Part shown: in pieces, positions 1 to 64,000 of the stretch
Layout of the letters: each line of letters opens with the position of its first letter
Position numbering within the stretch: the first letter of the stretch is position 1
Source of the DNA: Psammoneis japonica
Taxonomy: Eukaryota
Length of the DNA stretch: 64,000 nt
Direction of reading: 5' to 3'
NCBI GenBank assembly: GCA_008632985.1
Contig: QPGO01000011.1
Span: forward strand, 62,001 to 126,000
Position numbers and translations under genes: made by a program
Notes under the pieces: model-generated
Seen by the model: only the letters and a program-made list of their open reading frames with translations
Databases searched by the model: none
What the model was told of the DNA's origin: nothing

Positions 1-152
1 TCAGCAAGTCAGTAACAGGTAACAGCAGAAGACTAACGCCTTATGCATGCAGCCTTGCTCACTGAAGTACATCGCTATTCCCCACTATTCATCATTGAAT
101 CTATCGTTTGCTTCTTCTTAAAGGTTATCGGGTTGGTGTCAGTAGTGAGAAA

Positions 153-620
153 ATGGCGCCCCTTGCAATGATTCGCCACTTTCTGGTTGTCCCAGTGATA
201 ATGATACATGTGTCGCTGCAGTCCAATGTAGTAGGGGCTCTTTCTTCGTTGTCTGAAGCTCGTAGCAAGTGCAAGTCCCAACATACCATTTCAAGACGAA
301 GCGTGATAAAGACCAGCGCAGTGGCTACTCTTTTTAGCGCAACTTTGTGCGGTGCTGTCCCGGTTCAAGCATTGAAGGAGAAGAATGAAGCTCTTTGTGG
401 AACTGGTTTTTTCACCAACATAGCCCAGTACAGATGCACAGACATTGGGAACATTTTGGATGAAGGCAAAACCTCCAGCTTGACGTCAGAAGAAACGAGC
501 GCCACCGACTCTCTGCTGTCAAAATTCAATTTGAAGGGTGGAACGCCCAGCTCTGATGATGGCGAAAGCGTTCAACAAACAAATGAAGCGCCGGGAGATA
601 AAGCAAGCAAGGAAACATGA
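153..620 (+). CDS. Probable plastid thylakoid-lumen protein of unknown function (signal peptide plus twin-Arg Tat-like signal)
   Basis: Hydrophobic N-terminus, then SRRSVI, a hydrophobic stretch and VQA (AxA-like cleavage); short mature part CGTGFF..YRC. Confidence 0.65.
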   Translation: MAPLAMIRHFLVVPVIMIHVSLQSNVVGALSSLSEARSKCKSQHTISRRSVIKTSAVATLFSATLCGAVPVQALKEKNEALCGTGFFTNIAQYRCTDIGNILDEGKTSSLTSEETSATDSLLSKFNLKGGTPSSDDGESVQQTNEAPGDKASKET

Positions 621-693
621 GCTACACATGCATCACAGCATGATATCTTGACTCTCTCGTGTTCATCTTTTTAGACGCTACGCTACTGTACTC

Positions 694-1440
694 TCAATCT
701 CCATCTTCTTGTTCAATGTTTCGGTTATTCAAACTGTTTCTGCCACGACTTCTCTGTCCAAAATCGATGTCTCCTGCAATGAATCTTTCTCGACACAAGG
801 GGCACTCGCTGTGTTTTATTAACCAATTTTGGATGCATTCCTTATGAAACAAATGGTTGCATAAAGGACTACTGGAGTATCCGACAACGACGCCACTCTC
901 AAATTCATTCAAGCAAATCGAGCAATCCAATTTACGAAGGGTGTTTTCGCTTGAAAGGGGCCCAATGGTTTTTTGTTTCGTAAACGATACCATGTCGAGT
1001 TCACGATCCTCTTTGCTGTCGTCAACGCTACTATGGCTAGCTTCAGAAAACTGAGCTTCGGCAAAAGTCTTAACAGCAAGATTCTTTTCAATGAACTTCA
1101 ACCTATTGGCTTCTCGTTCTTCTTTTGTTAATCCATCATTAGGCTCAGTTTCTTCGAAATTTTCAACACGGTATTCGATTCCTCTTCGCCTTGGCGCAAC
1201 AAGCTTCCTTCCGAGACATGCGCAAAAGACCGCGACAAAGGCAATACCAAAACCAGCAACAAAACAGGCTTGCCAAATAGCAAACGACGCTCCATCCTTG
1301 TCGAAATTATTGCTGGAGCCAAGTGTGGGGTCAACTTGGTTGTTTAGATTCGAAGCTGGTTCTCCCAAAGCTCGAACGTCTATTCGCAGTAGACGAACGG
1401 AACGATCATGCTCGCGACGGATCATAGCGGATCGCGGCAC
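694..1440 (-). CDS. Transmembrane RING-H2 E3 ubiquitin ligase (ATL/RNF-like); 5' part probably extends upstream across frame breaks
   Basis: TM segment (ACFVAGFGIAFVAVFCACL) and CSICLNEF...CNHLFHKECIQNWL...CPLCR; protein-like reading continues upstream to at least ~1620 in shifted frames. Confidence 0.85.
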   Translation of the reverse strand: MPRSAMIRREHDRSVRLLRIDVRALGEPASNLNNQVDPTLGSSNNFDKDGASFAIWQACFVAGFGIAFVAVFCACLGRKLVAPRRRGIEYRVENFEETEPNDGLTKEEREANRLKFIEKNLAVKTFAEAQFSEASHSSVDDSKEDRELDMVSFTKQKTIGPLSSENTLRKLDCSICLNEFESGVVVGYSSSPLCNHLFHKECIQNWLIKHSECPLCRERFIAGDIDFGQRSRGRNSLNNRNIEQEDGD

Positions 1441-2097
1441 ACGCGCGTTTCTCTCCTAACCTCAATAGCGGGTTGCAGTCGGCAAAGATACGTTCGTTAG
1501 TCACCAACGTTCTTTTCGCGAAAAAGCTGTCTTTAACTAATAAGCATCTGCCATTTCATGCAACTACTCCTCGTCGGACCTCTGTCCAGTTCCTGATTCT
1601 GCTCAAGCAAAAATTCCGCAAATTTCAAAGCGTCTGTCTGCCTCAAAATTTCAAAAATCGATTTCGAAATGTCAATAGCATATTCAGCCTTTTTTCATCT
1701 CCTGCTGTGATGCAACTTTGATATCTTGGAACGGATGAGACCAGCATTACCTGAGCAGTAACTCTCTAGAGAGTAGGCGTTTCCGCGCTCAGCTGCTCCA
1801 TCCAATCAAATCCTTCGTGTTACTTTTTTTCTCTAGAGGAGCGACCGCAGCGAAATTGACCACGTCGGCAGCGCTGTAAGGCTTTTCACAGACCCTACAC
1901 AGCTTCTGTTTGGTATAACAGCGAGCAAAAATTCTGACTCGCACCATTATTTGTGGAGACCATGAAAACCGATTCGTAAAGTATAAGGCTATCTATTTCT
2001 GAAAGTTTGCAAACAAAAAGCCACGGATTTCAAGCAACATCATCAAGCAGAATATTCCTTGCCGATTGCCATATTTTATGTGCTTCCACAAATGCTT

Positions 2098-2766
2098 CTA
2101 TCGTCTTGATCTCCGCTTTCGTCGCAACACTCCGTCGACATGGTCACGATTTTTTACGTCGCCCGCTTCAAGTTTGAGCATGCTCGCGCCATCTCCTCCG
2201 TCCTTATGTGCCTTGCTAACCATAGCAGCCAACGTCCACATACCTCCATCACGATCCAATCCATGCCCTATTGTGTCTTCCATCTCGGAAACTTCTTTCA
2301 TCGTTTGGCGATCCATAAATTGAAAGGGAGTATCGTGCCCGGTCTCATGTCGAAACCAGGCATCGAAACCTTTCATCTCGTGAGCCTCACTTTGCAATAC
2401 AACACCTCCAGTTGGTGATTCCTCGATCATTTCAAAAGCATGACGCGCTTCAATAAACAAATCCCGTGCTTTCATTTGCTCTTCTTCGGTGGCTGATTTT
2501 TCTTGCATGTCGGGATGGTGGAGCATGGCGATTTTCAAAAAGGCACTCTTTACCTCAGCGTAGTCACTGCAGTCTTTAGAAAGCCCAAGTGTTTTAAACG
2601 GACATTGGTTCTTCTTTTTTCTCTTGCTAGCAAAGCCCGCTGTTTGTTGTAAAGGACGCAACGGGTCGCTGTTTTGTATGAAAGAATCGCTCGGGCTCTT
2701 CAAAAGTATTTTCGAGAGTACGCTCACCCGAGGCTTGAGCTTTTGCAACGACAGTAACGGATTCAT
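2098..2766 (-). CDS. DnaJ (J-domain) protein, possibly mitochondrial
   Basis: PFKTLGL...VKSAFLKIAMLHHPD...FIEARHAFE J-domain with HPD; basic/hydroxylated N-terminus. Confidence 0.85.
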   Translation of the reverse strand: MNPLLSLQKLKPRVSVLSKILLKSPSDSFIQNSDPLRPLQQTAGFASKRKKKNQCPFKTLGLSKDCSDYAEVKSAFLKIAMLHHPDMQEKSATEEEQMKARDLFIEARHAFEMIEESPTGGVVLQSEAHEMKGFDAWFRHETGHDTPFQFMDRQTMKEVSEMEDTIGHGLDRDGGMWTLAAMVSKAHKDGGDGASMLKLEAGDVKNRDHVDGVLRRKRRSRR

Positions 2767-2930
2767 TTCGCGCTTAGTGCAGGCAGAGATACGGTGCTGT
2801 ATTCTAAGGAGCGACTTTTCTCCACTGCATTGGTGATAACTATGATACGGACTGCCTCGCACCTTCACGCTTCAACGCACCTTCGCACCGCACCCCACAA
2901 CAAGTGCGTGCGTGCGTGCTTGGGCGGGTG

Positions 2931-3006
2931 GCCTCATGCGATGCTTTCGAGGTCATTGATCGCAACAGGATTGCTTTCTACATAACATGACTTTGCATGC
3001 TGCCAC
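2931..3006 (+). repeat. Left copy of a ~70 bp direct repeat bracketing the 12.7 kb TpA-depleted block
   Basis: gcctcatg...ctttcgaggtcattgatcgcaacaggattgctttcta...acatgactttgcatg matches 15693-15763. Confidence 0.9.
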
Positions 3007-3480
3007 TGGTTGGGTTGTTGTGCAGGTGTGCTGTGGAGGCAGAACAGCTCCCACCAATTCTTCTTGTTTCATCCCTTGAATGCACAAACAATGTGTTTTC
3101 TGGCAGGACGTTCAAGGAGGGGCACCCACCAGCGCTCCTGCTGGTGACTTCATCAGGCCATCATTGCAGGGGTGGTCATCAGTGCTTCCAAGCCCAGTTG
3201 TTTCAGTGTCTTCTTGAGCAGCAGTCCTTTGTTTGGCTTCAACCCAATGAGAGTGGACACCACCCACATTGGTGGCACCTGCCTTGTGGCTGCTGTGCAA
3301 AGAAAAAGACAAAGAGACAAGGCGGCCGCTCTCTCTCTCTCTTGGGAGCAGCAGCGACAGCATCACCCAGCTGAAAAAGCAAAAGCTCCATTTTGTGGCT
3401 TTTTTGTGTTGATGTGGCACAAAGGTGCTTGACTCTTGTGTGTCAGCATGGCACAAGAGTGCTCAAAGGACTGGGGACAG
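3007..3480. other. Left part of TpA/CpG-depleted island 1
   Basis: No TA dinucleotide seen in ~470 bp, few CG, TG/CA-rich. Confidence 0.8.
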
Positions 3481-3714
3481 AGTCGAGATGCAGTCCTGCA
3501 GCTGAGTGGGATGGATGAGACCTCGGAGGTTGGCGGCAATGTGAACAGCGACAGAGGCAAACAGACGCTTGTTGAAAGTCATTGTCTAGAAATTGTGACG
3601 AATGTCGTTGCTTCTGTTTGAATCGATTTTGTGATGAGCCAATTATTTCGAAGAGAAAATCTGAGTCTGGGTTGCAGTCGTGAGATGCGACCAGAATGAC
3701 GTTGAGTCGTGACT
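3481..3714 (-). repeat. 3' LTR of copia element 1
   Basis: Ungapped match to 10472-10705 with 12 substitutions; termini AGT...ACT. Confidence 0.95.
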
Positions 3715-3735
3715 CTCCCTCTCAACCGAGAGAGC

Positions 3736-6700
3736 TCACCAGCCCATGAGAGCCTTTCTGGCCACACGGAACGCATCGGTCCGTAGTCCCTTCGTGAGCT
3801 GATCGGCTGGTTGCTCTAGAGTGCTGATGGGTTGGATGTCGATCTCCAATTGTTCGACTTTAGTCCCAAACCAGTGGCACGGGATGCCGATGTGTTTGGT
3901 TCGCGGAGACAACTTGGGCATGCGTGCGAACTTGAGGCACGCGGAGTTATCTTCGTACACAATGGACGCAGGTGGGACATTCTGCTCTACAGGCGAGTCA
4001 TCGGTGCCTTGGGTTGCGAGCTCAAAAGCCTTGGAGTGAGTCGTGATGGGGTTTTGGCAGTCAGACTTTCCGAACACGTGGTGGTTGAGCTCCTTGAGAA
4101 CTTCACGAATGGGGATGAGATCGCGCATGGCTTGAGAAAGTGCGACATGTTCCGCTTCCACAGTCGACAATGCCACAAGAGTCTGCAGCTTGGACACCCA
4201 GACAAGCGGGCAGCCGGCGCAGCAGACAAGGTGTCCAGTCCTGGACTTGACAGAAACTGGGTCTTGACCATCTTCCACACCAAACAACCCCGCGAAGTCA
4301 GAATCGACGTAACAATCAACTCGATGATCTTGCGCAGGCTTGAGAATGAGACCTTCAGTGGCAGTTGCTTTGAGGTGTCGGAGCATCCGCTTCACTGCAG
4401 CAGCATGGGACGCTCGGGGCGCAAACGAGAATCGAGCTGCTTGATGTGTGGCACATGCAATGTCTGGCCGGCTGTTCGCTGCCAAGTGCATCAACATTCC
4501 AACAACTGAGCGACAATCGCAGGGTTCATCAAAAGGCAGGCCGTCCGTGTCGGCACCAATGGCCGCAGGCAGAGCTGGAGTAGATGCTCCATTGCAATCC
4601 TGCATCTGTGCGGCACGCAGGACCTTGTCAATTAGACTGGGTTGAGTGAGTGGAAATCGACCCTCGGAGAGCTTTTCGATCTTGACACCGAGAAAGTTGC
4701 CGACTTCTCCTTCGTCTCTAAGTTCAAACACGTGGCGATGTTCATCGTCGGAGACTCCTAACTTGCGAATTTCGGCTTCTAGAGCTTCAGCTGAAGCTCC
4801 AGCAAAAACGGTGTCGTCGACGTGCACCACACACATCATGCCCTCTTTGAAATGCAAACAGGGATCTATGGCTGAAGGTGCCCATCCGTGCTCGGTTAAA
4901 CCAGCTCGCAACTTCTCGCAGAAGCCCTTGGGAGACTGTTTTAGGCCGCACAGTCCTTTCAAAAGTTTGAGAACCATGTTGAGTCCCGACCTTGGCGCAA
5001 ATCCCTTCGGCGGTGTTACACAAACTTCCTCGGCGACATCAGCTTGGCAAAAGGCTGTGGCACAGCCCACCTGTCGTGCAGTCCATCCCTCCTTTAATGC
5101 CGCAGTGAGCATGAGTCGGACACTGGACCATTGCACAACCGGCGCGCAGGTTTCGAAGCAGTCGACTCCTTCTTTCTGCAAGTCACCGCGGACGCAGTGT
5201 CGGGCCTTGTACTTGAGAGGGGTTCCATCTGGGAGTCTCTTGAGCTTTGGTGCCCATGTGCCTGGAAGTGCATTCACACGCGGCTGACGCTCGACTGCTT
5301 TCCAGGCTCGACGATGTGTGAGTGCGTTGACTTCAATTTTCATCGCCTTGATCCATTCGTCGGCATCCGGACCTTTCAGAGCATTGTGTGACAAAGGCAT
5401 GTCAGGGTCCTTGGTTTTCTTGCTAGCTGCGCAGGCTCGTGGATTGCCGACATTGATGGTGCCACTGTCCAAATCCGTCTCGAGAGTCGCCAGATACACT
5501 GGTTGAGCCTCGTGTCCGATCGGCAGTGGCATTTCCTCGACGGAGCTGAAGCAGACCTCATCTACAAACTTGGCAGAGTTGAACTGTCCCTTGGTTGACC
5601 GTGAAGACCGTCGCAGCCCTGGTGCTCCCTCTGGATTCGTCATGGGAGGTGTCTCGACTGGGGGAGGAGCTGTTGGTTCCGTCGGCGCTTCGGGTGGCGG
5701 AAGTCCATTGCTGTCTTGAGGTTCAGGTGGCTGAATTGGCGCAGAGTCCGCAGAGTCTGCAGGAGTTTGAGTCGCAGGTGGGACTGGTGGCGTTGGCTGC
5801 TGAGTCGCAGGTGCGACTCGATCGGCAACGTCGTCGCGAGAAATGGGTGAATCCGGCACAGTGATCGATGGAGCAGGCTCAAAATGCCCGCAAATGCGTG
5901 TTGCTCTGGCCAGTTCTCGTTCTTTACGTTGACGCTCTGGAGGGGTGAGCCACTCATCGTGCAAATGAACTGCCTGATCCTTCTCCAGAGGGATGCATGT
6001 CGATTGGTTGAGGCACAAGTGTTCCCAGTGATCAGGTGGATCCGTCTCCCTCTCGATTGATGGTGCGGCAGTGAAGAGATCGTCAAAGACCACATGACAC
6101 TGAGGTGCAACACTGCCAGTTTGAAGATTGAGGACCAAAGGAACCTCACTGGAATGGATGGCACTGAGTCCCACGAACAAAGCGCGACGAGTGCGAGGCT
6201 CCCAACGCGGGAGCTTCTTCCCGGAAGCGAGGGTCGGGTCAAGTATGTACGCTGGACATCCCCATGTGTGAATGTCGCGCAACCGATGTCTTGGCACTGT
6301 CGAACCGGTGAAAATGTCCGCTGGGCAATGTCCTTTGGAATTTGGGGTGACATTGTAGACATGCGTGGCATGAGAAACTGCCATGGGCCACAGGGAGCTG
6401 TCAATTCCCCCCTTCCAGTGGATTGATGCATGAAGCAACATCGCTCTCGCCATGTTGGAGATGCTGCGGACACCCCGCTCTGCGACGCCGTTCTGATGAT
6501 GGGCGTTGGTTCCACAAAAACGGAGACGTTGTTCATGTTCTCGCACATGTTGTGCAAAAGCGTTGGCCTTGAAAGCGCCACTGTCGGTAAGAAAATCTTG
6601 GACGATGACCCCGTGGTCCAAAGCATGTTTCTCAAACGCTTGCTTCACGCGCATCGTCTCAACAGTGGAGAAACCCAGTTGGTGCTCGACCTGGACACAG

Positions 6701-7420
6701 CCAGAGGCGTGGTCAACAAAGATGCAACCGCCCTTGAATTGCTTGGACGTGGCTTTGCCATAAGAGTCGAAGGTGCGGCCCAAAAGGCGCGACTCAAAAT
6801 GATCAACACTGACAGCCTGACCCGGTCGAAGATGGTCAGCTCGAAGGGCCCCGTCGCGTTCAGGGACTGTCGACTTGTGAGTGGATCCAAGAGAGCGTCC
6901 ATGACCTTTAGCATGTTCGCACACCTCGCATCTTGGGTGGTCACACTTCGCTGCGGACTTGAAACGGTTCGAAAGGAACGGAACTGCGCAGAGAAGTGCT
7001 TGGATGCGACCAAAGTTCAAATGGCCAAAACGGGCGTGCATTTCAAGAAGAAGCTTTTGGCCTGCCGTGAGGTTTTGATTCTCCTCGTTGAGGATCTGAA
7101 GGTTCACTTGAGGAGCGGCAGATGCGCCCTTGGTCATCGACGCAATGGGCAAGTGGCTTGATGGATGATGTGGCACGACCAACTTGCCCATCCCGTCAGT
7201 GTGTAAACGGAAAGTGGTTTCATCGCCCTCACACTTCCCACGTGCCCCCTTCTCTTCGTTGAAGAGGCGTTGAGGCGACAGCAGGCGCTGACGGGCTCCA
7301 GGGACGCAGCATGCCATGGTGTTCAGTTGGATGGCAGCCCCACTCGGCGTTGTGAACACCCACGCAACCGGACCGGTGCCCTGGATGGTAAGACCATTGG
7401 CAATCCCATTGATCTGCAGT
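3736..7420 (-). pseudogene. Copia pol (end of protease, GAG-pre-integrase, integrase, RT, RNase H) with conserved Tyr replaced by Cys/His
   Basis: HARFGH..CEVC, SVDHFES, TDSG, NGVAER, HVDD (for YVDD), DSDFAG, EAEH, EDNSAC, ADQLTK; frameshift near 7420. Confidence 0.92.
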
Positions 7421-10309
7421 CACAGGCCCCGTAAAATCATCTTTGTCGGGGGTGACAGCCAATGTGGCACCAGTGTCCATGACGACCGTGAGAGCCTCGT
7501 CCGACAGACCGATGAGTGCCTGCGGATCGGATGCAAGGAGGTCGGCTTGTGATTGTCCGGTGAGCAGTTGGATGGTGGAGGTGTCACAGACGACTGGTCT
7601 AACACTTGCTTCCTCCAATGGTTCCACAGGATCTTGAAAATGGGCAGTGTCCACGATGTGATGCGGCAGACAGAGCTCGTCAAACCGGAAGAAATCCGGG
7701 CTGAAGTCCTCAAGAGCGTCAAAGAAATGCTTCTGGTCGTCGAGAGGTTCCAGTTCCTCACAGGTGTCAAAGAAGGCTGATTCGTCCATCGCATCAGACC
7801 GTTCAGCTGCTTCCAGGCTCTCCCAGTGGGCCTTGAGACGAGTGCTCAGTGCGTGTGACGGATGGCGCACGACAAACTCGGTGAGCACTTGCGTGCCTTT
7901 GATCCTGTGATGTTCGAACAGTGACCCCGTGTCTGACACTATCCGGTCATCTAGCTCTTCCACAATGTGGTAGACTTGAGAGCCAGCGGTCGAAAAACGA
8001 CTTGGCACGTTCGAGAATGGATGCTCGGGCTGTTGACCGGCGTAAACTGCTGACCACACCATCACTGCAACGGATGGGACCATCCAGGAGGCTGGAAACC
8101 CGTGCAAAGTTGGGAGTTTGCGCTGGCGGCGTAGAGCTCGAGGGACACATGGGATCGGAGCAAAGCAAAGATGTGGCACCGTTTCCCAAAACATGGCGGC
8201 GAGCCAGAATGTGAACAGCTTGACTCGACCCAAGAGTGAGCGACGCGAAGTGGGCTCGTCTTCGACGTCCTCGTGACAATCATCCGCATCCAGGACCTCT
8301 GGATCGTAGAAATCAAAGCCACGATACGCAACACACGGAGGTGAGTCGTAGCATGCGTCTTCAAAGTGTACGTCGTGTTCAAGGATGAGATCCAACTTGG
8401 TGTCGTCTGACAGCATGTCCGTCAAATGTGCGGGAGCGTCAAAGAACTCATCTGGATGCTTGACAGAGTACAGCTTCGAGGCCGGAAACAACTCAATAGC
8501 CGGTGGTTCGTTTTCAAAGGTAGAGAAAGCGTCGGAGTGTTCGTAGAAGTCATCGGCGTCTTCGGGAGTGACAGTCTCAACCACGATGGGAGACACGACT
8601 GGAGCCACGACTGAGGTGAGTGCAGGTGGGCTCGTTTCGATGCAAACCACCTCAGTGCCAACGACTGCATCGCTCTCCCTCTCGGCCGAAGAAGCCGGAG
8701 TAACAACAATTGCAGCAGTGACAGGGGCGGAACAGAAATCCGGGTCGGCAACGGGATCCGTAGCCGCGCACCACATTCCCGTGAAAACCAACTCGTTGGG
8801 GTCGGATTCGTCTCCCTCTGGTGCCTTGGCAGTCTGAGCGGGCGGACCCATGGGCACGCCACTGTCCGGATCAGCAACGGAAGACAAATTCCCGACTGGG
8901 GTCTCCTTGGGAGGTTGCCTGCGGTCGTCGGCATGTTCCGCGGTAGAGTGCTTCTGGCAGATTCCAGGTTTGTCGGCACCCTTCGCCGTGCACGTGGCAC
9001 ACCACTTCCATTCCTTGCCATTCTTATCCTTCTTCGTTTCGCCGTCAAATTTAGTACGCCAGGCAGCGATGGGTCGCCTCTTCTTCTTGGAAGGGTCGTC
9101 TGCAGGCGGCGGTTTGGGAGGAGGATCGTCGCGCGGCGGTTTGGCGTTGCACTTCGGACACGTCTTCTTGGTGCACCCCTTGAGACCGCAACCACAACAG
9201 TGCTTCATCTTCCCAGGGCCATCCGTAGTCGAAAGATTACTCTCGGGTAGCTTGGCAACTAATGCAGGCCATTCCCCGTCCTTCACGAGTTCGTTGTGTT
9301 GCTCTTGAATCCACGCAATGACACCGGCCGGTCCGAGCGTTTTGCAATCGCCATCGGACACGATGTCAGCAGGATTCTTGAGGCGGCACTTGCGTTCCAC
9401 AGCCTTGACGTCGTCGAGCTTGTTGTAGACTCGGCGATTGAAGCATTCAGAGGACGCAGAGGAGATCTTGTGGAGCAGCTTGGAGCTTGTGTTCGCCGGA
9501 AGCGCGCAGTCGGTCTGCATGATTTTCATGATGCGAAGAGCTTCGGCAGCAAAGTCCGTGCAATCCTCGCCGGGACAGTTGACCAAACTGAGGTCTTCTG
9601 GCTGCTTCTTAGCCGTCTCAATGTCCGTTAGAGCGCTGGCATTGCAAGTGTCGAGAGCCATCATGAATGGAACAGATCCAGGGTAGTCTTGGCAGTCCGA
9701 AAGATGGTTGAACTTGGTCTCGATTTTCTCGCGAAAGGCATTAGTGGTTCTTGAGTGAACGAGAAGTTGAGAGAGCCCGATGTCGTCGAGCTCGATCTCG
9801 TCGTACTTGGTGTCATCGGCAGCTGCTTTCCCAACCGTGTGCTCGTTCACGAGATCGGTCACAGTGAACTCGTGAAGATGGTCGAAGACATGTTGAACCT
9901 TGTCGTCGCTGTCCTTGACATGGTAGAACGTCTGCTGACCGTGGGCTTCTACTAGATCTCGAATGGTCTTGACGAAATGGTCCTTGTCAAGCTCGTTGAT
10001 GGGACCGTCCGAAATCTCAAGTCGACCGTTGAACTTGGAAGTCATTGCGGAAGCTTGTTGATCACGGAGAGATCATTCTATCGAGTCGAGAGCCTTGGGA
10101 TGACGGCGCTGAGAGGCGAATCGGCAGGTTCTGTCGTTGGATTGTTCGCAGTTGTTGTTGAGTTTGGAACCACCAATGTAAACCCCGTGGGTTGGGTGAA
10201 TTCCACCACGCAACGGCTTGGTTGGAGCCGGAGGAGCAGTCGCCGCGGCGTTGGCGGCCATTGCATCGGCAAACGCCTTCGCCAGAACATCTGGATCGAT
10301 GGCAGCCAT
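7229..10309 (-). pseudogene. Copia gag with Zn knuckle, long acidic/hydrophobic insert and protease (DTGA); in-frame TGA at 10073-10075
   Basis: ORFs 10073-10309 and 7229-10045 are in frame, split by one TGA (probably from CGA); CCGCGLKGCTKKTC, WKWCATC...H, VVMDTGAT. Confidence 0.85.
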
Positions 10310-10471
10310 GATGGAGAGTGCAGTGTGGGAGGTTCTTGTTAGAGTGAAGACGAGAGAAGCGAGAGAGACTCAGCCATTTCCCGGGTTTGCTTCAAAATCA
10401 AAAACCGAAAGCGTCCGTGACGATGACTCGGTCAGGAGCTCTCGTCAACGCGCAAATTGGTCTCTGCAACC

Positions 10472-10705
10472 AGTTGAGATACAGTCCCACAGCTGAGTGG
10501 GATGGACAAGACCTCGGAGGTTGGCAGCAATGTGAACAGCGACAGAGGTAAACAGACGCTTGTTGAAAGTCGTTGTCTGGAAATTATGACGAATGTCGTT
10601 GCTTCTGTTTGAATTGATTTTGTGATGAGCCAATTATTTCGAAGAGAAAATCTGAGTCTGGGTTGCAGTCGTGAGATGCGACCAGAATGACGTTGAGTCG
10701 TGACT
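10472..10705 (-). repeat. 5' LTR of copia element 1
   Basis: Matches 3481-3714; followed on the minus strand by PBS-like (T)GGTTGCAGAG. Confidence 0.95.
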
Positions 10706-13700
10706 GACAGATCGCATCTTTTCCCTCGCAGGCTTCAGCAGTGCATTTGAAGGTGCTTGCATTTGCTTTGTTTTCCTGTTGTGCAACTGGCGCAGCTTAA
10801 GCCACTGCCCCTTCCACCACCTCATTTTGGGTTGATGGCCATCACAAGTTTCAATCTCCAGGCCTTGACACAACTTTCTGGGTGGTTCCCTGGGTTTCTT
10901 CTTCAGTCAGCTGTTTGGGGCCGTTGCTTTCAGCCCTCAGCCCCATCATTCCTGCCTCAAGCAAGACTGGCTGCTGTGCTGCCAAGGTGCACAATGAGCA
11001 CCTGGACACCAAGTCTGGATGTCATGTTGCCAAAGTTGGAGCTCTTCTCTCTTCTCTTTCACTCAACACCAAGAAAGATGCCATCTGTTGTCATCAGGGA
11101 GCTTTTTCAATGCTGTCAGAATCTTTCAATCAACGAGCATGGTTGAGCCCTTGCAATGACAGCCTGGCTTGTGCTTGGACACACCAGCCTTTTTCTTTGA
11201 TGAGCTGTGTTGGTGCCACTGGCCAGCACTTCATGAGTGACTGCGTGCGCAGCTGGCCCCAATTGGCGGGGAGAGCAGCAGCCTTCTTTGCCAAAGCAGC
11301 CGAAACAAATGCACACACAACTTTCTGATGGCAGCTCTAGATTGCATTGCCAAGGCCTCACATCATCTTAAAATCCACCCAGTGGGTGGTGTGCACCTCC
11401 TTCTCAATCTGATGCTTGGCTCTTTGAGCTGCAGCCAGCAGCTGTGCTCCTCAACTGCTCTCCTTGCAAGGAGGAAGGCATTTGAAATGCACGGGCCACC
11501 ACTGTCCCAAAGGTTGGTGCTGACAGATCTTGGATCTTGAGTTGTTTTGCTGGCATGCATGTGCTTTCCTCATTCTTGAGTTGCGTGCCTGAGTGCAGGA
11601 AAGTGGGCTCATTGTCAATGGTGGTGTTTGTGGCTCGTGGCTCTGGAGACATTTCAGATTGTGTCTCTGTTGGCTGCACAATGTGCAGAGACACTTTCTT
11701 TGCAGATTTTGTTTGTGCATTACCCCAGTTGCTTGTTGCCAGTCATGTCAGGAGCTGCAGTGTAGTTGCCAAACCAGACCCCCCCCCACATGGTGCCTTT
11801 CCAAGGAGAGGTCTTGAAACTTGCAGCCAGCATGTTCAATCCAGAAGAAGAGTCTGCGAAAAAGTGCACGCCAAGACCACACTTTTTTGTGGCAATTTCC
11901 AGTTTTTCCACCCATCCAGGTTAGAGAAAGCATTTCTTTTCCATGCCAATGGCTTTGAAGAGAAGTTGGACACTGCATTGATGTCATCCCAATGTGGCAG
12001 ATTTTGTCCATGCTGTGTGCAGCACATCCAAAGGCTTGCAAAGGGTGCAAAGTGCAGCGATGAAAATGACTGCTTTGTTGCGCCGTTTTGTGCATCCAAT
12101 GATGTGCATTCTTGCAAACACTTGTTTTTGTTCTTCTGTGTTCAGCAGCTCTGCCATTTTGGGTCATGCATCCAAAAGATTCGTCACTGCTCACAACTGT
12201 CATTTCAGTGTGAGCAGCGGCCACATTGCAGTGGGTTGGGCATCAAAGATGCCGTGCTGTTTTGAGCTCCAGCTCACACCCAAATGTTGTTCCATGTTTC
12301 ACAATTTTTGCTGTGATAGCCCTTTGTGTGTCATGTGTGCATCTTAAGCTCTTGGGCCCAAATGAGTTGTTCATTGCCAAAGCTCACTTGATCAAATCAA
12401 AGGGGGCAGAGATGTGACATTTTGCCTGCCACACAAACACAGGTGCTTGGAGCAATGGTTTTTGCATGTGACGAAGGAGGTGCACTGCAGCTTGCTTGGG
12501 TTTTTGCTTTCTTTTTGCTGCTGGCATCTTGGTCATTTTTGTGAGTGTCAAATTTCTTCTGGCATTTCTCCTGAGAGCATCAAGTTGCATCTTGAATGCC
12601 TTGGACACTTGGGAAATGCATGTGGATTGTCTCCCAGAAGACACCAAGCATTTGCACTTTCTCTTTCTCCCTTTTGTCAGTGACTTGGAAGTGCTGCATG
12701 GTCTGCTTCTTGTTTTTGTGAGACATCTGAACAAATTCCAAGCAGAGCTTGGAAAGATGGTTGTGCTTTCACACTTGGCTTCATCCTCCTTTGCATGTCA
12801 ACAAATCCCCCGCCACAAGCCTTGTCTGGCAAGACAGGCAATCTGGTTTGGCAGTGTCTTTTCTTCAGATGCATTTGAAAGATTGTTTTTCTTTTCATTG
12901 CACTGCTTTTTTTTTCAACACCTCTTGTGTTCTTGCTTGACAGGGCATGGTCTGGGTGTCATTGCAGGCTTCAGAAGACAGGCTTCCAAACACAGCATTG
13001 TGCGGGGGGGGCACTCTCAGCATCTGGCAAAGCCATGCTTGGTTCATTGCCGTCAGCTTGAGAGGTGGGCACCATCACAGGGAATGTTGATGAGGCAGCG
13101 TCAGTTGCTTTTTTTGCAGTCAAAGCCAGGACATTTGAAGAAGCTGCAACTTCTGATGGAAAGGTGCTGGGTTCATTGCCTGCTTTTTGAGTGGTGTGGC
13201 CTCATGTCTCATCTGTCAAGAAAAAAAGTGTTGGTGGGACAGCGTCAAAAAATGTTTTCTTGTGAGAAGCTGTGCCAGGAGCATCTGATGGCTGGACAAA
13301 GAAGGCAGTGCCATGTGGCCAACATTTTTCATTGCAGCCACAGCAGGTGCACCCAAAGAGGACATGGTTTCTGATGGCAGCAACCAAGAGAGAGCAAAGC
13401 TTGGAGTTGTTTTCAAACAAGATGTTTTCTTTTTGACACACTGCTGTGTTTCATGAAAAGGCTTTTTGGTGTGCTGGCAGCAGATGATGGAGCCATTGAC
13501 AACTGGGAGCAACCCAGTCAGTGCACAGCTTGTGGTGCTGGTGACAATGGCGTTGTCAACATGTGCTCCTAACTTGACAAACTTCTTGAGTGAGTGTGGC
13601 TTCTTGCTCATGCAAGCTTTGGAACAAGCTTGGCAAAATGTGCTCTTTGAAGACAGATCATCATCACCAGACCTGCTCAGCTTGCTTGGTGAGATTGTGC

Positions 13701-15692
13701 CATTGATGCAAACAAGAGCATTGTCAATGCTGCGCTCTTTTTCAATGGCACATGTCTCCAGCAAGGTTGTCCCCTTGCCCCCAAGGCAGCATGATTTTTC
13801 TTGAATGGATCATGACAGGGACAAACTCTCACCCAGCTTCTTGTTGAACAGCCCACTGTGCCTTTGTGTGCACCATGTTCAGCAAGAAAAGCATTGCCTT
13901 TGGGGCCACATTGTGGCAATGCACAGCTTTTGACCTGCAAATGGCAACAAAGTGCAGCCAGGCTTGGCAGCATTGTTGCGCTTCTTTGCAACCTTGTCAC
14001 CTGCTCCATTGTTGTTTTGCACAGTCAAAGACAACAATGTCATTTTGCTTGTTTGGTGTTTTGCCTGCCTCTTTGAGCAGCTGCAGTCTGTGGCATGCAT
14101 GCTGACCTTAGCTTGGTGCTTTGACAGCTGCTTTGTTGTCTTTTTGTGTGGGGCACAATGCAAAAAAGACAGAAGCTGCTGCAGGAAAGAAGCCGCCAAA
14201 CAAAATGTTTTTGATGCAGCCTTTCCACAGCCTGCAACAAAGGATTTTTTCTTTGCAGTTGCCAAGGGTGCAGGAGGTGCTGCTTGAGCTGTGGCCACTG
14301 CCAAAGCTTTCACACGCAGCTTGCACCTGATGTGTTGAGTGCAGGGTGGTTGGCCACTTGGGTTGTCCAATGATGGCAAAATCAGTTTCCACATGGATGT
14401 CTTGCAGACTCAAAGAAGGACAGCTGCTCCAATCCATTTGAGCATGGATTTCAAATGAGTGTGATGACATGATTCCAGATTTGATCGTCGATGGTTGGGA
14501 GCTCCCGTCCATTGCACTGTTGGGTTTCATGCATTGTCCGGTGACAAAGCACAGCATGTGCCACATCTTGAAGCCAAGCTGCATTGACGCCATGGGGGAA
14601 AAAGAGCAAAGTGTCATGAAACAAACCCAGCGATTGCAGGCTCATTTGTGCAGCGATCATGAGAGATCTGCAAAAGAAGTCAGCAAACACCCTGCTTGTT
14701 GCATGCCCAAATGCATCATGACAGTCAATGGCACTGAGAAATCCAGCACAACAATTGAAGCGAGCACTGTTTCACAGTGGTGCAACTGTGCTCTCATCTT
14801 GGTCAATGTCGTGGCCATTGATCTGCAAACAAGCAAGTGTCATGGCAGAAGATGTGGTGCTTTTTGTTGTTCTCTCAGCGGTGCATGCACAGGGCACAGC
14901 AGCTTCAAAATGCCATGTTGTGCACCGCAACAACACACGACATGAAACACAAAGTGACAATGTGTGAACCTCAAGCATCCAGGAGGTGGCAGCCATTTAA
15001 CTCGCCCAAAGCAGCCCAGAGATGGGGTTTCTCAACTTGCCAAAATCAGGCGATTGCACCAAATCTGAGCAGCCACCATCATCCACCCCACAGCTTGCGC
15101 ATGGCAAACTTTTTCAAAAGCTCATCATCAGAGAGATTGTGTGGGAACATGCAGAATGTGGCACAAACAGGTCATGCAAGCAGGTGAGCAACATGCACGC
15201 TGCCACACCTTGGAAGAAAGCAGCAGTGCCCGCTCTTGCAATTTGCAACACCGCCGTGTGCCCCAAGCTGTGCAAACAAACCCAGCAGGCCTGTTCCAGC
15301 TCCAGGTGCTCTGCTTTTCATCACGCGATTTGCCGATTTTCTGCACAGTTCAGTGCAGTTAACTCCTTCAATTTTGATCGTTTCGAAAATCGAAAGGTGA
15401 GTGTGCAGCACACCCGAAAACACATGCAAAGTGCACACTCACCCCCTTCGATTTGGCAAAAAACGGGTTTGGAAAAAGTTGATTGCGCTGAATGCACAAA
15501 TTTCCAAATGATGGGAATCGAACCCGCGCTGAGCACCTGGAGCTGGAACAGGCCAGCAGGCAGCAGGCCTTCTTCTTGCAACAGCCCCCAATGCCCAACA
15601 ATGGGCCCTGCAACAGAGGAGAAGGTGAAAACTCAATGTTGTGCACAATGGAGGTCATCTGGCGTCGACTTCGAGCGAACCTTTGGTCAGTC
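10706..15692. other. TpA/CpG-depleted island 1 (right part); degraded sequence with gene-like relics
   Basis: About 12 TA in ~5 kb versus ~4 per 100 bp in neighbouring genes; many overlapping Cys/His/Gln-rich ORFs. Confidence 0.9.
15288..15554. mobile_element. 267 bp MITE-like element with 24 bp perfect TIRs and 4 bp TSD
   Basis: ggcctgttccagctccaggtgctc (15288-15311) is the reverse complement of 15531-15554; AGCA on both flanks. Confidence 0.8.
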
Positions 15693-15899
15693 GCCTCATG
15701 CTTTCAAGGTCATTGATCGCAACAGGATTGCTTTCTAACATGACTTTGCATGTTCTGCTGCCAGCATTACAGCCCAGTCACAACTCTTGCCAGTAGGTCG
15801 TAGGGACATTTATCATGAATTCAAGGTCATTGATCGCAACAGGATTGCTTTCTGAACCATTACTTAAGACACTGGCATTCGGCATTACAGCCCAGTCAC
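15693..15899 (+). repeat. Right copy of the ~70 bp direct repeat (15693-15763), a third partial copy (15820-15853) and an 18 bp duplicate (15764-15781 / 15882-15899)
   Basis: Direct comparison with 2931-3006. Confidence 0.9.
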
Positions 15900-16012
15900 G
15901 CATGGTCATCCAAAGAGTTTGTCATTTTGTGGAACAGCAACACAAAAAGTGAGCCAACCGCAAAACATTATCTTCTCCTCCGTTGTTACCGGTACACCCC
16001 AACTTTCAAACC

Positions 16013-16657
16013 ATGTGCCCTTCCGCTGTTTCATTTACAATTCTACCTTCTTCGGTGCCTGTTAGAGTTTCCAGGAAGAGTAGAAAACAAGTTAGTATAT
16101 CCGAAGCTCCTCCCAAGGTTCATTTTGTCGAGCAGCTGGAGCAAGAAGACCACTCCAAAGTATGGCACACGAACAACGACATGAAGAACATTCGCAAGGA
16201 TACTTGGTCCATCATTATGGCGTACAGAGACAACCGCTCTGTTGAAAACGACAAGCGCAGCATTCGTGGTCTAGAAACGTCCCTCTGTGCCATATTCAGC
16301 GAAAAGGTTCACCGTGAACGTCAAACCCTATACGAACTTGTGTTTGCAGAGCAAGAGCTTCAGAGACTCAAGGGCATCAAGGATCCTGAATCATTATCAG
16401 CGACATCAGCCATGTGCTCAAGTTGGGCAAGAAATCGAGCATATGCTTGTGGGGCCATTGACGCCTTTGTTGTGAGTGACAAAGCCACCAAGACGAAGCG
16501 ATCAAAGACATGTAAACGAAAGCTCTTCAACAGCATCACAAAGAATGTTGATGATTCAATAGCCGTTCCATGCCGTCAGCACAAAGCGAAGCGACAGTGT
16601 ACAAGATTCGGACAGTCCAACTATTCCCATGTCGGTCAATTAGAGCTTGCGCGTTGA
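16013..16657 (+). CDS. Hypothetical protein resembling the diatom-expanded 'W(Y/H)T...RGLE...V..EQ..Q' family
   Basis: VWHTNNDMKNIR...IRGLE...VFAEQELQR...SSWARNRAYACG motif order, recalled from diatom hypothetical proteins. Confidence 0.7.
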   Translation: MCPSAVSFTILPSSVPVRVSRKSRKQVSISEAPPKVHFVEQLEQEDHSKVWHTNNDMKNIRKDTWSIIMAYRDNRSVENDKRSIRGLETSLCAIFSEKVHRERQTLYELVFAEQELQRLKGIKDPESLSATSAMCSSWARNRAYACGAIDAFVVSDKATKTKRSKTCKRKLFNSITKNVDDSIAVPCRQHKAKRQCTRFGQSNYSHVGQLELAR

Positions 16658-16840
16658 ACAACACAATGCAGTAGCTACATACGCAATACGAACTAGAGAA
16701 CAACAATTTTGAATTTTTAAGGTATTCTGAATGAGCATACTAGTAGTCTGACGCTCGTTACTCAATTCTGGTTATCGCTTCCATGAAAAGATGAAATACA
16801 GTAGTTGAATGGTTACGAGCTCACACCGATTTAGATATGT

Positions 16841-18050
16841 CTATGACGCATTTTCAGAGTCGTCCTCTTCCTCTCGCTTTGATTCTTCTAGTTCCTGCTC
16901 TTGTAAGCTCTGAAGTAATGGCGGGTGCGATGGATGCTGAGGACGCTCCTCTCGATACAAGATATAATGCTGGATGATGAAAACGACCTGATGTATTCGC
17001 AAACGGAGAAGGGTTGTTCAATAAGGGGTAAGTTCACTTTTAAGGGTGCCCACCAAACAGATGAATGCAACTTACATCAAAGAGAATGGAAACAAAGCCT
17101 AGACCCAGCTTTGCGGGATTCCCCGACATGGCCGTCCAGTCTCCCATATCTGCGCAATCCAAAACCAACTGCAAGTCACTCAACACCCCACCGGTAAAAT
17201 CCAACAAGACGTTCCATATGCTCCATCCGACAGTCGACTTTCGACGAATATTCAACAAAACTTGTGGAATGTACTTGATGAGAGAAATCATAATTTTAAA
17301 GAAACTGAGCAGGTACAAGTATCCCAACCAATCATACCCAAGTGACGAGGATCCAAACGCAAATAGCAACAGCGCGCCGACTGCAGCCGTTGCTAGTATT
17401 CCAATCATGAGCATACCAACCGCTCTAGATGGCTTTAATTGCCGTATACCACCATAGTATGCAATTTGCAAAAGTGTCAAGGACGAAAGCATCAAGGCAT
17501 GCACGGCAAACGCCACATCGTTGGTTTGCACCGTCACGTCCGTATGGTGTTTTTGTCGGTACAAGTCTTGGATTCGTGTGCTCCACCGAAACGCTACATT
17601 ATACACAGAGTAACAGGCAAATCCAAAAACGTTCAAACCACAAAAGTCAGCCGAGAGACCCGTCGTTTGCTTGCGTCGATAATTTGTAATGACTTGAGGA
17701 TAAAACGAAACACTCCAAGCCATGAAATACGTGTACCCAATGCATGACGACAACCAGCGATACCATGGAGTTGAAAGACTTGAGTTTTTCGGCAATATGG
17801 ATCCCAAAATGAAACCCACAAGGACAAGCAATGACCATCCGACAAGGACCCGTCGAGTTTGATTTCTGGATAACTCATCTCGCGTGTGTTGTAGCCATGA
17901 ACAAAGTCCAGAGCAGCGCGGTCGACGCTCGGTTGTAGTCTCTTCTTGTGCCACAGAAGACACTTCAGAATCAACTTGTTGATGCTGATCACCAAGCAGA
18001 GGCGTGGAGGCTGCATCATGCAGTAGCGTCATGTCATATTCTTTGTCCAT
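16841..18050 (-). CDS. CTNS: Cystinosin (PQ-loop lysosomal cystine transporter); intron 16988-17075
   Basis: AWSVSFYPQ, GLSADF, KYIPQ, STVGWSIWNVLLDFTGG, NPAKLGLG; GTAAGT..CAG intron restores the QHYILYR C-terminus; N-terminal dileucine (TPLL). Confidence 0.93.
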
Positions 18051-19844
18051 GGTTAATGTTCTCTGTGTTAGTGAGTCGATATCGCGGCGATATGATTATT
18101 CTTCTCTATTCATATTGCTCCGCATCAACTCGCGCACCGCGCACCGCTTGAGAGGTCTTATGCACGAAAAAGATCACACGCGGAACTTCCCTCCGACACA
18201 CAACGGTGGCGTACAGTAAGTGCGCTGAGACAAACGACAAACGACGTGAGGAACCGAGCGTGTTTGTGGACGACGACACAACATGCGAAAGAGGAGGATG
18301 GCTGAAAAATGGCCATTTGAAAACTTTGCATCCGTTGAGCCAACACCTTCATGACACTCGCAAAACCTGATCCTAACAATCGTGAAATGAGTCGTGCTTC
18401 GGAATTCGTGTAGAATCTACGCATTCCCTGGTATGTAGCTGAGCGTGATAGCTTGAAGCTGAGCGTGGCGGCTGCGATCGGAACATCACTCACTGCTCAC
18501 AATCCATCGAAACAGAGGATTGTCAGGGTTGTTTTTGGGGTAAGAACGAAGGCCGCGGTTTGTATTGTATGCTTTCTCAACCATGGACTTTTCTATAGCC
18601 AAGCCAGACAACGCCTTCGTGATGCCTGCCACCGCCATGATCGCCGTCGACTCGGAGAAGTAGTGTTCTCAGTCTCGTGTCGTGGAGGAACTGTAATGTC
18701 GTGTTTGAACTCTGTCTGGTGTTTGTTCAGAGTCCATGTTCGACGCTCAGATTCTCCAAGACATGAGATTGAGGGTTTCGTGTCGACGGTTTGATACCCC
18801 GATTGTGGAGCGCCACATGCCGTCCGTCTGATTGACTGTTTTCATTCGTAGGTTGAGGAGGAGTGTATCAGTGTCCATGATGCTGTTCGTTCCTTCAATA
18901 CCTATGATTGGAACTTTCTTGATGATGGATAATTGTGGTGATTGGTAGGGTTACGCTGGATTCTGCTTGGGTGTAGTTGAGTTCATTGTCGTTATTGCGT
19001 ATGATATGAGCCGGGTTCTTCCTCCAGTACAAAACGATCCTTGGTGACGAGAGCGTTCTGAGACATGAAAAAAAAGGAAGCAAGCACTAGAACCGGGACT
19101 CTGTCAATGTTACTGTGGAAATGCCTTCCCGCAGGACAGGGGGTGATCGGCTAGTGACTTTGTTATCCACCAAAAGTCTATACCGTGTGGTATTATTGAG
19201 CATTAAAAAAAAATGAAAAGAGGCCAAACAAAGAATAAGGAGTGAATAGCATCTGAGGTGAGAAAGGGTATAAGACCCTGCTAAGTGGTGTAAAAGGCGA
19301 GCTTAGTAGTACGGCATCCCCCTCCTCGGGCACAGCTGCCCTGGCTCAGGCCCACAGAACGAGAAAAAAAATACTCTCCACCAAAACCCCGGGGCAAAAG
19401 ACCCCTACTCAACAATCTTCCAGTTCAAGGCTTTACATGTGTTAGCTATGGTACAGCATTTTTTCCTTTCTTGTTTTTTGGTGTAACTTGCAGACTTTTA
19501 AATTAGAAACAAGCATACTACGATGCGCTCAATACGCGATACTGTTAGTGTCATCATATCGACTGTAATGAACTGTATGGTGTATTGATAGACATATGAC
19601 ATAGCTACGGTGAACCAAGAAAGGGCTGCGTCGATCATAGGTACGGCTTCATAGTTGGTATGGCATTAGGACCGAAGCCCTGGAAGAAGCTATCATAGCA
19701 TCAGCAGCCTATCTAGTCCGCAAACCTCATCGCTAAACAGCATCTTTGTCCCTGCCATCTTCAAAATTAGTAGCGGTGATCCTCATCACCATGGCACAAA
19801 AAGAACAAACCGCAGATTCCGCCGACGTGGGCGTTGCGGACGCA

Positions 19845-20048
19845 ATATCCCACCGGTGGAATCCAGCAAGACGTTCCATATACTCAATCCGACAGTAGAC
19901 TTTCGAAGAATGTCCAACAAAACTTGCGGAATGTACTTGATGAGAGAAATCATCGTTTTGAAAAACTGAGCAATTACAAGTATCCCAACCAATCATATCC
20001 AAATGACAAGGATCCAACCGCAAATAGCAACATCGTGCCGACTGCAAC
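19845..20048 (-). pseudogene. Diverged, frameshifted fragment duplicated from the cystinosin gene
   Basis: MISLIKYIPQVLLDILRKSTVGLSIWNVLLDSTGG; aligns to ~17185-17386. Confidence 0.85.
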
Positions 20049-21306
20049 ATTCACCAGTTTTCAAACACCAGTTGTTACGAAATGCGGCGTGTTGCCGTGG
20101 ACTGAAAACATACGCAACGTGTTGAAGCTTGCATACAAATATGCATGTTCCGGATACTCATAATTCCAAACTTTCGAACGACGACAAGCAGCAAGAGAAA
20201 AAGAAACAGTGGTCAGAACGATCAAAGTCACTGTGTCTACTCTGAGCAAAAATCGGACGAAAGACACTTACAAGAGTGCTCCGCCAATCCGTATGGGGTA
20301 AAGAATGGTCGCCGGGCATATAGCAGCTAGGAGTTCCACCTGATCCAGCTGAATCTCCAGAACAATCCCGCTTGCTCACTTTCTGAATCCAGTCCTTTGT
20401 GTGTGGATGCGCACACATGTCATAGCTAGCGTTCCACAATTGGGAAAAATCTGCTCGATCGTAAACATTGTTATGACTAAATGAAAACCATCCGTATCAT
20501 ATAACCCGATTCGTGCGTCCAGACGGACGATATATTTGTCTCGCAATGCAAAGCCTCTTCGTTCCCGGGAAGCAACGCACTCTCAATGACAACAAAATTC
20601 CCGTATTGCAAACTAGCAGAAGCGATCGTATCGACCTTTTCAGGATTCTGAAAAATGTCTGGGTTCAGATAATGCTCAATGCCCTCATACTTGACTTCAA
20701 AGTAGCGGAAATCTCTATCTGGAGCACCGCCGTCGGCAGGATTAGGAACGCATTATCACCATCTCGTGTTTCTCCCGTCAGAAACAAATTTCGGCAACAA
20801 ATACGACGTGAAGATACAAAGTTGGAAACCAAACAAAATACATTCGACTCTGGAAATGTATGGTCATGATCTCCAACACGTGGTATCCTTGTGGCGGCAC
20901 TCAAGCATAAATCGATTTTAGCAGCAGGTGGGAGAAAGGAAAACCTCGGTATCAACCAACGACCATTGCTGCGTTTGCTCAGGAGGGCCAGCATAGGGAG
21001 CGCTTCGACCGGCTGTGCGCCGAAATTGATAACTTAGTCAGTGAAACAAGAGTGGCCAATTCCTTCATTCTCTTTCTTTCTGTGACTTTCAAAGTGATTT
21101 TTGATTGGAGACTGGAGAAACAAGATGATGAGCTGATGCTTGGTGATTTGATGATCGGCATCAAAGATTTCCGCGAAGCACAATGCACGAAATGCCGCAA
21201 ACCGGTGATATGTGCTACGGTTCGTCATTATTTTTGGAGCCGCCATTGTCGACTGCTGCTGACTACTAAAGTAGAGAGCTACAGTAAGCATCAGAGGTGA
21301 AAAATT

Positions 21307-21643
21307 TGTCGCGGAACATGACTCAAGCGGGACTCAAGTGATTGGGTCCCGGTCACGAGTGAAGGGTCGTGCCACCGATGACCACAGAAATCGGAGCCGA
21401 CCACGAATGCCGCAATCGATCTTGAGGAACAAGATCGATGAATCGAATGGCCGAGGAGCGGCGATTTGACAAGATCGATTTGGTAAGATTGATTTGGTAA
21501 GATTGGTTTGACAAGATTGAAGTCCAGAAGAAGTAGAAAAGCAGATCATAATTTAGCGAGAGTGAGAAATGTGAAGACTATTAATTTTAGTTTTGTGTGC
21601 TACTGACAAGGTGTTAGTAGTATCGGCATCTGGTTGTCCAACA
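21307..21643 (+). repeat. 5' LTR of copia element 2
   Basis: Identical to 26811-27147; contains ~4 copies of a 14 bp unit (gatttggtaagatt-like). Confidence 0.97.
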
Positions 21644-21702
21644 CGATATATATCGACAGTTTGTGGCAACACTACATTCGAGAGTAGTAAGTGAGAGAAG
21701 CG

Positions 21703-24700
21703 ATGAGCAAGGAAGAACAGACCTACGAGACTTCTTTGTCGTGGAGCGGCAAGAGAGAAGACTTCGAGAATTTTTTGGTGAAATTCGAGGCATTCGAGAG
21801 CGACCACGGTTGTGACGAAGCAACCGATGTGGATCTAGGAGATAAGCTTCTCACCAAGGCGGAATACGTGAATGGAAGAAGAAAGTAACGCAAGCTAATG
21901 GTACAGAGACCGAAGAAGACCTCACAAAGGAGGATAAGAGGTTGTACAAGCTGAACGCGAAATCATTTTCGAAGATCATCCGTGCGTTGCCTGAAAACTT
22001 GATCAAGGCCTGCAAGAACCAAGGTGGACCCAAGAAGTCCGTTTATTTGATCAAGGAGTACCTCAAGAAACACTACTCGGAGCAGAATGTGGTAGATGAT
22101 TACCAAAACCTCTACAAGAAGAGGTTGGAGCTAGAACCTGGAGAGTTCGAGATAGCGCTGTTCTATTTCAACGAGTTGGAGGATATTACTCCAAGTTGGG
22201 AAAGATTGATGAAAAGTATCGCTTAGATGAGCTTCAGTTGAAGACTGATATCTATTCAAAAGTCCCGGATCAAGGTAACTGGTCCTCTTTCAAGTCCGAG
22301 TATCGCAAGGACGGCGCGATGGAGAACATTGCCTACAGTGCGTTCAAGCAGCACTATGAACGGGAGTGGAAAGCTCATGGTCCACCAGGAGGATCTACTA
22401 CATCTATAGATCGATCTTCTGGAGAGGATAAGACCCTAACTATGAAGGTACAGGGTAGCAAGTTTTTCCCGGGTAATTGTGGGAAGTGTGGCAAGAAAGG
22501 TCACAAGTCAAAATTTTGTCCTGACAAGAAGAACGCCAAGACGAAGAAATTCGATGGCGATTGCTTTTATTGCGGCAAGCATGGACATAGAGCGAGCGAC
22601 TGCTTCAAGAAGAAGAAGGATGAAAAGGAGAAAGACGAAGAAACGAACGAGGTTACACTCGGAGTGTTCGATTCCGTCGACTTGGTTGAGGAGGGTAAGG
22701 ACCCTATTCCAGACTCCTTCTTCGATACCTTCGATACTAAGCCTGCAGTTCGAGACGATGAGTTCGAGAGAGAGCTTAAGAGGTGGGATACTCGGTCTGG
22801 ACTGGGTTACGGCTACGATAGTAGCGGCGAACGCGCGCTGTCATGGTACGAATGGAGCGAGATGGCGGACGATGAGGACGAAGAAGACGATGACGGCATG
22901 AGTATGCCGGAGCTAGAAGGTCCTTTTGTTTCTGATAAGGTCGAGGATGAAAGTATCCCGCCCTTGGAACCGCGGTATGATTCCGACAGCGATTCGGATG
23001 ATGACGAGTCATTAGAGCTGATCGGCACTCAACGCAAGTGCACCAACTGTGACGGGCCTGGACATGTCTATCGAGGCTATCGCACAACGAAGAAAGTTCA
23101 AGACGAGGACAAGGGAGACGAGGAAGACAGTATCCCGCCCTTAGTATCTCGTGGCGGTTATGATAGCGACTCGAGCGACGACGAGTCGGTTGAATTCGAG
23201 GTTGTTTGCTCGTATTGCGGACAGCCTGGACACGAATTCTGCACTCCTTTCCAAGAGTTTTGGAATAACCCGGATGAAGAGAGCGATGATGACAGTATTC
23301 CGACTCTAGAGAGTGGTATGGACTCGGATAGTGATTCAGAGTCTGAGTTTGATTACGATTCGGACGACGACTATGACGAAATACTGATGTCCGGTGCGCA
23401 GTATGAACCAGAACGTGGCGGTGTAAGGCTACTATTGGACTCTGGCTCGACAGCACATACAAAGAGGTCTGCTGAAGGGATGCGGAACCTCAGGGAAGTG
23501 AACAAAGTCATGAAGGACGCACACGACGGGAGTTCGGTAGCGAAGCTCCAAGGAGATTTTCCATTTACGCGTCAGAATGGGGACGGTACAGTAGTTATTA
23601 CTGAGATGTACGTCCAGCCAAAATTTTCACATAACATTGTGAGTCTGACGAAGCTATTTGAGAAAAATTGCAAGCTGAGTCCGACGACTGATCCCAAACG
23701 AGCCATTGTTCTCGAGTGCCCTGATGGCACGGAATTAATTTTCGAAAAATCAGCGAAAGATGGGCTGTTTTATATGGAAGTTGACTCGCTGACGGATGTG
23801 TCCGAAATGACCGCAGACGTTTCCGATGGACAGAAATCTGGACAAAAAGAGTCGGACAAGAAAGTCCATGTTAACCGCGCACACATTTTGCTGAACCACA
23901 TGGGAGAAAGCGCGATGAAAATGGCGGCAGCAGATCTCGGTTGGAAATTGACCGGTATACCCAAGACCTGCGAGTTCTGTGTCAAGGCAAAGGCTACAGC
24001 AAAGCCAACCGTGAAGGCTAGCGATAAGAAAGCGACCAAGCCTGGTCAGCGGCTCTACCTAGACACGTCAGGACCATACAAAGCGACGCGCGGCAAGAAT
24101 CGATATCATGTGATGATAGTCGATCAACTTACAGATCGACTTTGGTCGATGTTCCAAGCAAAGAAAAATGGTTTTACGGACGATATCAAAGCTTTATTGA
24201 CTAAGCTGAAGGGTCAGGGGTACCCAGTCGAGTTCTTACGGATCGACAACGCTCCGGAATGGGGTGCACTCAAGCCAATTTGTGATGAGCATGGGATCAC
24301 GATCGAGTATACCTCCCCTAATACTCCGCAGTTCAACGCGGCAGTCGAGAGAGCGTTCCCAACAGTGCGTAATATGGCATACGCGGTACTGAAAGCATCC
24401 GATTTCGACGACGCAGAGCAAAGTCGGCAATGGGCGAATGCGCTGCAGGACTGCACTATCGTTCGTAACTTGGTCCCACGTGGGGACTGGAGCAATGCTT
24501 ATGAACCATTTGGAGAAAAGCCACCCGTAAAAGCCGAAGACCTGGTAGAGTTTGGCGCAAAGGGGTGGATGGCCAAGAGAAACAAGATCAAGGCCAAGTT
24601 TCAAGATCGTGCCGAGGAGGTTCGTCGCGTAGGATACGCTGAGAATCACTCGAGCGATACGTATATTGTTCAAAAGTTATCAAATCGTCGTTGTGTGTTG

Positions 24701-26973
24701 ACACGCGACGTGGTATGGGAGTCTAAAAGACGATATGATCACCTAGACCCCGAGACAGTGGTCGAAAAGCAAACTCCGCGAGTAACTTGGGCGGACGACG
24801 CAAGACCGTCAACAGTGGTTGAAGAGATATCACGCCCCTCTCAGTCATCCGCAGACGACCCCGACTTTCATGATTCTCATTCACAAATTGAGGAGGGAGA
24901 AGAGAGTGCAACAGACGGCGAGGAATCAACGGATAGCGAAGAAAGTGACTCCGAGATGGGTGCGCCACCTGACGGACCAGGACAGACGGATAAAGAATCA
25001 GCTGTGAATAGTCGATTGGAACGCGAGTTGAGCAAGCTGAGGACTTCTTATAACCCAGCTGGTCTCCCAAGCGACGACGAGGACGAGGTAGAAGCGGTGA
25101 ATATGGTCGCAGGATATGTTGATCCGAAGAATGATCGCGAAGCGATGACAGGCGACGAAGCTGACGAGTGGTGGAAGGGTCTAGTCACAGAATACGATGG
25201 ATTTTTCGACTTGAGAACTTGGATACTGGTCAAGGAAGCCGAATTGAAAGGTAAAAAGATATCCAAGCCGCTATCAACGAAGAACGTCTACAAAAAGAAA
25301 TTACACGCGATAACAAAAGAGGTGCGGTATCGCGTGCGCAACTGCATTCGGGGGTTCGATATGATACCCGGAGTTCATTTCGATGAATCTTTTGCACCTA
25401 CTCCGACGGATCATACTGTGAGACTCATATTGGCGATATCATTATGGATGCTGGAACAGTTGGAAGTCGATGATATCGACGAAGCCGAGAAGGAGTGGAT
25501 TGTCGGGCATTTGTTCGATGTTGTGCAGGCATTTCTGAACTCAGAGATGACTGGACCACCTGTACATGTGCATCTTCCCCCTATGTGGAAGGAGTATTGC
25601 GAATATAAAGGTTGGGAATACAACGAGAACGATCTTATTTTGCTCGGAAAGGCGCAATATGGGCAAGTCGATGCCGCGAAGCGCTGGATTGATATGTTTG
25701 TCGGAATCATGACTGAAAAGGGTGGCGTCGAGCTTAAACGAAGCAAGACTGACCCTTGTGTGTTGTACCGTCATGATGACAAGGGGCAATTGGAGATTAT
25801 CATTTTGATTTATGTGGACGATGGTTTCATATGTGGGAGGCCGGAAGTCGTTAAGGAAGCCAAGGACTATTTGGCGAAGAGAGTTAAGATACTGGACATT
25901 GGACGAATCGACACTCATTTAGGAATTGATTATGAGTTGAAGAAAGACGAACACGGTTGGTACTTCGAGTGCAGCATGCGCAAGTACGTGGAGAAGATGG
26001 TTGCGGAGTACGAACAACGCTTCAAGAAGACACTTAAGGACTACGAGACACCTGGGGAGCCAGGAAGATATTGATGAAGGCGGACGAAGACCATGAGCCA
26101 GTCGAGCAAAACGGATATCGAGCCTTCGTCGGAAAGATCCTATATGCGATGTTGAAGGTCTTACCTGATTGCGCGAATGCGATTAGAGCGCTGACAATGC
26201 ATTTGACGAATCCAACTAAGGATCACTGGCACGCGCTGGACAGACTTATGGGACATCTGAAATTTCACTATCAGCCATTGAAGTTGAGGTCACCTTTGGA
26301 ATTAAGGAGCATAGGGATATTCGACGCTGAGTGGGGAACGGACAAGAATGACAGAAAGAGCATTTCGAGTGACATTTCCACACTGGGCGGTACGTCGTTA
26401 ACTAATTGGCAATCGAAGAAGCAGACCTCTGTGGCGCTGAGCAGTTGTGAAAGTGAGACCATAGCGGGCACGGCGTGCGCGCAGAGCATACAATTCCAGA
26501 ATCATTTATTGGAAGAGCTGGTAGGTACGGACATGTTGAAGATGCCGAGTTATGCGTACGGAGACAACGCCGCATCACTGTTTCTGGCTGTTAACAACCA
26601 AGTGGGACAGCGGACGAAACACATTCACATTCGTGATAGATATTTGGGCGAGTTGGTTCAACGTGGAGAGATTGAACCACGTCATGTCAGTACGGAGAAG
26701 AACCCGGCAGATGTCAACACCAAGAACGCGAAGATCGAAACGCACAAGAGACTAGCTCAGAACCTGTATGACGGATTCGTGATGGTTGAACCGGAACCAA
26801 TCAAGGAGGGTGTCGCGGAACATGACTCAAGCGGGACTCAAGTGATTGGGTCCCGGTCACGAGTGAAGGGTCGTGCCACCGATGACCACAGAAATCGGAG
26901 CCGACCACGAATGCCGCAATCGATCTTGAGGAACAAGATCGATGAATCGAATGGCCGAGGAGCGGCGATTTGA
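21703..26973 (+). CDS. Copia gag-pol polyprotein with three -1 frame breaks (probably sequencing errors); ends inside the 3' LTR
   Basis: CX2CX4HX4C knuckles, LLDSGST, H..LNH..CEFC, LDTSGP, RIDNAPE, AVER, YVDD, DAEW, ESE, GDN, NPAD. Confidence 0.93.
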
Positions 26974-27147
26974 CAAGATCGATTTGGTAAGATTGATTTG
27001 GTAAGATTGGTTTGACAAGATTGAAGTCCAGAAGAAGTAGAAAAGCAGATCATAATTTAGCGAGAGTGAGAAATGTGAAGACTATTAATTTTAGTTTTGT
27101 GTGCTACTGACAAGGTGTTAGTAGTATCGGCATCTGGTTGTCCAACA
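26811..27147 (+). repeat. 3' LTR of copia element 2
   Basis: Identical to the 5' LTR. Confidence 0.97.
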
Positions 27148-27386
27148 AAAATTGGAATGATACACGTTGCATGTGCGGATGTTGGAATTGTGCCACGCCT
27201 GACAAAAACTCGTGTTATTTACACGGGAAAAAATGGGCAGTTGTAACGATTGTCACGATCCGGGTTACTCAAAACAATAAATTCGAGCTCGTGGTGGTTG
27301 CATTTGAATTAACGGGCTTCGTAGGAGAAGAACTCCAAGAATTTTGTTTCAACGCATCTAAATTTTCAACATCAACAATCTTTGCC

Positions 27387-29207
27387 ATGGAGAACGGCAA
27401 CAGCGGCGCCGCTGCCCCAGGCTCGGGCTGGAGCAATGGCGACATTCCCACCTCCATGTATCCCTATTCTCGAAACGGGCGCGTCTCGTTGTATTCGTCT
27501 CAGAGAAGATGGATCAATTCCACGTCGTCATGGACTCGAATTGGAAAAGGATCGACCGAGATGGATAAACGTCATTCCACCAGCCTGTCGGGTGTTGCTG
27601 TAGAGGAAGATGCTCAAGAGCAGGGTCGTACCATGCGTTCGTTGATTGCTCAATTGTGTGAACGGTTCTATAATTTTGGTTGGGCCACGGGAACAGGCGG
27701 TGGAGTATCCATTCGAATTGGAGACGGAACGGATGAAAGCCCGTTTCGAGTGTTTGTTGCTCCGTCGGGGATTCAAAAGGAAGACATGATTGGTGATGAC
27801 GTGTTTGAATTAGACATGGATATGAATGTCGTTGTACCTCCGAAAACACCCAATTTGCGTCAGTCGGCGTGCACTCCGCTCTGGTATGTTGTCTATAGGA
27901 ACCGCCCTTCGGCACGTTGTGTCATTCACACACACTCCATGCACGCGCAAATGGCAACGCTTCTAGATCCCACGGAACAATCCAAGGTTTTGAAAATTAC
28001 ACACTTGGAAATGCTCAAGGGTGTTGGGAATCATGCCTATGATGATGTTTTGGAAATTCCAATCATTGACAATCGTCCTTCTGAAGATTTGCTGGCCGAA
28101 CAGTTGGAGTCTGTGATTCAAAAGTACCCAAAGTGCAATGCAGTTTTGGTCCGACGACATGGAGTGTACGTATGGGGAGACTCGTGGGAACAAGCCAAGA
28201 CACAGTGCGAATCCTTTGATTACCTCTTTGAATCTGCCGTCAAGATGAAGACCGTATTGGGAATCCACCCAGCAACCATTCCCACCAGTGGAACCTACCG
28301 TGAAACGGACAATGATTCGAAAAAGAGACCCGCCATGGATGGTGCCGGCGAAAGCACTAAGCGTTCTCGTACAGAACCAGCATTCAACGCTGCTTCCGAC
28401 AAGAATAATGCCGCCGACCTGGCGAGCAACACTGTGCCTCTGGTACCGAGGGATGGCAAGGTGCTATTGTTGGATATTGAGGGTTGCACCACTGCCATTT
28501 CATTTGTCAAGGACCAGCTCTTTGCTTATGTGCTGGCTCATCTCGAGGAGTATCTCAAATCCTCGTCAGACGAGGAAGTTTCAGAGACTTGGAAGGCGCT
28601 CTGCGCCGACATTTCGAAACTTGCAGATAACCACGTTGCCAAGTTGCAACTCAAGTCTCTTGCCGATTCAACTGTAGCAGATGGTGAAGCGACAAGAGCC
28701 GCAATTACGGATGCGGTTCGCTCCATGGTACAACACGACGTCAAGGCCACTGGTCTCAAGCAGCTTCAGGGCAAAATGTGGAAATCGGGATACGAGTCTG
28801 GTGAAATCAAGGGACACGTCTATGCCGATTTTGTCCCATTTCTCAAGTGGTGCAAATCCCAAAGTGTAGACGTTCATATCTACTCGTCGGGAAGCATTCA
28901 AGCCCAAAAGCTTCTCTTTGGACATTCTACCGAGGGCGACTTGCTGCCGTATCTGGGGCAACATTTTGACACTACCTCTGGCAAAAAGGTCGAGTCCGAC
29001 AGCTACATGTCCATTGCACAAACAATTGGGATCAGCCCCCAAGATTTGATTTTTGTCAGTGATGCCGAGGCAGAGCTTGTGGCGGCTAAACAGGCTGGAG
29101 TTGGCCATACCATCATGTCGATCCGTCCGGGGAATGCGCCACTCACGGATGCTGTCGGCAAGTCGTTTCCTGCCATTCATTCTCTTTTGCAACTTTGTGG
29201 AAAGTGA
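27387..29207 (+). CDS. DEP1: Bifunctional methylthioribulose-1-phosphate dehydratase / enolase-phosphatase E1 (MtnB-MtnC, methionine salvage)
   Basis: GWATGTGGG, APSGIQKE, HTHS, VRRHGVYVWG (class II aldolase) plus LLDIEGCTT, YSSGS, FVSD (HAD). Confidence 0.95.
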   Translation: MENGNSGAAAPGSGWSNGDIPTSMYPYSRNGRVSLYSSQRRWINSTSSWTRIGKGSTEMDKRHSTSLSGVAVEEDAQEQGRTMRSLIAQLCERFYNFGWATGTGGGVSIRIGDGTDESPFRVFVAPSGIQKEDMIGDDVFELDMDMNVVVPPKTPNLRQSACTPLWYVVYRNRPSARCVIHTHSMHAQMATLLDPTEQSKVLKITHLEMLKGVGNHAYDDVLEIPIIDNRPSEDLLAEQLESVIQKYPKCNAVLVRRHGVYVWGDSWEQAKTQCESFDYLFESAVKMKTVLGIHPATIPTSGTYRETDNDSKKRPAMDGAGESTKRSRTEPAFNAASDKNNAADLASNTVPLVPRDGKVLLLDIEGCTTAISFVKDQLFAYVLAHLEEYLKSSSDEEVSETWKALCADISKLADNHVAKLQLKSLADSTVADGEATRAAITDAVRSMVQHDVKATGLKQLQGKMWKSGYESGEIKGHVYADFVPFLKWCKSQSVDVHIYSSGSIQAQKLLFGHSTEGDLLPYLGQHFDTTSGKKVESDSYMSIAQTIGISPQDLIFVSDAEAELVAAKQAGVGHTIMSIRPGNAPLTDAVGKSFPAIHSLLQLCGK

Positions 29208-29464
29208 TGCGTACCGGTACAACCGTTGACTCTAGAGAGACGGCTTGCTAGATGTTAAAAAAGATAAAGGTTTCGTCCGGTAACTTTCTTCATTGTATAT
29301 GTAGGTCTATCCGGACATACAGTATATCTAATGGCTGATGTATCATCGGTAGTTGTAAATACTTGTACTCTCGCCCCAAGAGTACCGTATGCCCGGTAAT
29401 TGGTACCAGTTTTCTGAACACCAGCTTTTGCTAGGTCAGTAAACAATTTCGTTTGTGGTTTAAT

Positions 29465-31669
29465 TCAAATTAACTCAACATTCGGATCATACGATTCCCA
29501 TAGGTAACATGGGTTGATCAAGCTTGATCGGTTGATCTTTGAAGTTAAAAGCTGGCGTCGAAACTGTTGTTCGGCTGCATCGTAGAACCGAAAGTCCTTG
29601 GCGAACCACCGCAATGTACGATTTCGTTGCAGATCGAAGTAGTCACTTTGGTTGTATACCACTTCCTTGTTTGTGTTTGCACGGAAACCGCGAGAATACA
29701 CAAACCTGTCAACCACGTTGGGTTGGAGAGAGAACTTGTGTTGAAGGAGACGAAGGGATTCTTCAAAGCACTCATTCAGGAGCACTAGTACATGCGGCTG
29801 ACTACCCTCAATCATGGATATTGCCTCATCGACATTTTCACTGAGAAAACGATACTGATAAGGAATTCCACGTTTTCCACGCCACGTAGAGCTTTGGTTG
29901 TGTAGCAGTTCTGTCCAGCCCATCAGGTCGTTGGTCTCACATATGCTACCGTATTGTTCGGGTGAAAACATCTCCTTCCACGCCTGGGTAGTGCTGCAGT
30001 ATTTCCGAACGTAGTAAAACAGCGACCGAAGTCTGGCATGGGGCTCACGCACAATTGTAAATGCTTGAAGGGAGATTGCCTTTTCGTGTCTACGCGTAGT
30101 GAAGGGAAGAGAAGAGTTCCATATTTGCTCAAGGGTTGACATTGCGATATGAGGGCAGAGGTTGTGGCGTATCCTCGGATTTGAAACTTCCAAAGGGTTA
30201 GACCAGTCTTGCTTGTCTTGCTCGGATATTCCTGAGGGATGACCAAACACGCAAAATGGGGTTTTTCTGGCTGCAGTCGTTGGAAATGGACTGTAAGAAT
30301 TCGTAAAGGTGATGAAGTCCTTGGCGCGGTAAATGAACCTGTCCCACGAATAAAGCCCGCTGGCGTACATGAGAAACGCCAGCATTGCCGTGCTACCCGT
30401 TTTCTGAATTCTCACAAACGCGAAATGCGTTGTGGTTTCATTCACGGTCGTTATTGACGACGGATGAGCCTGTTTAGCCATAGGCAAAGATTCAATGGGC
30501 GCTTTGTGGTTAGATAAAATCAAACACTGACGTTTCACCGCAGACAGATCAACATCAGACAATTCTAGCTGTCGTCGAAACTGCCGCACAGCTGCATCGT
30601 AGAACTTGTACTCGTCTGTAAACCACAACCTTGCGTTCCGCCTCAATTTCCGTAGGGACTCCTCATCTTCTCTGGATTGAGGCAAGCGAAACGAAGAATT
30701 TTCTTTGTAGTGAGATGATTTCATGAATCGCTCTGTCGCCCCAGGTTGAATGACTGTTCTATTATATGTGTACTCCAGGTACCGCAACGATTCTTCAAAA
30801 CACTCCGTCAGGAGCACAAGCACTTTTGGAGTTGCGCTTTGCCCTTGAATCAACGATATGGCGTTGTCGAGGTTGTAAGGATCAAAGATCCGGTACTGAT
30901 GCAAGACACCGCGTTTTCCATTGTCCCCGATTGCTAATAGTTTCATCCACTCCTCAAAGTCGTTGGAGCAAATGCACTCATACTGTTTGGCGGTAAACAT
31001 ATTCTTCCAGTGTTGTGTAGAGTCACAAAACCTGGCAACATATGAAAACAGAGATCGCAGTCGATCAAAGGGATCCCGAATCAGCGTAAATACCTGTAAC
31101 CTTGGCGTAGAATGTAGATGAGTATCTTGATTTGTGTAGATCAGAGGCTTCCGGTGTTCTAGTGACTTGTTCCAAAGTTGACTGAGTCGGGTATATCGCA
31201 AATGAGGGCACTTGTGCGGCATTCTTTGGGCCGAACCCTTGCTATTCTCTGTGCTAAAGCCCACATTATTTCGGTAATCTCGCCCATAAACGCAAAACGG
31301 CATGTTTTGTTCAAATGAATCTCGTGTAGATTTGTTGTCAGTCACGGTTGAGACGTCAACGAATTCGGACCATGGGAGCATACCGCTTGCATCTTGTGAT
31401 AAAAACGACAAGAACGAGGTGCTACCAGTCTTTGGTATCCTGACAAAGCCAAGAAATATATCCTGGTGCTTGTGGCCAATACTATTTTGTGCCGAAAGAG
31501 CACGTTCCCTTTGAGCTTCTGTTGCAGACAACAGGCTTGAGAGACGACTAGTTGACGTCACTGAAAATACCACTAAGCAAAGCATGAACATCAGAGCCAC
31601 TGTCTGAAGCGTCGTTCTCCGTCTCCTCCCACTCTTCATCTTTGTGATTTCCCTTGAAAAAGCATTCAT
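29465..31669 (-). CDS. Type II membrane sulfotransferase with two tandem catalytic domains
   Basis: N-terminal TM; RIPKTGSTS...IRDPFDRLRS and RIQKTGSTA...VREPHARLRS (5'- and 3'-PAPS motifs twice). Confidence 0.85.
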   Translation of the reverse strand: MNAFSREITKMKSGRRRRTTLQTVALMFMLCLVVFSVTSTSRLSSLLSATEAQRERALSAQNSIGHKHQDIFLGFVRIPKTGSTSFLSFLSQDASGMLPWSEFVDVSTVTDNKSTRDSFEQNMPFCVYGRDYRNNVGFSTENSKGSAQRMPHKCPHLRYTRLSQLWNKSLEHRKPLIYTNQDTHLHSTPRLQVFTLIRDPFDRLRSLFSYVARFCDSTQHWKNMFTAKQYECICSNDFEEWMKLLAIGDNGKRGVLHQYRIFDPYNLDNAISLIQGQSATPKVLVLLTECFEESLRYLEYTYNRTVIQPGATERFMKSSHYKENSSFRLPQSREDEESLRKLRRNARLWFTDEYKFYDAAVRQFRRQLELSDVDLSAVKRQCLILSNHKAPIESLPMAKQAHPSSITTVNETTTHFAFVRIQKTGSTAMLAFLMYASGLYSWDRFIYRAKDFITFTNSYSPFPTTAARKTPFCVFGHPSGISEQDKQDWSNPLEVSNPRIRHNLCPHIAMSTLEQIWNSSLPFTTRRHEKAISLQAFTIVREPHARLRSLFYYVRKYCSTTQAWKEMFSPEQYGSICETNDLMGWTELLHNQSSTWRGKRGIPYQYRFLSENVDEAISMIEGSQPHVLVLLNECFEESLRLLQHKFSLQPNVVDRFVYSRGFRANTNKEVVYNQSDYFDLQRNRTLRWFAKDFRFYDAAEQQFRRQLLTSKINRSSLINPCYLWESYDPNVELI

Positions 31670-33049
31670 GGTCAACCTCTTATAATACCGGCACCGGTAA
31701 AAAGTTTGGCAGCAACAGAAAAAATGAGACGGTGATTTGCGCCGTTATTATTTTCGATTGGAAAAGGGCATTTTAATATTGTAACTACGTTGACGCATTT
31801 CTCAAATAAGCAATAAATGTTTCTTCATTTATTGTAGCACAAATGGTTTTATTCACATTCGTGCTTGCATGTGGATTTATTCATTTCAGTTGCCTCCTGC
31901 CGATTTTGAATTTCAAATTTCTCGAAGGCAGGACCATGGTTCAGGGGCTTGTGAACCACGACGAAAAAGCACCACGGATCCATCCTTTCAGTGGAATAAT
32001 GGAGGGAAGGAACTTCAAAGCATGAAGATTCAAGGTGCAGCGGGAAATGTTTCTGAAACAAGGGAGCACCAGCAAAAGAAGGGTGCCACCACACTGCGGG
32101 GCTTCAGCCCTGTCTCAGCAGAAGAACCAACACGAGCTGTGATGTGTGTCCATTTTTTTCTCCCTTTGTTTGATCCCATGGCACAGTTGGCAACTCCTTC
32201 AAAAATCAAACCTCAACAAGATTTTGTGCAGAGTGTGCTGTGTGCTTGTGTGTCTTTCTTGCACTGGTGCCAACACAAAAAACAACTCGGTGTGGAGGAA
32301 TTTTGCAGCTGATGCTGACTTCTCAATGATCACAAGCAAGAAAGGCCTTTTTGCAACTTTCTCAGGACAACAGGTCACTGTGCTTTCAGACATGGCATGC
32401 GCAGCTGAGAAGGAGTGTGCAGACAGTCTCTTGTTGTGTGCACAAACACCAGCAAAGGCATTTCTTCTTTTGCCTCCTGTGGTGGTTTGGCTCTCTTGTC
32501 ACGACAGTCACACACAACCCCAAAGAAGAGAGAGACAAGTTGACTCAACAGCTTGCACCAAGGATTTTGGTCTTGAGCCCTGTTCTTGGTGTTCTTTGCA
32601 GTGCTTGACCTTTGACTTTGGACACACAAGAGCTCTTGTTCTTTCAAAGCTGTGAGCGACCACCAAGGAGCAAGGCCCAGGAGAAGGATGGGGTTGTTGC
32701 TGACACCACTCCAGGCTGTGTTCATCTTGGGACAAGAAGGTGAGAGGCTGGTGCAATGGAGTTTGCTCAGCAGGGCTGCACTGCTGGCTCCTCCTTTTGC
32801 AAAAACTCTTGACATGAAGTGAGGAGGGAGGTGTGGAACCTGGGTTGGATTGTGCTGACACATGCGAGAGTGTCGAGTTTTGGAGCTTGCCCTTTTTATG
32901 TGCCACCCTCACAAATGAAAATGTTGCACACATTTGTGAGATGCCAGTGCAAGACACACGTGCAGATTTGCCCACTGCACACATTGTCACATCACTGACC
33001 TCATTGCGCCACTTCCCATGTGGCCCCCATGATCGTCACACGACAATGC

Positions 33050-33305
33050 TGCTGAGCTGCAAATGTGCACAAGCATCTGGTGCATTGACTCACAATGCAT
33101 TTGTTTTGTGTTGCCTGGTGGGGGTCAAGCCACAATCTGGTGTGTGCAAAGTGCAAAAAAGTTGGCAAGTGTGGAGCTGAAATGGGCAGTCAGCTTCAGA
33201 GAACAGTTTGTTCTCATGAGCACAGAGCCACCAAGTGTTGTTGGGACCAAGTTGGTGTCTCTTCTCACACATGGTCAAGCAATTGGCAATTGCCAAGGAC
33301 TGCAA
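33050..33305 (+). repeat. Dispersed ~240 bp repeat, copy A
   Basis: gctgagctgc..aaatgtgca..gcattgac..ttgttttgtgttgcctgg..tctcttctcaca..aattgccaaggactg shared with 34948-35185. Confidence 0.8.
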
Positions 33306-34947
33306 GGGCCATTTGTTTCAAGTGACAGCATCAGTTCAAGCATTGTGCAGGCAGTGCAATGGAGATTTGTGCCATGTGTGGAAGTTGTCTCAGCTTGCAA
33401 AAAACAGCTGCTTCTTGGGTGGTCTCACTGTCCACCCAGCATCTCCCATTTTCTTTTGGCAAGTCACAGCAACAGTGAGTGGCCAAAGGACTTGGTTGAG
33501 AATGCTCTCTTGGTGTGCTTTCACTGTTGAGAAATGGCGCTGGTGATGTGCACTGTTTGGAGCAGCAGAGTTCTTGCTTGAGATTTTTGCACACAAGATG
33601 AGTCACTGATGAGGCAAAAGACACCAACCATGGCAAGCACCATCAGATGCAATGCATCTCAGGCTTGGACATCATTGGTGCTGAGTCATCAGTGGTTGAA
33701 AAAAGAGCGGGCAAGTGGAGATTGCAAACTGAGGAAAAAGCAAGACCAGAAACTGAGAGGCACCTTTTCTTTTGTCACAACTTGCGAGCATGCATCAGCA
33801 CTGGCGTCCATCACAGATTGGTTGCATTGATGCCACACAACCATTTTTGGCAATGTCAGTTCAAAAAAGTGTGCTGGATGTCTTGTTGGTGTGTGCTGTG
33901 GTCCAGTGGAGCAATGTTTTGTCAAGATTGTGCTGGTGCAGCAGCACTCCACTTTTTGGTGGCTGGGCAGGGCTGCATTTTTGTCAACATTGTTCATGGA
34001 TGATGATGGAAAGCTCTCAATCACCATGCTTGTTTGAATGGTGGACAATGCCAGGGTGATTGGGTCAGTGGGGGTTGCTGATGGGTGTTCCAGCTGACAG
34101 CCCACAATGTGGCACAGGAGGTGCATTCAAGACATGGGCAGGACATTGCAACTGCATGAGTTTCTGTGCCATTTGTTGTGGACACACTTTCTCAAAAGAA
34201 AAGGGTTGTTTGTTGGTGTGAAGCCATGAGAAAAGCACTTGATGCTGCAGCAGCACCACAGAACATGCAGATGCTGCCAACTTGATTTTGCTTTTGTGTG
34301 AATCACTTTTGCCATGTGGAGCAGCTGCCAATGACTGCAGCTGGTTTTTGACCAAAGTGCAAGAAGTTGCAAAACAGTGGATTGGAGCCAAAAGCGCTCC
34401 AGGCTGCAGCAGCCACACAGGTGGCACAGCAGACTGAACAAATGATCTGCAGTGGAGAAAGCTGCCTCTGCACTGAAAGTGGCTTCTTTTTTAAGAGGTC
34501 TCATTGTCATGAGTTGCCTTGATTTCAGTGCGACATTGCACACTGTTCTTTCAATCTTGGTCTCAGTGGACACAGCCAACTTGGGCATTTGCAACAAATC
34601 TCAGAAAAGCAGGCACCATCCTTGACAGGCCTCAGAAAGCAGCATCTCATCTTGTCAGTCAGCACCAACAACTGGTGATCATTGCTCTGGCATTGTCAAA
34701 TGTTGGTGCTCCTGGAGCCCCTCCCTTTCCCCTGGGCAGAGTTGTGATCACCACCATTCTTGTCACCAGCATGCTCTGGCATGAAATGTTGTCATCTTCA
34801 TTGTGGGGGTGCATCAGCATGACACATCAGCAACACACAGGATTTTGCAGAGAGATCTCTGGTGCACTCCTGCTGTTTGACACTGTGCAAGAGTTTGCAG
34901 GTCACATGGGCTTGCTGATGGCCCCATCTGCCCATCTGTGCACAGCT

Positions 34948-35185
34948 GCTGAGCTGCACCAAATGTGCAAGTCTTGCTCAGGCATTGACCCATGATGTGA
35001 TTGTTTTGTGTTGCCTGGAGGTCAAGTGACAATCTGGGGTGTGCAAAGTGTGAACAAGTTGGCACATGCAGAGAGCTGACAAGATGGGCAGGCAGTCAGA
35101 TTCAAAAAACAACCTGTTCTCACAAGCACAGCCCAGTTGTTGTCTCTTCTCACATGTGGGGAGGAGAAATTGCCAAGGACTGGTG
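34948..35185 (+). repeat. Dispersed ~240 bp repeat, copy B
   Basis: Gapped alignment to 33050-33305. Confidence 0.8.
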
Positions 35186-36984
35186 CAACAATGATTTTGC
35201 AACTGTGCTTGGCAACAAACAACAATGAAAAAATCTCTGAGAACAACAAGCTTTGTTTCAAAAAGCACATTTGGCTGTTGCTGGCCAGTGTTGACCTGAA
35301 GCTGTGCTGGACCAACCAGCAGAGTGTGAAGCTCATTGGCTGCATTTTTTTGCTTCAGCATTTCTGGCAATCTGGGTGCCACATGCAGCAGGAGGTGTGA
35401 CAGTGCTTCTGTCCAGCACAGCTGGCCAAAGGCTGCTTTTGTGGGCTGAGCACAACCTTGCTTGCTGTTGCTTGGGCCTCACTTGCTTCTCTTGAATCTG
35501 CACCACTTTCTCCAAAAAGTTCTTCCACAAGAACATCTTGCACACTTGGGTGGGGGCTGGTGGCTGCTGTCATGCCCTGCTGGTGCTTGCAAGTCATTGC
35601 ACCAGATGTTGCCACAGATGTGAGTGGTTGTTCTTTGCTGTCTCTTTTGCATGGCAGCTGGGCTTTGCTTTGCTCTTTCTTCTTTGAACAGTGCTGCATT
35701 GTTGACAGAGTTGTCTTGCCCTTGCCACCATGACAGAAAAATGGGGCCAGAAGATTGGTTGTTTGATTGAGAGGATCAACTCCCATTTGAATTTTTGTTT
35801 TTGTGTTCAAACAGTCTCTTGTTGTCACCACACAAAACTGTCATTTCTCAGATTGCATCTCTGTGAACAGGGGCAGACAGAAAAGAATCAGCTCTGCAAA
35901 ATTGCTCACATGCATCACTGGTGAGGCAAACCAAGGGTGCTGGTTCACACACGAGCTCGCACATGTTGGAGACCGGCAGAGGTGATTTTTGATGCACTGT
36001 GTGCATGTGTGTGCCACCAGCATGTGTTCTGTTGCAACCAAAGAAATGCTCTGTTTAAAAGCACTTTCATGTTCGTCATTCAAAGTGGGTGGTTCCACAG
36101 TAAAAAGAGTCAATCTTCTGGCACACACGGTCAATCATCCGCTGAGCCTCAGCTTTCCTCCATGATGTGCTGCACATGCTTGCTGTCGTCAGAAAGCTGA
36201 AGAACAGCCACATGCAGCAAATCTGTTGTTGATGTTGTCAGTGTCTGCAACACTGATGCACCATCATCTTGGAGATGCTCCAGCAGCCCAGTCTGTGCCC
36301 CACACACTCTGGATCTTCTTTGAGTTTGTGCGTGGTGCCTCAAAGCTCAACAGCTGCTGCAGCTGACCCACTCCTCAAACATGTTCTCTGCATGCCCACA
36401 GTGCTTTCCTCTTGTTTTTGCTTTCCCCCACAGCTCCAATTGTCACTCTTGAAGTCACCAGCAAAAACAAAGAAGCTCATGTCTGCATGGGGCCTGCCCC
36501 CAAATTGCTTTGCTTTCAGCACAGCAGCCAGGCTCGTTCTTTGTGAAGCTTTTAAAAGCTGCCCTCTCTCAGCACTTTGTCATGGGGCAGAGAGGAGCTG
36601 CTGGATTGCCCATGCACTCCACTGTTCCAGCTTTGTGGTTTTGATGCACAGATCTCAACGAGCATCCGTTGATGTGCTTTTGGATTTTTTCGCTGCACAT
36701 GTGGAATGTCATCTCTTTTTATTCTCCCTTGTGTCTGTGCCCGCATGATGTTTCAAGAAATCCACAGTCGAACGATGATTCGAAGATGTCATTCAACGCG
36801 CGATCTTGAACGCGTGCAGGATTGGCGGGAAAGGCGCGGTCGGTTGAGGCGGGCGGCTTGCCAGCACGACAATGACCTGCACCACCGACACCGGCATTTT
36901 GTTTGGGACGCAGGAGCCATTGTTGTTCTTCGGCGTTGATTGAACCAACTGTACACTCTTCTGTGTGTTTCATAGATTCGCACC

Positions 36985-50288
<13,304 letters not shown>

Positions 50289-50432
50289 ATATGGTCGAGG
50301 CCGGGATCTAATGTCAGAATCGGAATCATAAGCCAGTGTAGTCGAAATGAACAGATATGCCTAATACCGTTTATGCTTAAGTAGATAAAGAATCGTGGTT
50401 GGTGTAACTCAGCTTTTCTTTCGACCTTAGTA

Positions 50433-51152
50433 TTACATGACAGTTTTCCTTGTAATCTCAGATTCACAGTCGTCGACCAAGACGATCTCATGAGGAAGGT
50501 TATTTTTAGCCAAGAACTTTGCTCTGGCTTCATCATTGCCACATACTGCTTTCCTAAGCGCGTCAAACTTACTCTCGGCTTCGTCGCGTTGCTTCGTAAG
50601 TCTCTTGACCTTTCTTTTGAGGCTTTGTTTGCGATCTTGTGCCTCGGTCAATTTGTATCGAACGTCATTTCTTTCCTTACGATACTTTGCTGCATCCTTC
50701 TTCACTTCATCTCGCTCGGAAACAATCTTTTTTATCATCAGATTTGATAGCTCTTTTCCTTTTTCGAGCGAATCCACTTTGGCGAGAGCCTCGTCCCGCT
50801 CTTGTATCGATGACTGGAGCTTCTCTATCAGTATCTTGTTGAAATCGCTCAAGTCCAGGAGTTGATCATTATGGTTATCCGTCATCTCTTCGATGAAGGA
50901 GTAGTTCAATTCTTCCCTGAGTTTCCATGCCTTCACCTGCTCCTCTAGTTGCTTGTATTTCTTCTCGAGTTCCTCGTAGGCTTCTCTGTTCACTTTCAAA
51001 TCATCCGCCGCTTCATCAAACACCATCTTTTGCTCTGGGGAGCGAATCAACTCGCTCTGATTCTTTGCGTCTGACGTGAACGGATTTGACGACTCGGATG
51101 ATGAAGCAGCGCTTATGCCACTTTCAAGCGCGTTTTCTTCATAAGGTGGCAT
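50433..51152 (-). CDS. Coiled-coil protein (E/Q-R-D-E repeat family)
   Basis: Heptad-rich ORF with ERDEA, ERDEV, ERNDVRYKL, QRDEA. Confidence 0.75.
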   Translation of the reverse strand: MPPYEENALESGISAASSSESSNPFTSDAKNQSELIRSPEQKMVFDEAADDLKVNREAYEELEKKYKQLEEQVKAWKLREELNYSFIEEMTDNHNDQLLDLSDFNKILIEKLQSSIQERDEALAKVDSLEKGKELSNLMIKKIVSERDEVKKDAAKYRKERNDVRYKLTEAQDRKQSLKRKVKRLTKQRDEAESKFDALRKAVCGNDEARAKFLAKNNLPHEIVLVDDCESEITRKTVM

Positions 51153-51479
51153 GGTCGTATGCCCTTTTCTTTTTCTTGGATCGAAGTGACATCAAAAATT
51201 GTGAGTGAGTTCAAATTTGGCGAGATAAAAAAAATGGCGCCAACGTCAGAATGAGAAGGGCAATAGACACCTGATGACGTCGGCCTGTCGTCATCAGATC
51301 ATCAGGATAGAGTCGAATGAATCATATCAACGTCGAACAAAAATTTCAAAAATCTTGTTGCGCCGGCGTTTGGAGCAGGCCATGCCGGCGGCATCAACGA
51401 TGATGCACATCAGCTCTTCCGGCAACCAATGCGTGCACATCAAAACCTCACCACAGCTGTTTCCGATATAAACGCCGCC

Positions 51480-52103
51480 ATGTCTCACGATGATGACTCC
51501 TCCACTCCATCATCCATTACAGAGGAAGCAGGACTGCTCTGTTTGACTGATGAGAGTTCGTCAACACGCGATGTGGCGGTGTCAATCACGGCTTTTATGG
51601 AACAGGACAAGAAGATTGCTACTCTTCGTCATTTAGTTGAGAAGTACAAAAGTCGTAGCAAATCACTCAAAGGAGAACTAGAAGATCAACGGGAAGGGTT
51701 TTCTGAGTCGCTCATGTATCTGCAATCAAAGTATGCGGCGCAAGCGGAATCTTCTACTGAAGAGCTTTTTGAAGCCACAAAGATCTTGATTGAGCAACTA
51801 AAAAAGGCGAGTATCCAGCGAGACGAAGTCCAAGAAAAATTAGAACGAGCCGAGATGGAAAGGTCGGAGCAAGAAAGCAAAATACTGGTGCTCTCTAATA
51901 AACAAAATGAACTGGAAGAGGAGGTGGGTCGTTTACGGGAGGAAGGTGATAAGATGCGCACCAAACTGAAGTGTGCGCAGAAGAAACGGGATCGGCTTCA
52001 AAAGAAGTTCGATAAGGCATCCAAGCAACGAGATGAATCTGTCTTGACTATCCAGAAACTTGCCTTGCGCTTACAAGATATTCCTGTGCAGTCTGACGAC
52101 TGA
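51480..52103 (+). CDS. Coiled-coil protein, probable paralog of 50433-51152
   Basis: KILIEQLKKASIQRDEV versus KILIEKLQSSIQERDEA; KQRDES. Confidence 0.75.
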   Translation: MSHDDDSSTPSSITEEAGLLCLTDESSSTRDVAVSITAFMEQDKKIATLRHLVEKYKSRSKSLKGELEDQREGFSESLMYLQSKYAAQAESSTEELFEATKILIEQLKKASIQRDEVQEKLERAEMERSEQESKILVLSNKQNELEEEVGRLREEGDKMRTKLKCAQKKRDRLQKKFDKASKQRDESVLTIQKLALRLQDIPVQSDD

Positions 52104-52484
52104 TATTTCTACCAGCTTTTGTATAAGAACGTTAGCTGGTGCGGTTGTCGCTTCCGGTTGATTTTGGAACGTTCCTTTTTTCGATGTTGTTAATAAATTA
52201 GTCTCAGTTCAACGTGTAACTATCTACGTTGTTGATTTAGCAGAAGGTTTAGATTCCAGTGTTGTAGTACCTCGCTCTCTAGCGCCGAAGATTGTTTGTC
52301 ATCTCTATTAGCATCTATTTGGAGGAAGATACAATCAGTGCGAAGTCGTCCGTTACCGTATTGGAGCGGGTTCAGGTTGAAAGTTTCATAAGGTACGCTA
52401 CATTATCTTATGTTGTTACACAGAAGAATAGGTATATTATGCATTACTCGTCATTATTGATAATTGATCATGTACAGTATGTGG

Positions 52485-53642
52485 CTACTCCTCAATTGGA
52501 ACAACCTTTACTTCATCTTGACGTTTCGGAAACTTTGTCATGATCTTTCTTTTCATCCATCGAGATGCATTAGATGTAATACCATTAACATCGTCTCGCA
52601 TCTCGGGCGACTCGATTTCGATACCAGCTTGCTTCAATTTGAAACGAGCATCGTCTCGTTGCTCCGTCAGCTGTTGGACATGCATCTTGAGCTCCTGACG
52701 TTCAGAGGATAAGCTTTCAACTTTTGCCATTGCTTTGTTTCGCTGCCTAGTTGTTCGTTTCAAATCACTTACAGCAACGTCACGTTCGTTGGTTGCTTCA
52801 ATTCTACGCAAATCACGGTGAATCACAGCCTTTTCCAGAGATTCAATCTTGGCATGTGCTTCGTTACGTTGTGCCTTCATTTTCGCCAACTCTGCTTCCA
52901 ATACGTCATTGCGATGAGCAAGGTTCAGTAGCCGCAAATCTTGTTCCATCACGTGCTCCTGTACCTCGGCATGGGTTTCGTCTTGTAGCGCCTTTTCCTG
53001 GGCAAATTCAAGCTTGAGAAAATCAAACTTTTGCTCCATTTCATACAAAGCTCGGCTCTTGGTCGTGCACTCTTTTTTCAGCTCTCTGTTTTTCATTTTA
53101 TATTTCCTTAACTTTCGTTTCAAGGAGGCAGCGCTTGCATCTTGCGATATTGAATCCGACTCTGTCGATACTGTCATGTCGTCGTCGTCGTTAGCATCTT
53201 CTGTTTGTTCTGCCACGACGCTCTCGAAAACGGGTGTACTTTGGTAAACCGGTTTCTGAGGCACGTCGCATGGTTCTGACATGGCAGCAGCGGCGAGGAA
53301 AGCGACCAGAGATGAATAGCCAGGATAGTACTTCGGTCCAACTGGCTCCTTCTGAAGAAGGAGTTCAGCATGCTCCTCGTCGTCGTGATCAGCATAATCA
53401 TTCAATTCTGACGTTTTCGTTGTTTGCAAGACCTGTTTGACTTGCTCTTCATTTTCAAGAGTAAATTCTAATATCGACTGATAGAAGCTCGAAGGAACGG
53501 TAGGATTTGGTTGGAGGTCTTTGCCCTCTGCATTATGATTTTCAACGAGAAACAGCGGTGGTGGCGTTTTGTTGCTGTTGTTGCCCTGTCGGGGCGTTTC
53601 ATCCATAAGACTGCACGGCGGCGGCGGCGGCGGCAACGTCAT
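52485..53642 (-). CDS. Coiled-coil protein with Pro-rich N-terminus (same repeat family)
   Basis: QRNEAHAKIESLEK versus ERDEALAKVDSLEK; QRDDARFKL versus ERNDVRYKL. Confidence 0.75.
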   Translation of the reverse strand: MTLPPPPPPCSLMDETPRQGNNSNKTPPPLFLVENHNAEGKDLQPNPTVPSSFYQSILEFTLENEEQVKQVLQTTKTSELNDYADHDDEEHAELLLQKEPVGPKYYPGYSSLVAFLAAAAMSEPCDVPQKPVYQSTPVFESVVAEQTEDANDDDDMTVSTESDSISQDASAASLKRKLRKYKMKNRELKKECTTKSRALYEMEQKFDFLKLEFAQEKALQDETHAEVQEHVMEQDLRLLNLAHRNDVLEAELAKMKAQRNEAHAKIESLEKAVIHRDLRRIEATNERDVAVSDLKRTTRQRNKAMAKVESLSSERQELKMHVQQLTEQRDDARFKLKQAGIEIESPEMRDDVNGITSNASRWMKRKIMTKFPKRQDEVKVVPIEE

Positions 53643-53989
53643 TGTCGTCGTTTCGTGTTGATACTATCCAACGCAATCTTGGAAAATGGACAAGTCCCGA
53701 GTGCAACAAGAGTGCAGTGGATGAAGATCGATCAATGCATCAGCGAAACGAGAGAGAGTCATTCGTGGCAAACGCCACCAGTCCCGATTGGCGAGATTTG
53801 CTCGAGAAGGAAAATAAATGACGATGACGTCGATGGTGGTGTTTCACTTTGTTTGTCGTGTGCGTTTGGCTTCATGGCGTGTGCGGAAAAATGCGGCCAC
53901 GAACTCATTCAACACAACTGGTTCGCGAATGGGAAATTCACGCCTAGAGCAACTGGGATGGTGCTTTGGAAATGCAGCGTTTTAGAGTA

Positions 53990-54749
53990 GAATGTCATTT
54001 GTTCCCAGCAATGACAAGCTCTGCATGTGAAACATTCTCTTTGCCCAAAAGAGAGCCGCAAAGCTGGGGGGCTCCTCAGCTGGAGAAGAGCAGCAGGGTG
54101 TGGAGAGCATTGCAAAGCAACAATCTGCAGTTCTCATTTTGCCCATTTTGGCTGCTGTGCCATTTTGATGCTGACAAAGCTCACAAAAAATTGATGGCAG
54201 TGCAGCTGACAGCCACCAGCACTTTTTTGTGAAGCCGACAGGGAGGCCCTCGGCTCTCTTTGCAGCACGTGGCAGCACATGGTTGCAACTTTTTGTGAAA
54301 ACAAAATGCAGCTTCAAACAAAAAAAACTGGCAAGATCAAAGGCAACTCTTTCTGATTTGAGTGGGGCATGCTCAGTCATCTGCTTTGCTCTTGCAAAAA
54401 GTTGCCAAGAGCGCAGTGCCGCTGGCCAGCCCAGAAAAGCACCCGAGCTGCCGCAGCACAAAGCTTTTTTCACCCAAGTGTGCCAACACCATGGGTGCAC
54501 TCAATGCAGTCTTTTCTGGGCACATTTTCCTTCCAAACAAGAACAACCAGTGCACCAAGTTGTTTGCTCCTTGCCTTTCGCTGTGGAGCAGCTGTGCCGG
54601 CACTGCTGCTGGCAGCTTGTTCTTCTTGTTCAGTTTTGGCCCCAGTTGGGTGTGTCTGTCTTGAACGTGCTGTGGAAGAGTTTCCATGTCTGACTTGGTC
54701 ATGCTTGATGATGCGCACTGCCACAGACAGAATTTGGATTCATGCAATC
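53990..54749. other. Small TpA-free island 3
   Basis: No TA seen in ~760 bp, reduced CG; TA-rich sequence resumes by ~54840. Confidence 0.85.
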
Positions 54750-55028
54750 TATTTTGTCAAGAGGGATGAAGAGTGAGTGAGCGATCGTTTCGCACAGCGA
54801 TGACAGCGCGTGACAGAAAGATGTGATGAGCCGCATCGCTACTTTTATTCCATATATGAAGACATTCATACAATCATAAATAAATGTCTTTATTAATTTA
54901 TATATATATGTTTATCTATTCGCGATGGAACTTCTCGCCGAAAAAGCCGCGAAACAACTCCAATGACACAACTCGAAATCGTGTCGCTTGTGTTTGCTCT
55001 CACAACAAATCATTACACTCTGTGTACC

Positions 55029-55895
55029 ATGGCAGCTTCGCTTCAATCGGTCCGTGACCAGCTCCCTCGTGCTCTTGCACACCCCATTCCGTTCTTGGCG
55101 GCGTGGTTGATTGGTGGCCTTTTAGCCATTGTGATTCCCGTGTCTCGCTGGAAGAAGGAGAAGAACAGTTATTATTCGTATTATGGTCAGTGGAACGAGT
55201 ACAATGAGGAGAATCGTGACGACGAAAACAATGACAACAATAACTATTACTACCAAAAGTGCAAGTGGTATCAGTGGAGTTGCAACGACTATGATAACTG
55301 GAACAAGTACAACGGCGACAACAACAACAATAACAACGATCGCAACAACCTTCAACTTCCGGGTTGGTATCGTTACTTTGGAGGCATGACGGAGGAAGAG
55401 CGTCGTTGGCGTGAAGAAAACTTTGGAGAAGATATGACCAACAGCAGTGGTGCTCTCAAGTTTGTCTATGCATGGACTCTCATTATGTTTTTGGGAATCT
55501 TAGCGTATGGTGTCTATGCCATGCTACGAAACCGTCAGCAGTTGTTTTCTGGAGGTCTTCTCGTGGCAACCATTACCTTTTGCCAGTTTACCTTTTTGGG
55601 TATGCTATTGCTTGTGCAGGGTGTTATTCAGACGGATGATCGGGAACTCGAGGACTCGATTTATGGATGGTGGGGCCAGACGGGGGTCTTGATTTTCATG
55701 ACCAACTTTGGATACACGATCTTTTGTCTCGTCTTTTCCGTAATTATGGCTGCCATGGGATGCTATGCCTTTTTCAAGCAGGGCGGATTCCAGAAGCGTC
55801 AGGCAGCTGCCGATGCCGAAGATAAGTCTGGCAAGAGCGATCAATACTACAATGCCAATGACGACTGGGAAGCTCCCAAGACACAAGTCACCTAA
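55029..55895 (+). CDS. Four-TM membrane protein with an Asn/Tyr-rich loop (diatom-type hypothetical)
   Basis: Four hydrophobic segments; loop NNDNNNYYYQKCKWYQWSC..NNNNNN. Confidence 0.8.
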   Translation: MAASLQSVRDQLPRALAHPIPFLAAWLIGGLLAIVIPVSRWKKEKNSYYSYYGQWNEYNEENRDDENNDNNNYYYQKCKWYQWSCNDYDNWNKYNGDNNNNNNDRNNLQLPGWYRYFGGMTEEERRWREENFGEDMTNSSGALKFVYAWTLIMFLGILAYGVYAMLRNRQQLFSGGLLVATITFCQFTFLGMLLLVQGVIQTDDRELEDSIYGWWGQTGVLIFMTNFGYTIFCLVFSVIMAAMGCYAFFKQGGFQKRQAAADAEDKSGKSDQYYNANDDWEAPKTQVT

Positions 55896-56034
55896 ATTGT
55901 TGATGGATGGATAGCTTTGTTGATGTTTACGTATGTGTGCAGGAGATTGGTACGCGGTGTTGTGTACTATGGTATTGTGGCTCATTCATCTAAATAGTAG
56001 TTTGAACGAGTGTTGTGAATGATATGTAGTTCAT

Positions 56035-57594
56035 CTATTTTGCATTCTTGACCTGCACATAAACCGTAAAAAGCCCTACTTTCTTGGCCTTGCTCACAAC
56101 CGCGACAGATCCTTTGCACGGTCCTTTTACCCCTTTGGCAACCTCGGCTTTGTAAGGATCCCCATTAGGTGATGCCACGTGCATACCGTCCCGACCATTC
56201 AGCATGACATCTGCCGTTGAATTTGTAAAGAGAGTCACGTCCGCCACTTCGTTACCTGAGAGTGTAAAGTTCACCTCTGACTTTCGACCCGACGAGAGAG
56301 ACAAACACTTGACGACCTGGCGAGTACTGCCGTCACAATAGTCCTCTTGCAGGACTTGCTCAAACGTTGGCCCATTACCGCCGACGTTTCGCAGTAACGT
56401 ATTTTCATCCACTAGTTTCAACAACAAGCACTTGGGGTTGTTCGAGTGAATCTCAACCTTGGCTTGAGTACGCGGATCAATAAATTTTCGAATCAACATC
56501 CAAGGATATGAAAAGTAGTAGGGTGCATTGATGATTACAATGCGATTCAGCACCTCGGGAAACGCCATTATTGCAGGCTTGACGCTCTTGAGAAGGCCCA
56601 GCGCTCGCTTGTTAATGGTGGATTTCGAGAGACCTTTTAAATCCACCACAACCAACAGCTCACACCGAGTTTTGTCGCGGCTGCCTTTTTCAACAGCTTT
56701 TTCCAGTCCATGCTTCAAAGCATACCATATATAGAGAACAATGCGCTCTTCGGGAAACGTCAAAGAGTCGAGCCCTTCAATATTCAAGTCTTCAATCAAA
56801 AAGTACACAACGGGGCAACCGTTTTTATCAATTCCAGAGTAAAAAAATGGAAGCAGTGTCAAAAACACACTGAGTGGGCACCCTAGAGTTGCGTTGATAT
56901 CTCGAAAAAAGTCATTCGAATGAGCTTTTCGAAAGGCTTCAACATGTTCGCTCATCATTTCGATTGTAGCTTTTGGGACAAATTTTCGTGCGCGCAAGCA
57001 ACGACACAGGGCATACGGCTCTTGCTCAACCTTGCGATAACAACGCAGCATGTCCCGATAAGTCTTGTCGAGTGATTTAAGTTCACGCCTAAATTCGAGG
57101 CACTTTGCGAGTTCCTCCTTGGTTAATTCACCGGGATAACCTTGCATGCCAAGGTTTGTTGATGGGGTTTCTAGTTCTTTCTGAATCACGAGCGATTGTC
57201 CAAGCATGGTACTCTCCGTCTCTCGCCTCGAGGACAGCAGCAACAAGGTATTTGGGTCATCAATGTGTATAGAGTCCGACGGGTGTGGATTTGGCACTCT
57301 GGCTGGTGGGTAGTCCAATAAGTCGTCACACGGCTGCTGCGTGTCAAAATAAATAGACTGCGCCATGTCTTGCACCTCTGCCTGTGACATTTTGTTAAAA
57401 TCAGACTCACTCATGGCGGCATCAAAGTAAAACTGTGAAGAGCGCACGCTGGATTTTTCGTTCAAGGGAGAAACGTGGTTTTCTCCTTCGTTGCGCGTCG
57501 TGCTGCCATTAACAAGGTTAGTAGGTTTCCAATCATCTTGATTGACAGCGTCAGCTGCTTTTGAATTTGAGCATAATGACAGTAGATTACCCAT
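56035..57594 (-). CDS. SEC14/CRAL-TRIO lipid-binding protein, possibly N-acylated
   Basis: MGNLLSLC start; LCRCLRARKF, GIDKNGCPV, VVDLKGLS, FPEVLNRIVIINAPYYF, IDPRTQAKV. Confidence 0.9.
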   Translation of the reverse strand: MGNLLSLCSNSKAADAVNQDDWKPTNLVNGSTTRNEGENHVSPLNEKSSVRSSQFYFDAAMSESDFNKMSQAEVQDMAQSIYFDTQQPCDDLLDYPPARVPNPHPSDSIHIDDPNTLLLLSSRRETESTMLGQSLVIQKELETPSTNLGMQGYPGELTKEELAKCLEFRRELKSLDKTYRDMLRCYRKVEQEPYALCRCLRARKFVPKATIEMMSEHVEAFRKAHSNDFFRDINATLGCPLSVFLTLLPFFYSGIDKNGCPVVYFLIEDLNIEGLDSLTFPEERIVLYIWYALKHGLEKAVEKGSRDKTRCELLVVVDLKGLSKSTINKRALGLLKSVKPAIMAFPEVLNRIVIINAPYYFSYPWMLIRKFIDPRTQAKVEIHSNNPKCLLLKLVDENTLLRNVGGNGPTFEQVLQEDYCDGSTRQVVKCLSLSSGRKSEVNFTLSGNEVADVTLFTNSTADVMLNGRDGMHVASPNGDPYKAEVAKGVKGPCKGSVAVVSKAKKVGLFTVYVQVKNAK

Positions 57595-58194
57595 TGATTG
57601 ATGCAGGAAGCACTACGACTTAGGCCTCACGTAAGGATATCCCGACGACTTTTTCTTTGTGCAGCGCCGCTCCATTGAGCAAACGCTCATTATCGAACGT
57701 CGTCGTACCGGTACGTGCTGGATGCTGGATGGATGATCCCGATTTTTGGAATTTTTGAAACGGCCGGCGTGTAATTATTAGTTTTAGTGACTGACGATAC
57801 TTTAAAAATGACTGCCACGTCACTTTACAAAAGAGTCGCGCACTTCACAAGATTTCCAAATTCCACATGCCAACATACAAACAGCAGGATCTGGATCGGG
57901 GTCGTGCGTCGTGCGTCGTGCGGTGCGATGATGAAGGATGAAGGGTTGCGAGTTATTGCGATGAGGATTGATAGGATTGTTGTTTGTTGTTTTGTGGTCA
58001 TGACGATGAGATTGGGGCATCTGATGTCTGATAGAGACTCGATCGAAAGACATATCAAACGCGTCAGACACTCTACTGCTGTTTCTTGCCTGAAGGTGAA
58101 ATTCCCAATCACAGATCACAGCTCGGGATGCATGATAAGTGCAGTTGAACATATCTTCTGACAACGCAATTCGGAAAATCGATCAAGCCACGCA

Positions 58195-61100
58195 ATGATG
58201 CCCTTGAAATATCACTTTCCTACTCGAATAATGGCTGTATTATCATTCGGAGTTTCCATATCGAAGTCTCTTTCTCTGGTTGCAACCCGGCAGCGAGTCG
58301 TCGCTGCATCATCCAGATCGTTTTCTCTGGTTGCAACACGGCCGAGAGGAGTAGTTGCATCGCCTTTGCTCTGCAACCGAGCTTCGTTTCAGACCCAACG
58401 CTCTAGACAGGGCTCCCTGCAGCTCTTCTCAACCATGAATAGCAATGTCGAGATATCTCCCACTACGCATGGTACAAAGAAGCTAGACGCTCTTACGCAG
58501 GGAGTGGACCCTGCGCTAGCAAACGTTCTACAACAAAAGAAACTCATCAATCCAACTCCGATTCAAGCCCATGCAATCCCGCTGTTATACAAGGGCTATG
58601 ATGTCATGGCGGCAGCGCAGACAGGTTCGGGAAAGACTCTCATGTTTTCTTTACCTCTCATCCAGAAGCTCTTGCGAAACCCAACACGAAGAAGAAGCAA
58701 ATCACCATCTGCCATTGTCTTAAATCCCACTAGAGAGCTCGCCATTCAAACAGCCAAGGTAATCAACGAGCTCATCAAGGGAACGTCGCTCCAAGTAAGT
58801 TTGGCAACTGGGGGTGCCAATGTTGGGAGACAAAGACGTGAGTTGTCGACATGTGACATACTCGTAGGGACTCCGGGACGAATTTTGCAATTTGTAGACG
58901 AACGTGTCCTCTCTCTACAAGAGACGACCGACGTTGTTGTCGATGAAGGTGATCGCATGCTTGACTTGGGATTTGAGCCCCAGCTAAAGCGCATAGCAAG
59001 GGCGTTGAAAGCACACGACAAGAGGACAGTCTTGTGTTCTGCCACTTTTCCATTGGATGTTCAGCACGTGGCATCTGAGTTTCTTCGACAAGACTATTAC
59101 TTTGTTGCGGTGGGACGAGTCGGGGGAACAAACGAACGAATCAAACAAAAGGTCTTGTGGGTTGACGGAGGGCCACAGGCTCGACGGAAACGAGTCATTC
59201 AAGAAATAAACAACTTTCTCAAGCAAAACAAGAAGCAGCGTATCATTGTTTTCTGCAACACAAAAGAGGAAGCGGAACGTGTCGGGTCGTCTTTAGAAGG
59301 AAAATCGGTACGTGTGGTTACAGGTGATAAAATGCAAAAAGAAAGGAACCAGGCATTGCAAGGTTTTCGGGACGGGACGATCCAAATTCTCGTTGCTACT
59401 GATATCGCGGCGAGAGGTCTAGATGTACCCGACGTTGGTCTCGTTCTGCAAGCAGACGCACCTCGCGATTCAGATACCTTTGTTCACCGAGTGGGGAGAA
59501 CTGGAAGAGCGGGAGCACGTGGGAATGCTATTGCAATACTTAACGAGAGATCAACGGGCATCGCTATGGATCTTGTAGAGATGCTTCAAGAGGCAAAGCA
59601 GCCAGTACCCGTTTGGCTGACAGGAATGGCACATGTGTCGAGAGCACGGCGGCTAGAAGAAGAAAGGCTCATCATCAAAGGTGGGGGGACGAATGAACGG
59701 GATAGAGCTGCGTCTGCCGATGACGGCTTAGTTGATCCTGCCTCTAACGATGGGTTTACCGTGCAAGACTTTCGTCGGAATGCAGAACTTGGAACTTGGG
59801 GGTCAGAACGAGACATTTCTTATAAGTCTTTCGACGATGACGCATACACAACTCTTGAGGACATTGATTTGACAACATTACAGACAGACGACACGACTAT
59901 GCAGGGGCTCAAATCGTCCGAACCCGCCGATGCAGAGGAAGGCCCTGCTTGGTTAAACCAGAGCGTTTCTCCTTCTTTTTCGTATCAGAAACCCAGTCAA
60001 CAGCTGTCGGAGGCATTGAACGAATCAGTGATGTCGATAATTCAACCGAGAATCCGAATCGAAAGGTGCTTGCTTCGTTAAGAAACAGCAACTCTCAACG
60101 CCTTCGATTCGAATATATTGGAATGTTTCCCTTTGATGTGATTCGGCCTTTTTTGACCTCTGGATCACCAGACTCACGAGAACGAACTAATAGCAGTGAC
60201 CAAAAATGCCAAGGTTGTTGATGGTAGCGGAAAAGCCCAGTATAGCGGAAGCTATTGCAAATGCATTAAGTGGGTCGCGTGGTCCTCGGAAACGACGCGG
60301 AATTTCTCGAGCCTTGCCAGTCTATCAATTCACAGCCAAAGCGAATTTGCCTGGACAGGCCAACAAGAGTGGCAGCAAATCGCAGCTATGTTCGATAACA
60401 GTAACCAGTGTGGTGGGACACGTGTTCTCGCTCGGATTCGACCAGGAAAATATGAATGGTGATCGTCGTCATGCTGATCCTATTGAGTATTTCAGCATGC
60501 CGGTGGTCAAGCAAGAAGAAGGTTCGACAGGGAAACTGCGAGTAGTAGAGCATCTCAAGGCCCTCGCAGGAGACTGCGACCACTTGGTCCTATGGCTAGA
60601 TTGTGATGCAGAAGGCGAAAACATCGCTCATGAGGTGATGGGGATCGCACGGAAGGCGTTGGAGCAAAAGGTAGCGGAAGAGAAGTTGCGAAACGCTGAC
60701 AGCGATGCTGCGTCTCGTAGAATCCATAGAGCACGCTTTTCTGCGATAACACAAGAGGCATTGCGCCATGCTTTTGCTAATCTTGTTGAGCCAGATTCGG
60801 CTTTGTCCAGATCCGTAGACGCCCGTCAAGAGCTTGACCTTCGTGTCGGTGTATCACTAACAAGGCTGCTAAACTGGAGATGTGTTGGCTACGCGAGGAA
60901 AAGATTCTCACCTACGACGAAGCTGGTCAGCTATGGACCATGTCAAACGCCTGCACTCTCTTTTTGCGTCGATCGCTCTCGCGAGATAGAAGCTTTCAAG
61001 CCTGAAAAGTACTGGAAAGTTGACGTCTCTATCCGATCTAAGAACAGCAAGGCTTCAAAATACCAACCAAAATGGCAGCCTGCGAGAGAAAGCATGGTTG

Positions 61101-62664
61101 GAAAACGCGAGGGCTCGAAAGGAAAAGGTGGTTCTGCTTTCGAAGACTGTGCAACTTACAATGAACAGCTTGCGAAACGAGTTGTGCAGCGTCTGTCTTC
61201 TCCCACCGTTGAGCTAGAGATTGCACGAGTGGAGAGCGTAGCAGAGACAATAAATGCTCCTCTGGGCTTAAATACAGTCGCCCTTCTCTCTGCCGGTTCC
61301 AAGGCAATGGGTATGTCGCCAAAACAGGTCATGAACGTCGCGGAAAAGCTCTACAGTGCCGGTTTCATTTCTTACCCTCGAACCGAAACAACACGGTACG
61401 ATCCATCTGGCTTCGATGTTCGGTCGGTCCTTAAGGAACATGTTTCACACCCTGAATGGGGTAGGACGTCATCTCATTTGCTAAAAACAAAGTATCAGAA
61501 TTCCGGTCGTCCCCCCACACGAGGCCATGATGCAGGTGATCATCCACCAATTACGTGCCTCAAGCCCGCTACTCGAGAAGAAGTTGGTGGCGGTGCAGCT
61601 TGGCGCGTTTACGATTTCGTCGCACGAAACTTTCTTGGCTCGCTTGGAGATGAGCTCAGGTTTACCAGGCGAGTAGCAGAGTTAAAAATGAACGACGGAA
61701 AAACTAGAAATGACGACGGATCACATATTCCCTCGTTTCTACTTGAACAAGTCAGTGTTGACTCGCTTGGTTTTGCCGGTAGGTAGTTCCATTCAAAGTC
61801 GGATCATTTCCCATGGGAAGAGCTAGACTTACATCATCGTTCCATGTTCTAGGTGCCTGCCGATGGGTTCTGCGCGACATAGGTGCTCCATCGAAGGATG
61901 ACACCGTCGCCCCGTTCGAAAAAGGCATGCGTTTTGATGTCGAGGGTGCCAGATGCGAAGCTACTTTTACTCGACCTCCGAAATTTCTACAAGAGCATGA
62001 ATTGATTGAGCTCATGGACGCAAATAGAATCGGAACGGACGCATCAATGGCTGGTCATGTCAACAACATCGTTGATAGGCAATATGTCGTGATCTGTGAC
62101 GAAAGTGGAGTTCCCCTTCGACCCCCCAGTCCACCTCGACCCGGTAGGCCACGTCCGCCACGACAAGTAGGACGATACCTGGTTCCTACTTCGCTCGGAA
62201 TAGGCTTAGTGGACCTGTTCGGGAGAAGCAGTGAAAGTGAAATTGCTATGACAGTCGACATGGTGAATGGAGGTTCTCCCGTTCTGCTTACTCGGCCCAG
62301 GATTCGGGCTCTGATGGAGGAAGAGGTTCGCACAATTGCCACTGGAAAACTCGACAAGAACGAATGTCTGGATAAGAATCTTGCTTGGTTTGAAGCACGC
62401 TACCATGAATTCGAATCATTGCTTACACGTCGTCGACTCGAGCTCTTCTCAAAGTCTCTTGAGCCGGTAAAGTCAAGCCTCAGCTACTGGAGGCAGATGA
62501 ATGTGTTTGAGCCAGTTCCGCAAACGCAACAAAAGAGAAGCGGTTCCAAGCATAGGGCCACGCACAAAGCGCCAAGGCGCAGAACGGCAAAGCACGGCCC
62601 ACCAAGGCGTATCAGGGACACTACTAGATCAGCGAAAGCCACAACCCGACGTGGTTCCAGATGA
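58195..62664 (+). CDS. Probable DEAD-box (Ded1/DDX3-like) helicase - TOP3B-type topoisomerase IA fusion; two -1 breaks (~60017, ~60203), intron 61779-61852
   Basis: PTPIQ, AQTGSGKT, PTRELA, TPGR, DEGD, SAT, ARGLD, HRVGRTGRAG; then LMVAEKPS, WLDCDAEGENI, GPCQTP, ISYPRTET, GHDAGDHPPIT, IGTDAS. Both domains are clear; the fusion is inferred. Confidence 0.8.
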
Positions 62665-63364
62665 GAATAGCTTCAGAGTGCTTGAAGGGAAGATACTGTA
62701 AGTTTGAAATTTTCTTTGCTGCAGCTCGGTTGAAGTGAGAATCAGTGTTGATGGTCGGGAAAAAAGCATTACCGATTGCCGTTGCGAATCTCAATTGTCG
62801 CTTGAATTGCTTGGCATAATTCAACCCGGTCTCGCACTTCTCCACTTATCTTTCTACCTTCGCTGCACTCATATTGCTTCGATGCACGGTCATTGCTCAT
62901 AAGTCCGCATTAAGAAGTATCTCTACTCTAGAGACAGGAGACAGATAGTTCAAGGTCGTGAGTTACTACTCGAGCAATCATAGCTCTAGTAGAGTAGAGG
63001 TTATTGTTTTGAGTAGCCCGGATCGTTACAAACGTTACACTGCCCATTTCTTATCATGTAAAAATACAGTAACACGAGTTTTTGTCAGGGGTTTGTCGAT
63101 ATCTGTGACACTTCAACCACGAGCTCTTTCACGTACCGTAGAAGAGTACTGGAATCTACACGTTCATCGCACTGCCGCCATGCCGATTTCGAATTTGTAT
63201 GAGTCAGCAGTTTCCTTACAGGTACAATCAGTACAATGGAGCTCCATCTGAGTAAGACGTGCTGAGGAAGGCGCCGACTGATCGCGAGGCGCCCTTGTTC
63301 AGATTCATTATGCTGGAAAGAGCTCATCATAGTTACGACGGTAGCAGTATCTGCAAGCTGCATT

Positions 63365-64000
63365 ATGTCAGTCGTTTGGAGTTGCTTCATTTTCGTCCTG
63401 GTGGCCTCGTCGCGGGCTACGCAAGGCTTCGTGGCTCCACCTCAAAACTCAAGAGGCTTTCACACCAGCACTCCTATGAATATGGTAGCAACGGAAGTCA
63501 GCGCGGAAGTTAATCCTCGGATGGAAGGTCTCGCCCTTATGTTGGATGATGGGACACGGAAGTCACATAGCGTTGCGGAAAATACTGCGTTTGTCTCCGG
63601 ATTCTTTCGTGGGCTGTCAACCAAGGAAGCTTATCGAAACCTTCTTCAATCACTCTACTTTGTGTACTCAGCAATGGAAGAATCTTTTGACCTAACATCT
63701 GACAAACGCGTGGAGATCCTTGATGATCCAGCATTGCGCCGCTTGTCAGCGTTGAAAGAGGACATGGAATACTTCTATGGCAATGGCTGGAAAGAGAAAG
63801 TTAAAGCGTCACCAGCTACCAAGGCATACGTTGCCCGTATTCGAAAGGTGGCAGAATCAAAGCCGTATCTGCTGATTGGACATCAGTATTCGCGCTATCT
63901 GGGTGACTTGTTTGGCGGACAGATGATGGGGGGCATGGCTCAACGAAGCTTGAACTTGGATGGGAATAAAGGTGTTGCATTCTATCAGTTCAATGATATT
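63365..64000 (+). CDS. HO1: Plastid-targeted heme oxygenase (runs off the window end)
   Basis: Not in the ORF track. MSVVWSCFIFVLVASSRATQG-FVAP bipartite presequence; GTRKSHSVAENTAF, LYFVYSAMEE, HQYSRYLGDLFGGQMM. Confidence 0.92.
   Translation, partial: MSVVWSCFIFVLVASSRATQGFVAPPQNSRGFHTSTPMNMVATEVSAEVNPRMEGLALMLDDGTRKSHSVAENTAFVSGFFRGLSTKEAYRNLLQSLYFVYSAMEESFDLTSDKRVEILDDPALRRLSALKEDMEYFYGNGWKEKVKASPATKAYVARIRKVAESKPYLLIGHQYSRYLGDLFGGQMMGGMAQRSLNLDGNKGVAFYQFNDI

Follow-up and report, generated by a model that had tools for sequence, protein, structure and literature searches.

RIP in ascomycete fungi changes CpA to TpA, by which TA is created and G+C is lowered. It is a regional, transition-only hypermutation which needs duplicated sequence, ruins transposons while sparing the adjoining genes, and leaves old elements unrecognisable to similarity searches. 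Diatom transposons carry DNMT5-dependent CG methylation (PMC9998398). In dinoflagellates, a TET/JBP enzyme makes 5-hydroxymethyluracil (5hmU), which lies mostly on repeats and helps to silence transposons, and older work on Crypthecodinium reported T in TA and TC to be preferentially replaced (PMC11572971). The closest described system is the TpA hypermutation of integrated viral DNA seen in mutation-accumulation lines of the rhizarian alga Bigelowiella natans (Mettrop et al., 2026 preprint, bioRxiv 10.64898/2026.01.13.699255). According to the preprint, two viral regions gained 231 single-nucleotide mutations, of which 230 were A>G or T>C, each of these at a TpA, with a rate of about 6e-7 per site per generation; the process was active in 11 of the 15 lines and inactive in the others. 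It also reports 124 TpA-poor, CpA+TpG-rich clusters, with reverse-transcriptase and DDE domains enriched in TpA-poor CDS. Our literature search found no report of TpA hypermutation for diatoms.

We analysed a single window of 64 kb, the whole stretch of DNA under study, from the diatom Psammoneis japonica (Table 1). The background for comparison was the 41.7 kb of genes and spacers within it, where observed/expected (o/e) ratios were 0.53-0.61 for TA (0.0385 per bp, 38 per kb) and 1.01-1.05 for CG. The initial annotation had described three islands nearly stripped of TA, and this was borne out. The right part of the host element of island A had 11 TA in 4.6 kb, against 176 predicted from the background rate (Poisson P 3e-60), island B had 7 in 5.1 kb (195 expected, P 4e-73) and island C had none in 760 bp (29 expected, P 2e-13), which is 0-3% of the expectation for TA, with CG at about 20%. 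The annotation had treated 3007-15692 as one nearly TA-free, CG-poor block. This holds for 3008-3480 and 10706-15290 but not for the Ty1/copia element nested between them, which accounts for over half of island A and is not CG-poor.

Table 1. Features of the 64-kb window (positions within the window; o/e, observed/expected)
Feature	Position	Strand	Remarks
Island A, old host element, left part	3008..3480	.	split by copia insertion; 0 TA, 5 CG, 104 TG+CA in 473 bp
Target-site duplication of nested copia	3476..3480 (left), 10706-10710 (right)	.	GACAG, same 5 bases directly outside both LTRs
Nested Ty1/copia element in island A	3481-10705		TA o/e 0.18 (73 TA), CG o/e 0.87
Nested copia, LTR, window-left	3481..3714	-	94.9% identical to 10472-10705
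Nested copia, pol-side open frame	3736..7419	-	1227 aa; integrase and RVT_2 (Pfam RVT_2 7.5e-33); mutationally damaged
Nested copia, gag-side open frame	7229..10072	-	947 aa
Nested copia, LTR, window-right	10472..10705	-	pair of 3481..3714
Island A, old host element, right part	10706..15281	.	TA-stripped, CG-poor, origin unrecognisable; composition for 10706-15290: 50 CG in 4585 bp, TA o/e 0.03, CG o/e 0.23
Small inverted-repeat element	15282..15560	.	279 bp; TA-poor, CG-normal; 33-nt terminal inverted repeats (15282-15314 and 15528-15560, 91% complementary)
Young copia element, internal control	21307..27147	+	unaffected; 337-bp LTRs 100% identical
Island B	31880..36950	.	TA-stripped, CG-poor, origin unrecognisable; 57 CG, 1180 TG+CA in 5071 bp; TA o/e 0.02, CG o/e 0.19; fills gap between two divergent ORFs
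Island C	53990..54749	.	no TA; 12 CG, 167 TG+CA in 760 bp; TA o/e 0.00, CG o/e 0.26

The shortfall in TA and CG was matched by an equal gain in TG and CA, for which o/e in the islands was 1.7-2.0. The sum of TA, CG, TG and CA (YpR) was 0.230-0.245 per bp in the islands versus 0.237 in the background, unchanged as conversion of TA and CG to TG/CA would give. TG and CA were about equally frequent (543/513 and 615/565), and no same-strand tracts were found in the islands (runs-test z 0.9, -1.4, 1.2). Island edges were abrupt, within about 30-150 bp, and the adjoining genes were of normal composition.

Open frames of at least 100 aa (stop to stop) in the right part of the host element and in island B gave no Pfam match at E<0.01, and tblastn recovered no copia remnant from the former. 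As the right part of the host element, island B and island C hold no recognisable genes, we infer rather than observe that they are mobile or foreign DNA. An old internal repeat of island B (33048-33225 / 34945-35131) carried six TG-versus-CA double differences. In Logan contigs of sequencing run X1, which reach a word depth of about 60 on the unique flanks, depth over the right part of the host element was 61-70 in most bins, with one bin up to 124. The small inverted-repeat element had 1 TA and 13 CG in 272 bp (15285-15556), and summed contig depth reached 11504 in the bin that lies over it (15025-15525).

The nested copia element provides an internal clock. The two LTRs of one element are identical at insertion. 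Here they differed at 12 of 234 positions, all of them transitions and all at TA or CG sites, and in a purine/pyrimidine alphabet they were identical at 234 of 234. Four sites were CG in one copy and TG/CA in the other, four were TA against TG/CA (the direction being taken from the overall depletion and not from an outgroup), and two were TG against CA, for which the ancestor could be CG as well as TA. None of the 192 positions outside TA and CG differed (0/384 counted over both copies), whereas 40-57% of TA-site copies had changed (Fisher P 2e-7). Since the LTRs started out identical and now differ at TA sites, the TpA process acted after insertion and at the DNA level. The LTRs also imply 5-7 TA per 234 bp at insertion versus 16.7 expected from base composition, so that the element was probably already moderately TA-poor when it inserted.

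The proteins of the nested element were damaged in the corresponding way. Tyr made up 0.57% of the pol-side frame, with 4.48% His and 3.18% Cys, and 1.27% of the gag-side frame, which gave no Pfam match. HVDD stands in place of the catalytic YVDD, and LCGLKQ in place of LYGLKQ. Tyr is present in 60% or more of the 61 homologues at 30 columns; in these the element has Tyr 5 times, Cys 11, His 8, Phe 4, Trp 1 and Ile 1. Tyr was thus lost from 25 of 30, in 19 cases to His or Cys (TAY>CAY/TGY), while other conserved residues were kept in 558 of 671 columns (P 2e-14). The TAs that survive fell in all three codon phases (7/14/9, and 12/9/14 in the gag-side frame). A process of this kind removes TAA and TAG, replaces Tyr codons by those for His or Cys and never makes stops, and elements hit by it therefore retain open frames that are long but dead.

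Summed contig depth over the interior of the nested element was 3000-6000 versus about 60 on the flanks, which suggests that the family has many related copies, though the RT motif of the copy in the window is dead. Codon 1181, at which 98% of homologues have Tyr, is TGC in the window copy and CAC in 85% of the depth of other copies; codon 38 is TGC in the window copy versus TAC in others. Judging from these two codons, sister copies appear to have been hit independently. Among the 34 variant sites listed between the window copy and the further copies present in run X1, TA/CG/TG/CA interconversions numbered 28 and one was A>G outside TpA/CpA; the tally of change types for the run had 103 transitions among 125 places. 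The young copia element in the same window had TA o/e of 0.50-0.74 and CG o/e of 1.05-1.29 in 1-kb windows, 3.70% Tyr and an intact YVDD.

The likeness to RIP lies in the regional, transition-only damage to transposons beside spared genes. The direction differs, as TA is destroyed here and TG/CA gained, and so does the need for duplication, as the right part of the host element was at single-copy depth in most bins. The CG>TG/CA half of what the islands show is explained by decay of CpG in methylated transposons, which cannot, however, remove TA. Four other copia loci had lost CG (o/e 0.18-0.25) with TA o/e of 0.46-0.74. As this is CG loss without TA loss, and the nested element has lost TA with almost normal CG, the two processes are separable. 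The initial annotation had proposed a second regional process, apart from CpG decay, that changes TpA to TpG or CpA on either strand. A DNA-level, post-insertion, strand-symmetric process of this kind, acting here on mobile DNA in addition to ordinary CpG decay, is supported. The three points on which the annotation could have failed (changes spread beyond TpA, a base-calling artefact and a naturally TA-free donor) all came out in its favour: changes in the LTR pair and among the listed copy variants were concentrated as described above, and the other two points are taken up below.

That modified bases in silenced DNA were miscalled, so that TA and CG were read as TG/CA, is hardly credible, even though both affected steps are palindromic, as symmetric DNA-modification sites would be. 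Where the assembly lacks TA, contigs built only from X1 reads lack it too; they span 10678-15292 in three pieces with three other letters and a one-base insertion in total, and one of them bridges the left junction (2951-3509) with no other letters. The run and the assembly may share one sample, and no library type is recorded for the run; long-read base-calling error is excluded here by the argument that noisy reads would not yield contigs of up to 315 kb at a word depth of 60. If the miscall depended on the strand, CG should also have been created, yet CG is depleted, and the replacement of Tyr by His and Cys together with transition-only LTR differences makes coherent biology. It is improbable, though less so, that the islands were TA-poor by nature, through a foreign donor or selection against UpA in transcripts, and were not mutated in place. 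No naturally TA-free donor was found, and 77 of 80 related copia loci had TA o/e of 0.43-0.80. The remaining three, a clade from public metagenome contigs (L041, L009 and L068), do lend this explanation something, with TA o/e of 0.14-0.21 yet YVDD kept and surviving TAs mainly in Tyr codons (12/21, 12/15 and 9/12), as in purging under selection; the partial TA poverty of the nested element at insertion points the same way. Against it, the loss in the nested element destroyed conserved tyrosines and left TAs in all codon phases, LTRs and sister copies differ among themselves at TA sites (e.g. codons 38 and 1181), the YpR sum is the same as in the background, which is what conversion predicts, and TG and CA are balanced between the strands, unlike the outcome of selection on one transcript. 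ADARs are a metazoan family, which counts against A-to-I hyper-editing of retrotransposon transcripts at the RNA level, fixed by reverse transcription. One affected element is a retrotransposon, and ADAR enzymes favour U 5′ of the edited A according to the B. natans preprint (bioRxiv 10.64898/2026.01.13.699255). However, editing before integration would leave the LTRs identical, neither strand bias nor same-strand clustering was seen, and the flanking host element and the small inverted-repeat element are also affected, which makes this explanation very improbable.

A further alternative accepts the signature and disputes only its function. The TpA changes may arise passively from a base modification or a bias of repair that is confined to heterochromatin, without a selected role in disabling invaders, for example through TET/JBP-made 5hmU at TpA that then mispairs or undergoes error-prone repair. 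As TpA is its own complement, A>G on one strand is indistinguishable from T>C on the other. A mark on T in the repeat DNA of another SAR-group alga, with an older report of a TA/TC preference, is a conceivable route to T>C at TpA (PMC11572971). TA loss coincides here with regions bearing a CG-methylation footprint, and the lack of same-strand tracts fits a chemical process acting site by site. In the available text of the dinoflagellate study, however, 5hmU serves to silence and no hypermutation is described (PMC11572971), and the genome-wide map of Breviolum, as far as its available text goes, gave no TA preference for 5hmU (PMC11071213). Our literature search found no 5hmU or TET/JBP data for this organism, nor anything of the kind for diatoms. 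The process was also fast, to judge from the share of LTR TA-site copies that changed while other positions stayed the same, and in B. natans its being on in some lines and off in others looks regulated rather than passive. We therefore regard a passive origin as possible but rather doubtful.

The best explanation as a whole, to which we give a probability of roughly 0.8, is that old mobile DNA was hit after integration by CpG decay and by a faster TpA process of the same kind as in B. natans. The initial annotation had stated that no mechanism for such changes was described, which the report of TpA-only A:T>G:C hypermutation in that alga contradicts (bioRxiv 10.64898/2026.01.13.699255). In both, as far as the available text of the preprint goes, A:T>G:C transitions occur at TpA only and give TpG or CpA by strand, discrete blocks of non-host DNA are affected while the rest is ordinary, and the footprint is TpA-poor and CpA+TpG-rich. 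For the enzyme, the preprint proposes an ADAT2-like candidate. The host differs, being a diatom (stramenopile) here and a rhizarian there, and so does the target, a datable LTR retrotransposon with its LTR pair as a clock versus an integrated virus. Depletion here is near-complete (o/e 0.00-0.03) versus a rho of 0.45 for the NCLDV block of B. natans, and it comes with strong CpG loss, while “CpG” does not occur in the main text of the preprint. The rate was measured directly in B. natans, whereas here the signature is read from sequence only.

Under our preferred reading, the islands would be old, presumably silenced mobile DNA, comprising an older element of unrecognisable origin with a datable Ty1/copia element inside it, a small inverted-repeat element and two more blocks of unrecognisable origin. 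Once this DNA was integrated, the two self-complementary pyrimidine-purine steps would have been hit by two transition processes restricted to these regions. One is probably ordinary CpG>TpG/CpA decay, as expected from 5-methylcytosine deamination on methylated diatom transposons; the other, faster one would change TpA to TpG or CpA (A:T>G:C at TpA) on either strand with equal chance. An enzyme may mark or edit TpA in silenced chromatin, by adenine deamination to inosine or by thymine oxidation, which would leave the same trace in the DNA, and the process would serve to disable invaders. Having been reported once before, in an unrelated alga, and now in a diatom, the process may be widespread.

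Composition was assessed by a scan in 1-kb windows and by a full dinucleotide table over the window. The background, 41.7 kb comprising genes and spacers, had a TA observed/expected ratio (o/e) of 0.53-0.61 (38 per kb) and a CG o/e of 1.01-1.05, and genes flanking the islands had normal TA. Against this background, the near absence of TA that the initial annotation described in A2 (the right host part of island A), B and C was real (Table). TG and CA had an o/e of 1.7-2.0 in all three. In the 1-kb windows of 11001-15000, TA o/e was 0.02-0.08 and TG/CA 1.76-1.98, and in those of 32001-36000 the values were 0.00-0.02 and 1.75-2.05. Island edges were sharp, within 30-150 bp. The summed frequency of TA, CG, TG and CA was 0.230-0.245 per bp inside A2, B and C and 0.237 outside, a balance expected from conversion of TA and CG to TG and CA. 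The process is strand-symmetric, as TG and CA were about equally frequent in every island (543/513 in A2, 615/565 in B and 84/83 in C), and a runs test detected no same-strand tracts of TG or CA (z of 0.9, -1.4 and 1.2; background -2.5 to 1.4). The CG deficit that had also been described was recovered in the host element of island A (A2 included) and in B and C, but not in copia#1, a Ty1/copia element nested in island A (CG o/e 0.87). The copia#1 windows passed the TA cut-off, and only one of them passed the TG/CA cut-off (TG/CA 1.13-1.53).

Island A is a composite block. Its older host element was TA-free and CG-poor, and copia#1, inserted in it, had two LTRs of 234 bp each that were 94.9% identical and a 5-bp target-site duplication (GACAG). 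In this coding element 73 TA sites remained (o/e 0.18), with ATA and TAT scarce and GTA and TAG plentiful. Summed contig depth in the copia#1 interior was 3000-6000, a value that is not a copy number, compared with about 60 on the flanks. The family may therefore be abundant, despite the dead reverse transcriptase motif of the window copy. The short inverted-repeat element at the right of the block had one TA and normal CG, and the summed read depth in its bin was very high (11504). A stretch of it resembled a tRNA T-arm by eye; neither ARAGORN nor Rfam found a tRNA or Rfam match in the element. Units of a repeat of about 90 bp flank island A, a single one at its left end and a tandem pair at its right, so the 12.7-kb block may be an insertion into a short tandem array or may have such an array as its borders. 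A further Ty1/copia element in the window, copia#2, inserted very recently and has been left untouched by the TA process. Its TA and CG were normal and it served as an internal control.

Features of the window and TA-poor copia loci from metagenome contigs
Feature	Position	Strand	Length (bp)	TA seen/expected	CG o/e	Poisson P	Description
~90-bp repeat unit, left	2934-3007
Older host element of island A	3008-3480 + 10706-15281						copia#1 nested inside
copia#1	3481-10705	minus					Ty1/copia; Pfam RVT_2 7.5e-33, integrase-side domains, LTRs, target-site duplication
A2	10706-15290		4585	11/176	0.23	3e-60	right host part of island A
Inverted-repeat element	15282-15560		279				33-nt terminal inverted repeats, 91% complementary
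~90-bp repeat units, right	15691-15782; 15813-15900						tandem
Direct repeat pair	17178-17385; 19840-20046						88% identical; near PQ-loop gene, outside islands
copia#2	21307-27147						Ty1/copia; 337-bp LTRs 100% identical; intact 1324-codon frame
Inverted repeat pair	27195-27280; 63092-63001						83% identical; outside islands
B	31880-36950		5071	7/195	0.19	4e-73
Dynein heavy chain gene	37083-50288	plus					DHC_N1, DHC_N2, AAA modules
C	53990-54749		760	0/29	0.26	2e-13
L009	9-1775						TA-poor copia locus, metagenome
L041	383-1879						TA-poor copia locus, metagenome
L068	2-1441						TA-poor copia locus, metagenome

The island sequence was compared with public sequencing data. Run X1 supplied 81% of the sampled words. 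X2 and X3 barely covered the window, and no RNA run was listed among those matching it. Contigs assembled from X1 alone had a word depth of about 60 on unique flanks and reached 315 kb, beyond what noisy long reads would yield. Three pieces covered 10678-15292, differing in total by three letters and one inserted base, and the left junction (2951-3509) was bridged by an X1 contig without difference. The run and the assembly differed at three places in A2: a CpG/TpG difference at 14961 (TG in the window, CG in the run), AAT in the window for AGT in the run at 15241, and an extra T behind 12163. Because contigs built from X1 alone reproduced the island sequence, it is very unlikely to reflect miscalled bases in modified DNA, with the qualification that the library type of X1 is unrecorded and that X1 may be the assembly's own sample.

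The two LTRs of an element are identical at insertion, and the copia#1 pair could thus be read as a mutation clock. Compared in a purine/pyrimidine alphabet, the LTRs were identical at 234/234 positions. In the full alphabet 12 positions differed, and all 12 were transitions at TA or CG sites: four sites were CG versus TG/CA, four sites were TA versus TG/CA, and two sites had TG in one LTR and CA in the other. None of the 192 remaining positions differed. Per LTR site copy, 40-57% of TA sites had changed (4-8 of 10-14), compared with 14-25% of CG sites and 0/384 other positions, so that TA change was about 2-4 times faster per site than CpG decay. The endpoint of TA loss was likewise nearer completion than that of CG loss (o/e 0.02 vs 0.2). 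As LTRs that were the same at insertion now differ, the changes are post-integration and occurred at the DNA level, which excludes editing of RNA or cDNA. The LTRs also suggest that copia#1 was already moderately TA-poor when it inserted.

The direction of change was read from the copia#1 pol-side frame in an alignment to 61 homologues of 45-57% identity, taken from metagenomes and from diatom genomes including that of Fragilaria crotonensis. At the 30 columns in which at least 60% of the homologues had Tyr, copia#1 had Tyr in 5, Cys in 11, His in 8, Phe in 4, and Trp and Ile in one each. Conserved Tyr was thus lost in 25 of 30 columns and replaced by His or Cys in 19, while other conserved residues were retained in 558 of 671 (P = 2e-14). 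The changes TAY to CAY (Tyr to His) and TAY to TGY (Tyr to Cys) match TA>CA/TG exactly, which fixes the direction: TA was lost, not gained. The catalytic YVDD had become HVDD and LYGLKQ had become LCGLKQ. Tyr made up 0.57% of the frame (median in the 120 homologues, 2.97%), and His and Cys were raised. A further line of evidence came from sister copies. Codon 1181, which encodes Tyr in 98% of the homologues, was TGC in the window and CAC in 85% of the depth of the other copies, and codon 38 was TGC in the window copy and TAC in the others, so that copies had taken separate hits at one shared ancestral TA. Among the variant sites between copies (from 40 of 127 rows), 28 of 34 were interconversions of TA, CG, TG and CA. 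Conversion of TA to TG or CA never creates a stop codon, and it removes TAA and TAG. Long frames in the islands, which held many of 100-300 codons, are therefore no evidence of function; the dead copia#1 itself had a frame of 1227 codons.

Taken together, the LTR pair, the Tyr replacements and the sister copies support the proposal of the initial annotation that a second, TpA-directed process is at work, separate from CpG decay. We put the probability that such a transition process has acted in place on the window DNA at about 0.8. The two processes are separable, since copia#1 lost TA without much CG, and several related copia loci showed the converse, with CG o/e of 0.18-0.25 and normal TA.

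Several known processes alter dinucleotide composition, and fungal RIP is one of them. It changes C to T at CpA, so creating TpA and raising the TpA/ApT index; the islands show the wrong direction for it, with TA nearly absent and CA enriched about 2-fold. RIP also acts on duplicated targets. At 90% likeness or more the depth of A2 was close to that of the unique flanks (61-70 in most bins, 124 in one), from which present-day repetition does not seem to be required, although independently mutated sister copies may have drifted to about 90% identity. APOBEC-type editing would yield C to T changes, and those in the window were not of this kind outside CpG. ADAR-type hyper-editing of RNA, fixed by reverse transcription, is opposed by the LTR differences at TA sites and by the lack of same-strand tracts. 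GC-biased gene conversion was set aside by reasoning, as it is not specific to a dinucleotide.

Selection against UpA and CpG would deplete the same dinucleotides at synonymous positions and codon junctions and leave the protein conserved. In copia#1 the surviving TAs fell in all codon phases (7/14/9 and 12/9/14) and conserved Tyr was destroyed, which indicates damage and not adaptive avoidance. The avoidance pattern was found in relatives of copia#1 in public metagenome contigs. Of 80 related loci, 77 had TA o/e of 0.43-0.80, and the other three, L041, L009 and L068, had 0.14-0.21 with TG/CA of 1.47-1.59. Unlike copia#1, these three kept YVDD, and their loss of TA was synonymous or at codon junctions. 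Their surviving TAs lay mainly in Tyr codons (12/21, 12/15 and 9/12), compared with 27/66, 15/62 and 21/111 in normal relatives. The most Tyr-poor homologous proteins (P0240, P0236, P0235, P0221, P0234 and P0213; 0.33-1.55% Tyr) were 66-82% identical to L009 and, where matched, to L041, and the three poorest in Tyr often had Phe at conserved Tyr positions. This TA-poor clade looks like a lineage that has long been under the same pressure with selection acting on it. It is possibly a counter-adaptation, which we regard as an arms-race lead and not as proof.

The initial annotation knew of no described mechanism for such a change, a statement that is now out of date. TpA-only hypermutation has been reported from mutation-accumulation lines of the rhizarian alga Bigelowiella natans (Mettrop et al., bioRxiv 10.64898/2026.01.13.699255). 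According to that preprint, 231 of 302 nuclear single-nucleotide mutations lay in two integrated viral regions, and 230 of the 231 were A>G or T>C, all of these at TpA. They arose in 11 of 15 lines at about 6e-7 per site per generation, a de novo rate about 1000-fold above that of the rest of the genome. The preprint also describes 124 clusters poor in TpA and rich in CpA and TpG, reports TpA-poor coding sequences enriched in reverse-transcriptase and DDE domains, and proposes an ADAT2-like DNA adenine deaminase (HxE-PCxxC). Its main text makes no mention of diatoms, CpG or LTRs, and our literature search found TpA hypermutation in this preprint only and no report from diatoms. The window resembles the B. 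natans case in that its changes, beside those at CG sites, were almost only A>G/T>C transitions at TpA and in that both products, TpG and CpA, occur. The 1-kb windows of A2 and B given above also passed the TA and TG/CA cut-offs for hypermutation of the B. natans type. No deaminase was encoded among the window ORFs scanned.

A mobile or foreign nature was evident for copia#1, from RVT_2, LTRs and target-site duplication, and for the inverted-repeat element, while A2, B and C had no recognisable origin. Pfam searches of 45 island open frames of at least 100 amino acids gave no match at E<0.01 (best 0.014), and a tblastn search of the window with 40 of the 120 copia homologues gave no island match below E 0.1. 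In a self-comparison in the purine/pyrimidine alphabet the reversed-sequence control scored 53, and the only island homology above this value was one internal repeat in B. Island B fills nearly exactly the interval 31744-37083 between divergent sulfotransferase-like and dynein heavy chain frames, and island C likewise fills 53663-54897 between a divergent unnamed ORF and the ORF at 54897-55895. Given these divergent frames, the promoters of both gene pairs would lie at or inside TA-free DNA. The dynein heavy chain gene was read in five long open frames, which implies few introns; if it is of axonemal type, its presence in a diatom would be consistent with a lineage whose gametes carry flagella. 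Two repeat pairs lay outside the islands (Table). The window does not come from B. natans: its MtnB/enolase-phosphatase gene was 55-66% identical to diatom proteins among the matches (Thalassiosira, Discostella, Nitzschia and others).

The loss of CG would be the expected decay of methylated transposons; in Phaeodactylum, DNMT5-dependent CG methylation silences young transposons (PMC9998398). For the loss of TA, the attacked base cannot be read from the sequence, since an A>G change in TpA equals T>C when read from the complementary strand. One route would be deamination of adenine to inosine, as proposed in the B. natans preprint, and another would be modification of thymine. A TET/JBP enzyme of dinoflagellates produces 5-hydroxymethyluracil on repeat DNA and aids in silencing it, and an old report gave this base a TA/TC preference (PMC11572971); the TA preference was not confirmed in Breviolum (PMC11071213). 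Targeting by silencing chromatin is inferred from the sharply defined edges, the overlap with DNA that shows CpG decay and the unaffected state of a just-inserted copia. A defence role and an enzyme behind the TpA process are inferred as well.

A wider reading, tentative and on present evidence rather unlikely, is that a TpA-directed DNA mutator is an old genome defence shared by SAR-group algae, in at least Rhizaria and diatoms, aimed by silencing and answered by transposons that purge TA. Silencing machinery would aim the mutator at newly integrated transposons and viruses, where it would act several-fold faster per site than decay of 5-methylcytosine and would kill coding capacity without any stop codon. 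Transposon lineages would answer by purging every spare TA, an answer that might be visible in L009, L041, L068, P0240 and their relatives, with TA kept almost only for essential Tyr and the others turned to Phe. If so, comparing species that carry the footprint with species that lack it would identify the enzyme, which might be a naturally occurring adenine deaminase of double-strand DNA or one that oxidises thymine.

A process of this kind has already been described, in a preprint, for another lineage. What the window adds is a further eukaryotic lineage, retrotransposons as targets, the clock provided by an LTR pair, a link with CpG decay from which the process can nonetheless be separated, and the Tyr to His/Cys read-out. 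LTR pairs and counts of Tyr to His/Cys would provide a simple internal assay for any assembly. For annotation, affected elements retain long dead open frames, and similarity searches no longer recognise the old ones. A natural enzyme that converts A:T to G:C at a set dinucleotide of double-stranded DNA would be of interest for base editing, and with the diatom a presence/absence search for it would have two genomes to draw on. The process has here run to completion and can also be seen under way on an LTR retrotransposon that can be dated, and a diatom footprint would show that the TpA process is not limited to one species.

Follow-up and report, generated by a model that had tools for sequence, protein, structure and literature searches.

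The window analysed here is a 64-kb stretch of the genome of the diatom Psammoneis japonica (GCA_008632985.1, contig QPGO01000011.1, positions 62,001-126,000 of the forward strand); all positions below are those of the window. It carries a copia-type element whose largest ORF is open but has lost most of its conserved tyrosines. This raises the question of which process removes tyrosines without closing the reading frame, and whether it acts on the integrated DNA or at an earlier stage. The evidence is limited to this window, to a single pair of LTRs (12 differences) and to the contigs of one run (X1). As the run possibly derives from the same sample as the assembly, its support is not fully independent.

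The copia element and its reading frames

The element at 3481-10705 is a Ty1/copia LTR retrotransposon, as judged by its LTRs, its target site duplication (TSD) and its RVT_2 domain. It has the following features.

3476-3480, no strand: TSD GACAG on the low-coordinate side, identical to the 5 bases at 10706-10710
3481-3714, minus strand: 3' LTR, 234 nt, 94.9% identity to 10472-10705
3736-7359, minus strand: ORF of 1207 codons with integrase, reverse transcriptase (RT) and RNase H, Tyr-depleted, TpA observed/expected (o/e) 0.16
4813-4824, minus strand: HVDD in place of YVDD, the catalytic motif of RT; His codon CAC at 4822-4824; Tyr in 29 of 29 homologs
7425-7440, minus strand: approximate site of a frameshifting deletion in the protease region, where homology shifts frame
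7229-10045, minus strand: gag-protease ORF, 938 aa, with DTGA protease motif, TpA o/e 0.25
10472-10705, minus strand: 5' LTR, the pair of 3481-3714
10706-10710, no strand: TSD GACAG on the high-coordinate side, paired with 3476-3480

Profile alignment, as suggested in a preliminary description of this DNA, matched RVT_2 at residues 685-930 of the 1207-aa ORF (E = 7.4e-33); gag_pre-integrs and SH3_retrovirus were matched upstream, both below their own cutoffs. By tblastn, the element matches copia polyproteins of diatoms over their full length, and its closest proteins are from diatoms (up to 61% identity). A Pfam search with the gag-protease ORF gave no match; by tblastn, this ORF matches the N-terminal parts of P0002, P0014 and P0017. 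The 234-nt LTRs, the 5-bp TSD, the order gag-protease-integrase-RT-RNase H and the RVT_2 domain resemble the diatom Ty1/copia elements (CoDi groups), as described in the accessible part of PMC2806351.

Close homologs have a single ORF of ~2100 aa, whereas gag-protease is here split from integrase-RT-RNase H by the frameshift. Relative to the single-ORF relatives, the frame changes between GPVT(AD) and LQINGIANGL, and a TGA is located directly upstream in the second frame. The preliminary description had considered the 1207-codon ORF as open and likely to pass for an intact gene. It is indeed open, but the gene is not intact, as the frameshift breaks the polyprotein. The loss of tyrosines had also been taken as the inactivating event; the data do not show this, because the element carries the frameshifting deletion as well.

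Loss of tyrosine and the underlying dinucleotide

All 11 altered motifs that had been listed were found with the reported codons and coordinates (HVDD, DCFETCAP, LCGLKQ, CRSVVGMLMHL, IACA, MLRHLK, RTGH, EAEH, QCHVVFDD, QPAD and NALP). The altered residue is encoded by CCA in QPAD, where 28 of 29 homologs have Leu, and by GCA in NALP, where homologs have Val or Ile. For DCFETCAP, the derivation from DYFETYAP is less certain with respect to the first Cys, the homologs having Phe (17 of 29) or Tyr (12 of 29) at this position.

When substitutions are counted by alignment column against the panel of 29 diatom homologs, Tyr is singled out. At the columns with a Tyr conservation of at least 80%, 19 of 23 are changed (9 to Cys, 6 to His, 3 to Phe and 1 to Trp), compared to change rates of 0-29% for most non-Tyr residues and 41% for Ile. 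With HVDD, these 19 changed columns and the protease frameshift, the element has neither the intact catalytic motifs nor the continuous polyprotein of an autonomous copy. With a consensus threshold of 50%, there are 34 Tyr columns, in which the window has 13 Cys, 8 His, 5 Tyr and 8 other residues (4 of them Phe). The Tyr content of the protein is 0.58%, against a homolog median of 2.96% (range 2.54-3.90). In an alignment of 121 sequences, Tyr is retained at 2 of 15 Tyr columns, while each of the 120 homologs retains at least 57%. This pattern of Tyr loss is far beyond chance.

The proposed direction of change, from TA to TG or CA, is backed by the homolog consensus and by sites where TA persists in 80% or more of the depth from other copies of the family. 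In 30 of the 77 conserved-column changes, one TA>TG/CA step leads from a codon for the consensus residue to the codon observed; in 9, it is one CG>TG/CA step. On the coding strand, 20 TA>TG and 10 TA>CA changes are found. First-codon-position A>G changes are preceded by T in 10 of 12 cases (binomial p = 3.8e-5 against 0.25; T accounts for 0.247 of codon position 3). The TpA o/e is 0.20 in the element and 0.52-0.64 in control DNA. Pyrimidine-purine (YpR) steps make up 0.231-0.249 of the dinucleotides in every region, and only the split between TA+CG and TG+CA varies.

The term "tyrosine erasure" thus needs to be qualified. Tyr is lost, but it is not the target, as TpA is also hit in the non-coding LTRs, at codon borders and in neighbouring blocks. 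The loss of Tyr is collateral because the target is the TpA dinucleotide, whether coding or non-coding.

Changes between the two LTRs

The two LTRs have 12 nucleotide differences over 234 columns, all of which are transitions at YpR steps. They correspond to 10 such steps: TA/TG (3), TA/CA (1), CG/TG (2), CG/CA (2) and TG/CA (2). TpA events between the LTRs amount to 4 single and about 2 double ones. Independent TpA hits are expected to produce ~2 discordant TG/CA pairs, CpG only ~0.2. Arithmetic on these counts gives a loss per LTR of ~0.67 of TpA and ~0.17 of CpG. On the same basis, TpA is lost ~6x faster than CpG and >170x faster than the maximum estimated for any other change, and the TpA o/e at insertion would have been near 0.5, which is the control value of the window. 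It is from the LTR pair by itself that we infer which share of the TpA loss was made at the element's own locus.

In principle, editing of cDNA upon integration could also yield differences between LTRs.

Neighbouring blocks and an internal control

Several other parts of the window are relevant in this context. The copia element was inserted into the first of three old blocks (A to C), and a second, young copia element serves as internal control.

2985-3475, no strand: old block A, left part, 0 TpA, CpG o/e 0.15
10711-15740, no strand: old block A, right part, 5030 nt, 13 TpA (o/e 0.04), 69 CpG (o/e 0.23)
21307-27147, plus strand: young copia, 337-nt LTRs identical (0/337 differences), process absent
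31900-36950, no strand: old block B, 5051 nt, 7 TpA (o/e 0.02), 57 CpG (o/e 0.19)
53990-54750, no strand: old block C, 761 nt, 0 TpA, CpG o/e 0.26

In the right part of block A, the TG/CA o/e is 1.68/1.96. TG and CA counts are near-equal in the old blocks (580/558, 613/563 and 84/83). The block borders are sharp, to ~100 nt, and the TpA depletion of the copia element also has sharp borders with host genes adjoining, as seen in this one window. The young copia is flanked by AAATT on both sides and has 3.64% Tyr, an RVT_2 match (E = 3.3e-25), a TpA o/e of 0.64 and a CpG o/e of 1.18. The window thus holds a series of stages, from the young copia through the Tyr-depleted element, with 5% LTR divergence, TpA o/e 0.20 and CpG o/e 0.93, to the old blocks with values of 0.00-0.04 and 0.15-0.26, respectively.

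The sequence of block A is real, since it is matched by contigs from run X1. At single-copy depth, these cover 10678-15292 and depart from the window in 0, 1 and 2 letters; over the 4.6 kb of the block that they reproduce, this amounts to 3 letters, plus one inserted base.

That the old blocks are mobile DNA is an assumption. None of their 88 stop-to-stop ORFs of at least 70 aa reached the curated cutoff in Pfam, and tblastn with three diatom copia polyproteins gave no match. A BLAST search in a purine/pyrimidine alphabet, which is transition-proof, returned short matches but no relation to either copia; it detected an internal 150-nt repeat in block B. Tandem repeats were looked for in the old blocks and none were found.

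A 208-nt repeat at 17178/19840 was considered as a possible old LTR pair left untouched by the process. This was rejected, as it is a duplicated segment of a PQ-loop gene and includes transversions; it does not count against the process. A tRNA scan of the 64-kb window returned 0 genes.

A probable process acting on integrated DNA

We conclude that a TpA-directed process, which converts TpA to TpG or CpA, probably acts in place on chromosomal DNA. What the sequence itself shows is the TpA signature with its direction, its limitation to certain blocks and, from the LTRs, changes that postdate the copying of the element. In integrated mobile or foreign DNA, a dinucleotide-specific transition (A:T to G:C at TpA, on either strand) would be strongly accelerated, with ordinary CpG to TpG/CpA decay proceeding in parallel. 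The action would follow insertion, would be limited to the inserted element and would end in a sequence nearly devoid of both dinucleotides. An intermediate stage would be represented by the copia at 3481-10705, which has lost about two-thirds of its TpA and about one-sixth of its CpG.

Within an ORF, TAY codons (Tyr) would turn into TGY (Cys) or CAY (His), ATA into ATG or ACA, GTA into GCA and CTA into CCA, and an A in first codon position would become G when following T. TAA and TAG would only be destroyed or converted to TGA, so that no new in-frame stop would arise and dead ORFs would remain open. That the process creates no stop codons, as had been claimed, was confirmed by simulation for TpA. 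With TpA as the only target, a copia ORF of 1292 codons stayed open in all of 2000 trials; after random substitutions equal in total to those of a combined TpA+CpG run (157), the ORF was open in 0.4% of trials. The claim does not extend to the parallel CpG>TpG/CpA decay, which can produce stops via CGA>TGA; 18 CGA codons are left in the pol ORF.

Chemically, adenine in DNA may be deaminated by an enzyme, as has been suggested for Bigelowiella natans, although our confidence in this falls somewhat short of even. The process may serve as a genome defence tied to silenced chromatin. More tentatively still, this diatom lineage might have a dedicated DNA-editing transposon defence, based on an adenine deaminase that targets TpA in mobile DNA once this is integrated and silenced. 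In a bolder form, offered as an idea, one enzyme would act on both adenine and cytosine and remove TpA as well as CpG.

Alternative explanations

An in-place process on DNA may also do without adenine deamination. In this case, a putative base modification on silenced DNA would lead to mispairing or error-prone repair at TpA, and mutation would be a by-product of silencing rather than a dedicated defence. The modified base might be N6-methyladenine or 5-hydroxymethyluracil formed by oxidation of thymine; the latter has a preference for TpA in dinoflagellates. T>C before A and A>G after T are equally valid readings of the change, and the affected blocks share CpG decay, which is commonly left by 5-methylcytosine where repeats are silenced. 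The TpA that survive show a flank preference (ATAT in 0 of 73; 14 of 146 strand views have a 3' T, compared to 27.5% in controls, chi-square p = 7.7e-6), which fits a context-recognising enzyme without pointing to a particular one. Along the element, however, the correlation between TpA and CpG loss is non-significant (Spearman rho 0.46, p = 0.09, 14 windows). We consider this explanation rather unlikely.

The TpA-poor and Tyr-poor state might also be mostly inherited. Master copies would have gained TA>TG/CA changes over many rounds, irrespective of where these arose, and the copy, mobilised in trans or via segmental duplication, would already have been Tyr-poor at insertion. Data on other copies were taken from run X1, as places where the other copies of the family disagree with the window in 80% or more of their depth. 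The best 40 of 127 variant rows were considered, and 37 of these 40 fall in the copia element. Over 3501-11000, word depth adds up to 3000-6300, compared to 59-74 for most of the single-copy bins in the flanks, which suggests many related copies, although the summed depth of related sequence does not equal copy number. The element differs from the majority of at least 80% at only a small number of places (at least 37, among the best 40 of 127 rows). The listed rows contain no indel variant at the protease frameshift, which may thus be shared. At Tyr-1161, the window has TGC (Cys), while 85% of the depth of other copies has CAC (His), so some of the Tyr/TpA loss is family-wide and was inherited rather than made at this locus. 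On the other hand, the LTR counts imply that about two-thirds of the TpA was lost since the LTRs were last identical. Among the best 40 of 127 rows, there are 7 single sites with TA in the other copies and TG or CA in the window (2 sites show the reverse), and Tyr-18 is encoded by TAC in the other copies. The same rows contain 6 TG/CA doublets between the window and other copies; such doublets, between copies as between LTRs, need independent hits. Changes among family copies comprise 103 transitions and 22 transversions. Independently decayed copies are expected among the weaker-support rows outside the best 40 of 127. Inheritance as the main source of the pattern is therefore judged unlikely.

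APOBEC3/ADAR enzymes edit retroelements in animals, on one cDNA/RNA strand during replication, and A-to-I editing enzymes prefer U before the edited A. By analogy, an ADAR/ADAT- or APOBEC-like enzyme might have edited the RNA or cDNA intermediate during retrotransposition instead of the integrated DNA. The likeness lies in the deaminase-type hypermutation of a retroelement and in the preference of ADAR, and each copy of a hypermutated retroelement may bear its own pattern of changes. A preceding U is called typical of A-to-I enzymes in the Discussion of 10.64898/2026.01.13.699255, the accessible part of which also reports that the Bigelowiella signature arises on integrated DNA in culture, contrary to this explanation. 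Editing of a single RNA or cDNA strand gives one direction of change, and editing of transcripts would give A>G on the coding strand only. This is contradicted by the 10 TA>CA found beside 20 TA>TG and by the similar TG and CA counts in the saturated blocks; both strands are hit about equally. Moreover, non-coding blocks are saturated too, and the TpA loss is accompanied by CpG decay. Editing at the RNA or cDNA stage is thus very unlikely.

Modified bases can give systematic miscalls in long-read assemblies, but the chance of an artefact of assembly or base calling is close to nil, as the X1 contigs that match 10678-15292 have a word depth of 61-68, frames are kept across 1207 and 938 codons, and miscalls on two strands would yield mixed calls rather than clean TG or CA.

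Comparison with known systems

The closest parallel to a TpA-directed process on integrated DNA is found in Bigelowiella natans. According to the accessible part of a 2026 bioRxiv preprint (10.64898/2026.01.13.699255), mutation accumulation revealed A>G and T>C changes on TpA only, in integrated giant-virus and virophage DNA, at ~1000x background. TpA-poor coding sequences were enriched for reverse transcriptase and DDE domains, and an ADAT2-like enzyme was proposed. Both cases share the conversion of TpA to TpG/CpA on both strands, integrated foreign DNA as the substrate (here as regards the copia element), regions poor in TpA and rich in CpA+TpG, and a rate that is orders of magnitude above background. 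Changes of the same type (A>G/T>C on TpA) account for 30 of the 77 conserved-column changes, 10 of 12 first-position A>G changes and the TpA events between the LTRs. The hosts differ, Bigelowiella being a chlorarachniophyte (Rhizaria) and Psammoneis a diatom (stramenopile). The Bigelowiella process was observed directly in mutation-accumulation lines, whereas ours is deduced from sequence, the LTR pair lending indirect support to new mutations on integrated DNA. The giant-virus region of Bigelowiella is 1.8-fold TpA-depleted, compared to a TpA o/e of 0.00-0.04 in the blocks described here, and the CpG loss seen here has no counterpart in the accessible part of that preprint.

Fungal RIP is similar in being a dinucleotide-specific transition hypermutation of repeated or mobile DNA that results in skewed ratios and dead elements. 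However, RIP consists of C>T changes, for the most part CpA>TpA, and gives rise to new TpA, a lower GC content and many stops. Here, TpA is depleted, the GC content is kept or raised, and both ORFs are without in-frame stops. Deamination of 5-methylcytosine at CpG explains the CG>TG/CA share of the changes and the CpG-poor old blocks and fits the CpG-poor environmental copia loci (see below), but it cannot remove TpA, which is lost faster than CpG. In Phaeodactylum, 5mC is present (PMC6604790, accessible part), and CpG methylation has been described at a retrotransposon locus (PMC2806351, accessible part). As for the animal APOBEC3/ADAR systems, these act in one direction, whereas both directions and non-coding blocks are involved here.

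Occurrence in other diatoms

The process appears not to be general in diatoms, to judge from the available sequences. None of the 120 homologous proteins is tyrosine-erased. Many of the 71 environmental copia loci that are related to the element have little CpG and normal TpA; no Cys/His signature was found among them (9 were checked for Tyr). The sole TpA-poor locus of the 71 (L024) has a TpA o/e of 0.18 and a CpG o/e of 0.10; Tyr is kept at 8 of 21 positions, with 1 Cys and 1 His. It should be noted that this search is biased against erased copies, because it was seeded with peptide patterns that hold a Tyr/Phe position. Literature searches for a TpA-directed process, which covered main texts, returned only the Bigelowiella preprint and no diatom report. 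A term search of the accessible parts of PMC2806351, PMC6604790 and 10.1101/2025.10.24.684338 found no mention of a TpA process in diatoms, and the accessible part of the Phaeodactylum mutation-accumulation study (PMC6604790) reports no TpA effect.

Implications

If our reading holds, a process known to date from one chlorarachniophyte would also occur in a diatom, thus in a different major lineage and in an ecologically dominant group. In this case, LTR retrotransposons would be hit, and the process would run to completion. The LTR pair provides a rough relative rate of TpA, CpG and other changes. It also leads to a simple genomic test: a constant pyrimidine-purine total in which TA+CG collapses into TG+CA. 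As a warning, open but dead transposon ORFs may be annotated as genes, and in such genomes both LTR-divergence dating and GC-content models would suffer from bias. Whether eukaryotes have a DNA adenine editor would become testable in a group with genetic tools. If a dedicated defence is confirmed, it would be related or convergent to the Bigelowiella system, and TpA erasure would be an old and widespread counterpart of RIP in SAR. Algal genomes would then fill with long, open, Tyr-poor dead ORFs that are called as genes.

The copia element and its tyrosine loss

The tyrosine-poor ORF belongs to an LTR retrotransposon whose coding strand is the minus strand.

Features of the copia element (window positions)
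3481-3714 and 10472-10705, minus strand: LTR pair, 234 nt each, 94.9% identical
Both sides of the LTR pair: target-site flanks GACAG, the same five bases
7229..10045, minus strand: gag-protease ORF, 938 aa, between the LTRs
3736..7359, minus strand: tyrosine-poor pol ORF, 1207 aa, between the LTRs

The 1207-aa ORF has an RVT_2 domain (Pfam, E = 7.4e-33) and can be aligned over its whole length with copia polyproteins of diatoms (identity up to 61%; where a source is named, it is Fragilaria crotonensis). For a dynein heavy chain gene of the host, which lies nearby, the best identity in the protein collection is 59% (one match, at 52%, is from Cylindrotheca fusiformis). The host is thus a diatom, and the collection contains no close relative of it.

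The preliminary description reported "tyrosine erasure" on the basis of 11 altered motifs (e.g., YVDD to HVDD), all of which were confirmed in position and codon. Alignment to 29 homologs with substitutions counted by codon, proposed there as a check, upholds the loss. Among 524 columns conserved at ≥80%, 77 differ in the window. Tyrosine is altered in 19 of its 23 columns (9 Cys, 6 His, 3 Phe, 1 Trp), while other residues are mostly altered in 0-29% of conserved columns (Ile 41%). At 50% consensus, the 34 tyrosine columns contain 13 Cys, 8 His, 5 Tyr and 8 others (4 of them Phe). The tyrosine content is 0.58%, compared to a homolog median of 2.96%. Only 2 of 15 conserved tyrosines are retained, whereas each of 120 homologs keeps at least 57%; the tyrosine-erased state was found in none of these 120. 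The tyrosine loss is genuine.

The element is damaged beyond this loss. In the protease region, near 7425-7440, the reading frame of homology to single-ORF relatives switches between GPVT(AD) and LQINGIANGL, and several residues are missing.

TpA as the target

A single TA>TG or TA>CA step from a codon for the consensus residue accounts for 30 of the 77 altered conserved columns, a single CG>TG or CG>CA step for 9, and other single transitions for only 4. The remaining columns involve transversions, which fit ordinary divergence, the relatives being 45-59% identical. The changes Leu>Pro (CCA), Val>Ala (GCA) and Ile>Met (ATG) represent the same TpA event in other codons. The rule extends over codon borders: A>G at the first codon position (Ile>Val, Thr>Ala, Met>Val, Arg>Gly) follows a codon ending in T in 10 of 12 cases (p = 3.8e-5). 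Over the whole element, the TpA o/e is 0.20 (73 TpA in 7225 nt); in five control stretches and the second copia element it is 0.52-0.64. The direction of change proposed in the preliminary description thus stands, but the target is the TpA dinucleotide rather than tyrosine.

The surviving TpA are not a random set. None of the 73 lies in ATAT, CTAN is in excess, and a 3' T is found in 14 of 146 strand views versus 27.5% in controls (chi-square p = 7.7e-6). This points to a flank preference, with the control sequence not being the element's own ancestor. The gag region (7981-9980) is less depleted (TpA o/e 0.28-0.35, CpG 0.98-1.12) than most of pol (TpA 0.08-0.17, CpG 0.72-0.90). The correlation between TpA and CpG loss along the element is not significant (rho 0.46, p = 0.09, 14 windows).

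Timing and rates from the LTR pair

The LTRs of a single insertion are identical at the start. The pair differs at 12 nucleotides, all of them transitions within pyrimidine-purine steps: TA/TG at 3, TA/CA at 1, CG/TG at 2 and CG/CA at 2, and TG versus CA at 2 sites. Such steps cover about 47% of LTR positions, so that 12 of 12 random differences of this kind would have a chance of about 1e-6 (arithmetic that assumes a transition bias of 2:1). Both copies still agree at one TA/TA and ten CG/CG steps. From the ratio of half-changed to unchanged sites, the loss per LTR is about 0.67 for TpA and about 0.17 for CpG, which makes the loss of TpA about six times faster than that of CpG. Because the 234 LTR columns contain no other change, TpA loss exceeds the upper bound on the rate of all other changes by a factor of more than 170. 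An LTR with about nine TpA, the estimate for the time of insertion, has an o/e near 0.5, the control value. Independent hits on the same TpA would be expected to yield about 2 TG/CA sites, as observed, against about 0.2 from CpG.

This comparison suggests that the TpA changes took place in DNA after this copy was made. Coding-strand changes run both ways (20 TA>TG, 10 TA>CA), which speaks against editing of just one RNA or cDNA strand.

Other copies of the family

One public sequencing run, available as contigs only and possibly from the same sample as the assembly, was compared with the window. Three of its contigs (word depth 61-68) span 10678-15292 and depart from the window by 3 letters and one inserted base. 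They reproduce the TpA/CpG-free sequence, which rules out a long-read base-calling artefact over this range, the sample possibly being the assembly's own. The summed depth is 3000-6300 across the copia element, whereas most of the single-copy bins on its flanks have 59-74. The excess suggests that many related copies exist, although summed depth is not copy number.

Window and contigs differ by 103 transitions and 22 transversions. In each of the best 40 of 127 variant rows, at least 80% of the depth differs from the window, and 37 of the 40 lie within the element. Among these 37 rows, 7 single sites are TA in the other copies and TG or CA in the window, CG is retained by the other copies at 11 sites, TA is retained by the window at 2 sites, and 12 rows form six TG/CA doublets; 4 transversions and 1 other transition also fall within the element. 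The codon of Tyr-18 is TAC in the other copies. That of Tyr-1161 is TGC in the window and CAC in 85% of the other copies' depth. The same tyrosine codon was thus struck twice independently, and because one hit is common to most copies, some of the TpA loss in the family is inherited.

Older blocks and a young copia element

A 1-kb dinucleotide profile of the window detected three blocks in which TpA and CpG are nearly gone.

Depleted blocks and the second copia element (window positions)
2985-3475 and 10711-15740: block A, in which the copia element sits
31900-36950: block B
53990-54750: block C
21307-27147, plus strand: young copia element, identical 337-nt LTRs (TG...CA ends), AAATT on both flanks

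TpA o/e is 0.00-0.04 and CpG o/e 0.15-0.26 in the blocks; 5030 nt of block A contain 13 TpA and 69 CpG. The borders are sharp: outside, TpA recurs at intervals of a few tens of bases (as far as 2983, as far as 31878, and again from 36952), and between these limits it is almost absent. The pyrimidine-purine fraction is uniform in all regions (0.231-0.249) and only the split shifts, as predicted for transitions confined to these steps. TA plus CG make up about 7% of them in block A versus 42% in the largest control stretch, and TG and CA are nearly equal in the end state. Tandem repeats are absent from the blocks, which are complex sequence.

The young element encodes a 1292-aa ORF (zf-CCHC and RVT_2) followed by a 300-aa ORF. 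Its composition is normal (Tyr 3.64%, TpA o/e 0.64, CpG o/e 1.18), and it has the look of a recent insertion that may still be active. Together with the element at 3481-10705 and the old blocks, it provides young, intermediate and saturated stages in one window.

Control DNA outside the blocks is itself already low in TpA (o/e 0.52-0.64), and the same process may conceivably act, weakly, on the whole genome.

Several repeats were observed. A 31-nt motif occurs three times with 0-1 mismatch (2949-2979, 15706-15736, 15823-15853; none expected by chance), with copies at both borders of block A. Run depth, when summed across 15001-16000, is 3654-9480, which places the motif in a highly repeated unit. 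A direct repeat within block B (33048-33225/34945-35131) is 74% identical as DNA and 88% in a purine/pyrimidine alphabet, and most of its divergence is thus by transitions. An inverted repeat of about 90 nt (27195-27280/63001-63092, 83% identity) starts just past the right LTR of the young element. The direct repeat 17178-17385/19840-20046 (88%) was rejected as an LTR pair; it shows ordinary substitutions and is a duplicated segment of a PQ-loop protein gene (ORF 17040..18050, PF04193, E = 4e-36).

Stop codons

The preliminary description held that the process cannot create stop codons. In 2000 simulation trials on the ORF of the young element, TpA-only change with 67% loss (mean 111 changes) produced no stop. 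When 17% CpG loss was added, the ORF stayed open in 40% of trials, and 157 random substitutions, equal in number to the combined run, left it open in 0.4%. The stop-codon logic is therefore correct, with CGA>TGA as the sole route to a stop; 18 CGA codons are left in the pol ORF.

Comparison with known systems

CpG decay is usually a sign of cytosine methylation. It is frequent in 71 related environmental copia loci, several having CpG 0.10-0.35 with normal TpA. TpA loss is uncommon, being seen in only one of these loci (L024; TpA 0.18, CpG 0.10). L024, a 1776-nt metagenome contig, has its frame interrupted by 2 stops and retains tyrosine at 8 of 21 aligned positions; it is thus not tyrosine-erased and not clearly a product of the same process.

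Fungal RIP has the opposite direction, making TpA and stop codons. For Phaeodactylum, a mutation-accumulation study lists CG, CC and TG as mutagenic contexts, with a GC>AT bias (PMC6604790). The literature searches turned up no account of a TpA-directed process in diatoms. The same signature is described for Bigelowiella natans in a 2026 preprint (bioRxiv 10.64898/2026.01.13.699255). Of 231 mutations that two integrated viral regions acquired in its mutation-accumulation lines, 230 were A>G or T>C; these all fell on TpA, and their rate was some 1000 times that of the background. Among the TpA-poor coding sequences of that alga, reverse transcriptase and DDE domains are enriched, and the authors proposed an ADAT2-like DNA adenine deaminase. 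The diatom case differs in its lineage, in how saturated the sequence is and in the additional loss of CpG, which the preprint's Results and Discussion do not describe.

The preliminary description had direction and stop-codon consequence right, but its scope was too narrow: the phenomenon is wider than the tyrosine observation. What is shown here, as read from base composition and copy comparison, is a TpA-directed hypermutation in a diatom, restricted to particular blocks of apparently integrated DNA.
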